Source: an uncultured Acidobacteriaceae bacterium (lineage in GTDB: Bacteria > Acidobacteriota > Terriglobia > Terriglobales > Acidobacteriaceae). From it: DNA of 57,121 bases. This document shows, in pieces, positions 1-57,121 of the stretch. Where the stretch lies: positions 1-57,121 of the forward strand of contig CAWBXL010000247.1 of the NCBI GenBank assembly GCA_963792305.1. Reading direction: 5' to 3'. Each line of letters opens with the position of its first letter. The stretch's first letter is position 1. The position numbers were made by a program, and so were the translations under genes. The notes under the pieces were generated by a model that made no database searches, had not been told where the DNA came from, and saw nothing but the letters and a program-made list of their open reading frames with translations.

Positions 1-553
1 CGTCGCCCTGATGGGCAACACCGGCCGGCCCCGGCACCGGCTCCGGCTCGCGCAGCGTCAGCCGGTTGGCGGCGCGCGGCGCCCACCGCTTGAGGTAGGC
101 CATCTGCACGCCGACGGTGCTGTCGACGCGGTCGGCCGCTTCCAGCAGGCTGGTCAAGAGCAGCCCGCGCTCGACCTCCGATACGGCCATACGATCGATG
201 CCGGCTCGGATCGCGTCGATGCGCATGCCGTTCTCGGGTCGGAAGTAGCGGGCACGCCGGCAGAACGTCTCGGTCGCGTACCCGTCCACCCCCGGCAGTG
301 CGTCCAGCTCCGCGAGCAGCGCGCGCAGCCGCTCGCGGTCGACGCCGCCGTCCGCCTCGATGTAGGCGCGCCCGAGCACCTGCGAGTAGGCGGCGGTGTC
401 GTTCAGACGACTCGCATACCGCGTCGGCGCAGCTCCTGCCCGACCCGCGTCGTGCCCGCGAACAGATCGGCCGCCGAAGCAGCACCAAGCCGCTCGGCGA
501 TCGCGGCCAGCCGTGGCGCGAGCAGCCACTTCGAGGCCCAGGTACTTGATCAC
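1..553 (-). CDS. N6-adenine DNA methyltransferase (D12-class-like), N-terminal part; continues beyond window start; frameshifted
   Basis: Minus-strand translation from GTG at 553 reads VIKYLG..(shift)..AADLFAGTTRVGQEL..NDTAAYSQVLGRAYIEAD..RYFRPENGMRIDAIR..LLLTSLLEAADRVDSTVGVQMAYLKRWAPRA..VAHQGD. The KYLGSK-type start, the F-x-G-T motif and the AYLK-W-RA segment are typical of D12-type adenine methyltransferases. The + ORF 11..820 is its antisense shadow. Confidence 0.45.
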   Translation of the reverse strand, partial: MIKYLGLEVAARATAGRDRRAAWCCFGGRSVRGHDAGRAGAAPTRYASRLNDTAAYSQVLGRAYIEADGGVDRERLRALLAELDALPGVDGYATETFCRRARYFRPENGMRIDAIRAGIDRMAVSEVERGLLLTSLLEAADRVDSTVGVQMAYLKRWAPRAANRLTLREPEPVPGPAGVAHQGD

Positions 554-584
554 GGGGTGACTGTAAGCGCCGGCCCGGCCGGTT

Positions 585-1225
585 CTAGCTGCGCAGGTAC
601 GTCAGCACCGCGAGCACGCGGCGATGGTCCTCCCGGCGGCGCAGGTCGAGCTTGGAAGATCGTGGTGACGTGCTTCTCGACGGCGCGGTCGGTCACCACC
701 AGCGCGTCCGCGATGCCGTGTTGCTGCGCCCTCGGCCATCAGCGCCAGCACGTCGCGCTCGCGGGGGGTCAGCCGGTCGAGCGGGTCGTCGCGCCGCGGC
801 GCGCCGAGCAGCTGGGCTGACGACCTCGGGGTCGAGCGCCGTGCCGCCCTCGACCGACACGCCGCACGGCGTCGACGAACTCGTCGACGTCTGCCACGCG
901 GTCCTTGAGCAGGTAGCCCACGCCCTCTCCCGAGTCGCCCAGGAGGTCCGACGCGTAGCCCTCCTCGACGTACTGCGAGAGCACCAGTACCCCGATGCCG
1001 GGGGGCTGCGCTCGCGGATCACGCGCGGCCCGCAGCCCCTCGTCGGTGTACGTCGGCGGCATGCGGACGTCGACGACCACGACGTCGGGCTCTGGCCTCG
1101 AGCGCGCGCACGCAGCTCGTCGGCGGTCACCGACCTGGCCGACGACGTCGAAGCCGGTGTCGGTCGAGCAGGCGGGCGACGCCCTCGCGCAGCAGCACGG
1201 AGTCGTCGGCGAGCACTACGCGCAC
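585..1225 (-). CDS. NarL/LuxR-family response regulator (REC + LuxR HTH), multiply frameshifted
   Basis: Pieces in three minus frames (including ORFs 769..1080 and 693..1130) read VRVVLADDSVLLREGVARLL, DVVVVDVRMPPTYTDEGLRAA, IGVLVLSQYVEEGYASDLL, GVGYLLKDRVADVDEFVDAVRRV, GGTALDPEVV, LTPRERDVLALMAEG, DRAVEKHVTTIF and HRRVLAVLTYLRS*. The GTG start overlaps the stop of the upstream kinase. Confidence 0.6.
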
Positions 1226-4199
1226 GGAATCACCGCCGTCAGCACGGGTCCCGGGCCCGGGGGGCTGCCCACCGCATCGTCCCGTCCAGCGCCGCGACGC
1301 GGTCGCCGAGCCCGCGCAGGCCGGCGCCCGCGCGGGTCGGCCCCGCCGACCCGTCGTCGCGGACCTCGACCCGCATGGTCCCCGTCAGCGCACGACGCGC
1401 GACCGTAACGGGTCTGGCCTCGGCGTACTTGCGCGACGTTCGTCAGGGCTTCCGCAACCACGAAGTAGGCGGCCGCCTCGACCCGCGCCGGGCAGCGGCT
1501 CGACCAGGACGCTTCCAACTCGACCGGCAGCGGCGCCCGGGAGGCCAGCGCTCGTAGCGCCTCGTCCAGACCCCGGTCAGTGAGCGACGGCGGGATGGAT
1601 GCCGCGCGCCAGCTCGCGCAGCTCCGCGAGCGCGCTGCGGCGAGCTCCTCGCGGCGCCGCCTCGAGCGGCTCGGGTCGCGACGGCGGGGTCGCGCTCGAG
1701 CTGGGCCAGCGCGAGCCGGAGCGTCCAGCGACAGGGCCACCAGCCGCTGCTGGGCGCCGTCGTGAAGGTTCGCGCTCGAGCCGGCGGCGCGCGGCGTCGC
1801 CGGCCTCGACGATGCGCGCGCGCGAGGCGCGCAGCTCCTCGGCTGCCTGCCGGGGGCGCTGGGTGATGTCGCGGATGAAGGCCGTGAAGTGGGGGCCCTG
1901 CTGGGCTCGACCCGCGTCGCCGCCGTCTATCGGCAGCTCGCTGCCGTCCGCGCGCATGCCGACCACCTCGACCAGCGAGCCCAGCAGGCGTCCGCGCTCG
2001 CCGTGTTCGAGGTGCCGCTCGATGCCCCGCCGGTGATCCTCGCGGAAGCGCTCCGGAATCAGCAGCTCGGGCATGTCACGGCCGATCGCGTCGGCGGCGC
2101 GGTGGCCGAACGTCTCCGCGGCGGCAGGGTTGAACTCGACGATCCGGTTTCCGGCGTCGATCGTGATGATGCAATCGAGCGCCGATCGCAGCACCGCCGA
2201 CTTGCGGGCCTCGCTGCGGGCGACGGCGCCCTCGGCACGCCGCCGCTCGATCAGCTGTCCGATCCGGTCGGCGACCGCCTCCAGCAGTGCCCGCATCTCG
2301 GCGTCGGGCTCCTGGTCGTCGGTCGAGCAGAGCTGCACGACGGCGTCCACGACCCGTTTGCGACGATCGGGAAGGCGAACGAGCCGGCCGGCGTACGCAG
2401 CTCGTTCGCGAGCACCACCGGATCGTCGTCCACGTCGACATCCCAGTGCGCCGTTCCGCGCTCTCGCACGTACGCAGCCAGGCCGGCATCTGCGCGCGAC
2501 CGCTGCGCGCGCACCGCGGCGGCGAAGCCGGCGACGGCGTCGGGGTCGCCCCAGACGGCCACCGGTGCCACCGTCCGGCCCGGTCTTGCCGTACACGACC
2601 GCCCAGCCGGGAAACGCGGCGGCCAGCGCCTCGACGAGCGGCTCGGCGACCTGCTCGAGCCGCTCGGCCCCTGCCCAGCGCCCGCGCAACCGCCAGCTGG
2701 AAGCCCATGCGCCGTTCGTTGCGGCGCCGCAGCGTGATGTCCTCGCCGATGCTGGTGGCGCCGACGATGCGCCCGTCGCGGTCGCGGATGACCGTGTTGT
2801 TCCAGGCGATGTCGCGGATGCCGCCGTCGCGCGTGCGGATCCAGTTCTCCTCGTAGGGGAGGATGTCGTCGCGCGCCATCCGCTGCAGGAACTCCGCCTC
2901 CGTGCCGTTGAACATTTCCAGCCAGTCGCGTCCGAGCACCTCCTCGGCGCTCCAGCCGGACAGCTCGCACAGGAACGGGTTGACATAGGTGATGCGGCCG
3001 CGCGTGTCCAGGCTGACGGCGATCAGCCGGACGCCTTTCAGCAGGTCGCTCAGCCGCCGCTGGGACGCAGCCGCCTCGCGCATCTGCTGGTCGAGCTCTC
3101 CGGCCAGCGCCTGGCTGCGGATCGCCATCGCCGCCGCCGACGCGGTTGCATCCAGCAAGCCGCGATCCTCGAGCAGCGACGTGTCATGCACCATCTGCAC
3201 GACGCTCTCGTTGCTGCGGTGGATCGTGGTCGCCGCGCGCCCGTTGTCTGTCATCGGCGGGAGCATGTGGCCATCCAGGTCGACGTGGATCCCCGACCCG
3301 GGCAGCAGGTAGGCGAGCTCGAGCGTGGGGTCGCCCAGCGCTCGTCGCAGCGCCTCGCGCAGCTCCTGCGGCCGGTCGCTCGTCTCGACCTCAGCGATCA
3401 GCGCGCTGACCGTGCCCGACCGGCCGAACTGCGTGCGCAGCAGCCCGTACATGAAGCCCTGCGGTATCGCCGAAAGCGTCAATGCGAACGCGTAGAACGA
3501 GCCGGCACCGACCGTGGCGACGATCGAGACGACGGCGATCACCATGATCGTTATCAGACAGATGGCGCCGGTCAGGTAGACGGGCGACAGCACGCGCCGC
3601 GCGGCCGGCGTCGCCTCGCGCCAGCGACCGACCAGGATCCGCAGGATGACGACGGCAAGCGCGACGCCGATGGCGGCGGACAGGTAGTCGAGCGTCCGCA
3701 CGATCGTCTGCTCGTGATCCACCAGCAGCAGGTTGCGGGCGGAGGCCGGTGACGCCCCGTCCTGGCGTGGGTCGGTGAACGGGAGGGTCAGGAGCGACAG
3801 CCCCCACACGTCGATGTAGATCGCGATCGTGACCAGCCGGGCCGTGCGCGATCCCAGCTCGCCGCTCGGGTACGCGAGGATCAGATGGATCAGCAGGCAC
3901 AGCCACAGGCTGGAGCCGATCAGGCCGATCGTCGCCGCCGATGCGCTCGACCAGTCGGTCAGGCCGGACGTCAGCCAGGCGATGCCGGTGGCGCACATCA
4001 GCGGCCCGGTGCGGTTCGCCGGACGGCGCCTCCATGCCACCAGGCCGGCCACCATGAACGACCAGGTCACCGTCAGGCCGAAGATCAGGTAGGCGGCGAC
4101 GTTGTGATGGACATGCGTGCCCGACTCGCCGATGGCCACCGCAATGGTCATCACGGCCGCCAGGCCGGTCACCAGCAGCTGCGCCGAGCGGGTGCTCAT
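1216..4199 (-). CDS. Multidomain membrane sensor histidine kinase (TM sensor - PAS - GAF - PAS - HisKA_3 - HATPase_c), frameshifted
   Basis: ORF 2076..4199 gives a multi-TM N-terminus and a PAS domain (ITYVNPFLCELSGWSAEEVLGRDWLEMF..IRDRDGRIVGATSIGEDIT). ORFs 2251..2970 and 1577..2986 give GAF-like segments (AGSFAFPI) and a second PAS (ITIDAGNRIVEFNPAAAETFGH..FTAFIRDIT) plus a HisKA_3 helix. ORF 1216..1740 gives AAYFVVAEALTNV..SPPGPGPVLTAVIPCA. Confidence 0.6.
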
Positions 4200-4579
4200 C
4201 CCAGCGCGTCGGCCAGCGTGCTGCCGCAGAGCTCAGCCTTCGGCACGAAGCCGCTTGGCGCCGCTCTCCTCGATCAGCGGGGCCGAAGTCGACCGCGTCG
4301 CGGCTCGAGGTGAGCACGACGGAGGGGCGGGCCTGCCGGCTCGCTGCGCAGCGCCGCGGCCACCGCGAACCCGTCGAGATCGGGAAGCTGGACGTCGAGC
4401 AGCACGACGTCGGGGCGAAGGCCGGCGACCGCCGCGAGCGCGGAGGGCCGTCGCGGCTCGCCGACGACGGACGAAGCCTCGTCCGAGTCGAGCAAGGCGG
4501 GCGCGGTCGAGCGGAAGCTCGGGTGATCGTCGACGATCAGGATCGAAGGGGCCATCTCGTCCATCGTGCCATACGGCAC
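4196..4579 (-). CDS. Single-domain response regulator (receiver), frameshifted
   Basis: MAPSILIVDDHPSFR..RPDVVLLDVQLPDLDGFAVAAALR (ORF 4274..4579) continues in another frame as VVLTSSRDAVDFGP..LIEESGAK..FVPKAELCGSTLADALG*. Its stop overlaps the kinase ATG as ATGA at 4196-4199. The exact start is uncertain (4555-4579). Confidence 0.55.
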
Positions 4580-4643
4580 GCACCGGCGAGTTACGGTTTA
4601 CCACACTCTTTGCGGCGGGCGGCCGGCGCCGTCCCACGCCGGC

Positions 4644-5429
4644 TCACGGTGTGGTCGTCGTCGACGGGGTCGTGCTCGGTGAGCTGCTCAGCGCCGGCGA
4701 GCGGCTTCAGCTGCTTGGCCAGTTGCTGGAGCTGTTTCTTGTCCGGCGCGGTCGGCTCCAGCTTCAGCACCTGCAGGACGGCGTGGTACGCGGTCGCGTA
4801 GTCGCGGGTGAACAGCGCATCGCGGTAGATGGCGCGCTGGATGGTGGAGTCGGTCGGGTTGATCGCCGCATCCCGCGACCACAGGCTGATGGCCTGGTCG
4901 GCGTCGCCCGTCGCCTGCTGCTCGTAGGTGGACGCCTTCTGCTGGAGCGGCTGTCTGGGCGTTGGTGATGAGCGGCGAGGTGACCGCGGCGGACAGCTTG
5001 CTGGCGGTGCCGGGCAGCGCGCTCGATGCCGGCTGGTACTGGCTGGCGAGCGACTGGTAGTAGGTCGCCAGCTGGCCGAGCGACTGCGCGCGCGTCTCGT
5101 ACAGGGTGGCGGCCTCGGACATCACGGAGCCGTTCTTGGGCTTCAGCTGGATGTATTGCTGGTAGGCGCCCAGCGCCGGGTCGGTCTGGCCGTCCGCCTG
5201 GTACGCGCGCGCCAGCTCGAGCCAGGCGCCGCTGGCCTTCGGATTTGCGTGCACCTGATCGAGCAGGCCGCTGATGCTGGTGCTCGACGACGAGCTCTGG
5301 CCCAGCAGGTTGCCGAGGCTGAGTCCGCCGACCCCCGACCCACGCCAGCAGCGTGAAGCTGAGCGCGAACACCACGCCAAGCACCATGAACACCGGCTTC
5401 TGGGTGCGTCTGATCTTTTCGAACAGCAT
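4644..5429 (-). CDS. Membrane-anchored TPR-repeat protein, frameshifted
   Basis: The N-terminus MLFEKIRRTQKPVFMVLGVVFALSFTLLAWVG (TM anchor, ORF 4764..5429) shifts to ORF 4688..5380 (AWLELARAYQADGQTDPALGAYQQYIQLKPKNGSVMSEAATLYE). It then shifts again to ..RDYATAYHAVLQVLKLEPTAPDKKQLQQLAKQLKPLAGAEQL..*, with the stop at 4644. Confidence 0.45.
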
Positions 5430-5510
5430 CAGGTCTCGGCAGCTCCTACAGCCCGATCATCTTGGCGCGGACGCGCCGAGCAGGTTCGGTGTCGGCGGTT
5501 TTTGCCGCTA

Positions 5511-5906
5511 GGGCAGCCCTGGCTAATTAAGAGACTATGGCCTGCAAACGAACTATGGCTCATTGCCGGATTGGTGATTGAAATCGCCGGAATGTTATTT
5601 GCAGTCTGGGCACGGCACACCCTGGGCAAAAACTGGACTGGACGCATCACAACCGGCGGTAGCCAGGAACTGATTATGCAGGGCCCGTACCGTCTGGTGC
5701 GACATCCGATTTACACGGGATTGTTGTGTGCGGTGCTGGGAACGGCCATGATAATTGGGGACCTGCATTCGGCGGTTGGATTTGCGGTCTTGCTAATTTC
5801 TATCTTGATCAAGCTTCGGCGGGAGGAAGCGGCACTCAGGCAGCATTTTGGCACGGCATATGAGGGCTATGCTCAGCGGGTGCCCATGCTGTTACCTGGA
5901 CTTTAG
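5511..5906 (+). pseudogene. Isoprenylcysteine carboxyl methyltransferase (ICMT)/phospholipid methyltransferase family protein, 3' fragment truncated at the composition junction
   Basis: The C-terminal part of ORF 5274..5906 reads LWLIAGLVIEIAGMLFAVWARHTLGKNWTGRI..QELIMQGPYRLVRHPIYTGLLCAVLGTAMI..LRREEAALRQHFGTAYEGYAQRVP, the ICMT-family signature region. The N-terminal TM helices and start codon are absent, and the upstream in-frame sequence is GC-rich foreign DNA. Confidence 0.6.
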
Positions 5907-5945
5907 ACAGTACTTTCTCTGATGCTTCACGCGTAAAATACATCT

Positions 5946-7100
5946 GTGCGTAAGTTTTGGGACAACTCGGTCAATGGAGGTACGGGCGTCCCGGCTACTA
6001 TTCCTGTCCCAGCACGCGTGTCGATTGGCGGAATTGAAATCGCTCCCGCCACCGTGCTCGCCCCCATGGCCGGAGTCACCGACACCGTCTTCCGCCGCTT
6101 CATCCGCAATCTCGGCGGATGCGGCCTGATCATGACCGAGTTCACCTCGGCCGATGGCGTCCTTGCGAAAAAAGACCGAAGGCCAAACGCTACCTGCATT
6201 TCTACGAAGACGAGCACCCGATTTCGGCCCAGCTCTTCGGCAGCGATCCGCAGGTGATGGCCGATGCCGCTCGCATGGTCGAAGACCTCGGCTTCGATCT
6301 GGTCGACCTGAACCTCGGCTGCCCCGCGAAAAAAGTTGTGAAGTGCAACGGCGGCTCAGGCCTCCTGCGCGATCTGCCCGCTCATCGGCAAGATTTTCGA
6401 ATCAGTGCGCGCGGCGGTGAAGATTCCCTTCACCGTGAAATTCCGCGCCGGCTGGAACGACGAAGAAATCGTCTGCGTCGAACTGGCCAAGATGGCCGAG
6501 GATTGCGGACTTGTGCGCAGTCGCGCTGCACGCCCGCACCCGCGAACAGGGCTACAGCGGCAACGCGCGCTGGGAGTGGATTGCCGCCATGAAAGATGCG
6601 GTGAAAATTCCGGTGATCGGCAACGGCGACATCCGCACTCCGGAAGACGCCTGCGCCATGGTCGACGCAGACCGGATGCGACGCGGTGATGATCGGCCGC
6701 ACTGCCGCCGTCGAATCCCTGGATCTTCCGCCAGATCGAACAGTATTCGGCTTACTTAGGCCGTGTGGAGGCGGGGCTCGCCCCGCCAGTTCAGACAGAT
6801 GGGGCAAGCCCCGTCTCCACGCAAACTATTTATGACCAACCATCGGAAGCCGACCGCTACGAGATGATCCGCACCTACTTCCGCATGCTGATCGAAGAAG
6901 AACTGCCTGATGCCACCGGCAAGATGAAACAGTTTTGCTCCTGGTTCACGCACGGAGTTCCCGGCGGAGCAGGGCTACGAAAAGCAATTTACGAATCGAA
7001 GAGCGCTCCACAGATTTTGAGCAATGTGGAAGAATTTTTTGAAGCACGTTTGGCCAGCCCAACGCCATCGCCAGATTCGCGACTCGTTCTCACACAGTAA
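5946..7100 (+). CDS. dusB: tRNA-dihydrouridine synthase (DusB-like), at least 4 frameshifts
   Basis: Successive frames read IAPATVLAPMAGVTDTVFRRFIRNLGGCGLIMTEF (5946..), HPISAQLFGSDPQVMADAARMVEDLGFDLVDLNLGCPAKKVVKCNGGSGLL (6119..) and VKIPFTVKFRAGWND (6405..). They continue as ALHARTREQGYSGNARWEWIAAMKDAVKIPVIGNGDI (6511..), GCDAVMIGRTAAV / NPWIFRQIEQY, and the C-terminus in ORF 6765..7100. Confidence 0.75.
6762..6822. repeat. REP-like palindromic element embedded in frame inside dusB
   Basis: The outer inverted repeat is cgtgtggaggcgggg / ccccgtctccacgc (12 of 14 bases pair). The inner perfect hairpin is ggcggggc-tc-gccccgcc (6770-6787). The element translates as ..RVEAGLAPPVQTDGASPVST.. between the conserved NPWIFRQIEQY and DQPSEADRYEMI segments. 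Confidence 0.55.
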
Positions 7101-7929
7101 TTTTTCTCAATCCCATTTTCCCGTTCTCCTTCTTCTCCACGTACCCCCACGGGATATCAGGATCGTGAGTAAACATTGTCAGCCATTTTCCCGCAATTGA
7201 TTCCGCATAATACTTCTTGCGGCTCTCAATGGTCTCCAGCGGATACAGATCAAATCCCATCACCCAATTCAAATCCAGATGCGCGCTGGTGGGAATCAGA
7301 TCGCCGATGTAGCAAGCAGTCTGCCCGCCGCTTTTTAGCAAAATTCCCTGCATGGCGCGCGTGTGTCCCGGATAAATTCGCACAGAAACTCCCGGGGAAA
7401 TCTCAGCATCACCTTGCAATAATTTCATCTGTCCGCTTTCCACCAGCGGATCATAGTTGTCGCTCAAGTAGCTCACGCCGTCTCGCTGGTTTTCATGGGC
7501 GTGTTCCCACTCGCCTTTTTGCGCGTAGTAAGTTGCGTTGGGAAAGGTGGCTACCGGCTTGCCGTTTTTGATCATGGTGTTCCACCCACAGTGATCAAAA
7601 TGCAGATGGGAGTTGATCACAATGTCTATGTCCTCGGGTGCAATTCCCACTGTGGCCAAGTTGTCGATTAGCCTCGCCGGCATACCGTGAATCTTCTGCA
7701 TTTTCTCCGGCAATTTGTTGCCCACGCCAGCCTCAATCAGAATGGTGAGCTCGTTATTACGTACCACGACCGAGTTCAGCCCAGTCAAAACCCGGTTCTT
7801 TTCATCAACTTTGACCTTCTTCTCCCACAGGACCTTCGGTACCACGCCAAAATAGGCCCCGCCGTCGAGAAAATAGTCCCCATCAGAAACCGCGGTCAGC
7901 TCAAAATCGCCAAGTGTAAGACGCTGCAT
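7090..7929 (-). CDS. MBL-fold metallo-hydrolase (lactonase-like)
   Basis: Intact 279-aa ORF with the H-x-H-x-D-H motif (INSHLHFDHCGWN) and later His/Asp ligand regions (YPGHT, YIGDL, FTHD). Confidence 0.8.
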   Translation of the reverse strand: MQRLTLGDFELTAVSDGDYFLDGGAYFGVVPKVLWEKKVKVDEKNRVLTGLNSVVVRNNELTILIEAGVGNKLPEKMQKIHGMPARLIDNLATVGIAPEDIDIVINSHLHFDHCGWNTMIKNGKPVATFPNATYYAQKGEWEHAHENQRDGVSYLSDNYDPLVESGQMKLLQGDAEISPGVSVRIYPGHTRAMQGILLKSGGQTACYIGDLIPTSAHLDLNWVMGFDLYPLETIESRKKYYAESIAGKWLTMFTHDPDIPWGYVEKKENGKMGLRKITV

Positions 7930-7975
7930 ATCCTTTCAGTATGCCGCAAAACGGTATAAATACGCTTGGTTTCAC

Positions 7976-9125
7976 GTGCTAAAATTGTTGGAGATGCAGC
8001 GAGACGTAGATAACCTGATCGCCGTGCAAGAGGCGGACAAAGAAATCCGCCGATTAAAAGAAGAGATTGCCGCCTTGCCCAAAACCGTGGCGGCCATCGA
8101 AGCGAAACTGGCCGGCACCAAGGCCGCGCTGGAAAAAGCTAAAGGCGCCGCCAAAGCCGACGAAGCTGCCAAACGCCAGTTTGAAAGCGCCATTCAGGAC
8201 CTGCAAGGCAAAATCTCCAAGTATCGCGACCAGTCTTTAGCCGTAAAAACCAACGACCAGTACAAAGCTCTTCTTCACGAAATTCAGTTTGCTGAGAAGG
8301 ACATCCAGGCCAACGAAGACAAAATTCTGGAAGTCATGCTTAATGTGGACAAGCGTGACCAGGAAGTGAAAGCCGCGGAAGCTGAGTTGAAAGCTGAGAC
8401 GGCAGAGATCGAAAAAGAAAAGAACATTGCCCGCGAAAAAACTACGGAAGATGAAAAGCTGCTGGCGGAATGGAACGCGAAGCGTGAAGCTGCCCGAGCC
8501 GGAGATGAATCCGGACATGCTGGCGCATTACGACCGCGTGGCCAAACATCGCGGCACTGGCCTTGCCGAAGTTCGTGAGCAGAAATGCATGGCGTGCCAA
8601 GTGATGTTGCGCCCGCAGACTTATAACGAAGTCCGCTCTGGCGAGCGCACTATCGTATGCGATTCCTGTTCGCGCATCCTCTATTACAATCCGGCGCACG
8701 ATGCGCAGATGACCGCCGTCGCGGCCACCGCTACCAAGCGTCGCAGGGCCCATCCCAAATTCGACGCCAGCCAGGCGTGGTACTACCGTCCTGAATTCGG
8801 TGAGTACGGTGAAGTTTATTTGAGCTTTACCAACGCCGGTGGAGCTTCCACTCGCCGCGTGTTCGATGTTCATACCGGACGCCGAGTGGGTGATGTTCTC
8901 ACCCGCGAAGGCGAATACCGCCTCGGGTTTCCCGAAGATTTGAATGATTCCATCCGTCTCAATGGAAGCTGGAAAGAAGAAGAAATTGACGGCTGGAACA
9001 ACGAAATGCCTATGGTAGTGCTCGACGCACTTCAGCGGGATTTGGACTTAGCGCGGGCCGATGCTCGGGCTGATAACCGCTCGCGTTCCGAGGCAGTTAC
9101 CGTACAACACCCTGCCGCCAGCTAA
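7976..9125 (+). CDS. Coiled-coil / C4 zinc-ribbon protein (COG1579-like) with a long C-terminal extension; one frameshift near 8490-8510
   Basis: ORF 7976..8578 is a long heptad-like coiled coil. ORF 8427..9125 continues with MNPDMLAHYDRVAKHRGTGLAEV..CMACQVMLRPQTYNEV..IVCDSCSRILY (CxxC..CxxC) and then about 140 further residues. Confidence 0.6.
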
Positions 9126-9930
9126 TAACAATCAAGCACGAGTGGATACGGCTTCCTATCTCACATCCGCAAAGTATTACGACGACGCCTACGCCGTCAA
9201 ACCTGATCTTGTCGATCTGCCGTTCTACGTTGACTTGGCCAGGGAGATTGGCGGGCCGATGTTGGAAATGGGCTGTGGAACCGGGCGTGTTCTGCTGCCA
9301 ATTGCCCGCGCCGGCGTCGAGATTCATGGCTTAGACAATGCTCCTGCCATGCTCACAATTCTCCGCGCCCGAATCCAAGATGAAATTGCAGAAGTTCGCA
9401 ACAAAATCACACTTCATGAAGGCGACATACGGCAGTTCTGCGGGCAGCAGAAATATCGGCTAGTGACCATTCCCTTCCGGCCAATGCAGCATATGTACAC
9501 GCTGGCAGATCAATTGGCAGCATTAAAAACTGCGGCATTTCACCTGGATAAAAATGGCCTCCTCGCCTTTGATGTTTTCTTTCCCAAGTTTCAATTGATG
9601 GATTCAGGGATTGGAGAAGAAGTGTTCGAGCTGGAATGGCAGGTGAAGTCGCATCTTGGGCGAATCGTACGCCGTTATTTCAGAAAAGACTTAGTGGACA
9701 AGATCAATCAGGTCTTCAGCTTTACGTTCATCTTCCGGACTTACAATAACGACGTGCTGGTTAGTGAAGAGAGTGAGGCGCTCAAGTTGTCCTACTACGC
9801 ATACCCTCAACTCAAAGCGTTGTTCGAATTGGCAGGATTACAGTCGGTGGAGGAATATGGTTCTTTCAGTAAGGCACCTCTGAACAACGACGCCAAAGAA
9901 ATGATCTTCCTTCTAAGGAAGGCCGCGTAG
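9061..9930 (+). CDS. Class I SAM-dependent methyltransferase
   Basis: Motif I is MLEMGCGTGRVLLPIARAGVEIHGLDNAPAML and post-I is LHEGDIRQF. The listed start overlaps the previous gene, so the true start may be an internal GTG/ATG around 9140-9270. Confidence 0.75.
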   Translation: MLGLITARVPRQLPYNTLPPANNNQARVDTASYLTSAKYYDDAYAVKPDLVDLPFYVDLAREIGGPMLEMGCGTGRVLLPIARAGVEIHGLDNAPAMLTILRARIQDEIAEVRNKITLHEGDIRQFCGQQKYRLVTIPFRPMQHMYTLADQLAALKTAAFHLDKNGLLAFDVFFPKFQLMDSGIGEEVFELEWQVKSHLGRIVRRYFRKDLVDKINQVFSFTFIFRTYNNDVLVSEESEALKLSYYAYPQLKALFELAGLQSVEEYGSFSKAPLNNDAKEMIFLLRKAA

Positions 9931-9970
9931 GGGCGGACGCCCTCCTCTGCCAAGCGGACTTCAGTCCGGT

Positions 9971-11170
9971 TTACTTCACGCGCAATTGGCGCAAGTGCTG
10001 GGCCGCCGCATCGAGAGTCTCATCTTTTTTGCAAAAAGCAAATCGTACCTGCTGCGCCCCATCGCGAGGATCGCGATAAAAACTAGATCCGGGTACTGCC
10101 GCCACACCAATTTCTTTCACCAAATATTTAACGAACGTCACGTCATCGGCGTAGCCAAAAGCACTGATGTCGGTCATCACGTAATAAGCACCACGCGGCC
10201 GGAAGCAACGGAACCCTGCTTCAGTCAAAATCGGTACTAGTTTGTCGCGCCGCTTGCGATACGCTTCTGCTAAATTCTGATAGTAGACAGGAGGCAAATC
10301 CAGGGCGGTGGCCCCCGCAGCTTGCAAAGGAGCCGGCGCGCCCACGGTAAGAAAATCGTGCACTTTGCGAATGGCGTTCGTGATCGTAGGCGGAGCGATC
10401 GTCCAACCCACACGCCATCCAGTCACACTATAAGTTTTAGACAGACTATTAATGGTGACCGTGCGCTCTTTCATTCCATCGAGGCTGGCCATCGAAACGT
10501 GTTTGGTGCCGTCGTAAAGAATGTGTTCGTAAATTTCGTCAGTAATGCAGAGAACGTTGAACTCGACACACAGGCCGCGGATCAACTCCAGTTCAGCCTG
10601 GGTGAAAACCTTGCCCGTCGGGTTATTCGGAGTATTAACGATGATCGCTTTGGTTTGTGGATGAAAGGCCGAACGCAGTTCCTGCGGGTCAAAACTCCAT
10701 TCTCCATCCGGCGAGCCCGGCGGGCGCAACTTCACAAAGCAAGGCCTGGCGCCAGAGAGAACAGAATCCGGCCCATAGTTCTCATAAAACGGCTCGAAGA
10801 CGATAACCTCATCGCCCGGGTTGCAAATGGCCAGCAGTGTGGAAACCATTGCCTCAGTCGAACCGCAGCAAACGGTAACCTCAGTCTCCGGATCAACTGG
10901 CACGCCTTGCCATGCCTGCATCTGCCGCGCAATGGCATTGCGCAGCTTTTTTGCGCCCCAGGTAATCGCGTACTGATTGATGTCAGCCGAAACCGCATCC
11001 TGCGCGGCTTTTTTTATTTCTGCGGGCGCGGGGAAATCCGGAAACCCCTGTGAAAGATTGACCGCGCCATACATCAGCGCCTGCCGCGTCATCTCGCGGA
11101 TCACAGATTCTGTGAAGTAAGAAACTCTGTCGCTTAAAAAATTCTTTTGCGAGATGGCAACATCCGCCAT
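9971..11170 (-). CDS. PLP-dependent aminotransferase, class I/II (methionine/kynurenine aminotransferase-like)
   Basis: Intact 399 aa with NLSQGFPDF, NTPNNPTGKVF, the PLP-lysine motif NSLSKTYSVTGWRVGW, and FAFCK near the C-terminus. Confidence 0.85.
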   Translation of the reverse strand: MADVAISQKNFLSDRVSYFTESVIREMTRQALMYGAVNLSQGFPDFPAPAEIKKAAQDAVSADINQYAITWGAKKLRNAIARQMQAWQGVPVDPETEVTVCCGSTEAMVSTLLAICNPGDEVIVFEPFYENYGPDSVLSGARPCFVKLRPPGSPDGEWSFDPQELRSAFHPQTKAIIVNTPNNPTGKVFTQAELELIRGLCVEFNVLCITDEIYEHILYDGTKHVSMASLDGMKERTVTINSLSKTYSVTGWRVGWTIAPPTITNAIRKVHDFLTVGAPAPLQAAGATALDLPPVYYQNLAEAYRKRRDKLVPILTEAGFRCFRPRGAYYVMTDISAFGYADDVTFVKYLVKEIGVAAVPGSSFYRDPRDGAQQVRFAFCKKDETLDAAAQHLRQLRVK

Positions 11171-11194
11171 AGATTTGGGCCTACATGAATTGTA

Positions 11195-12775
11195 TTACCT
11201 GGCAGCCGCGAAAAACCGGCGCTTGATGTTGTCGCGATACAGATCGCATTGTGGAGCGCGCAATTTTGTTTTTGCTTCCACCTGGCCAGCCTGCGTGATC
11301 GAGACAAATAATTCCGTGTCACCAAACTCAGGCCACTTCGGTAGCGCCCCGCCGTTGGGGTCACCAGTCCTGGCGAAATTCGTCCAGTAACTCTCGACCA
11401 TCTCGGCAATCTTGTGGTCGGTCTCGCCGAATTTTCCGCCGATGTTCCCTTCCTTGGGGAAAAATCCGAACACGTACGGCAAATCCGCCGAATGCACGGA
11501 ACCTTGCGATTCCTGCCCGGGAATGGCGCGCTCAAACTGATATTCGTAAGTTGGATGATGCGCTTGTTTATGCCATTGCGCGATGGTTGTCGCCGGACAA
11601 CGGAACATCGTATCCGCAGCGAGTTGGTTCGCAGCGGGACCATAAAGCGGATCGTTATTACCCTTGGCGCCATCTGCCAGACCGTAAATATTCAGTGCTT
11701 GCGGTGCGAGCGAGCCAAAACGCTCCTGAATCCTGCTTCGCAACTCATCGGGAGTGGCCGGCGCATCGAATTCGCGAGTGTTGTTTCCAAGAAGCAATGG
11801 AATCGTAGCTTCCTGCCCAGTAGCAAAAACCAGCGCCGGCGAGCGAGTTAGAACCCACCCGTCCACAATCACACTTGGCGACGAGTCTATGGTCGCTTTA
11901 AGCAGATCCACTGTAGGCAGATTGCGTAGAAACTTGATGGCATCGGTGGAAGGAGCCTTCAGGCTGGTCGCCAGGTGCGCTCCTTGTTGTTCGCCCTCGG
12001 AAAGTTTTGGCCAGTGGCCAAGTAACACGGTGCCACTCTCCGCGATAGCACGGTGGAAAAGACCCTTGGCCAGTGGAGATGTCATCAACAATCCGGTATC
12101 GAGCGCGCCTGCTGATTGGCCGAATACTGTGACGTTGTTCGGATCTCCGCCAAATTTGGAAATGTTGTCGTGGACCCATTGCAGCGCGGCGATTTGGTCC
12201 AGCAAAGCATAATTTCCAGATACATGATGCGCCGATTCCGCCGTAAGTTCTGGATGCGCTAAAAATCCTAAAACGCCCAGCCTATAGTTGACCGTCACCA
12301 GCACGACGCCATGTTTCTGAAGCGTCCCATCTTTATAAAGAGCAGCAGACGCCGTCCCAGCTGTATTTGAGCCTCCGTGGATCCAGAACATCACCGGCAG
12401 CGGCGCTTTGGCTGGCCACTCCGGAGTCAGGACGTTGAGATACAAACAATCTTCCTGGCTGGCTTCAGCATTGCGGCGGTTCCAATCTCCGTAAACACTT
12501 TGCGCGCAGGGTGCGCCAAATTCCATGGCGTCGCGAACTCCGCTCCATGGCTTCGGTGGGACTGGCTCGTGCCAGCGCAGAGCGCCGACCGGAGGTTGGG
12601 CATAAGGGATGCCAAGGAAGTTGGCGCCACCGTCCGTGAGCCGTATGCCGCGAACCTGACCGGCAGCCGTCGAAACAATAGGATCGTCTTTCGATTGTGC
12701 GGCAGAAATTACAACCACGGAGAGTAGAAAGCTGAATAGCGCGATCGCTATTCTGAAAATGCGGCGAGATAGCAT
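11195..12775 (-). CDS. Secreted carboxylesterase/lipase type B
   Basis: Intact 526 aa with a signal peptide (LFSFLLSVVVISAAQS), the oxyanion region WIHGGS, the nucleophile elbow VFGQSAGA, and FLGIPYAQPP at the N-terminus. Confidence 0.85.
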   Translation of the reverse strand: MLSRRIFRIAIALFSFLLSVVVISAAQSKDDPIVSTAAGQVRGIRLTDGGANFLGIPYAQPPVGALRWHEPVPPKPWSGVRDAMEFGAPCAQSVYGDWNRRNAEASQEDCLYLNVLTPEWPAKAPLPVMFWIHGGSNTAGTASAALYKDGTLQKHGVVLVTVNYRLGVLGFLAHPELTAESAHHVSGNYALLDQIAALQWVHDNISKFGGDPNNVTVFGQSAGALDTGLLMTSPLAKGLFHRAIAESGTVLLGHWPKLSEGEQQGAHLATSLKAPSTDAIKFLRNLPTVDLLKATIDSSPSVIVDGWVLTRSPALVFATGQEATIPLLLGNNTREFDAPATPDELRSRIQERFGSLAPQALNIYGLADGAKGNNDPLYGPAANQLAADTMFRCPATTIAQWHKQAHHPTYEYQFERAIPGQESQGSVHSADLPYVFGFFPKEGNIGGKFGETDHKIAEMVESYWTNFARTGDPNGGALPKWPEFGDTELFVSITQAGQVEAKTKLRAPQCDLYRDNIKRRFFAAAR

Positions 12776-12815
12776 GAACCTAACGCTCCTTGCAAAATTT
12801 GCGTCAGCCTGATCG

Positions 12816-14852
12816 TTAAACCCGTTGTGTACCGCCTAATTCCTCGAGCTTTTTAGTAATCTGTCCCGACCACTGCGCCACCTCATCTTCACGCAGAGTG
12901 CGTTCGTTCGATTGGAAGTTCGCTCGCAACAAAATGGAATATTTGCCAGCCCCAACACTGCCGCCGCGAAAAATCTCTGCTGGGACGAAGCTGCGCAGTT
13001 GTTCGAGTTTGAGCGATAAAACTGCCTGCTCGATCCTTGCAAATACCACCGAGTCAGGAAATACGAAAGAGAAATCGCGCTCGACAGCCGGAAAGCGAGG
13101 CAGAGCACGATAACGTACATGCCACAGATCATGCTTATACAGCTCGGCGAGATAAATCTCCGCCACAAAAATATCCTGTTTCAGCTTGCGTGAGGCTGCG
13201 GTTTCCGGATGAAGTTGCCCGAACTGCGCAACGGTCACGCCATCCATCACCGCGCGAGCTGCGCGGCCGGGATGGTAGTATTCTGCAACTTGCGCGTCGT
13301 ACTGAAGTGATTTGAATTGGAAAGCGTGCAGCAGGTCTTCGACATCTCCCTTGAGATCGAAAAATGTTAGCGCATGTGCAGATTGATGAACTCCTGCAGC
13401 TGTCGCACTTCCAGTCGCACCCATACAAATTTGCTTCGATTCCTTCGATGCACCTTGCTCCAACTGAAACACATTGCCCGACTCGAACAGGCGGACATCC
13501 GCGCTGCCCCGGTTCAGGTTGTAAGCGAGCATGTTCAACATGCCTGGGACCATTGAAGTCCGCATAACCGAAGCTTCCGCGCTGAGCGGATTGGCAAGCT
13601 CAATCACCGGTACAGAAGAAAACTGCTCGGCATCTTCATGGGCGATGAAGCTGAGGGATACGGCTTCGTCATAGCCCAACGCCAAAAGGGAAGACCGCAG
13701 CTTCTGATCCTTGTTCGCATTCGGTAATTCAACGACAGAACCACGATACGCGGGCAACGTATTGTTAAATTTATCGTAACCGTGCAGCCGCGCGATCTCT
13801 TCGATCAGATCAATTTCGCGCTCCACGTCGAGCCGCCATGTCGGAATATTGACCGTGAACACAAAACCCTGGTCTGGTTCCGGCACCAAATCAAAGCCCA
13901 GGCGCTTGAGAATGCGAATCACTTCATTCACCGGCAGTGTCTTGCCCAGGATGCGATGGACTTCGGGAATCCTCAATTCAACCGGCGCTTGATCAATGTT
14001 GCGTGCGATGGCGTCGATCTCGTTGCCTTGGAGCGTGCCGCCACCTGATTCCAGAACTCTCTGCGCTACTCGCGCGCAAGCCAGTGATGTAGCGCCGTAA
14101 TCGGCCCCGCGTTCGAAGCGATGTGAGGCGTCAGTGTGTAATCCGTGACGCTTGGCTGTCTTGCGAACAATCACCGGATCAAACCAGGCTGCTTCGATCA
14201 GAATGTTCTTGGTCTTGTCCGTGATCATGGTGTCGAATCCGCCCATAACTCCGGCGAGGGCCAAAGGTTTTTTCGCATCGGCAATGATCAGATCTTGAGG
14301 GTCAAGTTTGCGGTCCACGCCATCGAGCGTTTTGAGTGTTTCGCCGGCGCGGGCGCGGCGGACAATGATTTTTCCGCCTTCGAGCAGATCGAGATCGAAA
14401 GCGTGTGTGGGATGTCCCATCTCCCAGAGCGTGTAGTTGGAGGCATCGGCTGCATTGTTGATGGCGCGCTGGTCCACGCTGGCGAGGCGTTTCACAATCG
14501 CATCTGGTGACGTCTTGATACTCACGCCACGAATAATCCGCGCGGTATATCGAGCGCAGCCTTCTTTGTCCTCGATGGATATAACGAAATCGGCTTTGCC
14601 CTCAGACTTCGGCAGCTTTGGCTCAATCGGCTTCAGCGGCAGGTCGTACAACGCGGAGCACTCACGTGCCACGCCGTAGTGGTTCATGGCGTCGGGGCGA
14701 TTGGTGGTGATCTCCATTTCGAAGACCGTACCTTCGCCCTCGCCGCTGATGCCTTCGACCGCGACGCCCGCGAGCGTGATCTCGTCGGCAAGATGGTGAT
14801 AGTTCACCTGCAAGTCAACGAAGTCGCGCAGCCAGTTGGGAGAAAGTTTCAT
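12816..14852 (-). CDS. pheT: Phenylalanine--tRNA ligase beta subunit
   Basis: Intact 678 aa. It starts MKLSPNWLRDFVDL, has the B3/4 and B5 regions (FDLDLL..IIVRRA, GVMGG) and a ferredoxin-fold anticodon-binding C-terminus. It lies directly downstream of pheS. Confidence 0.9.
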   Translation of the reverse strand: MKLSPNWLRDFVDLQVNYHHLADEITLAGVAVEGISGEGEGTVFEMEITTNRPDAMNHYGVARECSALYDLPLKPIEPKLPKSEGKADFVISIEDKEGCARYTARIIRGVSIKTSPDAIVKRLASVDQRAINNAADASNYTLWEMGHPTHAFDLDLLEGGKIIVRRARAGETLKTLDGVDRKLDPQDLIIADAKKPLALAGVMGGFDTMITDKTKNILIEAAWFDPVIVRKTAKRHGLHTDASHRFERGADYGATSLACARVAQRVLESGGGTLQGNEIDAIARNIDQAPVELRIPEVHRILGKTLPVNEVIRILKRLGFDLVPEPDQGFVFTVNIPTWRLDVEREIDLIEEIARLHGYDKFNNTLPAYRGSVVELPNANKDQKLRSSLLALGYDEAVSLSFIAHEDAEQFSSVPVIELANPLSAEASVMRTSMVPGMLNMLAYNLNRGSADVRLFESGNVFQLEQGASKESKQICMGATGSATAAGVHQSAHALTFFDLKGDVEDLLHAFQFKSLQYDAQVAEYYHPGRAARAVMDGVTVAQFGQLHPETAASRKLKQDIFVAEIYLAELYKHDLWHVRYRALPRFPAVERDFSFVFPDSVVFARIEQAVLSLKLEQLRSFVPAEIFRGGSVGAGKYSILLRANFQSNERTLREDEVAQWSGQITKKLEELGGTQRV

Positions 14853-14928
14853 AAAAGCTACTAGCTACTAGCTACTAGTCGCTAGCTAAGCCGTTTTGGC
14901 TAGAAGCTAGTCGCCAGTAGCTAGAGGC
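14853..14928. repeat. CTAG-saturated tandem repeat / imperfect hairpin filling the pheS-pheT spacer
   Basis: The spacer has (GCTACTA)x3, then tcgctagctaagcc-gtttt-ggctagaagctagtcgccagtagctag. There are seven CTAG tetranucleotides in about 70 nt, and the arms around gtttt are imperfectly complementary. Confidence 0.6.
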
Positions 14929-16039
14929 TTATCCAAATTGCTCTAAAAATCTGACATCACCTTGATAGAACAACTGAATGTCATCCACGCCATATTTCAA
15001 AATCGCGATGCGCTCCACGCCCATACCAAATGCAAATCCACTGACTTTTTTGGGATCATAGTCCACAAAACCAAAAACATTGGGGTCCACCATGCCGCAG
15101 CCTAGCAGTTCGATCCAGCCGCTGGCTTTGCAGTTCCGGCAAGGTCCGCCGTCGCGATAGCCTTTGCCTCCGCAGAAGATGCAGCTGATCTGCACGTCGG
15201 CGCTGGGTTCAGTGAACGGGAAGAATGACGGATAGAAACGCGTCTTCACGCTCGAGCCGAACAGCGCTTTCATGGCATGGTCGAGCGTGCCCTTGAGATC
15301 GCAGAAGGTGATGTTCGTATCCACCGCCAGACCTTCGACCTGATGAAAGACCGGCGAGTGCGTGGCGTCCGGCGCATCGTTGCGATGAACTTTTCCCGGA
15401 CACACCACGCGCACCGGAGGCTTCATCTTCTGCATGGTGCGAATTTGCACCGGAGACGTGTGCGTGCGCAGCAACAGGCGATCGCGTTGCGGCTTCGATT
15501 CCTGTCCGGCGATGAAGAGCGTGTCCTGCGTATCGCGTGCCGGATGGTTTGGCGGAAAGTTCAGCGCTTCGAAGTTGTAGTAATCGGTCTCAATCTCGGG
15601 CCTTCTTCAACGGAGTATCCGAGGTTGCGGAAGACTCCAACGATTTCGTTCATCGTCTTGATGACGGGTGCTCGGCGCCGATGGGGCGACGGGTGCCAGG
15701 GAGAGTGATGTCGACGTTTCGGCGTCAGGCTTGAATCGGATGCGCTGGATTGAATGCGAGCTGAGTGTCTCTTCGATGGTCTGCTTCGACTGCGGATTTT
15801 GACCTCGTTAACGCATTGTCCGACGTCGCGTTTGTTTCTTTCGGAGCGGCTTTCAACCACAGTCATTGAGCTGAGTGAACACGCCGTTCTTACGCGCCAT
15901 CCAACGATCACGGAAAGTTTTCCAGTCGGATTGTCTGCACTGCTGCCGATTCCTTGTTCAAGCGCAGACGGAAGTTCCTCTACGGCCTTTCAAGCGCCGT
16001 GGGCGAGAAGTCCGTGAGTTTTGGAACGTTATATGGCAT
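14929..16039 (-). CDS. pheS: Phenylalanine--tRNA ligase alpha subunit, frameshifted in the N-terminal half
   Basis: ORF 14929..15474 is the intact class II core ([45 protein letters not shown]). Upstream pieces read [53 protein letters not shown] and [12 protein letters not shown] in other frames. The start is uncertain (about 16039). Confidence 0.8.
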
Positions 16040-16189
16040 TGGCGAGCAAAACAGATTCCATGGCTCATGGCTAGCGAAGCGAATGGACACTCTTGTATGG
16101 GACTGCACACCAATACAGGACAGTGAAGCCGTGCCCTTCCCGCTCAGGATGACAAATGCTTATAGAGCAGAGAAGTGATGGCTGAGAAT

Positions 16190-16555
16190 CTACGCTGCCC
16201 CGCCGAGATCGCTCTTCGCCTGTTCGGCGAGGCTCTTAAATCCGGCGGCATCTTTCACCGCGAAGTCGGCCAGGATTTTACGGTCGAGTTCGACGCCGGC
16301 TTTTTTCAGTCCGTTGATGAACTGGTTATAGCTCATATCGTTCAACTTGGCGGCGGCGCCGATGCGGACGATCCACAGCGAGCGGTATTGGCGCTTGCTC
16401 TGTTTGCGGCCGGAGTAGGCGAACTTCAGTCCGCGGTCGACGGCTTCTTTGGCCGCGCGGTAGAGTTTTGATTTAGTGAGGAAATATCCGCTGGCGCGTT
16501 CTAGCAGCTTTTTACGTTTTGCGCGACGTTTCGTCCCGCGTTTTACACGAGGCAT
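16190..16555 (-). CDS. rplT: 50S ribosomal protein L20
   Basis: [54 protein letters not shown], intact 121 aa. Confidence 0.95.
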
Positions 16556-16705
16556 GGTGTTGCTCCTTTTTAGTTACGTTTTAAAGGCGGCTGGAGGTAG
16601 GAGACTTATAAAGTCCATTGACCTCTTCACTCACCTGGCGCAGAACTTAATCCGCGCATTTCTTCGTGGAACTTGGTGTTCTTCTGGTTAAAGTTCTTAA
16701 ACTAA

Positions 16706-16732
16706 CCACGAAGGTCACGAAGCACACGAAGG
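16706..16732. repeat. (CACGAAG)x3 short tandem motif in the rpmI-rplT spacer, partner of an upstream imperfect inverted copy
   Basis: ccacgaaggtcacgaagcacacgaagg (16706-16732) is imperfectly complementary to ttcttcgtggaacttggtgttcttctgg (about 16659-16688). This is a REP-like hairpin within the 182-nt spacer. Confidence 0.5.
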
Positions 16733-16737
16733 AAAAT

Positions 16738-16932
16738 CTAGTACGGAATCATTCTCTTAACTTTGGGCGTATCGGCATCGCTGACCAGCACCGTCCCACC
16801 CAAATGGCTCTTGCGCTTCTTGTCCTTCGACGTCAGGATGTGGCGCAAGAATGCCTTCGACCGTTTTACTTTCCCGGTCGCAGTCTTCTTGAAGCGCTTC
16901 GCAGCGCCTTTGTGTGTCTTAAGTTTCGGCAT
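16738..16932 (-). CDS. rpmI: 50S ribosomal protein L35
   Basis: [36 protein letters not shown], intact 64 aa. Confidence 0.95.
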
Positions 16933-17004
16933 ATTTCCTCTATGGCTGTCAGCTATTAGCCGTCAGCTTTCAGCTTGAAATTGTAAGTCTTAAGTGGGTC
17001 AGAC

Positions 17005-17585
17005 CTACGCTTGCTTGGCTTGCGCGGATGGCTGCGCTTGCGGAGCTGCTTTCGGTTTCTCTCCCGGCTTGGTTTTTGCATTCGGCGCCAGGATCAGGTG
17101 CAGCGTATTGCCTTCCTGCCGCGGCCGGAATTCCACGATTCCCTGGTCGCCAATATCTTTAATCAAGCGCTCCAGAATTTCACGGCCCAAACCAGTGCGC
17201 GTCATTTCTCGTCCGCGGAAAAAGATAGTTGCCTTGACCTTGTCGCCTTCATCCAGGAAACGCAGCACATGGTTCTTCTTGGTTTCGTAATCGTGATCGT
17301 CCACATTAATGCGGAACTTCACTTCCTTAATCACGATGATCTTCTGGTGCTTCTTCGCCTCGCGCTCTTTTTCTCCTGCTGGTACAGGAATTTCCCGAAA
17401 TCCATGATGCGACATACAGGTGGATTCGCTGTGGGTGAAATCTCAACCAGGTCCAGGTTTTTCGCGCGGGCCATTTTCAACGCTTCAAACGGAGGCAGAA
17501 CTCCAATCTGTGCGCCTTCGTCATCAATCACGCGAATTTCGCGGGCTCGAATACGGTCGTTGGTGCGGATAAAACGTTTATCGAT
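17005..17585 (-). CDS. infC: Translation initiation factor IF-3, one frameshift in a homopolymer; probable non-AUG (AUC) start
   Basis: The N-domain reads [69 protein letters not shown] (ORF 17331..17531 and upstream). The C-domain reads [40 protein letters not shown] (ORF 17005..17415). The frames join at the T5/A5 run 17368-17372. An in-frame ATC at 17585 lies 6 nt downstream of GGGGAGG. Confidence 0.85.
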
Positions 17586-17780
17586 AAATCCTCCCCTAAA
17601 TTGAACAACTCATTGGGATGCATGATTATAGCAAACTGGTGCGGGAGGCGTCATTGGGGAGATTTTCCACCTAAAAAGACTTGGAATTAGCTGGAATTCG
17701 GTGAGAATCCGGGGGCAATTGGCGTGTGGTAGCAGTCTTTACTTGGCCTTCACTCTTAATTGAGCCGGTTTGTGATAAGT

Positions 17781-18488
17781 CTACCGAGTCATACCTGCAT
17801 TCACCGTATTCCACTCAATCTTCTTCAGTAACTCCTGAATCCGGTCATCCGCACCATAAATCTGGATCACCACATTCTCGATAAACGGGGTGTTCTGCGG
17901 GTGCGTAAAGTGAAATGGATACGCGTTGTTGCCTGCATCCCACTTGGTCCCCTGCCAGTTGCCGAACAGCAGCACATAAGCCGACCCATGATTAAAAGGA
18001 TTGGTTGTAGCGTGATATGCCATGGCTGTCCCCGGCACTTGGATGTAGGACTTACTCCCCGGCGGCGGAGCATCAATTGAAACCGCTGAGTTGAAGTGGA
18101 CTTCCACTTCCACCGCAGTCAGGGCCTGGAGAGCCTGGCCGATCGCCATCTTCTTGGACATATCAGGCTCTTCTTCGAGCTTGGCCATTTGCGGGCCGAC
18201 CACATGGTTCCATCGTTCAGAACCGTTGCGGACGCGGTAGGTACGCTGGAACATCTCATTTATGTCGAGCGGACGCCCGGTGTTAGTGCTCACAGTGGCA
18301 TCCTGATCGACCGAGTAATCCACGTTCTCGTCCCAGTCGTCGCTCTGAAATTGATCGAGGATTTTGTTGATGACGCCCTCGTATTTTTCGAGAACTTGTT
18401 TTTCGGGAGCAGTTGGAGGACGCAGGACGGCGACAGCTAAACTAGATGCGAGAAGGACAAAACCTAAACCGTACAGATAGCGGCGCAT
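17781..18488 (-). CDS. Hypothetical secreted protein
   Basis: Intact 235 aa with an N-terminal signal peptide (MRRYLYGLGFVLLASSLAVAV). I recognise no family motif. Confidence 0.5.
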   Translation of the reverse strand: MRRYLYGLGFVLLASSLAVAVLRPPTAPEKQVLEKYEGVINKILDQFQSDDWDENVDYSVDQDATVSTNTGRPLDINEMFQRTYRVRNGSERWNHVVGPQMAKLEEEPDMSKKMAIGQALQALTAVEVEVHFNSAVSIDAPPPGSKSYIQVPGTAMAYHATTNPFNHGSAYVLLFGNWQGTKWDAGNNAYPFHFTHPQNTPFIENVVIQIYGADDRIQELLKKIEWNTVNAGMTR

Positions 18489-18856
18489 GCGCGGGATTTT
18501 AGCACCATACAGGACGAATCCGCGCCGCGATAAATTAGATGGTGTGAGCGAAGGCCAAAATCAAAAGTACCAGCAAGGGCAGAAACAGCACAATGCCACT
18601 GGCGGTGAGTATGATTTCACTGCATAAATCCGGCTTGAGTATTTCTTCTTCAATCAGATTGCTTCTCCGCATGGTCTTTCCTTTCACAAATGAGTTCGTA
18701 GCTTAGAAGCACCAGCCCGCGTTACCGGGCGCCACTAATAGAACAAACCGTAAAAAATGAGGGGAATTGTGAAGTCTTCTAAGGAGAAAACCCTACTGGG
18801 AGGGAGGAGGGAGGAAAGAAGCACGGGCACGCTCGGTGCCCGTGCTAAATCCAGGC

Positions 18857-19066
18857 TTACGATGCGCGACGTTTTTCCACATCCTCAGAGCCTTCACGGT
18901 CCTTGCGCTCTGGGAATTCCTGTGTGTTCGGGTTCTTCTTGCCAGTGTCCTGCGGATTGTTGCTCTGGTTGGGATTTTGCTGTGTCTGTCCTTGTCCCTG
19001 ACCCTGGTCGCGCTTCTGTTGCGGGTCTTGCTGTTGGTCTTTGTTCTTATCAAATTCGTTTGCCAT
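18857..19066 (-). CDS. Small Q/N/K/D-rich hydrophilic protein (hydrophilin-like), hypothetical
   Basis: 69 aa, MANEFDKNKDQQQDPQQKRDQGQGQGQTQQNPNQ.. An AAGGAG Shine-Dalgarno sequence lies 7-8 nt upstream of the ATG (ggttAAGGAGctaatccATG on the minus strand). The protein has no hydrophobic core. Confidence 0.4.
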   Translation of the reverse strand: MANEFDKNKDQQQDPQQKRDQGQGQGQTQQNPNQSNNPQDTGKKNPNTQEFPERKDREGSEDVEKRRAS

Positions 19067-19245
19067 GGATTAGCTCCTTAACCTCTATGAGATCGGAACA
19101 CTATGTAACTTTTGTGTCACGTCAAAACTTAGGTGCGGGAATTTGAATTTGGGTGGCCTGAAAAATTGATCCTCAGCGTTTACCCCTAGGGGAAACCGAC
19201 AGCTCAAGATCTTCATCCAAGCTGCGCTGACATAGAGGTCTGAAC

Positions 19246-19626
19246 ATGCGCATACTCTCCATAAGTTTTCTCGCAATTGTTTTCCTTGCATCCCTAGCCT
19301 GCTCCACACAGAAACAAAGCCCGGAAGAACTAAAAGAACGAACTGCTGAGGCCACCAAAGAACTGAAGCAAAACGCTAAGGCCGTCGTCGAAGGAGTTCG
19401 TGAGGGCTGGAGCAAAGACAAGCCGCTCAATCTGAACACGGCGACGAAAGATCAGCTCACTAGTTTGCCGGGGGTGACCGGCGATCAGGCAGAGGCGATT
19501 ATCGTGTCGCGGCCCTATTACTCGCCCAACGATTTAGTGAAGCGCAAAGTTTTGTCGCGGGAAGAGTACAGCAAGATCGCCGATCTGGTAACTACAAGTG
19601 GGAGCAAGCCCAATCCTGGCATGTAA
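19246..19626 (+). CDS. Lipoprotein with ComEA-like helix-hairpin-helix domain
   Basis: The lipobox is LASLAC at the N-terminus. The HhH motif is LNLNTATKDQLTSLPGVTGDQAEAIIVSRPY. Confidence 0.6.
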   Translation: MRILSISFLAIVFLASLACSTQKQSPEELKERTAEATKELKQNAKAVVEGVREGWSKDKPLNLNTATKDQLTSLPGVTGDQAEAIIVSRPYYSPNDLVKRKVLSREEYSKIADLVTTSGSKPNPGM

Positions 19627-19632
19627 GCCGGT

Positions 19633-21063
19633 TCAATGGGAGCGCGATCCGATCAGCATTCCATCGGCGACTCTCTCGACATATGCGTTAAGCCAGCAAT
19701 TAGCAGAATGACGGCCATCGAGGCGGAGTTTGAGGTAATTATCGGTTAGCGCTTCAGTCTGGCCGTTATTAAACTCATTCAGAGTAATTGCCGGAATAGT
19801 TTTCCCAACAAACGATCGCATAAATGACAATTTCTTTTCAGAGGCCAGATCGCGCAGGGTGCGATTGCGCACGCGGGCTTTTTCCACGGGAACCTGACCG
19901 GGCAGAACAGCAGCGGGCGTCCCCGGGCGCGCTGAATAAGTAAAGACGTGGAGGTAGGTGAACGGCAAATCTTGCACCATCCTCCGCGTTTCTTCAAATT
20001 CGGCATCGGTTTCGCCGGGAAAGCCTGTCATGACGTCAGCCCCAATCGCTGCATCCGGCATGGCCGCGCGAATCTTCTCGATCTTTTCCCGATAGTGCCA
20101 GGGACGGTATTTCCGATGCATCCGCCGCAGCACGGCATCGCTTCCCGATTGCATGGGAACATGCGCATGTTTCGCAATTCGCGAAGACGAAGCCATCAGA
20201 GCGATGAGTTCATCACTCCAATCCATCGGTTCAACGGAAGAGATGCGCAGTTTTTCGAGAGAAGTGCAATCTAGAATTGCGCCTACCAGGCCTTCGATTT
20301 CATAGCGGGAAGGCATGACTTCAGCCCCTGAGGTTAAATCCCGTCCCCAACGACCAAGATTGATTCCTGAAATGACAACTTCCCGATACCCCGCGCCAAC
20401 CAGGGCGTTTACTTCCGCAAGAATTCTATCCAGCGGCAACGATCTGCTTTGTCCGCGTACCGACGGAATCACACAGAAGGAGCACCGGTTATCGCATCCA
20501 TCTTGAACTTTCAAGTTAGGCCGTGTGCGCTCATTGGCAGCATCAAACACTGGAGCGGCTAGCAATTCGGTGTGCGCGAAAATGTCGGAGATATAAACTT
20601 CCGCGGGGAAAGTTTCAGCTCCCCGTTCTCGGCTGCCGGTTCCTAGTTGCTGCAATGGCACAAAACTCTGCTGAGAAATCGCCAACTCCGCTAGCTTGTG
20701 CTTGTGGGAGTTCCCAATCACCTGCGCGACGCCCGGCAGCGCCGCAATCTCCTCCGGCGCACGCTGCGCGTAGCATCCTGTCACAACAATCTTGCACTCA
20801 GGATTTTCGCGATGAATCCGCCGAATCGCCGCCCGAGCATCCTGGTCTGCTGACGCAGTCACAGTACAGGTATTCAGCACCACGAGTTCAGCGTCCGCCG
20901 CTAGAGATGCCCGTTCCATGCCCTGCGCACGGAACTGCTGCTCAATCGCAGCTCCATCAGCCTGGGTGGCGCGGCAACCGAAATTTTCTACGTAGAAGCT
21001 GGACACACCAATATCGTACCGGATGCGCGCCATCCAGTCTAAGACGCGTCGCTTTAGGGACAC
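19633..21063 (-). CDS. mtaB: Radical-SAM methylthiotransferase, MiaB/MtaB family (likely MtaB)
   Basis: The UPF0004 N-domain reads YVENFGCRATQADG..NTCTVT. The radical-SAM cluster motif is DGCDNRCSFCVIP, and the C-terminus is TRAM-like. Intact 476-aa ORF; the start may be an internal Met. Confidence 0.75.
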   Translation of the reverse strand: MSLKRRVLDWMARIRYDIGVSSFYVENFGCRATQADGAAIEQQFRAQGMERASLAADAELVVLNTCTVTASADQDARAAIRRIHRENPECKIVVTGCYAQRAPEEIAALPGVAQVIGNSHKHKLAELAISQQSFVPLQQLGTGSRERGAETFPAEVYISDIFAHTELLAAPVFDAANERTRPNLKVQDGCDNRCSFCVIPSVRGQSRSLPLDRILAEVNALVGAGYREVVISGINLGRWGRDLTSGAEVMPSRYEIEGLVGAILDCTSLEKLRISSVEPMDWSDELIALMASSSRIAKHAHVPMQSGSDAVLRRMHRKYRPWHYREKIEKIRAAMPDAAIGADVMTGFPGETDAEFEETRRMVQDLPFTYLHVFTYSARPGTPAAVLPGQVPVEKARVRNRTLRDLASEKKLSFMRSFVGKTIPAITLNEFNNGQTEALTDNYLKLRLDGRHSANCWLNAYVERVADGMLIGSRSH

Positions 21064-21153
21064 ACGTCCCCGGAACTGTATTCAGTCGGAATCGGGAAGG
21101 CGGGGGGCGAAAAGGGGAAGCCACCGATTCAGCACATCCAGCCTTCAACCAGC

Positions 21154-21465
21154 TCAGGCCGTAGCCATTTGCCGGCGTTGCTGGAAACATTCCCGGCAAA
21201 AAACAGGGCGACCCTGAGTCGGTTTGAACGGCACGGTTGTGTCCTTGCCACACTGCGAGCAACTGGTCCGTGTTTCCACACGCGAGCTCAGGTTTGGCGC
21301 GGAAATCACCGGGCCATACGATAAGGCGCGTTTGGATTTACAGTTTTTGCAACGACGGGGTTCGTTCTTGAACTGCTTATCGTGGAAAAACAGCTGCTCG
21401 CCGGCAGTGAAGATGAAGTCAGTGCTGCAGTCAATGCACTTTAATACCTTGTCCTGAAACTCCAT
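21154..21465 (-). CDS. Zinc-ribbon domain protein (CxxC x4)
   Basis: 103 aa with CIDC..CKNC and CSQC..CREC pairs, and FIFTAGEQLFFHDKQF and PVFCRECF motifs typical of small zinc-ribbon (zf-trcl-like) proteins. Confidence 0.6.
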   Translation of the reverse strand: MEFQDKVLKCIDCSTDFIFTAGEQLFFHDKQFKNEPRRCKNCKSKRALSYGPVISAPNLSSRVETRTSCSQCGKDTTVPFKPTQGRPVFCRECFQQRRQMATA

Positions 21466-21649
21466 GAGGAGATGCTCCCTTTTCAGTCCAGCTCTTATGC
21501 ATCTCCTCGCCGGAAAAGGCCTCCGCCTTCCAGCGCGCCAAGACGCGCAAGAACCTTGGACACATCCCCCTCAATTGGCTCGTGGAATTTACACCCTGGG
21601 TTCGGCCCACTCCTGCCCACGAAGGCAAGAGCTACATCTACGACAACGA

Positions 21650-21692
21650 AGAAGAAACTACTCGGGCCACCACCGGGGAACGGGGTGGCCCT
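21650..21692 (-). terminator. Putative intrinsic terminator after rpsU
   Basis: The minus strand reads GGGCCACC-ccgttcccc-GGTGGCCC (8-bp GC stem, 21664-21691) followed by gagtagtttcttcttcg, a weak U-tract. Confidence 0.4.
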
Positions 21693-21705
21693 TACTATCT
21701 TTAAA

Positions 21706-21903
21706 CTAATCTTGCTCTTTGCGAGCTTTTTTCCGGCTACGTTTCCGCGCCAAAGCTTCTTTGACACGTTTCTTTTCGCCGGGTTTCAGGTAAAAGGAGT
21801 GGCGTTTAACTTCCTTGATGATGTCTTCCTGCTGCACTTTGCGTTTAAAACGCCGTAGTGCATTTTCTAGACTTTCACCTTCTTGGATTCTTACTTCTGC
21901 CAA
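21706..21903 (-). CDS. rpsU: 30S ribosomal protein S21
   Basis: (TTG)AEVRIQEGESLENALRRFKRKVQQEDIIKEVKRHSFYLKPGEKKR, 65 aa. Confidence 0.9.
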   Translation of the reverse strand: MAEVRIQEGESLENALRRFKRKVQQEDIIKEVKRHSFYLKPGEKKRVKEALARKRSRKKARKEQD

Positions 21904-21980
21904 CTAGCCACACCCCCAAACCGGTCCCATTTGGACTGTTTAGTTATGTCAAGGTTCTGACTCTAAGTCAAGTCCACTTC

Positions 21981-24900
21981 TCAATAAATCAGCTTCAATG
22001 CTAACTGCAATTGCCGGGGAGCGTAGGCATCGGTGGCTTTCAGAAAGTTAGTTTGCTGCCGGAATTGCGCCGGGAAAACATTGATTCCAATGCGGTTATC
22101 GATTGGTACAAATTGTCCGGCATTGTTCAGAAAGCCATTGCTGGTGGCGTCCACTTTCTGATTGTCACGATTAAGCAGATTGAAAGATTCGACGATAAGA
22201 TCCAATTTGATTTTGTCATTCAGATAAATGCGTCGCGTCAGGCGCAAGTCGGTAGTGGAGTAGTCAGGGCCGATAAAAGAATTACGCGATACGCCGGGCA
22301 AACGATCGTTGAGAGAGTTGTCATCCTGGTTAGCGTCGCCAACCACATGCGCATCCACCGGACGCCCGCTGCCGTAAGTGAAAACTCCCGCGAGCTTCCA
22401 GCTGTTGAATAACTTTCCCAGCACAGCATGTTCGCGGTCGAAGGGACGCGGCTCCGCAATCCAGGAAAACGCCAGCCGGTTGCGCTGGTCAGTGACGCTA
22501 GGCCCGCGTTCCGCATTTGGGGCATATGAATTTTGTACGGTCGCGGGTTGTCCGGCGACCAGCGCATCCTGTCCGTCATCAATCGCTTTGGCGTAAGTGT
22601 AAGCAAGGCGGAAATAAAGTCCGTGCGTCATGCGGCGGCGGAGGGAAATTGTAATTCCCTGATAAGTGCTCGATGCAGCGCTCTCAAAAACATTCACCGC
22701 GCCTAGTTGCGAGATTGGTCGTATTAGCGGATTGATGCAAGGCGGAATCGGGCAGGTGGCCGAACGCGAAAATTGCGCGGTGGAAAATGAATCAACTGTG
22801 TCGTAGGTCCCGAGGAAGTTGCTCCCGGTCTGATCGAATACCGGATACTGCACCTCCGTTGGCGGCGGCAGATTGATATCACGCGCTCGGATCAAATGCT
22901 CGCCGTGAACATACATCAGAGAAACTCCCGCAGCCATGCGTTCAGCAAACTCTCGCTCGATGCTCAGGCTGGCCTGCTCTACATGCGGCGTCTGAAAATC
23001 ATGGGCAAAAGCAGAAACATCATTTTGTATGAAGCTGGCAAGGCTGGCCGGAGCCAGGCAGATAGTCGCAGTTAAAGGGCACGCATTTACAGCATTGGGA
23101 TATTGCGGAAAAACCTGATGATCAAAAAAATGCGCATTGTCTAAAAAACAGGTGACCGTTATTAATTCCGTTTTCGTTTTCAATCGTTGAAGTATAGATC
23201 TGCGGTATACGTGTATAGAAAATTCCGTATCCAGCACGAATCACAAGTGGACGTTTATCGCCGACTGAATAAGCCAGCCCGATCCGTGGCGTAAAATTAT
23301 TCGGATCATGCGGCACCTTTCCGGAATCAGGCCATAGAGGATTAGAAACCAGGGCCTTCAAATTGAAATTCTGTAGGTCATAGCGCGCCCCCAGGCTCAA
23401 AGCAAAATGATTCGTTACGCGAATTGTGTCCTGCACAAAAGCCGCATATTCATTGGTGTCTGGGTGAGTCACGGCTGAGCCAAAGTTCTGTATGTAATAT
23501 CGTGGCAAATTGTAGGCATAGGCGCGCAGTGGAGTCAGCGCCAATCCACCGACTTGCGGCTGAAAAGTATCATTGTTCACTTTGATAGTGTCGAAAAAAT
23601 ATTCTCCTCCAAACAATGATGGAAAAAAATTGTAAGTCTTGGTCATCAACATGTCCCCGCCGAACTTCCACGAATGCCGGCCTCCGCTCAGGCTGAGCGT
23701 TTCGGTGAGGTGCAGCCGCCGTTCATTGGTATTACGCGGCAGCAGGGAAGACCGTCCAAAGCCATCCAATACTCCATAAATTCGTGTAAGTGGTGCATCC
23801 GAGTTGCTGCTTGACCATTGCAGGTCCCGCGAAAATTGCGCCCGCAGATGGCTGATCAATTTCCCGGACAAGGCACTGGTCAAAGCCAGTGATGCAGTTT
23901 GGGTTGTGACTTGCTCCTCGCCATTGTCACTGGTTGCGAAAGAAGTCAGCGGGCTGGTGGGATCAAGGAAAACATTGTTGGCGCCGTAATAACGCGATGT
24001 GTTGACTCGCGCGGTAACTTGGTTCCGCGGCGTGAGCGAAAAATCCAGCTTGAAGAACCCGGTATTCCCCAGCATGCGCGCAGGAAAATTCCCCGCCATG
24101 GTGCTGAGTTGCGCCGCGGCTGCAAATACCTTGTCCTGGTCGTAACTTTCATAGTCCCCGTTATGCAGCGGCTCCGCACCTTTCTTCGGGACCAACACCG
24201 AGCTTCCATCCAAAAAACGGACTACAGTCGGAACATGAAATACATGCTGATCGTATCCGGCATAGAAAAATGCCCGATTGCGTTTGATCGGCCCGCCAAA
24301 AGTCCCGCCAAACTGGGTCTGCTGATCTTTGGGTTTGAACGTCATAAAAGGATGCTGGGCATCCAACGCGCTATTCCGTATATAGGCAAATCCAGTCCCA
24401 TGAAAATGATTGGAGCCAGACTTCGTAACAACATTGACCACGGCCCCGCCGGCGCGTCCTAACTCAGCCCCATAAGTATTCGACGAAACCCGAAACTCCT
24501 GTACCACTTCATTGGAAAATTGATAAGGCGCGCGATACCGCCCGCGGGCCTGCGAAAAAAATCCATTATTATTGTCCGCGCCATCCACCAGATAACTCGA
24601 CTGAAACCCGCGAATCCCGCCAAATGACAGATCTCCATTGGAGGAGGAAGTAAGCCCGCGCGGGTCCTGCGAAACTCCCGGAGTCAACAAAGCCAGATCC
24701 GTAAACCGCCGTCCATTCAGCGGTAACTCCTGAATCGCACGTTCATCCACCACCGCAGAAACCGCGTTGGGCTGGGTTTCCACCAAAGGAGGTTCCCCGG
24801 AAACCGTGACTGTCTCTTTAACTCCTGCGATGCTGAGCTTGAACTCCACTGTCACTGCACCGCCGACCTCGGCACGCAAATGTTCTGCCAGTTGCGGAGA

Positions 24901-25155
24901 CATCCGCTCGGCTTCAGCTCGCCCCGAGTATTCCCCCGGAGGCAGCAAGTCAAAAGTAAACCGTCCATCAGAATCGGTAATTGCGGAGTAGCGAAACCCG
25001 GTAGCGCTACTGACAAACACGACCGAAGCGTTAGGAATTCTGCCGCCAGAAGAATCGGAAACCACGCCGCGAATAGCGCCGGTAGAGGCGTCCTGCGCAA
25101 ACCCAGCAGCAACTATGAGAAGAGAGCAGAGAAAAAGACGGCCAGAGTGCAGCAT
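21981..25155 (-). CDS. TonB-dependent receptor with N-terminal carboxypeptidase-regulatory-like domain; one frameshift in an A6/T6 run
   Basis: ORF 23122..25155 has a signal peptide, a CarboxypepD_reg domain (GAIRGVVSDSSGGRIPNASVVFVS..TDSDGRFTFDLLPPGEY) and a plug (PLNGRRFTDLALLTPGV). ORF 21981..23237 is the rest of the beta-barrel, ending ..LQLALKLIY. The frames join as ..NNGHLF/LDNAHFFDH at homopolymer 23143-23148. Confidence 0.75.
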
Positions 25156-25320
25156 GGAATGTCACCTGTATGTGAAATAGGTGAAGTCCAGACCTCTGAC
25201 GAGAGACTCTTCTATATCACTAGAGAGGGTGACTTGTCAGTGACGAATGAGATTTGATTGAAGGGTTGTTCCAAGATGGGAAATGCGTTTAGGTCTCACC
25301 CAGCACCGCAAACCACGTTA

Positions 25321-25701
25321 CTATTTCCGCGGCGGATCCATCGCCCAATCCAAATAAAGCCACAACACCCGGGCAAACAGCGTAATCGGCCACACCAACG
25401 GCAGAAACAACAGGGAGGACCAGCCAACAATCTTAACAATCCCCCACGGAGTCACCGCCCACAACACCATGGCAATTAGTGCGATGCTCGCTACCCCCAG
25501 CCCATAGCTGATATACATCGCTCCCAAAAAATATCCGGGCTCGCGCTCAAACTTCAGGTCGCAGACCGGACAACGCTCATACATCCTGGGCCAGCGGTAA
25601 ACGCGAAAGATATAGTCACTAAAAATTCTTCCCGTCCGGCAGCGGGGGCAAAGCTGCTGAATCATGCAGCGCAGAGTGGATGGATTTGGGGAAGATGGCA
25701 T
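25321..25701 (-). CDS. DUF983 family membrane protein
   Basis: CPRCRTGRIFS..ERCPVCDLKFEREPGYFLGAMYISY is followed by two TM helices. Intact 126 aa. Confidence 0.7.
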   Translation of the reverse strand: MPSSPNPSTLRCMIQQLCPRCRTGRIFSDYIFRVYRWPRMYERCPVCDLKFEREPGYFLGAMYISYGLGVASIALIAMVLWAVTPWGIVKIVGWSSLLFLPLVWPITLFARVLWLYLDWAMDPPRK

Positions 25702-25840
25702 CCGCCAAGAATTTTAGCTGAGCAGCTACCACGAAAGCTTACACTTCATCATTTATGCTCTCCATTCAGCAGGTGTAGAATGGCCGCGATCATCGGAGTC
25801 AAATCGAAAATTCCTGCGCGATTCAATCTCAGCTCCTGCC

Positions 25841-27183
25841 ATGAACAAGAGAACTTTTCTCAAGCTGTCCTCAGCTGTGATGGCAAGCCGTTTCGTTTCG
25901 CCTTTATTTGCCTGGATGCCAACTGAAAAATTAACCAACTGGTCGGGCAATCTCGAATACAGCAGCCAGCAGTTAACCAACGCGGCGTCTCTGGACCAGG
26001 CGCAGGACTTCGTCCGCAAGCACAAAAAAATCAAAGTGCTGGGGACGCGCCATTGTTTCAACAACATCGCCGACAGCAAGGATGAGTTGCTTTCGTTGCG
26101 GCAGATGGATGAGGTTGTGGAGATCGATGGCAAAGCCAAAACCGTAACGGTGGAATCCGGCATCAGCTACGGCAAGCTGGCTCCTTATCTAGATAGCAAG
26201 GGATTCGCGCTCCACAATTTGGCGTCGCTGCCGCACATCTCTATCGCCGGAGCATGCAGCACAGCTACCCACGGATCAGGTGAAAAGAACGGCAACTTGT
26301 CTTCGGCGGTAGCAGGGCTGGAATTCATCAATGCCGCTGGTGACATAGTAAAGCTGTCTCGCGCAAAAGATGGAGAAATTTTCAACGGAGCTGTCGTAGG
26401 CCTAGGCGCGCTAGGCGTGATCACAAAAATCACGCTCGACATTCAACCTACTTACACAATGAAACAGTGGGTCTATGAAAACCTCCCGCTGGCGCAATTC
26501 AAGCAACACTTCGACGCCATAGAAGCCAGTGCCTATAGCATCAGCCTGTTTACCGACTGGCAAAATCAAAAATTCTCCGAAGTCTGGATCAAGAGCCGCA
26601 CAGAATCAGGCCACGAGTTCCCTGCACCTAAAGATTTCTACGGAGCACCCCGGCGGCAAAAAATCTCCACCCAATTGTCGAACTCGGCGCCGAAAACTGT
26701 ACCGAGCAACTAGGGATTCCTGGGCCCTGGTACGAACGTCTCCCACACTTCCGCATGGGATTCACCCCCAGCGCTGGTAAAGAACTGCAATCCGAATTTT
26801 TTGTCCCGAGGCAAAATGCGGTTGATGCGATTTTGGCGATAGAAAAACTGCGCGACCAAATCACCCCGCACCTGATGATCTCTGAAATCCGCACCATCGC
26901 CGCCGACAATCTCTGGATGAGCCCCGCCTATAAACAACCTTGCGTGGCGATTCACTTTACGTGGAAGCAAGACTGGCCGAACGTAAGCAAGCTGCTCCCG
27001 GTAATAGAAAAAGAATTAGCCCCGTTCAAAGGAAGACCGCACTGGGGAAAGCTGTTCACTACAAGCCCGCATATACTGAAAGATATTTATAAAAAGATGC
27101 CAGACTTCATCGAGTTGGCCAAGAAGTACGATCCAAAAGGAAAATTTAGAAACGACTTTCTGAACAGAAATATCTTCGGATAA
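25841..27183 (+). CDS. FAD-linked oxidase, D-arabinono-1,4-lactone/alditol oxidase family; one frameshift near 26690-26750
   Basis: ORF 25841..26713 reads NWSGNLEYSS..KVLGTRHCFNNIAD..ESGISYG..LPHISIAGACSTATHGSG (FAD_binding_4). ORF 26755..27183 reads FFVPRQNAVDAI..AIHFTWKQDW..RPHWGKLF (ALO domain). Confidence 0.75.
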
Positions 27184-27199
27184 AACCGTAGGATTTGAA

Positions 27200-27595
27200 G
27201 TGCCCCAAAGAACTGCCAAGCATCAAAAGCTGATGCCGCCGTACAATCCCAACCCGAAACCCGGCCCCAGGCTAGTAGTCAGCAACCCACGCCCGCAAAT
27301 TCACGACCAACTCCTGGATGCCATCACCACCCGCCACCAGATCGCTTTTATATATCAAGGCAAGTCCAGAATCGCTGAGCCGCACGACTATGGAATGCAA
27401 AACGGACAAGCTCGCCTTCTGTCCTTCCAAATCGGCGGACAGAGCGGCTCCGGGCGCCTGCCGAACTGGCGAATGTTCGACGTAAACCAAATGTCCAACT
27501 TCAAAGTGCTGGACGAAACTTTTCCCGGCAACCGTCCCGCCAAGCAACATTACCAGTGGGACAAGCTCTTCATCCGGGTAGGCGAGCCAGAGTAG
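27200..27595 (+). CDS. Hypothetical protein, possibly a WYL-like beta-barrel
   Basis: 131 aa. IAFIYQGKSRIAEPHDYGMQNGQARLLSFQIGGQSGSG..WRMFDVNQMSNFKVLDETF follows the WYL-domain pattern (R-x-x-x-P..aromatic-L..R-x-F-x-hydrophobic..I..F). The call rests only on pattern resemblance. Confidence 0.3.
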   Translation: MPQRTAKHQKLMPPYNPNPKPGPRLVVSNPRPQIHDQLLDAITTRHQIAFIYQGKSRIAEPHDYGMQNGQARLLSFQIGGQSGSGRLPNWRMFDVNQMSNFKVLDETFPGNRPAKQHYQWDKLFIRVGEPE

Positions 27596-27598
27596 AAG

Positions 27599-27808
27599 TT
27601 AAGCTGCCTTCGCCGCATCCCACTTAGGCTTCATCTCCCGGCCCCACTTCTTAGGGTCTTCGTTGTGCATCTTCTCCATCGCTTGAGCTGTATCCGGATG
27701 GTTCTGCATAACATGCTTCGTCATGCTCTGCACCATCTCATCCCATGAATTGGCTGATAGCTTTTGATCGCAGGGTCCACCGAGTTGACGGCAAGTCATA
27801 GTTTTCAT
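27599..27808 (-). CDS. DUF1059 domain protein
   Basis: MKTMTCRQLGGPCDQKLSANSWDEMVQSMTKHVMQNHPD..MEKMHNEDPKKW. I place the start at the ATG at 27808 rather than the 134-aa ORF start, whose N-terminal half overlaps the next gene. Confidence 0.65.
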   Translation of the reverse strand: MKTMTCRQLGGPCDQKLSANSWDEMVQSMTKHVMQNHPDTAQAMEKMHNEDPKKWGREMKPKWDAAKAA

Positions 27809-27945
27809 GCATTTTGGAGGACAAACGGATAGGGAGAGGTTGCAAACGCGGTCGCAATTTAACCGGCAAGGTCTATTTTCAGAACCCACCTGGAATTCCG
27901 CGTTCTCTATACGAAATTCCAAGTGGATCTTGGATGACACAACCT

Positions 27946-29736
27946 TCACTGAGTAACGTGAATGGTCTCGGACTGACTCAACTGTTGACCGCTCGCACCC
28001 CACCCTTTCACCGTGAGACTATGGGCCCCCGGCGCCAGCGTGAATGGACGATCAATAAAGTTGTCCCCCCTTACATCATCGTTGAACACAAGTTGATGAT
28101 CGATGTAAACCTGCATCGAAGTGGGTAGGTCGGTGGTACCACTCGCTGCAAACACTCTCACCGGCGATTTCACACTAGCATTCTGTGCAGGAGCGCAAAG
28201 GTGGAGCGTGTCCGAGGCCGTCGAACACACTTGCCCCGCCGTCCCGTTATAGATAGTGACTCGACGTACGCTGCGGAAGTTTTTGCCACTCGAATCCCAA
28301 GCCTTCACCGACAACAAGTGATCTCCTGTCGGCAAGGCAACAGTCGTATCCAGATTGGCTGCCTTAGTCGTGCTTTTAAGCTGCCCATCCACATAGATCT
28401 GCATTGAGGTAATCGTATGTGCTGTGTCCGTGGCTTTTGCCACAACATGCAGCGGCGACGTCGAATAAGTGTCTGCCGCAGGCTGGCAAACTGTCACCGA
28501 GGGAGACATCGTGCTTGCCGTACATGCCGAGCGCGGAAATGCATTCAACGACGTCGTCAGTCCACCGGTGCCGGGATTTACAAAATCCGGGCGGCCGTCG
28601 CGATTCAAATCCACCGGTATAACCGTTCCCCCTCCAATCTCCTTCGAGAGAATAAAATTTATCGGGAAATCAAACGTACCATCGGGTTTGCCCAAGGCAA
28701 CACGCAACACTGGCTCAATCTGTGGTGTCATAAGCACAACGTCGTTGAGCCCATCTCCATTCACATCAGCCACAGTGGGACGCGTCGGGGTAAACAGCTG
28801 CCCTGGCGGCAGAAGGTACGAAACTTTAAGGGTCCGCAAACTTCCCTGACTGAGGTAGACCGCATATCCTCCCTGGCAAGGACTGTTGTTCGGCGGACAG
28901 TCTCCTTGAAGTGTGATGATGAAATCGGTAAATCCATCCTGGTTTACATCCACCGCGGCATAATCAGCAATGAGCGGACCGGTTTGCAAATTTTCGCTCA
29001 CAACATCTTTTTGTTGGAACGTGAAATTGCCGTTATTAAACATCACAGCCGTATGAACAGGGTCGGTGAGAATCAAGTCTGGACGCCCGTCGCCATCGAA
29101 GTCCCCCACGTGAAGGCCGGACAGACCATACGGATCTCCTGACGTATTGGTGGCGGTAATCACTTTCGCAGGACCGAACCCGGCATCGCCGTCTCCGGGC
29201 AAGATGTAAATCATATTGCTCGACGAAACAGCCAAATCAACTTTGCCGTCGCCATTGAAATCAGCGGCGACGATCGCACCTGGGACTACACCGGCAGGCA
29301 AGGTCACCGGCTGCTCAATTTGAAAAGTTCCATCTCCGTTCCCGAGCAGAAGATCAATCGAATTGGGCACAGAGCCGGCACCGCCCCTAATCAGCGCAAC
29401 ATCAAGATGGCCGCTAGGCGTGAACTTCGCGACCGTTAGTGCTCCGCCATCGCCTTGCGAAAGAGTCACCGAACTAAGAAATGAGAGGCCTCCTTGCGAA
29501 TTACTCAGCCCAACCATCACCCCTTCGGAAGTCGCGAAGATCACATCAGGGATTCCATCTTCGTTAAAATCTCCGCGGTTCCCGTCAAACAGGTCCGAGT
29601 TCTCATAATTGTGCGTCATCAAGTTTTGCGCGTTTAGAGAAATTGTGGCGAGAAGAAGAATGAGAGAGACGAAGAGGGACTTGCACACTACGCACTTCAT
29701 AAAGACCTCACATCCGTTTTTCGATCGGAGCCCCAT
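27946..29736 (-). CDS. Secreted FG-GAP/VCBS repeat protein with C-terminal Ig-like domains
   Basis: Repeated D-x-N/D-x-D-G-x-x-D motifs are present: FNEDGIPDV, ADFNGDGKVDLAV, GDFDGDGRPDLIL, VDVNQDGFTDF, ADVNGDGLNDVV and VDLNRDGRPDF. The signal peptide is MKCVVCKSLFVSLILLLATISLNA, so the true start is probably near 29700. Confidence 0.8.
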   Translation of the reverse strand: MGLRSKNGCEVFMKCVVCKSLFVSLILLLATISLNAQNLMTHNYENSDLFDGNRGDFNEDGIPDVIFATSEGVMVGLSNSQGGLSFLSSVTLSQGDGGALTVAKFTPSGHLDVALIRGGAGSVPNSIDLLLGNGDGTFQIEQPVTLPAGVVPGAIVAADFNGDGKVDLAVSSSNMIYILPGDGDAGFGPAKVITATNTSGDPYGLSGLHVGDFDGDGRPDLILTDPVHTAVMFNNGNFTFQQKDVVSENLQTGPLIADYAAVDVNQDGFTDFIITLQGDCPPNNSPCQGGYAVYLSQGSLRTLKVSYLLPPGQLFTPTRPTVADVNGDGLNDVVLMTPQIEPVLRVALGKPDGTFDFPINFILSKEIGGGTVIPVDLNRDGRPDFVNPGTGGLTTSLNAFPRSACTASTMSPSVTVCQPAADTYSTSPLHVVAKATDTAHTITSMQIYVDGQLKSTTKAANLDTTVALPTGDHLLSVKAWDSSGKNFRSVRRVTIYNGTAGQVCSTASDTLHLCAPAQNASVKSPVRVFAASGTTDLPTSMQVYIDHQLVFNDDVRGDNFIDRPFTLAPGAHSLTVKGWGASGQQLSQSETIHVTQ

Positions 29737-30250
29737 GAGGGAACGTGTAGCGGCTTCATAGATGAAAGTGCGGTTGGGAAAGTTGGATGGAAAAAATCTT
29801 TACAATAAGTTGGCGATCTAAACTACAACTTTCTGCTTAAGGTCTGGTTCGTTTGGCGCCGACTTAGCGGCTTTTAACGGGCATCTTAGACTTCTTTGAT
29901 TATCTTCGGCTGTCGTCAATGACAGAGTGTCCATTTCCGTGTCCATCTTTTGGACTATTCAGTCTGAATTCGGTACTACTGCTGCGATCGAGAGCGAATT
30001 TTCCCCGCATTTACAATCGGCACTCCACATGCTTCACCATCTCAGGGCTCGCGACGAAAGAAGGGGTTTGCTCACCAATGCTCGACGCGAACGATGTGGG
30101 GGCCCGGGCCTGTGGTGCTTCCGAACGAGCCCAGTATATCTTTTGACTCAGATAAAAAAGCGCGGCGGCAACAGCATGGAATCAGCTACCGCCTGGGCAT
30201 TGAGAGGGCCTCGCTTTACCGCATTTTTAGTGTGAATAGCATAAGAGTCG

Positions 30251-31849
30251 CTACTCAATCGCGAATATGGCTTCGGGCTCTACTCCCTGTTTCGCGATCT
30301 GGTCGCGTACATGCACTTTCACCCGGTAGATCCCGGGCTCGAGTTGATTGGAGGGGAACGTCTTTTCAAGAGTAAGTTGATGCACCGCCCGACGCATCAT
30401 GTCTGAAGGTTGCGTTCCATGCAGGACTACTTTCTTAGTCCCTTCCTGCACGACATCGAACTCTACATTCGCATCGGACTTGCCGTCCTTCTCATCCACA
30501 GCCAGGTTATAAATCTGCATCCAGATGTTGAGTTTTTCGCCCCGTTTGAAAACGGCGAGTTTGGACGTCATAGTGGGAACCCGCGGCCGCACCAGCGTGT
30601 CCCCAATCACAAACGGACCACTACCAATCTCTTTTGATGACACCCGTTCCATCTTGTCCGCAAGAATCACCGATGATGTAGAAAGGTCTTCATCGTAGCT
30701 CGGCACTTCCAGGGCTTGACGCCATGTTCCGACATGATCGCTGTTCACGTCCTTCACAACGATATCCAGCAGATACCGCCCCGGTGCAAGGGGAAGTGAC
30801 TTCCCATACACCGACGCCTTTCCCAACATATTCGGCAAAACGCTCTGCGGAACATTCATCTGCACAGTATCCTCAAAAGTCTGCGCAATCCGTCCACCGA
30901 TCGTGCTCACCTGTCCATAAATATTGACCACTCCATTCGCGACTCCGTTTTCGCTCTTATAAGTCATGTCCTCGTTTTTGATCTGAAGCGTGAGCGGGAC
31001 CAGCGTGACGTGGCTGGTTATTTTCACATAGTTCGTCAGCACATCGAAGGGCATGGTGTGATAGTCAAATCGATGCTTAACGATCTCCTTCAGTTCTGGA
31101 AACTTCGGCTGGCTATTCACTTTGGCGTAAAGCTCGAGGTCCTCAAATATTTTCGAGTTGTCTTTCTGCGCATTCTGCAATCGTTGCTGGCCTGATGGAA
31201 GGTGTGCCTGGGCATCTTTCTCATTCGGATCCATCGTCATGTGATAGTCGCCGCACATGCACGTGTCCACAAATTCAACCACAATCTCCGAGCCGATATT
31301 CTCGATATAACGATAGCGCCACTGCTCAAACGGAAAAGTTTGCGTTGACCCTCCACCCTGGTTCTGCGGGTATTCGTATGACCCCCCTGAGGGATGCGAT
31401 TCAATCTCATCCGGCGGCCCATAAACGATGTACATCCGCCCGCGGTCGGTCTTTCGTCCCGGAATGCCAGCGCTGAAACGCTCGTCGGCATACATGACGC
31501 GCCGATAGTACTCATCGCGAAATTCATTCCCACCCGAACCGGGCGTGGGATTGCGATGCTCCCAGAAGATCTCGATAAACTGCGCCCGCTCTTCATCGTT
31601 GGTCAGCAATTTGAACGCGTCCTGTTCTTCCTTAGTGATGATCCACGGCACCTCCTCATCCACCCAGTGCGTGTAGGCCGAGCCTTCCTTGGACTGCTTG
31701 CCGAACCTCTTCTTTTTCTCCGGCAAAGGCCGCTTCAGGGGGTCGGTCTCCTGGGCTGCTGGAACCGTCTGCGCTTCGGAAGATGCCGGCTTAGCCGCAG
31801 AAGGAGAACTCTCGCTTGATTCGACTCTTGGCTGAGTCGACGCTCGCAC
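30251..31849 (-). CDS. GWxTD domain-containing protein
   Basis: EFRDEYYRRVMYADERF..GRKTDRGRMYIVYGPPDEIESHP is the GWxTD signature region. A signal-peptide-like ORF (MIGSSLASAASVLFVLSFP.., from ATG at 31967) lies just upstream in another frame, so the gene may start at 31967 with a frameshift near 31850. Confidence 0.75.
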   Translation of the reverse strand: MRASTQPRVESSESSPSAAKPASSEAQTVPAAQETDPLKRPLPEKKKRFGKQSKEGSAYTHWVDEEVPWIITKEEQDAFKLLTNDEERAQFIEIFWEHRNPTPGSGGNEFRDEYYRRVMYADERFSAGIPGRKTDRGRMYIVYGPPDEIESHPSGGSYEYPQNQGGGSTQTFPFEQWRYRYIENIGSEIVVEFVDTCMCGDYHMTMDPNEKDAQAHLPSGQQRLQNAQKDNSKIFEDLELYAKVNSQPKFPELKEIVKHRFDYHTMPFDVLTNYVKITSHVTLVPLTLQIKNEDMTYKSENGVANGVVNIYGQVSTIGGRIAQTFEDTVQMNVPQSVLPNMLGKASVYGKSLPLAPGRYLLDIVVKDVNSDHVGTWRQALEVPSYDEDLSTSSVILADKMERVSSKEIGSGPFVIGDTLVRPRVPTMTSKLAVFKRGEKLNIWMQIYNLAVDEKDGKSDANVEFDVVQEGTKKVVLHGTQPSDMMRRAVHQLTLEKTFPSNQLEPGIYRVKVHVRDQIAKQGVEPEAIFAIE

Positions 31850-32233
31850 CCGATGTTGTTTGGGACAAAGGCACCACGGGAAGTTCGATTGTAGGAAGTG
31901 TAGGCGTTGCAGGGAAACTCAGGACAAACAGCACCGATGCGGCTGACGCAAGACTGGAACCGATCATAGCAGCTCCTATTTACAGATGTTTTGAAGGACA
32001 GCAGAACAGACAGGCCCGATCATAGGATGCGGCTTGGGTTCCTCCGGGATATCCGGTGATTTTGGGTAGGGCACGACTTACAGTCGTGGTTTCAGACAAA
32101 GAATCTTACCTGCGCCGCGCATACTCAGGCCAGTCTTTTTGAAACGCTTACTCCCTGACCGCGACTATAAGCAGTAGAAAGCGACTGTAAAGTCATCGGC
32201 GGACAATTCACTGTTGAAATCTCAACCGATAGG

Positions 32234-32527
32234 ATGGAATCTATGGCAATCCCCAAAAATAAGAAAAAAGGAAATCAACCCAAGGTCTTCTTCGGCATCT
32301 TCAACGATGCCGGAGGCTTCATCATTTCAGTAGACGTTTGGGGACACCCGCATATTACGCGTGTTCCTCCGCGGCAGCCTGACATTGAGCGCATGGCCGT
32401 CGCTGCCAATCTGCTGGCACAGGCTGACAAAGTGAAGAATCGGGAGACACGCAAACAGTTGGAAAGTACGGCCCAGCAAATCGCCGGCGAAGCTATACCC
32501 GCTCTTCGGCAACGCCTTGCTGCCTAG
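32234..32527 (+). CDS. Hypothetical protein
   Basis: 97-aa ORF with no recognisable motif. The coding status is uncertain. Confidence 0.3.
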   Translation: MESMAIPKNKKKGNQPKVFFGIFNDAGGFIISVDVWGHPHITRVPPRQPDIERMAVAANLLAQADKVKNRETRKQLESTAQQIAGEAIPALRQRLAA

Positions 32528-32613
32528 CTAGAACTAACCCAGCCCGTAGGGGCGATATACGATAGCCCGGGGGCGTAAGCCCCGGGTGAGCGACTTAGAA
32601 CCGGGAAGCTGCA

Positions 32614-33153
32614 CTACTGATCGAGCGTGCGGAAGAAACGGATGTGGACCGCCGGTTTTCCATCCACTGTAATCACGTCGAGAGTCCCTACATAAGCGCC
32701 ACCATTCAACCATTGATAAGGCCCAATGGGCGCTTCGAAAACCGGGGTCGTGTAGACGGGGCCGCGGTGCGCCGGATCTTTCGGACAAGAGCGTCCCCGA
32801 TTGTCCACATTGATAATGGCTCCGTCATCAGTTTGAATCATGTAGTTGGCGTTTATAAAAAAGCACCCTTCCTTGGCGGAGAGTTGCCAGTCCCATCCAC
32901 CGGGAAGAATCTTGCCGTGGAGCCGTGGTCCGCTAAACGTCCCGCCAGTGATGGGAACAATGTTCCGTTCGCCAAAAGGAGTAGCTCCGGGATGCATACT
33001 GGCGCCCAAGGTAACGGTTTCTTCATAGACAAATTCCATCCGAGGCGCCTCGTTCCCAACTGGCTTAGTGTCGGGACCCTGGGCGTTCATCCGCGAGCAC
33101 AGTAAAAGCCCAATCGCTAAGATCGTGAATTTTGCCGCACGTTTTTCGTTCAT
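32614..33153 (-). CDS. DUF3237 (UPF0311) family protein with signal peptide
   Basis: GERNIVPITGGTFSGPRLHGKILPGGWDWQL..ANYMIQTDDGAIINVDNRG matches the DUF3237 pattern. The N-terminal signal is AKFTILAIGLLLCSRMNAQ. Confidence 0.65.
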   Translation of the reverse strand: MNEKRAAKFTILAIGLLLCSRMNAQGPDTKPVGNEAPRMEFVYEETVTLGASMHPGATPFGERNIVPITGGTFSGPRLHGKILPGGWDWQLSAKEGCFFINANYMIQTDDGAIINVDNRGRSCPKDPAHRGPVYTTPVFEAPIGPYQWLNGGAYVGTLDVITVDGKPAVHIRFFRTLDQ

Positions 33154-33267
33154 GGAATGTCTCCGAAGTGAGATGAAGCCTGTTTCATCCGCACAAGATC
33201 TGCGAAATGTTCACCAAAATATCAGATTCTAAACTTTGCGTTCGCGGGGAGACTAAGACAGAATATT

Positions 33268-33436
33268 GACGGCAGCGTGAACGTGCCGCTCAACCACATG
33301 CAAGAACGCGTCGCCGAAATTCCCCGCGATCGCCGCCAGTATCCTGCAGCAGTATGGGATTACGAACTTAATCGAGATGGCCGGCGGCCTCGCCGCCTGG
33401 GAAGCGGCAAAACTGCCGGTGGTTTCCGCGGCCTAG
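33268..33436 (+). pseudogene. Rhodanese-domain gene remnant (C-terminal fragment with internal loss)
   Basis: DGSVNVPLNHMQERVAEIPRDR, then in another frame ..ILQQYGITNLIEMAGGLAAWEAAKLPVVSAA*. The active-site loop (C-x-x-G-x-R) and the N-terminus are missing. Confidence 0.3.
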
Positions 33437-33496
33437 GCGCGGACAGAGATATTGCACTCACCGGCCCAATTCTGAGTTCGCGCATTTCACGCGCTT

Positions 33497-33961
33497 CTAA
33501 CGGCCCGGCTCCTTGGCTGCTGCCGCCAGTAGATAGTCGGTCAAAATCTTCGCGGTCTGCGGATCCAGCGGCGCGGTCCCAGGTTTTGCCGCCGTCCCGG
33601 TGGGCACTTTACCCTTCACGCCGATATACACTCCGTTGTAAGCCGTATCACTCAGGTTCTCCACCGTGTGCTTGAAGGGCGGGAACCAGCGGGCTTCCCC
33701 GGGCTTGCCAAACACTTCCTGTGTTTTTCCGTCCTGATCGGTGAACTTCAAGTGCGAATCGGTGATGTTCACGATTACACCCTGGGGATGGTTGTGCATC
33801 GCCGACTTCTCATGGGGGCCATAGTGAACGTACACCACCTGCACTCGTTCATTTTCGAAATCCAGTTTGTAATGGGTAGGCTCGGTCTTCATAGGGTCTT
33901 GTGCACGAGCAAAGGTAAAAGCCACGCAAACCAGCACTGCAGTTGCGAAGAAGTTGGTCAA
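33497..33961 (-). CDS. Secreted cupin-like protein
   Basis: 154 aa with a signal peptide (FFATAVLVCVAFTFARA) and VQVVYVHYGPHEKSAMHNHPQGVIVNI..ARWFPPFKHTVEN, a cupin-style His-containing strand. Confidence 0.5.
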   Translation of the reverse strand: MTNFFATAVLVCVAFTFARAQDPMKTEPTHYKLDFENERVQVVYVHYGPHEKSAMHNHPQGVIVNITDSHLKFTDQDGKTQEVFGKPGEARWFPPFKHTVENLSDTAYNGVYIGVKGKVPTGTAAKPGTAPLDPQTAKILTDYLLAAAAKEPGR

Positions 33962-34140
33962 GATGCACCCTCCGTTTCCCAGTCTTTAAACAGGTACCGT
34001 TGGAACGCTAATGCTGCTCCGCGAAGCGTGTCAACGATCGAAAGGAGAGGGGCCCAAGCTGGTTACTGCCAAACAACTTGCCGAGGAGATCGAGTGCATT
34101 GGCGCGCCTTGAGCGAAGTCGGAGGGGGCACACGCCCTTT

Positions 34141-34240
34141 GTTTTACATCGAGGAGTCAGAGCATCCATTGGCGCAGGAGCAGACACGGAATCAGCTACC
34201 AGCTGGCCATGGAGAGGGCGTCGCTTCGTCTGCATCACAG
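34141..34240. repeat. ~100-bp dispersed repeat, copy A
   Basis: gttttacatcgaggagtcagagcatccattggcgcaggagcag..ggaatcagctaccagctggccatggagagggcgtcgctt..tctgcatcacag is nearly identical to 35314-35416. One frame reads HGISYQLAMERASL, resembling a decayed Fis-type HTH. Confidence 0.7.
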
Positions 34241-34312
34241 GCGATGCTGGGTAGGACCTCTTCATAAACTGGAAAACGTTCCGTCTGTCTCCGATTTTCC
34301 CAAGCATTTCCC

Positions 34313-34779
34313 TCAACGGCCTCCAGCGGCGGCTCTGAGCGATATGGCCAGGTCAGAAGTTTGCTGTGGGCTGAAATGGCCGCGAATGACTACAGAGTCA
34401 CTGAAAGAGCTTTGTATGGTCGGAGTCATGATGAGCTTATGGTCAATCACAAATCCCAGTTTGCCCGGTTGTGGCTGCTGGGCCAGTCGCGTGCTTGTTT
34501 CCTTCAGCCGCTGCCCCGCTTGGGAGGTGAAAAGCAGCCGTACCTCCGGCCCGAGTCATCCTGCCCGGCCTCCGCGTTTCTAACATCCATTTCATTCACA
34601 ACTGGCTTGTCAGCCAGACAATATTTCTCCGCGGTTCCCTCTACAGTCATAGGCGAGGTAGCGCTGCCCTTGCAGTCAACCACTTCGAAGATTCCCATGG
34701 TGACCGGCTTCACGTTGGCCGGCCGGCTCGATGTACAGCCGGTCAGGAATCCCAAAGCTATGATCGTGCAAGCCTTCAA
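34313..34779 (-). CDS. Lipoprotein with SecD/SecF P1-head-like domain, one frameshift near 34545
   Basis: The lipobox is IALGFLTGC. YCLADKPVVNEMDVRNAEAGQDDSG (ORF 34504..34779) continues in another frame as PEVRLLFTSQAGQRLKETSTRLAQQPQPGKLGFVIDHKLIMTPTIQSSFSDSVVIRGHFSPQQTSDLAISLRAAAGGR* (stop at 34313), which is the SecD P1-head pattern. Confidence 0.5.
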
Positions 34780-34962
34780 CTAGAACCTCCCTTTTGACTT
34801 CAAAAACGGTAAGAACTGTATCCCATTTTCCCTGTTCTCACAAACGTGAAAAGGGTTTCATCCGGGGTGCAGTTCATCCGTTCTGTCCCCGCTTTTCCCC
34901 ATCCTGCAAACTCTCGGCGGACGCCTGCGCCAGCTTCACGTCAGCGAGGTCAACACCGGGTG

Positions 34963-34999
34963 CCCCATCCTAAACGCGCCTTTTGCGTTTAGGGTGGGG
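34963..34999. repeat. REP-like hairpin
   Basis: ccccatcctaaacgc-gcctttt-gcgtttagggtgggg has 15-nt arms with one mismatch. Confidence 0.6.
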
Positions 35000-35063
35000 A
35001 TTTGCACGACGCTCTCAGCCTGGAATCAGTTCTCGCCTTTCAGAAGTTGGCGTTTACGCGGAG

Positions 35064-35126
35064 CCTGTCCTGAGCGAAGTCGAAGGATCTGAGCCGCGTG
35101 CCGAAATCCCGAGCGAAGCCGAGGGA
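35064..35126. repeat. Two direct copies of the GAGCGAAG-YCGARGGA REP-type motif
   Basis: cctgtcctGAGCGAAGTCGAAGGA (35064-35087) and cccGAGCGAAGCCGAGGGA (35108-35126). Related copies lie at 34107-34126, 44662-44680 (reverse complement) and 16133-16153 (reverse complement, more diverged). Confidence 0.6.
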
Positions 35127-35313
35127 GTTGTCGCATCTCATTCCTGCGGATGCTCCGGTCATCTTGGAGAGCAGAGTTGAAGAGTCGGAAATTAATCAAG
35201 AGATCGAGAGTGCTCTCAACGCGCTGAGCGCGAAGAATCACTTTGCCTTTGTCGGGGACTAGGCTTGAAACAACGGGAAAGTCCCATCTGTCCCGTATTC
35301 GTCCGTTCTTAAT

Positions 35314-35416
35314 GTTTTACATCGAGGAGTCAGAGCATCCATTGGCGCCAGGAGCAGCAGCGCGGAATCAGTTACCAGCTGGCCATGGAGAGGGCGTCGC
35401 TTTATCTGCATCACAG
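35314..35416. repeat. ~100-bp dispersed repeat, copy B
   Basis: Same orientation and sequence as 34141-34240 apart from a few substitutions and small indels. It ends about 100 nt from the 3' end of the TIR/SIR2 operon. A diverged core copy lies at 30178-30220. Confidence 0.7.
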
Positions 35417-35514
35417 TCGGATGGCTAAGTTTACTAGTTATGAAGAAAACTTTGCTGGTATATACGTAAGCAAGTAATCCAAATATTTGGGGATCGCTGT
35501 CAGAACCCATGCCT

Positions 35515-35862
35515 TCAAGGGATGATCGCTTCGTAGCGGTTCATCCAAGATTGCAATTGTGGTAAATCGCTCATCTGTAAAACTGGTCGTAAAACAGTTA
35601 GCGCACGCCCGACAGGATCCGCATGCGACGCAGTGTCCACCAATGTCATCAAGATATCCTTATTACCACGCTCGTCGATAACACCAAGCGAATACGCGAG
35701 CTCACTAAGTTCAAAATGATTTCCAGTCGTAACGAAGTTACTTATCTTGCTTTTTAAAATATTAGCTGACAGACGACCGGCAGAACCAAGGGATTTGAAA
35801 TGGAGATGCGCACTACTTCTTTCATTTTGCGTTTCTAGAAAGAGCCATGGATAGGTATTCAT
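35515..35862 (-). CDS. Hypothetical 115-aa protein, last gene of the TIR/SIR2 operon (could be a frameshift-separated C-terminal domain of the SIR2 protein)
   Basis: The ATG at 35862 is preceded by an in-frame TAA and overlaps the SIR2 ORF by 41 nt. No motif is recognised (MNTYPWLFLETQNERSSAHLHFKSLGS..). Confidence 0.4.
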   Translation of the reverse strand: MNTYPWLFLETQNERSSAHLHFKSLGSAGRLSANILKSKISNFVTTGNHFELSELAYSLGVIDERGNKDILMTLVDTASHADPVGRALTVLRPVLQMSDLPQLQSWMNRYEAIIP

Positions 35863-36770
35863 TTAATCGAGGTCCAGGCACAGTCAATGAATTTTGCAAA
35901 ATAAAAGGTATATGAACGAAATCGCTCACATAAAGAACATGTATTCCGTACTTTCTCCGCAGTGCGATGTCGTTCACGGTAGTTTCTTCTTCATGAAATA
36001 TTGCTACATGGTTCCGCAATGGGGAACCGAATTGATGAGCTATTGAGTCGATGAATGTATCGAAATCTGGGTCACTGAGACGGAACCCAACAAACAATAG
36101 ATTGAAGTTTGTTAAACATATTTGAACAAAACCGCGATAAGCAGGAGAGCGGACTAAAAGCTCTCGATATGATTCCTCAGTTAATACCAGCTCAGAAGTT
36201 GAATCAAGCGAACCGTGCGCTTTGAGGTAGAACGGACGTAACGCTACCGTGAGTGCTTGCCGCAAAGCAACTTCATCACTAGGAACGATTGGGTCTAAAA
36301 CGATACCTTTCTTGAGAGCGGCATTTTCATTTGGCCGAATCATAATTGAAAGTGATAATACCGTTTGGTTGCAAATCGATGATAACTGAGTGTAATTCCG
36401 CGAACGAACCGTCGACGTTTGTGACCGCATTACGAAAAACAGTATCGAATTCCTTAGGCGAAACAGCCCGTAAAATTGATGCCGCCAAAATCAAGTCTGA
36501 TCCCGAAGGCCACTCCTTTCCCGCGCTCATAGAATCCAATCGCAGCAAGCGCTGGCAATCCTCGTAGTCTTGACTATTTAGGCGATCTTTAAAATGGTCA
36601 AACAAAGTTGAAAGTAGTCCAGGCCATTGAGGCACTCGCCTCGCGGGATCTGCTTTTTGAAGTAATGTGCTTGAGATTCCAGCACCCGTTATACAGACGA
36701 GGTGATCGCCGGCAACTAAATCACACAACTGTTGAAAAGCTGGGATTCCCAGCCAATAGCTCACGCTCAT
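35822..36770 (-). CDS. SIR2-like (SIR2_2 family) NAD+-utilising protein, split by a +1 frameshift at 36324-36340
   Basis: ORF 36327..36797 reads VCITGAGISS..VPQWPGLLSTL..GIITFNYDSA. ORF 35822..36430 reads NENAALKKG..LKAHGSLDSTSELVLTEESYREL..FNLLFVGFRLSDPDFDTFI. Removing one A from the AAA at 36330-36332 gives ..FNYDSANENAAL.. The ATG at 36770 overlaps the upstream stop as ATGA. Confidence 0.75.
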
Positions 36771-37522
36771 TTTCGAGCTTCCTGGCACTCTTTCCAAATA
36801 TCAGTCCAAAAAATCTTCCAACATTTGTCAAGCAATAGAGTTTGGTCGTGATATTCAATCATTTGATCGCTAGACAAATGGGCCCTTTCCACTAATTGAT
36901 GAGCCGCCTTGGAATGTTCAATCTCAATTTCAGAATGTCGGATAAAAAAATCTAATTCGGTTTCAGAAAAGCCTAAACTTCGGAGTGTTTCCAGAAGTGG
37001 GCCATAGGTAGCAACGGCTGAAGATTCGAGAAAGCAATAAGTAGCTAACGCTCGGGGTAGAGAATTGCCTCCGAAGGCCATCTCCAATTCGCACACATAC
37101 CAACGAACGCCGGGAGCAACTTGTCCAGGTTTTAGTGGGAGTTCGCCTGGATCAATTCCTGCGGCCTTTGCAAAGCGCTCAAATATGATTGAATGCACTA
37201 AATTATGTTTACCTGAACCCAATTCCTCAAACAGAACTTCGGCGAAGAGTGCCATTGATTCACGGTCGGTTCGAGGGATTGTAGCCAGCAACCGAGAAAA
37301 TGCAACGACTTGATTTATTGAGAAATAGTGATAATGCTTGGCAAATGTTCTTATCGCAAATCTAGGGTCGGATGATTTAACAACCCATTGCATCCACTGA
37401 TGTTCAACAGATGCATCATTTGATATCGACTTAGAGTTATTGATACTTGTCATGGACATTCTCACATAATTTTTAGATTCCCAAACCTTGATATACAGCA
37501 TCGCTATAGTAATACTACTCAT
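36767..37522 (-). CDS. Haem-oxygenase-like / iron-containing redox enzyme family protein (PF14518-like)
   Basis: Intact 251 aa. FAKHYHYFSINQVVAFSRLL, FAEVLFEELGSGKHNLVHSIIFERFAKAAGI, ATYCFLESSAVATYGPLLETLRSLG and LDFFIRHSEIEIEHSKAAH follow the helical E/H ligand pattern of HO-like di-iron enzymes. The start ATG overlaps the TIR-like gene's stop (ATGAGTAG). Confidence 0.6.
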   Translation of the reverse strand: MSSITIAMLYIKVWESKNYVRMSMTSINNSKSISNDASVEHQWMQWVVKSSDPRFAIRTFAKHYHYFSINQVVAFSRLLATIPRTDRESMALFAEVLFEELGSGKHNLVHSIIFERFAKAAGIDPGELPLKPGQVAPGVRWYVCELEMAFGGNSLPRALATYCFLESSAVATYGPLLETLRSLGFSETELDFFIRHSEIEIEHSKAAHQLVERAHLSSDQMIEYHDQTLLLDKCWKIFWTDIWKECQEARK

Positions 37523-37979
37523 ATTGCTGAATAGATGCTTTAATTTGCCTATGTTGGATAGGGAAGTTATCTAATGCATATTGAATAATTTTAGCTTTAT
37601 ATTCGACGTGCACAGCAGGCCATATTCGGAGTGCGGCTGGACAAAGATCAGCATCTATCTGTCTTTTCCCGTTAAGATTAACGACGACAATCGGCAAATC
37701 GAGTTTTTGAGATATCTCAATTTCCCAAGCCACCCACTTTCTCAGATTTTTAGTGTTGTTCCCGACCAACACAATCGCCTGTTTTGCATTTGAAAATCTT
37801 TCTCTCAATCGACTTTTTATCGTTTCGTCCGAAGCTCTATCAGTAAGCATCCCTATGTCATGCGCATTATGGAAATTGAAGTCCATATTTTCATTCGATT
37901 TCCAGCCCTTCATGTACCGATAGGCCCTAATATCGGTATCCGCGTCGAAGATAATGTAGGTCTTGTTGCGATAGCTCAT
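37515..37979 (-). CDS. TIR-like domain protein (DUF1863 / ThsB-like)
   Basis: Intact 154 aa. KTYIIFDADTDIRAYRYMKGW.. and ..AIVLVGNNTKNLRKWVAWEIEIS..LPIVVVNL parallel ThsB (KRVFFSFHYQD..; VLIGSQTFNRRWVRYEI..IIGIHIN). A Glu sits at the position of the ThsB catalytic Glu. Confidence 0.7.
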   Translation of the reverse strand: MSYRNKTYIIFDADTDIRAYRYMKGWKSNENMDFNFHNAHDIGMLTDRASDETIKSRLRERFSNAKQAIVLVGNNTKNLRKWVAWEIEISQKLDLPIVVVNLNGKRQIDADLCPAALRIWPAVHVEYKAKIIQYALDNFPIQHRQIKASIQQYE

Positions 37980-37992
37980 ATCTTTCTGAAAT

Positions 37993-38029
37993 CAAAAAAG
38001 GGGGGGACACGGCGCACCGTGTCCCCCTT
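37993..38029 (-). terminator. Strong intrinsic terminator-like hairpin between nrdJ and the TIR-like gene
   Basis: The minus strand reads GGGGGACACGG-tgcg-CCGTGTCCCCC followed by ccTTTTTTgattt. The U-tract ends about 14 nt before the TIR-like ATG at 37979. Confidence 0.6.
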
Positions 38030-38154
38030 GCACAGAACGTCTTTCAATTTTGGTTGTAGGGCCCTGGATTCCGATGCCGTCTACACGGCATCCCCGAAAA
38101 TCCCACAACAGATTCCTCGCCGCAAACCGCGCGGCTCGGAATTACAACTGAAAT

Positions 38155-41151
38155 CTAGCTGCATCCCGAAGTCGAGCCGCAGCTTCCGCATCTGTAGCAG
38201 CTTCCGTTTCTGGTCATGATTGCGCCGCAGACGTGGCAGCTGGGAGCGTCTCCCAGATCGATCATGTTGGCCAGGGCATCGGAAGCGTGGACCGTTGTTG
38301 ACCGCTGGTCGCTGGTCGTTGGCTCAAAACTTTGTGAGCTTATGCCTTCGACTGGCGCGGCAACTCCGTTCAGCCGCGGCCTCAGGTTTTCGAACAGCAG
38401 TTGTTGCTGTCCGGTGAGGAAGCGCAATTGGAGCCAGCGGAAGATGTAGTCCATGATGGACTTGGCGAAGCCGATCTCTGCGGTTTTGCTCCAGCCGCTG
38501 GGCTCGAAGCGGGTGTGCGCGAATTTTTCGCAGAGCAGTTTGAGCGGCACGCCGTGTTGCAGAGCGATGGAGACGGCGCAGGCGAAGCTGTCCATGAGGC
38601 CGGAGACGGTGGAGCCTTCCTTCGCCATGGTGACGAAGATTTCTCCCGGCTCGCCGTCGGGATAGAGGCCGACGATGATGTAGCCCTCGTGTCCGCCGAC
38701 ATCGAACTTGTGCGTGACCGACATACGCTCATCCGGCAGGCGGTGACGCACGGCACGTGGCGGCGCGTTGAGATCCTGCTCAAGCTGCATGAGCGTGGGA
38801 GCGGCGGCCGGCTGGTTTCCGGCAGAAGCAGTCTTAGTGCCCGCGGCTGAAAGCGGCTGAGACTTTTTGCATCCATCGCGATACACCGCAACCGCCTTCA
38901 AGCCCAACTTCCACGCCTGAAGGTAAGCTTCCATAATGTCTTCAACCGATGCGTTCTCCGGCAAATTGACCGTCTTGGAAATGGCCCCGGAGATAAACGG
39001 CTGCGTAGCTGCCATCATCTTCAAATGCCCCATGTAGTGAATCGACCGAGTCCCCTTAGCCGGCTTGAACGAGCAATCAAACACAGCAAGGTGATCGTCT
39101 TTCACCGCAGGCGCACCCTCGATAGTTCCGGTCGCGTCAATATAAGAAACAATCGCATCCGCCTGCTCATGGTTGTAACCAAGCTTGAACAGAGCCGTCG
39201 GGACGGTGTTGTTGACGATCTTAATCATCCCGCCACCAACCAGCTTCTTGTACTTCACCAAAGCCAGATCAGGCTCGATACCCGTGGTGTCGCAATCCAT
39301 CATGAATCCAATCGTGCCTGTCGGAGCTAAAACCGTTACCTGTGAGTTGCGGTAGCCGTGCTTTTCGCCGTGGGCCAGGGCTTCGTCCCAGCATTGTTTG
39401 CTGGCTTCGTGGAGGCTCGCGGGAACATTTGTCTTGCTGATGTTGTTTACGCTGGCGCGGTGCATTCTGATTACATCCAGGAATGGTTCGCGGTTGATGT
39501 ACCAGCCCGGGCAGGCGGCTCCGGGCATTACATTGGAGCCCAGGTTGGTTTCTGCCAGGCCTTTTTTTGTTGGCTCTGTGGCTGGAGCTAGCGGTTCGCA
39601 GAGTTCGGCGATTCTTGAACTTTGCAAGTATGCTTCGCCGCACATGATTGCGGTTACGCAGGCGGCGTAGTCGCGGCCTCCGTCGGAGTCGTAGGGTAGG
39701 CCTGTTGCCATTAACAGTGCGCCCAGGTTTGCGTAGCCTAAGCCTAGCGGACGGTAGTCGTGCGAGTTGCGCATGATGGATTCGGTCGGGTATCCGGCGT
39801 TATCCACCAGGATTTCTTGTGCGGTGATCAGGACGTCAACCGCGTGGCGGTATGCCTCGACATCAAACGTTCCGTTCGGCGCGAACTTCACCAGGTTCAG
39901 GCTGGCCAGGTTGCAGGCTGAGTCATCGAGGAACATGTATTCGCTGCATGGGTTGCTGGCGTTGATTCGGTTTGTGTTCTTGCTGGTGTGCCAGCGGTTG
40001 ACCGTGGTGTCGTATTGCATGCCCGGGTCGCCGCAGTGCCACGTCGCCTCGGACAGTTTGTAGAGAAGGTCTTTGGCTTTGTAGGTGTTCATGACCGCGC
40101 CATCTTTGACCGACTTGGTGCTGAAGTTGGTGTCGCGGACTACTGCGTACATGAAGTCATCGGTTACGCGGACGGAGTTGTTGGCATTCTGAAAGAAAAT
40201 GGAGCTGTAGGCGTCGGAATCCGGAGACGACCCGTCGTAGCCTTGCGCTACCAGTGCGTGGGCTTTGGCTTCTTCTTTCTGTTTGCACTCGATGAAGTCG
40301 ATGATGTCCGGGTGCTCTACGTTCAGGATTACCATCTTCGCGGCGCGGCGGGTTTTGCCGCCGGATTTAATTACGCCGGCGAAGGCGTCGAAGCCTTTCA
40401 TGAAGCTTAGCGGGCCGCTGGCGGTGCCACCTCCGCTTAACTGTTCGGTGGAGGAACGCAGCGTGGAGAGATTAGTGCCGGTGCCTGATCCCCACTTGAA
40501 GAGCATGCCTTCTGTTTTGGCCAGGGTGAGGATGGAGTCCAGCGAATCTTGAACTGAATTGATGAAGCACGCGGAGCATTGTGGCTTGGTGTATCCGGTG
40601 ACGCCGAATTCGACATTTTGTGTTGCGGGGTTCCAGTGCCAGTTGCGTCCGTCGGAGTTGGGCTCGATTCTGTCGCAGCCTACGTTGAACCAGACGGGTG
40701 AATTGAAGGCCGCCATTTGGCGGACGAGGATGTGCGTCAGCTCGTCGTGGAACGTGGCGCCATCTTCCGGTGTGTGGAAGTAGCCTTGAGCTAGACCCCA
40801 ATCGCGGATGGTTTCAGCGACCCGGGTGATCAGCTGGCGCGCTCCGGTTTCGCGCTCTGGCGTGCCTAACGTGCCGTGTAGATATTTAGAGGCAACGATG
40901 TTTGTTGCCGTCATCGACCAATCTTTGGGGACTTCGACGTCTTTTTGTTCGAAGATGATTCCGCCCTTGGAGTCGGTGATCTGGGCCAGACGGAGTTCCC
41001 ATTCGATTTCGTCGTAGGGATTGACTCCGGCTTTAGTGAATAGACGGCGGAAGGTCAGACCAGTGGCCTTCTTTTTAGACGGGGTGGCGGCGGTCGTCGA
41101 GGTGGCCTCGGCGGCAGTGTTGGGGGCTCCTTGCGTGATTACCTCGGACAT
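38155..41151 (-). CDS. nrdJ: Adenosylcobalamin-dependent ribonucleoside-diphosphate/triphosphate reductase (class II)
   Basis: Intact 998 aa with AAFNSPVWFN, QCSACFI, GSGTGTNLS.LRS, NPCSEYMF.DDSACNLASLNL and VAVYRDGCK. The C-terminus has a Cys-rich zinc ribbon (CHVCGAIM..CYRCGSCGSTSGC). Confidence 0.9.
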   Translation of the reverse strand: MSEVITQGAPNTAAEATSTTAATPSKKKATGLTFRRLFTKAGVNPYDEIEWELRLAQITDSKGGIIFEQKDVEVPKDWSMTATNIVASKYLHGTLGTPERETGARQLITRVAETIRDWGLAQGYFHTPEDGATFHDELTHILVRQMAAFNSPVWFNVGCDRIEPNSDGRNWHWNPATQNVEFGVTGYTKPQCSACFINSVQDSLDSILTLAKTEGMLFKWGSGTGTNLSTLRSSTEQLSGGGTASGPLSFMKGFDAFAGVIKSGGKTRRAAKMVILNVEHPDIIDFIECKQKEEAKAHALVAQGYDGSSPDSDAYSSIFFQNANNSVRVTDDFMYAVVRDTNFSTKSVKDGAVMNTYKAKDLLYKLSEATWHCGDPGMQYDTTVNRWHTSKNTNRINASNPCSEYMFLDDSACNLASLNLVKFAPNGTFDVEAYRHAVDVLITAQEILVDNAGYPTESIMRNSHDYRPLGLGYANLGALLMATGLPYDSDGGRDYAACVTAIMCGEAYLQSSRIAELCEPLAPATEPTKKGLAETNLGSNVMPGAACPGWYINREPFLDVIRMHRASVNNISKTNVPASLHEASKQCWDEALAHGEKHGYRNSQVTVLAPTGTIGFMMDCDTTGIEPDLALVKYKKLVGGGMIKIVNNTVPTALFKLGYNHEQADAIVSYIDATGTIEGAPAVKDDHLAVFDCSFKPAKGTRSIHYMGHLKMMAATQPFISGAISKTVNLPENASVEDIMEAYLQAWKLGLKAVAVYRDGCKKSQPLSAAGTKTASAGNQPAAAPTLMQLEQDLNAPPRAVRHRLPDERMSVTHKFDVGGHEGYIIVGLYPDGEPGEIFVTMAKEGSTVSGLMDSFACAVSIALQHGVPLKLLCEKFAHTRFEPSGWSKTAEIGFAKSIMDYIFRWLQLRFLTGQQQLLFENLRPRLNGVAAPVEGISSQSFEPTTSDQRSTTVHASDALANMIDLGDAPSCHVCGAIMTRNGSCYRCGSCGSTSGCS

Positions 41152-41344
41152 CGCTCTGTTTCTCCCTTTATATTGTCTCGGATTCTGGGGGATCCGTTGA
41201 TACCGTCTTCTATGTACCGTCCCTGAAGGGACTCTGTCTTTTATCTTTCTTTCCCGGCACTGCCGTGCCGGGCTTTCTTATTCCGTTCGCTTCGCGACTG
41301 GCGGGTCAAAGACCCGCCACTATACATCCACAACAAATTCAAAA

Positions 41345-41402
41345 CCAACTGCAAAACCAAAAACGCCGCTTTCGCGGCTGGACAGACGAGGGCGTCTGTC
41401 CC
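41345..41402 (-). terminator. Tandem hairpins / putative terminator downstream of ORF 41413..41865
   Basis: The minus strand reads GACAGACG-ccct-CGTCTGTC, then GCCGC-gaaa-GCGGC followed by gTTTTTggTTTT. Confidence 0.5.
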
Positions 41403-41412
41403 TACGTATTTT

Positions 41413-41865
41413 TTATGCTGCTGAGGCTGCCTCGGAGGTGGATTGCATCCACTTTTGTAGTGCGGCCAGGGCGCTTTGTCGTTGGGCGGCATCTTCTATT
41501 ACGGTGTAGCGCGCATAGCAGCCGCCGTTTTCTAGACGTTCGCGCAGCATATTGCCTGGTAGGAACATGCGTCCTAGCGTCATGCCTAGATCATCAGCTT
41601 GAGAGATTTGGAATAAGGCCAGCATGCGCTTGCCTTCTGTGCCGTTTTCGCCTGGAGCTATGATTTCTTCTCCCAGGGCGAAGACTCCGGGCTTGGCGGG
41701 GACTAGTATCGCGCTTACGCTGCTATCGAGGTGGAACCATCTTGACCACTCCAAGCGGCGGTGGTCCAAGGTCGGATCTACGCCGTTTCTTGCCAGCGAA
41801 TCGTTTACTAGTTGAGCCAAACCTTCCATGTTTCCCTCTCTTCCAAAGCCCGTTTTAGACGACAC
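41413..41865 (-). CDS. Hypothetical protein
   Basis: Intact 150-aa ORF followed by terminator-like hairpins. No family is recognised (..KPGVFALGEEIIAPGENGTEGKRMLALFQISQADDLG..). Confidence 0.4.
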   Translation of the reverse strand: MSSKTGFGREGNMEGLAQLVNDSLARNGVDPTLDHRRLEWSRWFHLDSSVSAILVPAKPGVFALGEEIIAPGENGTEGKRMLALFQISQADDLGMTLGRMFLPGNMLRERLENGGCYARYTVIEDAAQRQSALAALQKWMQSTSEAASAA

Positions 41866-42254
41866 CGACCTATTCCTCGGGCGAGGGTCGTTTTACACAG
41901 ACTCTTTGCTTGTCAAAAACCTTCGATTGCTTCCTTGGGGGAGGTCCGGCTGCCCGGAACTGGATCAAGGAAAACAGTCACCGCTCAATGCTCAAAGCTT
42001 CTACTCTCAATGGGGTAGAAGTCTTTGTAAGTTGTTGTGGGCGCGGGGTCACCTCTGGCCAAGCGTCCGCAAGTTTTGTTGCAAAACTCGCTCAATTGAT
42101 TGCGAATTTTAAGCCCTGTGGGTGGTAAAAGTACTCCCGCCTGTAGTGGCTGTCAAGGGAATATCACTACCTATTGTATACCCTGTAGAGACGGCCCAAA
42201 AGCGCCATACGACCTTTCGAATTCCACAGGAAATTCACACGCCTGTAACACTTG

Positions 42255-42608
42255 TTATGCGCTGGGCTGGCGGCGCTGGTTTCTGGTTGATCGTACCGAC
42301 ATGGCTGGGAGCTTTTTTAATGGGGCCAGAGTGACTACTTCATCGGGCACTAGAGAATCCATAGGGACATAAACGTCTTCAAAAAATTGTTGGGGTGCGA
42401 TGCGGCGGACGCCGTCGCACCACTCCATCAAATAGTCGCCTTTTTTACCTTTGTGTTCGCGGCCTAATGCGTCTACGAATTTCAGTGGCTGGTCGAGTTG
42501 TTTTGCTTTGATCAGGAAACGGGTGCGATAGGTGCTCCATTCATTCTTCACTTGCGTCCACCGTTGAGGGAATGAAAGTTTCGATGCTGATTGGTTCTGT
42601 GTTGGCAA
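42255..42608 (-). CDS. Hypothetical protein
   Basis: 117-aa ORF with a TTG start and no recognisable motif. Confidence 0.3.
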   Translation of the reverse strand: MPTQNQSASKLSFPQRWTQVKNEWSTYRTRFLIKAKQLDQPLKFVDALGREHKGKKGDYLMEWCDGVRRIAPQQFFEDVYVPMDSLVPDEVVTLAPLKKLPAMSVRSTRNQRRQPSA

Positions 42609-42883
42609 AATTTGTCACCGCTTCAGGCTGGGTTTTCGTTTGGCGTGAGGACGAATCTACGCGGGGAATGGGTTGCGGTCAATTACACATTTGTTGTGCA
42701 GGTCGAAAGTTTTTGGCCACGGATTTTCACGGATGAACACGGATTAAGCGATGGTTGAGATGTGGCTTGGGTGGCGGCTTTGCGTGGGGTTTTCGGGGTG
42801 AATAGATTATTTGGTGGAAAATTTCAAGGCTTTATTTCCACATGAAGTGCACAGGAAACGCAGAGTGCGGTTGGAGACGGAAA

Positions 42884-42920
42884 CATAAAAAATGGCCCTG
42901 AGAGCTTTTGCTCAGAGCCA
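42884..42920 (-). terminator. Putative intrinsic terminator after ORF 42936..43643
   Basis: The minus strand reads GGCTCTGAGC-aaaa-GCTCTCAGGGCC (imperfect stem) followed by aTTTTTTat. Confidence 0.5.
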
Positions 42921-42935
42921 TATCTTTGAGAATAT

Positions 42936-43643
42936 TTAGAACACTACGGTTAGGGCGATGCGCACGCCTGGGTGAATGGGATCGAAGAGAAAGTAGCCAT
43001 CGTCGACGTAATCGATGTAGCAGTCATCGTCGTAGGACCAGCCGGCTGGCCACGCGTCAACAAATTCGAACCAGTATCCGCTGGACTGGAAACGCGGACG
43101 GTTTTCCACGATTACTGGGTGGCCTACATGGAAGTGATGTTCGCGCCCGAAGCTGGCGCGGAATTTTTCATCGGGGATGCGTTGATTGGAGCGCTGACCA
43201 TGGTTGCGGTCGTTTTGATCATTGGGTGATGAAGCGCGTGCTTGCTGACGATTCTGGTCTTTCTGTTGCTTGTCCTGATCTTTCTGGGCGCGGTTGGCGT
43301 CGTCATCTTTGCGCTTCTGATCATCGCGGGCCTGTTTTTGCGGCTCTTCGTTTTTTGGTTGTTGCTTAGACTGGTCTTCCTGCTGGTGCTTGGCCTCATT
43401 TTGCTGATGCTTCTCTTGTTCTTTGGCCTGGTCTTTTTGTTCCTTTACCTGTTGGTCTTGCGCTCGATTGTCGGGTTTGGCTTCCTGCGGCTTACTTTCT
43501 TTGGGCTTGGGCTCTTCTTTGGCTTTCGGCTCTTCCTGCTGGGGCGGCTTGGCTTCCTCGCGCTGATCTTGTGCATATGCAGGAGCTGCGATTGTGCAGA
43601 AGAGAAACAAAAGAACGACAGTAATAGTTCCAAGGTATTTCAT
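42936..43643 (-). CDS. Secreted protein with a long K/E/Q/D-rich low-complexity region and a conserved aromatic C-terminal domain
   Basis: The signal peptide is MKYLGTITVVLLFLFCTIAAPAYA, so the start is likely at 43643 and not the listed 43670. About 150 aa of (K/E/P/Q) repeats follow, then RIPDEKFRASFGREHHF..GYWFEFVDAWPAGWSYDDDCYIDYVDDGYFLFD. Confidence 0.5.
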   Translation of the reverse strand: MKYLGTITVVLLFLFCTIAAPAYAQDQREEAKPPQQEEPKAKEEPKPKESKPQEAKPDNRAQDQQVKEQKDQAKEQEKHQQNEAKHQQEDQSKQQPKNEEPQKQARDDQKRKDDDANRAQKDQDKQQKDQNRQQARASSPNDQNDRNHGQRSNQRIPDEKFRASFGREHHFHVGHPVIVENRPRFQSSGYWFEFVDAWPAGWSYDDDCYIDYVDDGYFLFDPIHPGVRIALTVVF

Positions 43644-43773
43644 AATGCCTCCATCAATCTGTGCGTCCAAAATCAGATGGTCACGGGAAGTTTGAGGATG
43701 TCATTAGGTTTCAAGGGAGTGCTGTATTTACGGAGTTTTAAAGCTGCATGAAAACTGACGTGGCAGGACAGTT

Positions 43774-44703
43774 TTATAGATTCTTTTTGTGCAGAAATTC
43801 TCGTACTACGTCTTCGGCGTTCCGGTGTTGGCCGTCAACGGCGTAGTTGAGTTGGCGCATGTCGTCGTCGGTAATTTTTCCGGATAGCTCATCCATGGCG
43901 ATTTTTACTTCTGGATGTTTGGACAACATTTCTTGGCGCATCACGGGAACTGCTTCGTAGGGCGGGAAGTAGTGGCGGTCGTCTTCCAGGACATAAAAAT
44001 TTAACGCCCAGATCAGGCCGTCGGTGCTGTTCCCGGCTGTGATATCTACTTGTTTATCTTTCAAACTTCGCGCGAGCAGACCCATGTCCATGATTCTTGG
44101 TTGATCAGCGAAGTGGAGGTTGTAGGTTTGGGCCAGGCCTTTGTAGCCGTCGGGACGTTCCATGAATTCGTAGCCGAATCCTGCGTGCCAGAGCGAGGAG
44201 TATTTTGCGGCTTCGGAGATGGTTTTGATATTTAGTTTTTGCGCGTCTTCTCGGCGGATTTGCATGGCGAAGGTGTCGTTGAAGCCCAGGGGCTCGCCTA
44301 TCGCCAGATTGAAGCGTTGGGCGTAGGTGGATTTTATTTGGTTGTAGACCTCCTCTTTTGTCCCCTTTGGTGGTTGTTTCAGAATTGCGGTCAGGGCTGT
44401 GCCAGTGTATTCGGGGTAGATGTCAATGCGTCCGCCGAGGATTGCCTGGTGACAGATGTAGGTTCCCGCCAGGTAGAAGCGACGTTCTACTTTCAGATGA
44501 GTTTTGTTTTCGATCTGCTGGGCGAAGAGTTCTCCTAGGATTAGTTGTTCGGTGAAGTTTTTTGTGCCGATGACAATGCGGTCGGTGCGCGGGGGACCGC
44601 AAGAGAGCGATGCTGCTATTAGCACTGCGATTGCAATTGTGCTGCCTGCAAAACGCAAGGTCCCTCGACTTCGCTCGGGGTGACAGTTTGGGAGAGGGGG
44701 CAT
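43774..44703 (-). CDS. Osmoprotectant (glycine betaine/choline) ABC transporter substrate-binding lipoprotein
   Basis: IVIGTKNFTEQLILGELFAQ..IDIYPEYTGTAL..GFNDTFAM..GFGYEF.ERPDGY..ITAGNSTDG is the OpuBC/OsmF family pattern. The first ~20 codons (CHPERSRGTLRF) read through a REP element, so the true start is probably downstream, near the lipobox LSCG. Confidence 0.8.
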   Translation of the reverse strand: MPPLPNCHPERSRGTLRFAGSTIAIAVLIAASLSCGPPRTDRIVIGTKNFTEQLILGELFAQQIENKTHLKVERRFYLAGTYICHQAILGGRIDIYPEYTGTALTAILKQPPKGTKEEVYNQIKSTYAQRFNLAIGEPLGFNDTFAMQIRREDAQKLNIKTISEAAKYSSLWHAGFGYEFMERPDGYKGLAQTYNLHFADQPRIMDMGLLARSLKDKQVDITAGNSTDGLIWALNFYVLEDDRHYFPPYEAVPVMRQEMLSKHPEVKIAMDELSGKITDDDMRQLNYAVDGQHRNAEDVVREFLHKKNL

Positions 44704-44707
44704 TGGC

Positions 44708-45340
44708 TTATTTTGGGCTTAGGCGTTTTTCCACCCAGCCTAAGCCGGCATCGGCAGTGATTGCTAAAAGCGCCGCAGGAATTGCTCCTGCCAGAATGAC
44801 AGCATTGTTTACCATGGCCAGGCCACGAAAGATAAACTCTCCCAGGCCTCCTGCGCCGATGGCTGCTGCAATGGTTCCTATGCCGATGGTTAGCACGACG
44901 GCTACGCGCAGGCCCGCGATGATTACGCTTAGCGACAGTGGTAACTCTACTTGCCAGAGGATTTGGGTAGCGGTCATTCCCATGCCTCGGGCGGCTTCGA
45001 CTACTGCTGGGTCTACGCCACGGATTCCTGCATAGGTATTGCGGATTAAAGGGAGCAACGCGTAGAGAGCCAGGGCCAAAATTGCCAAGCGGTCTGCTCT
45101 CTCTCCGATCCATGGGGCTGGCAACAAGAATCCGAATAGCGCCAGGCTCGGAATTGTCTGAATGATGTTGGCTGTGCCGATTACCGGCTTGTTCCAAATT
45201 GGCTTGCGCGAGATCAGGATACCTAGCGGGATTCCTACGATTGCCGCCAGAAATGTTGCTACTCCTACCAGCCATAAATGTTCCAACGTCAGGTGTAAAA
45301 CCTGGTCCCAGTTTTGCGCTATGAATTGCCAGACGTTCAT
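44708..45340 (-). CDS. Osmoprotectant ABC transporter permease
   Basis: Intact 210 aa with multiple TM helices and the EAA-loop region (VDPAVVEAARGMGMTATQILWQVELPL). Confidence 0.85.
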   Translation of the reverse strand: MNVWQFIAQNWDQVLHLTLEHLWLVGVATFLAAIVGIPLGILISRKPIWNKPVIGTANIIQTIPSLALFGFLLPAPWIGERADRLAILALALYALLPLIRNTYAGIRGVDPAVVEAARGMGMTATQILWQVELPLSLSVIIAGLRVAVVLTIGIGTIAAAIGAGGLGEFIFRGLAMVNNAVILAGAIPAALLAITADAGLGWVEKRLSPK

Positions 45341-46116
45341 TTTGACGCTCCGATTGCCGGCGGGACGCCGGCGCTACCAAATGCGGAGATATATTGCTTG
45401 ACCAGCGGCTCGCTGGATTGCGGAAATTCTTTTGCGCTGCATGCTGTGATGAGTTTTCCCTCTTCGATCAGCGCTATGCGTGTGCCGAGTAATAAAGCTT
45501 CGCGCAGGTCGTGGGTTACGAACACAACGGTTTTTTGCAGACGCTTTTGTAATGCCAGGAATTCGTGTTGCAGTTCGGCCCTGGTTACTGGATCCAGCGC
45601 GCCGAAGGGCTCATCCATTAATAAGATTGGCGGGTCGGCGGCCAGGGCTCTGGCTACTCCTACTCTTTGGCGCTGGCCTCCGGAGAGTTCTTTGGGATAG
45701 CGTGATGCCAGTTGTCCATCAAGTCCTACGAGGTGCAGCATTTCTTTCACGCGCGTTTCGATTTTTTCTTTTGGCCAATTTTCTATGGATGGAACCAAGC
45801 CTATGTTTCTGGCTACGGTGAAGTGCGGGAACAGGCCTGTCTCCTGGATCACGTAGCCGATCATGCGACGGAGGCGGATTACGTCCCAATCTCGCGTTGC
45901 TTTGTTGGCTACTTTTAATTCGCCGTCTGTCGGGATTAAGAGATTATTGATCAACTTCAGTGTGGTGGTTTTGCCTGATCCGCTGCGGCCCAGCAAGACC
46001 AGAGTTTCTCCGCGATGGATGGTCAGGTTTAATTCGTGAATCAGCTCACGGCTGTCTTGCAGGCGATAGGAGACGTTGGAGAATTCGATGACGGTGTTGT
46101 CGTTCGGCTGGGTCAT
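45337..46116 (-). CDS. Osmoprotectant ABC transporter ATP-binding protein
   Basis: Walker A is GRSGSGKTT, the signature is LSGGQRQRVGVARAL and Walker B is ILLMDEPFGALD. The stop overlaps the permease start. Confidence 0.85.
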   Translation of the reverse strand: MTQPNDNTVIEFSNVSYRLQDSRELIHELNLTIHRGETLVLLGRSGSGKTTTLKLINNLLIPTDGELKVANKATRDWDVIRLRRMIGYVIQETGLFPHFTVARNIGLVPSIENWPKEKIETRVKEMLHLVGLDGQLASRYPKELSGGQRQRVGVARALAADPPILLMDEPFGALDPVTRAELQHEFLALQKRLQKTVVFVTHDLREALLLGTRIALIEEGKLITACSAKEFPQSSEPLVKQYISAFGSAGVPPAIGASK

Positions 46117-46132
46117 GCGGCTTGCTAGTAGA

Positions 46133-47446
46133 TTAGCCTATCGCGCGGAGAATCTCGCTGGCGGCACGGTGTCCGCTGGCCATGGCTCCGTGGACTGTGC
46201 CGTTGTAGCCGGTGATGTCGGTGGCTTCTCCAGCGAAAAATAGGGTGCTGGCTATGGGCTTGCCTAGATTTTTTTGTGCCGTGTCCCCGCCGGCTTTTAC
46301 GTAACTGTAAGCGCCGCGGGAGAACGGGTCGGCTTCCCAGTCATGGGAATAGGAAGTGGCCAGCAAATGGTTGAGTTCGTTGCGATCGGTGCGAAGCAGG
46401 TTTGACAATGCGCTGATGGCTTTGCCGGTAATGGAGTCAAGGCTATGCCCGGTGAGCCGGTCGGCGGCGTGAAATGGCGCCCAGCCTACGATCACCGCGG
46501 ATTTGACAGGCATTTGCGTCCACCAGGTTGGGAATAGTTCGTCGTCGGAGAACAGGAAACTTAGTTTGGAAAGAGATTTTTTGTTGATGCGGATGTCTAC
46601 CCAGAAACGTTCCCGGAAGCATAAGCTCACACGGATTACTTTTCCCATGGCCAGTCTTGATAGCGCCTGACGTTTTTGCGCTGGAAGTCCGGGGCTGAAC
46701 AGGACCGCGCCTTTGGATTGTGGTTTGGCGTGAAGGACTCCAAGCGGCAGGGTGATCAGCACGTGGGTCGCCTGGTAGGTTTTCTTGTCCGTCGTGATTT
46801 GTGCTTCGCCTTGTTTCCAGCGAATTTGTTTGACAATGGTGTTCAGATCAACCTGCGCTCTTTTGATTTGATCCTGGAATATTTTCACGAGTCTTTGATA
46901 TCCCTGCGGAATACGGTAGGCCTGTTCGCCGTCGATTTTTTCATCGGCGCGCATTCCTTTTACTAATGAGTGGACGCTGATTAGCCTCGGATCGGCGGCG
47001 TGGAATCCTTGGATGTAGCGTAGGACCCTGGCGCGGATTTCTGGTGGGATGGGTTTCTTCTTTTCATACTTCTTCAAGAATTCAATAAATGACTGATCGC
47101 GATGGCGATCTGTCAGCTTGTCCAGAACTTCGTCTACTTGCGAAAAAAAGTCACAATCGGACAGCTTTCCTTTTTGTACGCAGTAGTTATCACCATCTAC
47201 CTTGTGAGCAGCGATTTTATTCTTCCGCAGCAGGTTCCAAATTTGCGGTGGGCGGCCGTGGACGAATTCCGCTCCCAGTTCGATTGTGGAGTTGGTGTGT
47301 GGATCTTTCTTGGTAAACATGCGGCCGCCGATGCGGTCTCTTGCTTCGAGGATAGTGACGGCTACTCCGGCGCGGTTGAGCTCTGCGGCGGCGGTAAGGC
47401 CGGAGGCTCCGGCTCCGATGATTACTACGTTTGCATCTTTCGCCAT
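46133..47446 (-). CDS. Flavin-containing amine oxidase family oxidoreductase
   Basis: The dinucleotide fold is VVIIGAGASGLTAAAELNRAGVAVTILEARDRIGGR, and the C-terminus reads FFAGEAT..GTVHGAMASG. Intact 437 aa. Confidence 0.8.
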   Translation of the reverse strand: MAKDANVVIIGAGASGLTAAAELNRAGVAVTILEARDRIGGRMFTKKDPHTNSTIELGAEFVHGRPPQIWNLLRKNKIAAHKVDGDNYCVQKGKLSDCDFFSQVDEVLDKLTDRHRDQSFIEFLKKYEKKKPIPPEIRARVLRYIQGFHAADPRLISVHSLVKGMRADEKIDGEQAYRIPQGYQRLVKIFQDQIKRAQVDLNTIVKQIRWKQGEAQITTDKKTYQATHVLITLPLGVLHAKPQSKGAVLFSPGLPAQKRQALSRLAMGKVIRVSLCFRERFWVDIRINKKSLSKLSFLFSDDELFPTWWTQMPVKSAVIVGWAPFHAADRLTGHSLDSITGKAISALSNLLRTDRNELNHLLATSYSHDWEADPFSRGAYSYVKAGGDTAQKNLGKPIASTLFFAGEATDITGYNGTVHGAMASGHRAASEILRAIG

Positions 47447-47510
47447 GCAAGGTCGCGGGACAGCTTATCGCTGTCCCGCGTTTTCATGTACTGTGATTCC
47501 CTACTGAGGT

Positions 47511-48126
47511 TTAGAGTTTGCCGGACTTGGCTGCCTCATAGCGTTTGTTGATTTCGTCCCAGTTGATGACGTTCCACCATGCGGTCAGGTACTCGGGACG
47601 GCGGTTGTTGTACTTCAAATAATAAGCGTGCTCCCAGACGTCATTGCCGAAAATTGGAGAGAGGCCTTGCGACATCGGGTTGTCCTGGTTGAGAGTGCTT
47701 AGGACTTGCAATCTCCGCCCTTAGCCGCGACCCACGCCCAACCTGAACCGAATTGCTTGGTGCCGGCGTCGTTGAATTTTGTCTTCAGGTCAGCGAAGCT
47801 GCCGAAAGCCTTTTTAATGGCATCGGCAATGGCGCCTGAGGGTTCGCCTCCGCCGCCCGGCTTCATGATTTTCCAGAACATGCTGTGATTGACGTGGCCT
47901 CCGCCGTTGTTGCGGACGGCGCCGCGGATGTCTTCGGGGATCGAATTAGATCTTTGATTAACTCCTCAACAGTTTTGGATTGCAGGTTCGGATATTTTTC
48001 CAGGGCCGCATTTAATTTTTACGTAGGCGGCGTGATGCATGTCGTGATGGAGGTTCATGGTCGCAGGGTCGATGACCGGTTCGAACGCGGCGTAGTCGTA
48101 GGTAGGGGTGGGAGTTGGGAGCGCAT
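47511..48126 (-). CDS. Fe/Mn superoxide dismutase, at least 3 frameshifts
   Basis: The pieces read [66 protein letters not shown] (ORF 47699..47881) and [30 protein letters not shown] (ORF 47511..47711). Confidence 0.8.
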
Positions 48127-48305
48127 GATTCGTCTTCCTCCACTCTTAAGATGGCAGGAAAGTGGGGTTTGATTCAAGTTCGGCTTCCGTAAATCAATAA
48201 GGACTCAGGGCTTTGGGGTTTTACAGCTTTTGCTTTATTACTCGTGTAACTGTCGTACCGCTCGGAAGACGGGTAATATCCGAGTAGAGTTTGAGGGGAA
48301 ATTTC

Positions 48306-48680
48306 ATGGGTGACCAGATCACCCGCCAGCCGGGAACCGTTTTGCTGGTGGAAGATGAGGAGTCAGTGCGCGAACTTGTGCGCACTACTTTGGAACGGCA
48401 GGGTTATACCGTGCTTGATACCGGGGAGGGGGATGTAGCTTTGCAGATGGCGGTTTCTCATTCCGGGCCGATTGATATTTTGATTTCTGATCTGGTATTG
48501 CCGGGGATTGGCGGGCGCGAGTTGGGTTTGAAGGTGAGCCAGTCGCATCCGGAGACGAAGATTCTATTTGTGTCTGGGTATCCGGAGGATATGGTGGCTG
48601 GACCAGGGATTGAGTTTTTGCAGAAGCCGTTTACCTTGCAAGCGCTGGCGGGCAAGGTGCAGGATGTGCTGGCGTCGTAG
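48306..48680 (+). CDS. CheY-like single-domain response regulator
   Basis: VLLVEDEESVRELV..IDILISDLVLPGIGGRELG..KILFVSGY..FLQKPFT. I prefer the ATG at 48306 to the listed TTG at 48291. Confidence 0.75.
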   Translation: MGDQITRQPGTVLLVEDEESVRELVRTTLERQGYTVLDTGEGDVALQMAVSHSGPIDILISDLVLPGIGGRELGLKVSQSHPETKILFVSGYPEDMVAGPGIEFLQKPFTLQALAGKVQDVLAS

Positions 48681-48868
48681 GAACCTCAAGCGCCAAAAGC
48701 GTGGATGTTTATCGATTTTAACGGCACGAATGGAAACTCGTGCCCTTCCCAAACCTTTCATTCCATAGCATTACTCCCGCAAGTTTTCTTGCCAGTTGTG
48801 AATCTCACATAGCAATTTGCTACATCCAGCCTCCGGGCTGGCGCGTACAATATTGTTCATAGGTTTCT

Positions 48869-49825
48869 ATGCTGATCAAAAAGGCTGCGGATATTCTATC
48901 GTCGGAAATCACGCCGAAAGATGGCAGACGAATTGCCGCAAGTTTTTGGCGGGGTCGGCTTTGGCCGGCGCAGCCGCCCTGGCAGGCGGCCGATTGGGAG
49001 AGCTTTGGTCGCCGTCGCAAACAGTCGAGGCGAATACAAAATCCCGGGGATTCAGAATAGTCCGCTTTCCACCAACGAGAAGCAGAACTCCTTATAAAGA
49101 CATTACCAATTACAACAACTACTACGAGTTTTCCACCGACAAGTATGAGCCTGCGGGGTTGGCGCAGAAATTTAAGACCCGGCCGTGGACAGTCACCATT
49201 GATGGCGCTGTAAAAAAGAAGCAAAAGCTGGATGTGGACGCGATCATCAAGATGGCAGCGCCTGAGGAGCGGATTTATCGGCACCGCTGCGTGGAGGGGT
49301 GGTCGATTGTGGTGCCATGGGTTGGATTTTCGCTTAGCGAGTTGATCAAACGGTGTGATCCTCTGCCGAAGGCCAAGTTTGTGGAATTCACCACCATCCT
49401 AGATATGACGCAGATGCCGGGACAACATGCCAACATTTTGCGTTGGCCTTATACCGAAGGCTTGCGGATGGATGAGGCGATGCATTCCGCTGACGTTGCT
49501 TTGTTTCGGTCTTTATGGCGAGGTACTTCCTAACCAGAATGGGGCGCCATTGCGGATTGTGGTTCCATGGAAGTACGGATTCAAGAGCGCCAAGGCGATC
49601 GTGAAGATTTCTTTCACTGAGAGTGAGCCGCCTACGACATGGAGTGAGGCAGCACCTTCGTACTATGGGTTTTATTCCAATGTAAATCCGGGGGTTGGCA
49701 GTTTTCGGGATTCAGTCTTCCGAGCGGCGGTTAGGGGAGTTCTTGAAGCGGAAAACGCTTATGTTTAATGGGTACGACCAGGTTGCCAGCTTATATAGCG
49801 GAATGGACCTGAAAAAGTACTACTG
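48869..49825 (+). CDS. msrP: Protein-methionine-sulfoxide reductase catalytic subunit MsrP (YedY), at least 3 frameshifts
   Basis: [17 protein letters not shown] (48869..), a Tat-like [91 protein letters not shown], and [21 protein letters not shown] (stop at 49825). The reading is spread over three frames. Confidence 0.8.
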
Positions 49826-49830
49826 AAACT

Positions 49831-50478
49831 ATGGTCCGTGCGCTCAAAGTCCTGGTTTTTCTTTTGTGCCTGGTGCCGGTTGGATTGCTGGCCTGGAAAT
49901 TTTTTGGGGCCCATCCTACTGACATGAGTTCCTGGGGCGAAGGACTGGAGCGAATCCGCTGGAAGTCATTACCCATTCGACCGGCGACTGGACGATACGG
50001 TTTCTGCTGATCACCCTGGCAGTTACCCCGCTACGCAAACTTAACTCATCAAAATTGGCTGATTCGCTTTCGGCGGATGCTGGGGTTGTTCGCGTTTTTT
50101 TATGGGACGCTGCACCTGTTTACTTATCTCTGGTTTGATAAAAATTTTGTGGTGCATGACATGCTAGAGGACATTGCCAAGCGGCGGTTCATCACCATGG
50201 GTCTTTTGGCTTTTGCGTTGATGATCCCGCTGGCGCTGACTTCGACGGCGTGGACCATCCGCAAGTTGGGTGGCAAGCGCTGGCAGGCGCTGCATCGTTT
50301 AATTTATTTCAGCGCCATCGCCGGGGTGATTCATTACATTTGGCTGGTGAAGGCGGACCTGACCAAGCCGTTGCAGTATGGAGCGATTTTGACGGTGTTG
50401 TTGGGGTATCGGATTGTGGTTTGGCTCAAGCCCAAGGGGCCGCGGAAGGCAACTCCGGTTCGGACGGTGGAAGCTTAG
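49831..50478 (+). CDS. msrQ: MsrQ (YedZ) haem-binding membrane subunit, frameshift near 49900-49990
   Basis: The ATG at 49831 gives MVRALKVLVFLLCLVPVGLLAW. Other frames give ..GDWTIRFLLITLAVTPLRKL.. and ORF 50077..50478 (MLGLFAFFYGTLHLFTY..LALTSTAWTIRKLGGKRWQALHRLIYFSAIAGVIHYIW). Confidence 0.75.
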
Positions 50479-50635
50479 TGATTAGAAGTGCCGAGCATCG
50501 CAGATGCTACCGCTTCGCGGCAGGTGTGATCTGGAGTCGTTGTCAGAATAACAATTTAATTTAGTTTGTTTTATTCCTGTACCACCCACTCGCTGGTTTT
50601 TTCTTCGAATTGAAAGCCGTAACGCTGCCATGGGC

Positions 50636-50870
50636 CTACGAATTTTCTTTGTGGGCCAAGCGGGCTCGGCCTACGCGGCGTTCACCTTCAGAAACTAAAT
50701 AAACTTCTACTACCGCGCCGTCGGGAAGGGCTGTGGTGGAGTTGCACAGAAATCCGCCGACGCTTACGTTTTCGGTGGCAGTCAATTCATCGAAACGCTT
50801 GCCTTCGGCATCGGTGCCGCTTAGTTTCAGGATGGTCCGCATGCGGATGCGCACGTGGGCGCGGCGTTGT
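50636..50870 (-). pseudogene. PilZ-domain protein, C-terminal fragment truncated at the right composition junction
   Basis: The last ~75 aa of ORF 50636..52261 read RRAHVRIRMRTILKLSGTDAEGKRFDELTATENVSVGGFLCNSTTALPDGAVVEVYL, with RxxxR and (D/N)xSxxG-type PilZ motifs in moderate-GC DNA. There is no start codon of its own, and it is fused in frame to GC-rich kinase sequence. Confidence 0.5.
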
Positions 50871-52745
50871 CCGCGGATCCGGGTCCCGCCACCGGGACCT
50901 GACACGACCTCGAACCGTCCGCCCAGCGCGGCGACGCGATCGCGCATGTTGTCGAGACCGCGACGTTGCGTGGCCTCCACGTCGAAGCCGGGCCCGTCGT
51001 CGCGGACCTCGAAGCGCAGGTCGCTGCCGAGCTCGAGCACGACCCAGATCCGCGTGGAGCCGTGCGCGTGCTTCGCGACGTTCTGCATCGCCTCGAGGCA
51101 GCAGAAGTACACCGCGGCCTCGACCTCGTCGGCGTAGCGGTCGGACCCGTTCACCTTCACGTTCACAGGCAGGGGCGACTCCGTGGCCACGGCGCGGACC
51201 GCGTCGGGCAGGCCGTGGGCGGCGAGCGCCGCCGGGTAGACGCCTGCGGCGAGCGACCGGAGCTCCTCGAGCACGCCATCGACGTCGCGCGCGAGCCGCT
51301 GGAGCATCTCGCGGGCCCCGGCCGGGCTCTGGCGATCATCTCCTCGGCGAGCTGCAAGCGGATGCGCAGCGCGACGAGCCGTTGCTGGCCCCCGTCGTGG
51401 AGGTCGCGCTCGATCCGGCGGCGCTCGTCGTCGGCGGCCGCGAGGATGCGCGCCCGGGACTCCTGCAGCTCCTCGTTGGACGTGTCGACGCGCTCGGCGA
51501 GGCGCTGGTTCTCGTCCCAGACGAGCGCGAAGCCGCCGACCGCCTCCAGGTATGCCCGCTGCTCGTTGAGCCCCGCGTCGTGGATGAGAGCTGCGACCGG
51601 GCCGGCGTCGGACTCGATGACGGTGACCGCTCGGTCGGAGCCGTCCTCGGGCAGCCACGCGGGCCACCCGTCGGCGGTCACCCAGCCGTCCACGTCGCGC
51701 GGCCGGGGGTACACGAGCTCGAGCGACGGGTCCATGACCACCTTGGCGATCGCGCTGCGCCGCTCCTCGGTGGTGTGGGCGGCGCGGAGACGCTGTGCCA
51801 GCAGCAGGAGCGCGTCGGCCGCGTACAGCCGCCAGCTCAGGAGGCCGGCAAGGAACCCGAGCGACATGAGCGGCAGGCTCAGCGCGAGTGTGTCGGCCAG
51901 CCACGTGGCGCTGCCGTCGTCGATCACCCCGGCTCGGCGGAGGACGATCCAGGTGCCGAGCGACGATGCGGACGATCGCGCACAGCAGGACGGGGAGGAG
52001 CGCGCGCCGCATGAGGCGCGTCGCGTGCTGGAGTCGGTACGCCAGGCGCCACACGATCAGGGCGGTGATCAGGACCGTGATCGCCTCCCACCGGGAGGAC
52101 CCCGTCCGTGATCCATCCGGGCGTCGACGCACAGCAGGGTCAGCGCGTTGGCGGGCAGTCGGCGGTGGCACGTGACGTAGTAGGCGCGGGCGCGGGAACT
52201 GCTCGACCAGGAACCCGGTCGGGATGTAGAGGATCCCGATGAGCGCCACGACCGCTCCCACGAGCAGCGCGGTCGGTACGGCCCGGAAGCCGCCCGAGGG
52301 GAACGCAGGATGAGGTAGACGATCCCGACCTCCGCCACCCAGGCGGCAGCCGGCCGACGCTGTACGGGAGCGTCGGTCGCGCGGAAGGGCGACGACGGAC
52401 CGACAGACCGACGGCGACGAGCAGGCGCCCGAACCGGGCGTGGGTCGCCTCGCGCCAGGCGTAGAGCCCGACGGCGATCGGCGCGCCGATCATGAGCGCG
52501 TTGCGGACCGCCAGCCTGCCCGGGCTCGGGCATCCCCCGGTCAGCGCGAGGACGCACCGACGCGGCCACGGAGCAGCAGCCGAGCGCGGCGACGCCGAGG
52601 ACGACCCGCGTGCTCGCGCCGGGCCGAGACGGCGAGGCTGCGCGGACTCGGCCGTCCGGCGGTCGGCCGATCGATGGCATAGCCGACTCTGTGAGGCTGG
52701 GGCGGGGCGCCGAAAGGGACACCCACGAACGTGGCGCGCACACAC
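50871..52745 (-). CDS. Membrane sensor histidine kinase (HisKA_3 + HATPase_c), frameshifted and 3'-truncated at the junction
   Basis: The HisKA_3 region is ERRRIERDLHDGGQQRLVALRIRLQLAEE (ORF 51163..51927). The ATPase region is AAVYFCCLEAMQNVAKHA..LRFEVRDDGPGFD..RGLDNMRDRVAALGGRFEVVSGPGGGTRI (ORF 50636..52261). TM-like segments lie in ORFs 52069..52743 and 52140..52745. Confidence 0.55.
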
Positions 52746-52801
52746 TACAGCCTCGCCCGGAATACGGACGCGGCCAGCCGGCCCGCGCCGGACGGCGCCG
52801 T

Positions 52802-53095
52802 CAGTTCTGCAGGATGCGCGCCTTCTCGGCGGCGAACTCCGTCGTCGGTGAGCACGCCCTGCTCCTTGAGCTCGGCCGAGCTGCGTGAGCTTGTCGATGC
52901 GGCTCTCGGCTCGGCGCGGCGCCGGCGGCGGCGGCGGCGGCGGCTGCGGCGCCTGCTGCGGCTAGGCCTGCCTGCTGCTGCGCGTCCTCCGCGCCCCACT
53001 TGTTCGCCTGGCGGCGGCTGACGCGGTTGGAGACGGTGGTCGCGGTGCCCGGCGATCACCGCGGTGCGGCCGACCCCGCGGAGCAGTCCTGGCAT
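52802..53095 (-). CDS. SHOCT-domain small protein, frameshifted
   Basis: MPGLLRGVGRTAVIAG (ORF 52745..53095) ..VSNRVSRRQ.., an Ala/Gln-rich linker over a GCG/GGC repeat, then ..LAELKEQGVLTDDEFAAEKARILQN* (stop at 52802) read across frames. Confidence 0.45.
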
Positions 53096-53114
53096 GGGTC
53101 AGGTCCTTTCGCGT

Positions 53115-53569
53115 TCAGCCGGCGGCCGACTCGGCGGCGTCGAGGGCGGCGATGAGATCGGCGTGCGGGATGCGCTGGTTGTCGAGGAGCACGCCCGCCG
53201 TTGCGGCGGACGGCGGCGGCGAACGGCGCGGCCCAGCGGTTCTCGTACATGATCATCACGGCCGCGGTGCCGGGCTCGATCGTCGTCCGCGACCGTCGCG
53301 ACGTCGTCGTCGCCGAGCAGGCCGCTCGACGCGCCCTGCGAAGACGTGCAGGTCGCCGAGGCTGTCGCGCGTCGACGTCCGTCGGCCTCGAAGCCGGCGA
53401 ACGTGCCGTCCTCGCCTTGCATCACGAAGAGCACGTCGAGCACGCGGATGATGCCCCGGTCGACGAGGTCGAGCAGCAGCGGGACGGCCTCGCCGGTCAT
53501 CGGCGCGTCGGCCGGATAGCCGATCACGACGATGTCGATCGGGCCGAGCTCCTCTTCCTGTGCTTCCAT
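53115..53569 (-). CDS. DUF6325-like protein (partner of SHOCT proteins in Actinobacteria), frameshifted
   Basis: GPIDIVVIGYPADAPMTGEAVPLLLDLVDRGIIRVLDVLFVMQGEDGTFAGFE (ORF 53099..53569). It continues as ..SSGLLGDDDV.., YENRWAAPFAAAVRRNGG (ORF 53056..53259) and ..IPHADLIAALDAAESAAG* in other frames. Confidence 0.4.
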
Positions 53570-53610
53570 GGTTGCCTCCGTTTCGTGCGCTACGCCGTTG
53601 CGCCGCCACG

Positions 53611-54543
53611 CTAACCCGGCCCGGGTGCGGGGGCATCACCTGGACCGGATGATAAGCCGCTCACGCAGCCGCCGGCGCGGGGGCCTGCGACGCAGCGGCG
53701 GGGCGCGAGGTCGGCCAGCGTGAGCAGATGGCGCGGCGGCGTCGAGGACCGCGTGCGGACGGTGACCTCAGGCCGGCCCCGACGTGCAGCAGCTCGCCCG
53801 AGCGAGCGCCGCCAGCCGGGGTCCTCGTCCATGCGCTCGCTGGCGACGATCACGGCGGGTGGCGCGTGAGGTGCGCCGGAGCGGACGCGCACCGTGCCGG
53901 CGGCGCTGGCGGCGTCGAGGTGACGATCGCCGCGCGGGCCGCCGGCGGCGCGCTCGAGCACCCACAGCTCGTGCGTGTCGGGGTAGCGGAGCGCCCACAG
54001 CCCGTCCGCGGTGGCCAGGATCGAGGTTGATCGCGAAAGCGGGAGGTTGCGCGGCGACCCAGCGGGCGGCCGCGGTGATGCCCGCCCCCACGTCGCCGCC
54101 GTGGCGCTCGGTCTCGCGCGGTGATCAGCGCGAACAGCCGCTCGGAGTCGGTGTCGCCGCGGACGAGCGCGCAGGTCGTCGCCGAGCTCGTGCTCGAGCC
54201 GCGTCGAGGTCCTCGATCACGCCGTTGTGGGCGAACAGCCGGCCGCGCTGCTCGAACGGGTGCGTGTTGCGCACGCTCGATCGCGCCGGTCGTCGCGTAG
54301 CGGATGTGGGCGACGAACGTCCGTCGACTCGAGCTCGCGCGCCTCGCGCGCGAACTCCCGGTCCTCGTAGGCGGCGATCGGCTGCTTGGCGACGCTGCGG
54401 CGCGCCCGTCCTCGCCGAACCAGCCCAGGCCGGTGCCGTCGGGCTCGCGGCGGCTCTGCGCGCGAGGCTGTCGGGCGCCTCGAGCAGCCAGAACGTCGCC
54501 TGACCGGCGTCCGCCCGCGGTCATGCCCGAACAGGCGACACAT
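53611..54543 (-). CDS. Class II (Ntn-type) glutamine amidotransferase, multiply frameshifted
   Basis: MCRLFG at 54543 carries the Cys2 nucleophile. Further pieces read EPDGTGLGWFGEDGR, KQPIAAYEDREFAREARELES, TFVAHIRYATTGAIE, VRGDTDSERLFALIT, GAGITAAARWVAAQPPAFAIN and AVIVASERMDEDPGW, spread over several frames. The 3' end is approximate. Confidence 0.5.
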
Positions 54544-54552
54544 GCCCGGTAC

Positions 54553-56431
54553 CTACGGCAGGCCCGGGGACGGGCTGAGCGCCGTCAGCGCGATTGCCGC
54601 GGGCCGGCCCGAGGGCGGCCGGTTCGCCAGCCGCGTGCGGACGCGGCGCCCGCCGAGCCGGCCGGCCAGCACGCCGCGCCGGCTCACGACGACCCGGCCG
54701 TGGGCGGCGCGCGCGCCGGCGATCCGCAACTTCGAGCGCGCCGCGGGCCGTGGCGCGCCCGCTCACGCGCACGCCGGGCACGACGATCACGCCGCGGAGC
54801 CGCGCGGCGGCGCCGAGGCGGTAACGCCCGCCGCGCAGCCTGCCCCCGCGCCGCGCACGGCGTCGAACGCGGGCGAGCCGGCGAGGTCGAGGAAGTCGAG
54901 CGTCGCGTCGATCGCCCCGACCGTGCTGGCCCGTGCTGCGCAAGGCAGGCCGGGCCGCGGCGCCAGCTGCGCAAAGGCGGCCGGCGGGACGGCGGTGGCG
55001 GGGACGCCGGTCGCGACGCGCGGGCAGCGCGTGCCGGCGGGCCGGGGCCCGCGACGAAGCGCAGCAGGGCCGGCGCACGCCGCATCCGCTGGGATCCGCG
55101 CCGACGATCGCGTGCCCCACGCCCGGTACGGTCACGCGCTGCGCGCCCGGGATCCGGGCGGCGATGCGGGCGGAGACCTCGGGCGGCGTGCGCAGGTCCT
55201 CCCCGCCCTGGAGGATCAGGGTCGGCACGGTCGGGTATGGCCGCCGGCCGCGGCGGCGGACGGGTCGGGCCAGCGCAGGCAGAGGTCGATCTCGTCCTCG
55301 ACGACGATCGGCGGCGTCGAACGGCGCGAACGTGTTCGCGGGCAGCGCCGCGAGCCGCTGCTGGGCGACCGCGGGCCGCTGGTCGATCGGCGTCCCCGGG
55401 TCCCAGGGCATCGGCGACGTCTCGCAGACGGTCGAGTAGCGCGCGACGGAGAAGTCGCGCGGCGAGCCGAGGCACGTCGAGCGTCGCGGAGCACGGAGCA
55501 TCCGCGGCCAGCAGCGCGCCGTCGCCGGCAGCGCCGAGCGGACCGCGATCGGGAGATCGCCCGCAGCGGCGGGATGTAGTCGGTCGACAGCATCAGGTCG
55601 AACAGCGCCAGCGGCGTGATCGTGACCTGGTGGCGGCCGTGGGCGTCGTAGGCCACGCTCCACCATCGGCTTGGCGCGCAGGCGGGCGACCAGCGTCGCG
55701 AGGTCGGCGGCGGGGTCGGCGCTGATGCCCGCGCAGGGCCGGGGCAGAGCGAGCGCAGCGTCGCGCCCATCGCGCGGAACGTCGCGGTGAGGAACGGGTC
55801 GCGGTCGTCGGGGTCGACGACGGAGTCGAGGATCAGCCGCTCGACGTGCTGCGGGTAGGTGCGCGCGTACGCGATCGCGAGCTCGGTGCCGTAGGAGATC
55901 CCGAACAGCGTCAGCTTGTCGACGCCCAGCTGCGCGCCGGATCGCCTCCATGTCCTGCGACGGAGTCCGCCGTCGTGTAGTGGTGGCGGCGACGCCGAGC
56001 CGGTTCGCGCAGTCCTCGCCCGCGGACGTGCTGCGCAGGTGCGGGTCGCGTCTCGAGCTCCGGGCAGCGCAGCAGGCCGGAGCGGCCGGTGCCGCGCTGG
56101 TCGTAGCCGATCAGCCGGAAGCGCGCTCGAGCTGCGGGACCGCGGCTGAGGACGCTGAGCATCTCGCTCACGCCGGCGCCGCCCGGGCCGCCGGAGAGGT
56201 ACATCAGCGTCGGGCCGGTCGGGCTGCCGGCGCGGGCGACGCGGAGGTCGATCGTGCCGGGATCGCGCCGCGCGCGATCGAGCGGGACGGTGAGCGTCGC
56301 GCAGCGCGACGTCGCGGAAGTCGACGCACGGCCCCAGTCGCAGCGCCGCGCGCGGCGTTCGGGAGCGAGGCAGCGCGGCGAGCGCGAGCAGCGCGGGAAG
56401 AACGGCCCTCCGGGCCGTGGACGGCGACCAT
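54553..56431 (-). CDS. Secreted alpha/beta hydrolase (tripeptidyl aminopeptidase/TAP-like), multiply frameshifted
   Basis: The pieces read LTVPLDRARRDPGTIDLRVAR..PTLMYLSGGPGGAGVSEM..FRLIGYDQRGTGRSGLLRCPELE (ORF 55911..56726 frame) and VDKLTLFGISYGTELAIAYARTYPQHVERLILDSVVDPDDRDPF (55216..56760 frame). A third piece reads PTLILQGGEDLRTPPEVSARIAARIPGAQRVTVPGVGHA (54521..55951 frame). The ends are approximate. Confidence 0.5.
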
Positions 56432-56452
56432 AGGCGGCGGAGCGTAGCGGCG

Positions 56453-56991
56453 TCAGGGGCGCAAGCGGCGCGGCGAGCGGCTCGTAGCGGGCGCCGCGCG
56501 GGCCGCAGGCGGACGAGTAGAGCGTGACCGCCGCGGCGTTGAACTCGAGCGGATCGAGGCGCGACCATCGGCGTGCGGGCGGGCGCGTGCGCGGCCGCAG
56601 CCGGGCGACGGTGACGTGCGGGCGGAACGGGCGCGCTTCGGGCGTGTAGACGCCGGCGGCGGCGAGCGCGGCCGAGACGCGCGCCTGCAGCGCCGCGAGC
56701 CCGCCCGCTGGGTCCGCGAGCGCCACCGTGAGGACGCGCGGCGCGCCGGGGCGGGAGCACGAGCGGGTCGCCGAGCGCGAGCCGCGGCGCGGCGAAGGCC
56801 TAGGCGGCGACCAGGCGGGGCGATGGCGTCGACGTCCGCCGCGGGCGAACCGAGGAAGGCGAGCGTGACGTGCGAACGTCGCCGGGTCGAGCGGCCGCCA
56901 GACGACCGGGATCCGCGGCGGCGTCGCGGAAGCGGATCAGCGCGTCTCAGCGACCGGCGTCGGGCAGGTCGAGGGCGCAGCCGCAGCGTCA
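56453..56991 (-). CDS. 2H phosphoesterase / RNA 2',3'-cyclic phosphodiesterase (ThpR/LigT-like), frameshifted
   Basis: Two H-x-T-x motifs are present: HVTLAFLG (ORF 56453..57118 frame) and RPFRPHVTVARL (ORF 55911..56726 frame). There is also ..ALDLPDA.. near the GTG at 56991 and AVTLYSS..ARYEPLA at the C-terminus. Confidence 0.5.
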
Positions 56992-57121
56992 CGCCAGCAG
57001 GCGGCGCAGCAGGTGCATGACGACGTCGTCCGCTCGCGCACCAGCCCGCGGTCCCCGGGCAGCTGCACCGTGCGGTCGAGCCGTAGCAACACGAACTGAA
57101 CCGAGGCCACGTGGACATAGA

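Follow-up and report, generated by a model that had tools for sequence, protein, structure and literature searches.

Which immune or metabolic system is encoded by a compact, low-G+C gene cluster of an uncultured Acidobacteriaceae bacterium, in which a Thoeris-type TIR gene, a haem-oxygenase-like di-iron enzyme (HDO) gene and a SIR2 gene lie on the same strand, is the question that this locus raises. NADase systems built on SIR2 and TIR are among the main branches of bacterial immunity, and the catalogue of Thoeris effectors is growing rapidly. The first-pass annotation of the window, which is the whole stretch of 57,121 nucleotides analysed here, had proposed four coupled minus-strand genes and knew of no described defence system with this gene set; likewise, no published description of it was found in the searchable literature. 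Judged from its sequence, the locus is a three-gene unit rather than a four-gene one, consisting of a ThsB-type TIR, the HDO and a SIR2 protein with a HEAT-like C-terminal domain (SIR2-HEAT; Table 1). The reading that we prefer, and to which we give about an even chance, is a Thoeris-like variant in which HDO and SIR2-HEAT would form a two-enzyme effector that depletes NAD+.

Table 1. Coordinates of the features of the locus, numbered as in the window.
Feature	Coordinates	Strand	Remarks
thsB-like TIR gene	37515..37979	-	154 aa, intact; listed ORF; Pfam ThsB_TIR, PADLOC ThsB1
HDO gene	36767..37522	-	longest ORF, as listed, 251 aa; Pfam PF14518
SIR2-HEAT gene	35438..36770	-	~442 aa once repaired; five frame pieces as assembled; tblastn
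SIR2 piece 1	36327..36770	-	N-terminal half of SIR2 domain: ITGAGIS, FNYD; listed ORF 36327-36797
SIR2 piece 2	35822..36430	-	C-terminal half of SIR2 domain: KAHGS, VGFRLSDPDFD; listed ORF
SIR2 piece 3	35515..35862	-	HEAT-like alpha-solenoid C-terminal domain; listed ORF, formerly read as a separate 115-aa protein
ATGA stop/start overlap, HDO/SIR2	36767..36770	-	same 4-nt overlap in L001, L003, L022, L023
Frameshift 1	36330..36332	-	AAA run ahead of in-frame TGA; 1-base deletion restores FNYDSANENAAL
Frameshift 2	somewhere in 35825..35845	-	source of apparent 41-nt overlap; homologues uninterrupted (LSxxxxxRxxAHxxF)
Frameshifts 3 and 4	35489..35521	-	CCC run 35519-35521 and stretch 35489-35500
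Intrinsic terminator of upstream nrdJ	38002..38027	-	11-bp G+C-rich stem and T-run
Direct repeat copy, ~110 bp	35311..35425	not assigned	downstream boundary; second copy ~34138-34248

The open reading frames on which the four-gene model was built are real, lie on the same strand and are tightly spaced, and the motifs KWVAWEIE, ITGAGIS, FNYD, KAHGS and LLFVGFRLSDPDF were all found in the window sequence. Profile searches bore out the domain assignments, with matches of the TIR to Pfam ThsB_TIR (9.3e-19) and PADLOC ThsB1 (1.1e-60), of the HDO to Pfam PF14518 (Haem_oxygenas_2, 2.4e-18) and of SIR2 piece 2 to SIR2_2 (1.6e-19). It is the number of genes that changes. In tblastn comparisons, the intact SIR2 proteins of the homologous loci L009, L007 and L004 aligned with the window as three colinear pieces in three frames, and the supposedly independent 115-aa protein was colinear with the C-terminal residues 316-414 of the L009 SIR2 protein and with about the same stretch in the single SIR2 proteins (438-456 aa) of all homologous loci. 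The 41-nt overlap at 35822-35862 is a frameshift inside the SIR2 gene and not a gene junction, and the argument that a SIR2 protein of about 315 aa has no room for a sensor fails in that form, as the HEAT-like domain is encoded by the SIR2 gene itself. All other loci examined have this gene as one intact ORF of 424-456 aa (about 440 aa). The ATGA overlap between HDO and SIR2 is real and recurs in homologous loci, while the ATGAGTAG overlap at 37515-37522 is doubtful as the HDO start, for homologues begin about 22-24 residues later. The HDO homologues align from about residue 22-30 of the longest ORF in the window, residues 1-34 have a pLDDT below 50 in the AF2 model, and the true start is likely the ATG at 37459 or 37453, giving a protein of about 228-230 aa.

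The SIR2 gene carries about four frameshifts, and not the single one that had been assumed. At frameshift 1, the restored FNYDSANENAAL was compared with the family consensus NYDxAHENA. Around frameshifts 3 and 4, the frames read ...NRYEAII / LEGMGSD.. / ..KYLDYLLTYIPAKFSS and a stop, which was compared with the tail of the relative P0016; according to three-frame translation, the C-terminal tail KYLDYLLTYIPAKFSS with its stop sits in one further frame. Of the conserved family residues, the repaired protein of 442 aa retains 33 of the 34 that are invariant and 34 of the 36 that are near-invariant. Reading frames are likewise broken in five other genes of the contig (infC, pheS, an FAD/ALO oxidase gene, a TonB-receptor-like gene and a CT398-like gene), with apparently more than one frameshift each in infC and pheS. 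These split genes were identified by Pfam checks; a brute-force attempt to merge ORFs at homopolymers gave too much noise on this contig, which is rich in G+C. Because the essential genes infC and pheS are split on the same contig, assembly errors are likelier than a pseudogene as the cause of the four breaks, and the acquired islet suggested earlier is probably not in decay. As well, small genes of unknown function and odd overlaps on this contig should be read with caution, since they can arise from indel errors.

The less probable explanation, which nevertheless carries real weight, is real pseudogenisation of the SIR2 gene, with slippage mutations having inactivated a toxic effector and TIR and HDO left as remnants of a dead system. 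Four frameshifts fall within 1.33 kb, compared with none in the adjoining 1.2 kb of TIR and HDO, and the repaired protein has lost the invariant R426; this high local density and the R426 loss therefore leave room for real inactivation. Moreover, the near-invariant H148 is N at the site of frameshift 1, and the locus is an islet adjoining repeats. Against this stand the splits in infC, pheS and at least three more genes of the contig, and the repaired SIR2 departs from the family consensus at only three of 70 conserved positions, compared with 0-14 in intact members.

The identity of the HDO as a haem-oxygenase-like di-iron enzyme is supported by the agreement of its fold, six predicted metal ligands and the PF14518 match. 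The AF2 model (pLDDT 88) has a haem-oxygenase-like helical fold and, in Foldseek searches, matches CADD, FlcD, SznF and BesC at TM values of about 0.7-0.8 (CADD: 4e-6, TMt 0.80). The residues E100, H110, E166, H196, E200 and H203 form invariant metal-ligand columns in 15 HDO homologues, and these columns align with the motifs of BesC and CADD-type 4-aminobenzoate synthase. With the HDO superfamily (SznF, BesC, CADD, FlcD, UndA, HrmI, RohS) the protein shares the seven-helix fold, at TM 0.7-0.8, and the ligand pattern E...H / E / H-x3-[ED]-x2-H with three His and three carboxylates; it differs from them in sequence, with 13-20% identity only, and in that the known members all serve small-molecule biosynthesis. 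It had no PADLOC match, and in the searchable literature neither a precedent for an HDO in immune systems nor a known HDO linked or fused to SIR2 or TIR was found.

The SIR2 family profile is nearest to ThsA (7uxt, 6e-16; 6lhx, 6e-14) and DSR2, while classical deacylases were reached at E values of about 0.3-0.5 only, and the fold search returned DSR2, ThsA, KomC and Avs5. PADLOC ThsA1 also matched SIR2 piece 2 (3e-12) with its SIR2 part only; the match of the ThsA1 HMM covers positions 87-273 of 478. The catalytic N143 (FNYD) and H186 (KAHG) are invariant in 27 SIR2 sequences and both are present in the window. In the C-terminal domain, family profile positions 309-404 match alphaRep/HEAT-repeat proteins, and residues 300 to 444 of the AF2 model of P0016 are all-helical with pLDDT above 90. 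We regard this domain as a candidate sensor or interaction domain. No recognised nucleotide-sensor domain of the SLOG, Macro, SAVED or CARF type was found with Pfam, nor SLOG with PADLOC. In a profile search of 1.84 billion representatives, the complete HEAT-like domain was essentially confined to SIR2 proteins; its presence on other effectors, such as a CMP hydrolase, was considered and rejected, the remaining matches being generic multi-repeat HEAT proteins.

Homologous loci indicate which part of the unit is constant. The HDO gene lies directly before an intact SIR2 gene in L001/L006, L003/L008, L004/L005, L007, L010, L011, L012/L016, L013, L021, L022 and L023, and at least nine distinct two-gene loci consist of the HDO+SIR2-HEAT pair. 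In P0065, P0030 and P0032, the ATGA junction is replaced by an in-frame fusion. P0065 is a full-length HDO-SIR2 fusion of 690 aa (Haem_oxygenas_2 at 22-180, SIR2_2 at 349-494 and the C-terminal domain at 515-678) that retains all six HDO metal ligands, while P0030 and P0032 start inside the HDO domain, at a contig end, and continue into SIR2. An HD-domain enzyme takes the place of the HDO in L017 (HD + SIR2) and in the HD-SIR2 fusion P0040. The family is rare, with some 70 clusters (50% identity) in a set of 1.8 billion representative proteins; tblastn against the plasmids of PLSDB gave only distant SIR2 matches (at most 27% identity) and none for the HDO, and no relatives of either protein were found among IMG/VR viral contigs.

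The order TIR+HDO+SIR2 is repeated in L009 (Limisphaerales) and L018, and TIR+HDO in L015, whose contig stops inside the HDO gene. In the window, L009, L018 and L015, a TIR gene of the same strand is the immediate upstream neighbour, at gaps of 10 nt in L009, 11 nt in L018 and 104 nt in L015; an HMM scan of all 26 loci found a TIR in these four only. Among the 17 loci with readable flanks, 13 are without a TIR in the available sequence, and TIR signalling is therefore not the general trigger; the same effector subclade is found both with and without TIR. The TIR is not a constant or obligate part, and the stable, conserved core is HDO+SIR2-HEAT, translationally coupled and sometimes fused. The window TIR is 65% identical to those of L009 and L018, the L015 TIR is 32-38% identical to the L009/L018 pair, and the TIRs of the four loci represent three divergent ThsB lineages, as close to ThsBs that pair with other effectors as to one another. 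Co-divergence of the TIR with HDO and SIR2, first hinted at by proportional identities, was dropped when ThsBs from other Thoeris types proved to be just as close to the TIRs. Since at least three ThsB lineages are placed before HDO+SIR2-HEAT, the pair acts as an effector module that can be interchanged.

Type I Thoeris combines a ThsB TIR with ThsA, a SIR2-SLOG protein whose SLOG (STALD) domain binds 3'cADPR. The locus resembles it in having a ThsB-type TIR gene beside a SIR2_2 NADase-type gene, the SIR2 domain of its family is closest in sequence to that of ThsA, and NAD+ depletion would be the expected outcome. It differs from type I Thoeris in carrying a HEAT-like alpha-solenoid (the C-terminal 145 residues, all-helical) in place of SLOG, in the extra di-iron enzyme, tightly coupled or fused, and in that the TIR is missing from most HDO+SIR2 loci. 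With SLOG absent, the locus is therefore not type I Thoeris.

Yirmiya et al. (2025, bioRxiv 10.64898/2025.12.03.692087) reported the new Thoeris types V-XI together with 29 putative ones. According to the text of that study and part of its tables, cluster 2598792572 includes ThsBs that pair with CMP-hydrolase, SLATT or ion-channel effectors, and the cluster is linked to types II, VII, VIII and X, and not to the type I example. The window TIR is 51-64% identical to these ThsBs, and its catalytic-type Glu lies in a W-E-I-E motif that was aligned with theirs. The nearest TIRs in the same material are untested or come from non-defending constructs, and the sole validated cluster member (type X) produced no known molecule; because of this, prediction of the TIR signal from that source was attempted and given up. 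As portrayed in these parts of the study, the new types share with our locus the same ThsB family with swappable effectors and differ in being two-gene operons, and the type VIII effector ThsI has a TPR helical-repeat domain that was proposed to perceive the signal. The text and that part of the tables name neither a SLOG-less SIR2 effector nor an effector with an oxygenase.

In the Thoeris-like reading, infection would cause the TIR to make an NAD-derived signal, the chemistry of which is not predictable. This signal would switch on an HDO/SIR2-HEAT complex, with the HEAT domain or the metalloenzyme partner as the likely receiver, and the SIR2 would then destroy NAD+ and lead to abortive infection, as suggested by homology to ThsA and DSR2 and by the invariant catalytic Asn and His. 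The HDO might supply a second, O2-dependent catalytic step tied to the SIR2, and our best guess at its target would be NAD+ or one of its cleavage products. Versions without TIR would have another trigger, for example a phage protein that binds the HEAT domain directly, as in DSR2. A bolder form, possible though rather doubtful, is that HDO+SIR2-HEAT represents an immune effector of two enzymes that had so far gone unrecognised. In it, a metalloenzyme (HDO or HD) physically coupled to an NADase may chemically modify NAD+, the products of NAD+ breakdown or the activating signal, and Thoeris TIRs would have recruited the module independently several times.

The locus would add to the known effectors a SIR2 protein with a HEAT-like domain where SLOG would be, and, as an obligatory partner, a redox metalloenzyme that is coupled or fused to the effector and can be exchanged for an HD enzyme; no such partner was found among described NAD+-depletion systems in the searchable literature. 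This partner hints at chemistry past NAD+ hydrolysis, such as the destruction of cleavage products from which phages rebuild NAD+, or the production or removal of a ligand. In the bolder form given above, the HDO would bring an oxygenase-type enzyme into a prokaryotic NAD+-based immune pathway for the first time, and TIR signals would have a new receiver in the HEAT domain. The natural versions of one effector with and without TIR also offer a ready comparison for how effectors plug into TIR signalling. A precedent for an enzyme-governed SIR2 effector with a small molecule is what we take Kongming to be, in which KomC, a small SIR2 NADase and a structural match of the window-family SIR2, is in complex with a partner of metabolic-enzyme fold. 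The partner folds of Kongming are HAM1-like and deaminase, without TIR, whereas the partners here are HDO or HD, and there is no sequence relationship outside the SIR2 domain.

A rather unlikely alternative is a self-contained DSR2-type system, in which the HEAT domain senses a phage protein directly, the SIR2 depletes NAD+, and the TIR that four loci carry is an accessory (a further NADase or sensor, or a one-gene system next door) and not a signal generator. DSR2, which is among the top structural matches, also has an N-terminal SIR2 NADase followed by an alpha-solenoid (HEAT), and its alpha-solenoid C-terminal region binds the phage tail-tube protein (PMC11263360, PMC11850899). It is TIR-independent, as most HDO+SIR2 loci must be, including the single-protein fusions P0065 and P0040, and the lack of a known nucleotide-sensor domain fits as well. 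DSR2 itself consists of one chain of about 1000 aa with long middle and C-terminal domains, compared with about 440 aa and a solenoid of about 145 aa here, where an obligatory metalloenzyme partner comes in addition; NCBIfam Dsr2 scored 30 bits against a cut-off of 1400, and the Foldseek alignment covers essentially the SIR2 domain (TMt about 0.24 for full chains and 0.7 for SIR2-only chains). An add-on role sits poorly with three divergent ThsB lineages at the same spot, directly upstream, in the same orientation and 10-104 nt away. Moreover, in the parts of Yirmiya et al. used here, members of the TIR cluster are signal-type ThsBs with many different effectors, and stand-alone TIRs form a separate class.

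Quite improbable is a small non-immune module that is linked to NAD+ and serves metabolism, stress or natural-product formation, the SIR2 being an ADP-ribosyl- or acyl-transferase and the HDO an enzyme that oxidises a small molecule. All characterised HDOs in the fold search (CADD, FlcD, SznF, BesC, UndA, HrmI) serve small-molecule biosynthesis, fusion of consecutive enzymes is typical of pathways, and several HDO+SIR2 loci are embedded among housekeeping genes. However, the SIR2_2-type domain is nearest the defence NADases and far from deacylases, as given above, and the association with ThsB-type TIRs is recurrent. The module is also patchy and rare, its neighbourhood differs at every locus with no further biosynthetic genes conserved around the pair, and several loci adjoin mobile-element or defence genes: L018, on a plasmid/ICE-like contig, adjoins a PADLOC PDC-S31 gene, L009 is bordered by IS-like units, L019 is beside a NACHT protein and L025 beside a second SIR2. 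Finally, we give next to no credence to four separate translationally coupled genes, a model ruled out by tblastn colinearity, the intact homologous loci and a profile search of the domain: an ATG-initiated 115-aa ORF is present, but its sequence is the C-terminal domain of a single SIR2 ORF in 27 of 27 aligned members and in every locus examined, and, with hardly an exception, the complete domain was placed at about residues 290-450 of SIR2 proteins.

As to the boundaries of the locus, a tRNA scan of the window found none, and there is therefore no tRNA-linked integration site. An Rfam scan of 33000-38400, repeat included, gave no match, and promoter matches, being no more frequent than in shuffled sequence, were left unused. 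The low G+C content that had been remarked on is borne out, with 0.39-0.47 in the locus compared with 0.54-0.61 in the flanks. Upstream, G+C falls at the nrdJ terminator, about 20 nt before the ATG of the TIR gene. Downstream, the abutting repeat described earlier is present in two copies only, one of which adjoins the 3' end of the locus and lies 12 nt past the SIR2 stop codon.

Five minus-strand ORFs occupy positions 35515-37979 of the window, which the first-pass annotation had read as a four-gene, Thoeris-like operon encoding a TIR protein, a haem-oxygenase-like di-iron enzyme (HDO), a SIR2 protein and a 115-aa protein. All the sequence motifs it quoted are found in these ORFs, and profile searches identified the first three products as proposed. 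The 115-aa ORF (35515-35862, minus strand) had no family match, while tblastn with intact SIR2 homologues assigned it to their residues ~316-414, so the operon comprises three genes instead of four. Aligned with the window, these homologues fall into three colinear pieces, each in a different frame, and the final ~17 residues (KYLDYLLTYIPAKFSS*) are encoded in a further frame that ends at 35438. At all loci whose sequence extends sufficiently, the gene immediately downstream of HDO is one undivided SIR2_2 ORF (424-456 aa). The window SIR2 gene is therefore split by about four frameshifts, one of which had been taken for a gene junction with a 41-nt overlap. As well, the ATGAGTAG stop/start overlap is probably not the true HDO start, because conservation is lacking over the first 22-34 residues of the longest HDO ORF, for which disorder is predicted. 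The locus is indeed more AT-rich than its surroundings, with a G+C content of 0.39-0.47 compared to 0.54-0.61 on either flank.

Table. Coordinates of features in the window and at related loci (numbered L)
Feature	Sequence	Coordinates	Strand	Remarks
ThsB-type TIR ORF, 154 aa	window	37515-37979	-	Pfam ThsB_TIR 9e-19; PADLOC ThsB1 1e-60
HDO ORF ('iron-containing redox enzyme'), 251 aa	window	36767-37522	-	Pfam PF14518 2e-18
SIR2_2 domain, over two ORFs	window	36327-36797 and 35822-36430	-	Pfam SIR2_2 1.6e-19 for 35822-36430
Whole SIR2 gene	window	36770-35438	-	tblastn with intact homologues, plus tail in further frame
SIR2 frameshift site	window	36330-36332	-	AAA run
SIR2 frameshift site	window	35825-35845	-	somewhere within; former '41-nt overlap'
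SIR2 frameshift site	window	35519-35521	-	CCC run
SIR2 frameshift site (stretch)	window	35489-35500	-	fourth break
infC, split	window	17008-17609	-	IF3_N in ORF 17334-17609, IF3_C in ORF 17008-17442, different frames
pheS, split	window	14932-15989	-	near 15570-15608; class II core-domain match grows after repair
TonB-dependent-receptor-like outer-membrane protein gene, split	window	21981-25155	-	~23148, T6 run; CarboxypepD_reg + Plug + OMP_b-brl_4
CT398/DUF164-like gene, split	window	7976-9125	+	near 8493; coiled coil + Zn ribbon
FAD-binding/ALO oxidase gene, split	window	25718-27180	+	near 26650-26710
Direct repeat, ~110 bp	window	34138-34248 and 35311-35425		
Intrinsic terminator of nrdJ	window	38002-38027	-	
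Sister system with HD partner replacing HDO	L017; L024	4270-6395; 4228-6318		separate gene or N-terminal fusion to SIR2
SIR2-HEAT/NACHT gene pair	L019	1613-6377		
Distant HDO	L014	146-805		
IS-like units	L009	7196-9321 and 13005-15188		
Second SIR2	L025; L026	4242-5207; 3141-3995		

Deleting one base per frameshift site yields a 442-aa SIR2 protein, which retains 33 of the 34 positions that are invariant in the family and 34 of the 36 that are nearly so, a level within the range of intact members. The frameshifts are probably assembly artefacts, because other genes on the same contig, including essential ones, are frame-split as well. For instance, infC and pheS are essential and cannot be pseudogenes, which points to clustered indel errors in the assembly. 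The garbled linker of infC suggests two indels. In pheS, the tRNA-synt_2d match covered model positions 41-246 as assembled and 13-246 once one base had been inserted; the upstream (N-terminal) part is still garbled and apparently out of frame after this single-site repair, and another indel there is likely. One extra base explains the break in the TonB-receptor-like gene. The breaks were first read as real inactivation, the decay of a toxic effector, which we consider possible but somewhat doubtful: four breaks fall within 1.33 kb of SIR2 and none in the TIR and HDO genes, and the invariant R426 is missing from the repaired protein, but infC, pheS and the FAD/ALO oxidase, TonB-receptor-like and CT398-like genes are split too. 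The window copy of the gene set is either broken or else poorly assembled.

The SIR2 family profile is closest to ThsA, the SIR2-SLOG effector of type I Thoeris (7uxt, 6e-16; 6lhx, 6e-14), and to the defence-associated sirtuin DSR2. The closest intact homologue, P0016, is 67% identical to the window protein, and its AF2 model (pLDDT 92) gave structural matches to DSR2, ThsA, KomC and Avs5. The catalytic residues N143 and H186 are invariant across the family alignment. The C-terminal domain (residues ~300-444) is entirely helical and matches alphaRep/HEAT repeat proteins, and Pfam HEAT_2 had a weak match in one family member (SIR2-HEAT hereafter). When a profile of this domain was searched against 1.84 billion representative proteins, the complete domain was found essentially only at ~residues 290-450 of SIR2 proteins; 73 matches had E<=1e-10, including some generic long multi-repeat HEAT proteins, and weaker ones were mostly generic HEAT-repeat proteins. 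Searches with Pfam and PADLOC found neither SLOG nor Macro nor any further known type of nucleotide sensor in SIR2-HEAT proteins, as the first-pass annotation had stated for SLOG, but the length of ~315 aa on which it relied gives way to 442 aa and a HEAT-like domain. Lacking SLOG, the system is therefore not type I Thoeris; nor is it DSR2, from which both size and family score separate it.

Only 14 relatives of the HDO were found among 5.8 billion clustered proteins. Its AF2 model (pLDDT 88) matches the fold of CADD, FlcD, SznF, BesC and UndA, and all six ligand columns (E100, H110, E166, H196, E200 and H203) are invariant in the family and align with equivalent motifs of BesC and CADD-type 4-aminobenzoate synthase. 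Their spacing is presumably the same as that of the SznF ligands E215, H225, E281, H311, D315 and H318, which we take as a lead. At L014, which has a more distant HDO (34-40% identity), the gene after it is convergent and does not encode SIR2, and the HDO family thus reaches beyond the SIR2-linked clade.

The HDO and SIR2-HEAT genes of the window are joined by a 4-nt ATGA overlap that recurs, as a conserved feature, at L001, L003, L022 and L023. The two are also fused into one 690-aa protein (P0065), which was found on six contigs, while P0030 and P0032, both cut at the contig end, begin within the HDO domain and run on into SIR2. At L017, the HDO is replaced by an HD-domain protein, and P0040 is an HD-SIR2 fusion; the HD partner of these sister systems has four conserved N-terminal Cys residues (C-x7-C-x3-C-x5-C in the L017 protein), a motif that might ligate a metal or an Fe-S cluster. 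At L019, a partnerless SIR2-HEAT gene lies head-to-head with that of a 1097-aa NACHT + FGE-sulfatase protein, which may be another defence pairing.

The proposed co-occurrence holds for HDO and SIR2-HEAT, but the TIR association is facultative. A ThsB-type TIR gene lies immediately upstream on the same strand only in the window, L009 (Limisphaerales, 10-nt gap), L018 (11 nt) and L015 (104 nt), and the TIR HMM had no match in the other 13 distinct loci. The window HDO and SIR2 fall into a subclade (59-71% identity) whose other members (L021, L023, L022 and L011) are without TIR, while L009, L018 and L015 form a separate HDO/SIR2 subclade. The TIR of L015 shares 32-38% identity with the others, and that of the window 65% with those of L009 and L018. 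The simplest reading is that HDO and SIR2-HEAT form an effector module in their own right, to which promiscuous ThsB TIRs were attached several times. The TIRs of these loci are as similar to ThsBs of TIR cluster 2598792572 in a TIR survey (Yirmiya et al. 2025, bioRxiv 10.64898/2025.12.03.692087), at 51-75%, as they are to one another. According to the survey, these ThsBs adjoin SLATT, CMP-hydrolase and ion-channel effectors, and the cluster also includes type II Thoeris TIRs. The nearest TIRs there are untested or belonged to constructs that gave no defence, and the cluster's one validated member, a type X TIR, made no known molecule; the chemistry of the TIR signal is therefore not predictable from these neighbours.

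In function, the locus is predicted to come closest to a Thoeris variant equipped with a new effector. The TIR would make an NAD-derived signal, and the HDO/SIR2-HEAT complex would be switched on and then deplete NAD+. TIR-less versions would respond to another trigger; the evident candidate is a phage protein bound directly by the HEAT domain, in the manner of DSR2. The weakest point is the HDO, which might catalyse a second reaction, with NAD+ or products of NAD+ as substrate, or act as a ligand-handling regulatory subunit. Since it has a full di-metal site, is swappable with an HD metalloenzyme and is needed with or without TIR, its putative function should lie with SIR2 rather than in the processing of the TIR signal. 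Full-text searches yielded no paper that connects PF14518/HDO enzymes with SIR2, TIR or phage defence and, as the first-pass annotation had supposed, no published description of the gene set; the text and part of the tables of Yirmiya et al. (2025) name neither the set nor such an effector. This combination of genes is real, conserved and unusual, yet rare, its function is putative, and the role of TIR is not general.

The plasmid/ICE-like contig L018 carries AcaB, ParM/StbA, RadC, IS110 and an integrase, and its operon is adjoined by the PADLOC candidate defence gene PDC-S31. The TIR+HDO+SIR2 operon of L009 is bracketed by near-identical IS-like units, each comprising one gene for a tyrosine recombinase and one IS91-like gene, in an arrangement resembling a composite transposon. 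At L025 and L026, a second SIR2 gene, unrelated to the first, lies behind the fused HDO-SIR2-HEAT gene; PADLOC matches its product to Aga_SIR2 and generic 'SIR2' models (1e-11 to 1e-13), and in L025 it is of a different, defence-type family. Other loci lie between unrelated housekeeping genes, no two neighbourhoods are alike, and no relatives were found in PLSDB plasmids or IMG/VR. A defence islet accounts better than a metabolic pathway for such a patchy, mobile and rare distribution.

The repeat noticed earlier beside the locus is a ~110-bp direct repeat with exactly two copies in the window, 1.17 kb apart, the nearer of which lies 12 nt past the stop codon of SIR2. Between them are 1.1 kb with no convincing gene and no Rfam match; a MITE, an att-like site and an insertion scar are candidates for the repeat. 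On the other side, nrdJ has a strong intrinsic terminator whose end is only ~20 nt away from the start codon of the TIR gene, leaving hardly any space for a dedicated promoter, and the operon may be driven by read-through or by a promoter overlapping this terminator.

What the first reader, a model, noticed from the sequence alone, without database searches (positions are those of the whole stretch)
36767..37522. Haem-oxygenase-like di-iron enzyme embedded between a TIR-like and a SIR2 gene
The 251-aa product shows the helical E/H ligand pattern of the HO-like iron-containing redox enzyme family: FEELGSGKHNLVHSIIFERF and FFIRHSEIEIEHSKAAH. Members of this fold (PqqC/TenA-like, CADD, and HDOs such as UndA/SznF/BesC) carry out oxidative small-molecule chemistry. 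Such an enzyme is not part of known TIR/SIR2 immune modules. Both its start and its stop overlap its neighbours, so it is unlikely to be an unrelated passenger. There are three possible roles. It might chemically modify or destroy a TIR-made ADP-ribose-derived signal, make a toxic or signalling metabolite, or act as a redox or iron sensor that gates the NADases.
Basis: inference. Interest (0 to 1): 0.7.

Follow-up and report, generated by a model that had tools for sequence, protein, structure and literature searches.

The report
Di-metal oxidase partnered with SIR2 NADase
The gene really encodes a haem-oxygenase-like di-metal oxidase that almost always travels with, and is sometimes fused to, a defence-type SIR2 NAD-cleaving enzyme (here also with a Thoeris TIR gene), which points to an undescribed oxygen- and metal-dependent component in NAD-based bacterial immunity.

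Summary
Window 36767-37522 (-) encodes an HO-like di-metal oxidase (HDO): Pfam PF14518 at 67 bits, an AF2 model of pLDDT 88, and CADD as best structural match (TM 0.80). Six metal ligands (E100, H110, E166, H196, E200, H203) align with those of CADD and BesC and are invariant in about 40 relatives down to 27% identity.

The family is small, about 33 clusters among 1.84 billion representatives. Its constant partner is not the TIR gene but a ~450-aa SIR2 protein with a ThsA/DSR2-like NADase domain and a helical C-terminal domain. This gene lies immediately downstream in 15 of 16 informative loci, overlaps the HDO stop in 11 of 13, co-diverges with it (r=0.73), and is fused to it in one lineage.

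A ThsB TIR gene lies upstream in only 4 of about 14 loci, from unrelated ThsB lineages, so it is a recurrent but optional add-on. A separate TIR-HDO fusion family also exists.

In this window SIR2 is split into three ORFs. Illumina contigs remove two of the three frameshifts, so these are assembly indels. Neither PADLOC nor the searched literature lists this pairing.

Best reading: a Thoeris-like/DSR-like NAD+-depletion cassette whose effector has a catalytic HDO subunit. The HDO's chemistry is unknown. New variant of a known kind.

The parts
37515..37979 (-). thsB: a Thoeris-type TIR-like protein of 154 aa, with the WEIE catalytic-Glu motif present
   Evidence: PF08937 E=9e-19. PADLOC ThsB1 PDLC00429 E=1e-60. 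58% identical to the TIR of a type VII Thoeris system selected for experimental testing (IMG 2923628127, cluster 2598792572 of Yirmiya et al. 2025).
36767..37522 (-). HO-like di-metal oxidase (HDO) gene, the finding itself. The longest ORF is 251 aa. The conserved core begins near residue 38. Alternative starts lie at 37459 (M22) and 37453 (M24).
   Evidence: PF14518 at 67 bits. AF2 model pLDDT 88. Foldseek: CADD 8vag TM 0.80, then FlcD, SznF, BesC, UndA. Homologue lengths.
37190..37231 (-). Ligand helix FEELGSGKHNLVHS, carrying E100 and H110
   Evidence: Translation. Aligned with the CADD and BesC E...H ligands. Invariant in the family.
37013..37033 (-). Ligand helix FLESSAV, carrying E166
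   Evidence: Translation. Aligned with the CADD ES and BesC DE ligand. Invariant.
36914..36949 (-). Ligand helix FFIRHSEIEIEH, carrying H196, E200 and H203
   Evidence: Translation. Aligned with the H-x3-D/E-x2-H motif of CADD and BesC. Invariant.
35438..36797 (-). SIR2 effector gene: a ThsA/DSR2-like SIR2 NADase domain plus a helical C-terminal domain, about 445 aa when read through. In this assembly it is split into three ORFs by frameshifts near 36331-36336, 35825 and 35496-35530. The likely start is ATG 36770, which overlaps the HDO stop as ATGA.
   Evidence: PF13289 E=1.6e-19 on the middle ORF. tblastn of intact homologues shows three frame changes. Illumina contigs remove two of them. 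The BcThsA catalytic residues N112 and H152 align to TFNYD and KAHG. The C-terminal end is confirmed by translation.
38002..38027 (-). Strong intrinsic terminator of the upstream nrdJ gene, 22 nt before the thsB start. It marks the upstream edge of the low-GC cassette.
   Evidence: Stem of 11 bp (9 G-C) followed by a T run. GC rises from about 40% to about 58% here. A contig from another sample spans 37793-38061 with no differences.

Best explanation
The ORF encodes a functional haem-oxygenase-like di-metal oxidase/oxygenase (HDO). It is a dedicated subunit of a SIR2 NADase effector. The two genes form a co-inherited, translationally coupled and occasionally fused module. In this window the module is preceded by a ThsB TIR gene, and the three genes form a horizontally acquired, Thoeris-like cassette.

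Proposed working, with the basis of each step:
- (inferred from homology to Thoeris and DSR2) ThsB, where present, senses infection and makes an ADP-ribose-derived signal. Where ThsB is absent, the SIR2 protein's own helical C-terminal domain or the HDO provides the trigger.
- (inferred from conserved catalytic N/H and closest structures ThsA, DSR2 and KomC) SIR2 cleaves NAD+.
- (shown only as far as an intact, invariant di-metal site and seven further invariant residues that are candidate pocket residues by inference, their position in the fold not having been checked; the chemistry is inferred) The HDO uses Fe/Mn and O2 on an NAD-derived small molecule that is common to SIR2 and TIR reactions. 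The most economical candidate is a NADase product (nicotinamide or ADP-ribose), or a product derivative that it converts into something else.

My sub-probabilities are: HDO identity and obligate linkage to SIR2, about 0.9; the module is an anti-phage or abortive-infection system, about 0.65; the HDO acts catalytically on an NAD-derived molecule rather than only as a sensor, about 0.35. The overall confidence of 0.45 is for the statement as a whole (a catalytic HDO subunit of a SIR2 defence effector).
For: - Fold and ligands. The six ligands are invariant in 38 aligned members and in every complete family member checked, including the fusions. The family-specific residues Y64, F67, S68, Q71, S111, Y142 and Y173 are also invariant there.
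- Linkage to SIR2: the SIR2 gene lies immediately downstream in 15 of 16 informative distinct loci. The HDO stop overlaps the SIR2 start in 11 of 13 loci, and pairwise identities of the two proteins correlate at r=0.73.
- Fusions: genuine fusion proteins P0022 (690 aa) and P0166 (677 aa) are 61% identical to each other. The fusion model has pLDDT 90.8 and pTM 0.74, with a short, confidently modelled junction.
- SIR2 type: closest to EcThsA, BcThsA, DSR2 and KomC, with the catalytic N and H conserved.
- ThsB: it recurs with the pair in four lineages, and ThsB identity is decoupled from HDO identity (65% against 39%, and 35% against 58%). ThsB was therefore recruited more than once.
- A second HDO clade is fused to a TIR domain and keeps all six ligands. 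Two unrelated NAD-cleaving folds are thus each joined to an HDO.
- Mobile, non-biosynthetic context: the cassette has 37-48% GC against 54-61% in its flanks; a transposase lies beside L008; L013 sits in an integrase array; no other neighbours are conserved.
- A metatranscriptome contig spans the HDO/SIR2 junction (36721-36999) with no differences.
Against: - There is no functional data of any kind.
- None of the neighbourhoods examined contains other recognised defence genes, apart from L027, which lacks the HDO.
- SIR2 relatives at about 44% identity work without an HDO, so the HDO is dispensable for the SIR2 scaffold.
- No substrate can be deduced. Known HDOs act on amino acids, fatty acids and amines, not on nucleotides.
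- Several hosts are labelled Thermoanaerobaculia, and an O2-dependent enzyme might be limited in such organisms.
- The fusion model carries no inter-domain co-evolution signal, and I could not inspect PAE or coordinates.
- The RNA contig may derive from DNA carry-over.
- The census rests on about 17 distinct loci, many of them on short contigs.
Confidence: 0.45

Rival explanations
1. The HDO is the ligand-sensing or regulatory subunit of the SIR2 effector. It would be the functional equivalent of the SLOG domain of ThsA, or of KomB in the Kongming KomBC complex. It binds a small-molecule signal (from ThsB, from another enzyme, or from the phage) in its helical-bundle pocket and switches SIR2 on. 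Alternatively it holds SIR2 off like an antitoxin. Any catalysis would serve only to turn the signal over.
For: - SIR2 lacks a SLOG or any other known nucleotide-sensor domain. The PADLOC ThsA model matches only its SIR2 half, and the C-terminus is all-helical with a weak HEAT_2 hit.
- The N-terminal fusion to the effector resembles sensor-effector architectures.
- There is a precedent for an enzyme-fold partner sensing a nucleotide for a SIR2 effector: KomBC (abstract of PMC13454610, listed; structural hits 9v0g and 9xvc).
- The pair associates with several ThsB lineages.
Against: - Domains recruited as sensors usually lose catalytic residues. Here all six metal ligands are invariant down to 27% identity, whereas the NRPS-attached relative P0046, which is in a different role, has lost four of them.
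- About 70% of loci have no adjacent signal-making gene.
- The helical C-terminal domain of SIR2 is an alternative sensor, as in DSR2.
Confidence: 0.27
2. The HDO-SIR2 pair is not an immune system. It is a metabolic or stress module, for example an iron-, oxygen- or redox-responsive NAD-consuming switch, a SIR2-type ADP-ribosyltransferase or deacylase working with an oxidase, or a two-enzyme route to an NAD-derived metabolite. ThsB adjacency would then be secondary.
For: - Most loci sit among housekeeping genes (aconitase, formate dehydrogenase, ABC transporters, nrdJ), with no other defence genes in view.
- The HDO superfamily is otherwise biosynthetic.
- The nearest outgroup hit is an NRPS domain.
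- No hit in viral contigs and none in PADLOC for the HDO.
Against: - No further biosynthetic genes are conserved around the pair.
- The SIR2 belongs to PF13289, and its closest structures are the defence NADases ThsA, DSR2 and KomC.
- ThsB genes were recruited repeatedly and independently.
- The context is mobile or low in GC.
- The solo SIR2 relative P0170 sits beside a NACHT protein and a reverse transcriptase.
Confidence: 0.15
3. The HDO gene is an unrelated passenger or a decaying remnant in a degraded Thoeris locus, given the frameshifted SIR2.
For: SIR2 is read as three ORFs in the window.
Against: - Two of the three frameshifts, and a compensating pair of indels, are absent from Illumina contigs of the same population.
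- The HDO is intact and its sequence is confirmed by those contigs.
- The pairing is conserved across phyla and includes fusions.
Confidence: 0.03

Closest known systems
Type I Thoeris (ThsB TIR + ThsA SIR2-SLOG)
   Same: A ThsB-family TIR gene lies directly upstream of a SIR2 effector. The SIR2 domain is closest in sequence and structure to ThsA, and it has the catalytic N and H.
   Different: The effector has no SLOG/STALD sensor. Instead it has a helical C-terminal domain and an obligate HDO partner. ThsB is absent from most loci. The ThsB here belongs to the cluster otherwise used by types II, VII and X.
DSR2 (defence-associated sirtuin 2)
   Same: An N-terminal SIR2 NADase followed by an all-helical, repeat-like C-terminal domain. 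The SIR2 domains superpose at TM 0.75. Solo relatives of our SIR2 exist, as DSR2 is a single-gene system.
   Different: About 450 aa rather than about 1000 aa. NCBIfam Dsr2 scores 30 bits against a cut-off of 1400. DSR2 has no oxidase partner. Nothing here shows binding of a tail-tube protein.
Kongming KomBC effector (SIR2 KomC + enzyme-fold partner KomB)
   Same: A SIR2 effector that works as a complex with a second protein of enzyme ancestry. KomC appears among the structural hits (abstract of PMC13454610).
   Different: KomB has a purine NTP pyrophosphatase fold and senses dITP. Here the partner is a di-metal HO-like oxidase with all its ligands intact. The upstream signal maker, when present, is a TIR and not a deaminase/kinase.
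CADD / HDO enzymes (CADD, BesC, SznF, FlcD, UndA, RohS, HrmI)
   Same: The same helical fold (TM 0.80 to CADD) and the same E / H / E / H-x3-E-x2-H ligand arrangement.
   Different: 15-20% identity. TIGR04305 (CADD) scores 19 bits against a cut-off of 200. The family has its own invariant set of candidate pocket residues, YHYFSxxQ, S111, Y142 and Y173. Its genomic partner is a NADase rather than a biosynthetic cluster.

Membership tests
HDO superfamily (haem-oxygenase-like di-metal oxidases; Pfam PF14518) | Sequence match to PF14518 above the gathering score | tested here: met
   67.0 bits against a cut-off of 28.9, E=2.4e-18. All 15 close homologues carry PF14518.
HDO superfamily (haem-oxygenase-like di-metal oxidases; Pfam PF14518) | Haem-oxygenase-like all-helical fold | tested here: met
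   AF2 model pLDDT 88.3, pTM 0.81. Foldseek: CADD 8vag TMt 0.80 at rmsd 2.3, then FlcD, SznF, BesC, UndA and PqqC.
HDO superfamily (haem-oxygenase-like di-metal oxidases; Pfam PF14518) | Three-His/three-carboxylate ligand set on the core helices | tested here: met
   E100, H110, E166, H196, E200 and H203 align with the ligand positions of CADD and BesC. They are invariant in every complete family member. Convergence in 3D could not be measured because no coordinates were available.
HDO superfamily (haem-oxygenase-like di-metal oxidases; Pfam PF14518) | Binds two Fe/Mn ions and activates O2 | not testable with these tools
   Needs metal analysis and enzymology.
CADD (self-sacrificing pABA synthase; NCBIfam TIGR04305) | Match to the family model above its cut-off | tested here: not met
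   19.3 bits against a cut-off of 200.
Thoeris | ThsB TIR-domain gene in the operon | tested here: met
   PF08937 and PADLOC ThsB1 at 1e-60. 58% identity to the TIR of a type VII system selected for testing. Family-wide, however, ThsB is present in only 4 of about 14 loci.
Thoeris | Type I effector ThsA: a SIR2 domain with catalytic Asn and His | tested here: met
   PF13289. N112 and H152 of BcThsA align to TFNYD and KAHG. The window copy needs read-through of assembly frameshifts.
Thoeris | Type I effector ThsA: a SLOG/STALD signal-binding domain | tested here: not met
   PADLOC ThsA models match only the SIR2 half, to about position 273 of 478. The C-terminus is all-helical, with only a weak HEAT_2 hit.
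Thoeris | Effector activated by a TIR-made nucleotide; protection against phage | not testable with these tools
   Needs phage challenge and lysate or LC-MS assays.
DSR2 | Full-length match to Dsr2 (about 1000 aa; SIR2 plus a long helical sensor) | tested here: not met
   NCBIfam NF041819 scores 30 bits against a cut-off of 1400, and PADLOC Dsr2 matches the SIR2 part only. The SIR2 domain alone superposes at TMt 0.75.
Any catalogued defence protein family (PADLOC-DB v2) | The HDO protein matches a model of a known or candidate defence system | tested here: not met
   No PADLOC family at E<=1. Oxygenase, iron and PF14518 are not mentioned in the TIR-system survey or in the stored part of its tables.

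The most novel reading that the evidence does not exclude
An O2- and metal-dependent oxidase is an integral catalytic arm of an NAD+-based immune effector. The HDO would chemically transform what the NADase releases. It might destroy nicotinamide or ADP-ribose, so that phage NAD+-reconstitution pathways cannot rebuild the pool. Or it might convert a NADase product into a new toxic or signalling molecule. Because HDO domains are joined independently to both SIR2 and TIR folds, this would define a new biochemical layer, oxidative editing of NAD-derived molecules, in bacterial immunity.
Probability: 0.25. Interest if true: 0.85.

Novelty: new variant of a known kind. Interest (0 to 1): 0.68.

Why it matters
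All characterised NAD-based defences (Thoeris, DSR, SIR2-HerA, SPARSA, Kongming) rely on hydrolytic or cyclising chemistry. None of those catalogued or found in my searches includes an oxygen-activating metalloenzyme.

This HDO is strictly conserved and ligand-complete. It is welded genetically to a defence-type SIR2, and another HDO clade is fused to TIR. That suggests oxidative chemistry on NAD-derived molecules.

If that is confirmed, it would add a new enzyme class to bacterial immune effectors. It could yield a new small molecule derived from NAD+. It would also give the HDO field a substrate class, nucleotides or pyridines, that it has not seen.

The hypothesis is directly testable, because intact three-gene and two-gene versions and natural fusions are available.

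Tried and rejected
- A broad 38-sequence alignment (A2) could not seed the metagenome scan, so the narrower A1 was used.
- The scan of viral contigs found no relative. The BFVD fold search found only giant-virus haem oxygenases and no phage HDO.
- Literature searches combining SIR2, TIR or Thoeris with haem oxygenase, PF14518, TenA or PqqC found nothing relevant. The single apparent hit was 'Tenacibaculum'.
- The TIR-system survey (10.64898/2025.12.03.692087) does not mention such an effector in its text or in the stored, truncated part of its tables.
- The first alignment for the fusion model (A3) misplaced the HDO rows. I found by local MAFFT trials a subset that aligns correctly.
- The first frameshift, at 36331-36336, could not be resolved. 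One contig ends there with a 2-base difference that does not restore the frame on its own, and four more runs gave no coverage.
- The idea that SIR2 is a pseudogene was rejected for two of the three frameshifts.
- The idea that ThsB is an obligate member was rejected.
- The idea that the pair lies in a biosynthetic cluster was rejected, because the neighbours vary.
- No tRNA lies at the island border, and no sigma-70-like promoter excess was found.
Full report
**Observation.** The window has a 251-codon ORF at 36767-37522 on the minus strand.
- The product matches Pfam PF14518 (Haem_oxygenas_2, 'iron-containing redox enzyme') at 67 bits against a gathering score of 28.9.
- The gene upstream on the same strand (37515-37979) is a ThsB-type TIR protein: PF08937 E=9e-19 and PADLOC ThsB1 E=1e-60.
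- The sequence downstream is a SIR2_2 protein.
- The three genes form a block of 37-48% GC between flanks of 54-61%.
- The block begins 22 nt after a strong terminator that closes the B12-dependent ribonucleotide reductase gene.

**Fold and metal site.**
- An AlphaFold2 model built on 15 homologues has mean pLDDT 88 (pTM 0.81). Only the first 34 residues are disordered.
- Foldseek against the PDB ranks Chlamydia CADD first (TM 0.80, rmsd 2.3 Å). FlcD, SznF, HrmI, PqqC, BesC and UndA follow.
- A profile of the family also finds FlcD, BesC, CADD and SznF by sequence.
- In those alignments E100, H110, E166, H196, E200 and H203 fall on the E / H / E / H-x3-(D/E)-x2-H ligand positions of CADD and BesC.
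- All six are invariant in a 38-sequence alignment that reaches 27% identity. They are also invariant in every complete member checked by alignment to the family profile, fusion proteins included.
- Seven further residues are invariant inside this family and differ in the wider superfamily: Y64, F67, S68, Q71, S111, Y142 and Y173. This suggests a family-specific pocket.
- The closest outgroup hit, an N-terminal domain of a 1415-aa NRPS, has lost four of the six ligands.
- The protein is not a CADD orthologue: TIGR04305 scores 19 bits against a cut-off of 200.
- I could not obtain coordinates, so the convergence of the ligands in space is inferred from alignment to solved structures. It was not measured.

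**Size of the family.** The word-indexed search of 5.8 billion proteins found 15 members. An exhaustive profile search of 1.84 billion cluster representatives found 33 with E<1e-30. After that the scores fall abruptly to the general HDO background. The family is therefore small and sharply bounded. It comes from soil, rhizosphere and sediment metagenomes. Genome bins assign it to Acidobacteriota, including Thermoanaerobaculia, and to Limisphaerales. An Acido-Lenti-1 RNA motif in the window fits an acidobacterial origin.

**Gene neighbourhood.** I collected 24 loci, about 17 of them distinct. I scored them with HMMs for the HDO, the SIR2 protein and ThsB.
- A SIR2_2 protein of 424-462 aa lies directly downstream on the same strand in 15 of 16 loci with enough sequence to judge. 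The exception, L018, is a distant member at 34% identity.
- The HDO stop overlaps the SIR2 start in 11 of 13 loci, five times as the 4-nt ATGA overlap seen in the window.
- Pairwise identities of the two proteins correlate at r=0.73 over 78 pairs.
- One lineage has true fusion proteins. P0022 (690 aa, seen on six contigs) and P0166 (677 aa) are 61% identical to each other, and there are two truncated relatives.
- A model of P0022 has pLDDT 90.8 and pTM 0.74. The last HDO helix (184-218) runs into the first SIR2 helix through a short junction that is modelled with confidence.
- Nothing else is conserved around the pair. Neighbours include aconitase, formate dehydrogenase genes, ABC transporters, a GNAT, a TonB receptor, a DDE transposase and an array of tyrosine recombinases.

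**The TIR gene is optional.** ThsB lies upstream in the window, in L013 (Limisphaerales), in L019 and in L020-22. It is absent from the other loci that have enough upstream sequence.
- ThsB identity and HDO identity are decoupled. Window against L013 gives ThsB 65% and HDO 39%. Window against L020 gives ThsB 35% and HDO 58%. The pair has therefore acquired or exchanged TIR partners more than once. This argues for a functional link and against chance adjacency.
- The window's ThsB is 58% identical to a TIR of cluster 2598792572 in the survey by Yirmiya et al. (bioRxiv 10.64898/2025.12.03.692087). In that cluster, TIRs pair with Macro (type II), SLATT (type VII) and ion-channel (type X) effectors.
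- That survey lists 29 effector types. Its text and the stored part of its tables mention no oxygenase.

**The SIR2 partner.**
- Its SIR2 domain matches ThsA models only over their SIR2 half, so there is no SLOG domain.
- BcThsA residues N112 and H152 align with the family's TFNYD and KAHG motifs. Both are present in the window.
- The closest structures are EcThsA, BcThsA, the SIR2 domain of DSR2 (TM 0.75) and KomC of Kongming.
- The C-terminal 150 residues form eight helices. One homologue gives a sub-threshold HEAT_2 match. The layout is that of a miniature DSR2.
- SIR2 proteins of this type also occur without the HDO. P0189 is one, in a gammaproteobacterial bin. P0170 is another, lying back to back with a NACHT protein and near a reverse transcriptase. 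The dependence therefore runs one way: the HDO needs SIR2, but SIR2 does not need the HDO.

**State of the SIR2 gene in the window.** Intact homologues align to the window in three different frames, with further homology in a fourth stretch that runs to the stop at 35438.
- Short-read contigs from four soil metagenomes lie on the region at 99-100% identity but differ by single-base indels. The differences are exactly at 35825 and at 35496-35530, plus a compensating pair at 36115/36120.
- Applying them joins the second, third and fourth pieces into one frame that ends ...YLDYLLTYIPAKFSS*, as in the homologues.
- These frameshifts are therefore assembly errors, or at most differences of this one assembly.
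- The first frameshift (36331-36336) has no informative coverage.
- The same contigs confirm the HDO and thsB sequences without a gap. One contig also confirms the junction with the nrdJ terminator.
- A metatranscriptome contig covers 36721-36999 with no differences and crosses the HDO/SIR2 junction. This is weak evidence of co-transcription.

**A second link between HDO and NADase folds.** The profile search also found a 603-aa protein with an N-terminal TIR_2 domain and a central HDO domain. It belongs to a small family at 57-91% identity, each cluster with 8-40 member sequences, and it keeps all six ligands. It sits beside a pentapeptide-repeat gene and a BrnA antitoxin gene. Two unrelated NAD-cleaving folds, SIR2 and TIR, have thus each been joined to an HDO.

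**Interpretation.** Three things are shown:
- the protein is an HDO with an intact, strongly constrained metal site;
- it is a dedicated partner of a defence-type SIR2 NADase;
- the pair repeatedly recruits ThsB.

The rest is inferred. I take the pair to be the effector module of a Thoeris-like/DSR-like abortive-infection system, and I take the HDO to be catalytic.
- For catalysis: sensors derived from enzymes normally lose their catalytic residues, and these have not been lost.
- On the substrate: most loci lack a TIR, so the substrate is unlikely to be a TIR-specific signal.
- The common denominator of SIR2 and TIR partners is NAD+ cleavage. A NADase product or a derivative of it is therefore the most economical substrate.
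- One attractive consequence rests on my own knowledge that some phages rebuild NAD+ from ADP-ribose and nicotinamide, and is not tested here. Oxidative removal of a product would make NAD+ depletion irreversible.

The main rival is that the HDO is the signal-binding or regulatory subunit that SIR2 lacks, as KomB is for KomC (abstract of PMC13454610). A non-immune metabolic or redox role is less likely but is not excluded, because no other defence genes were seen beside the pair.

**Novelty.**
- PADLOC has no model for the HDO.
- NCBIfam has no curated family for the HDO, and for the SIR2 partner only a far-sub-threshold Dsr2 match over its SIR2 domain.
- Six full-text searches found no description of an HDO in a SIR2 or TIR system.

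I class it as a new variant of a known kind: an NAD-depleting SIR2/TIR defence with a new, probably catalytic component.

Noticed in passing
window 1-~5400 and ~50800-57121: Both ends of the window are 70-78% GC against about 52% for the middle 45 kb. The transition near 50,800 is sharp; the one at the 5' end steps down between about 5,300 and 7,000. The contig looks chimeric, or joined from different genomes.
   Followed up: partly
window 34140-34243 and 35313-35419: A direct repeat of about 105 nt (a 36-nt part at 100% identity and a 57-nt part at 93%). Its second copy begins about 20 nt beyond the SIR2 stop at 35438. It could be a dispersed repeat or MITE, or a mark of the island's edge. 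Short-read contigs over 35300-35416 carry several indels there.
   Followed up: no
window 41253-41299 (+): Rfam Acido-Lenti-1 RNA motif (RF01687) at 44.4 bits against a gathering score of 37. It lies just upstream of the nrdJ start codon but on the opposite strand. It supports an acidobacterial origin.
   Followed up: no
window 35438-36800: The assembly carries single-base indel errors relative to Illumina contigs (35496, 35516, 35528, 35530, 35825, 36115/36120). Other genes of this contig may contain similar artefacts.
   Followed up: partly
L013 4860-13530: In the Limisphaerales genome the ThsB-HDO-SIR2 cassette sits inside an array of at least three repeated units of about 2.5 kb (92-97% identity). 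At least one unit encodes a confirmed tyrosine recombinase; the other units carry similar-sized ORFs that I did not scan. This is a mobile or recombination-prone context.
   Followed up: partly
P0065, P0190-P0192; L029 2454-4271: A family of 603-aa proteins fuses an N-terminal TIR_2 domain to an HDO domain that keeps all six ligands, followed by about 240 residues of unknown function. The gene lies beside a 691-aa pentapeptide-repeat gene and a BrnA antitoxin gene.
   Followed up: partly
P0046 (1415 aa): An NRPS (PP-binding, condensation and AMP-binding domains) starts with an HO-like domain that is the closest outgroup hit of the family (E=1.6e-34). That domain has lost four of the six metal ligands.
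   Followed up: partly
L027 2613-7377: A solo SIR2 relative (P0170, no HDO) lies back to back with a 1097-aa NACHT + FGE-sulfatase protein and near a reverse transcriptase gene. This looks like a defence-type neighbourhood.
   Followed up: no
L006 3-875: A partial ORF with a poly(A)-polymerase central domain (PF04928, E=7e-20) lies on the same strand, 300 nt upstream of an HDO-SIR2 pair that has no ThsB. It could be an alternative nucleotide-signal maker.
   Followed up: no
L007 2135-3567: The SIR2 gene of the closest homologous locus (HDO 71% identical) is also read in two frames near its N-terminus. This is either another assembly indel or a real disruption.
   Followed up: no
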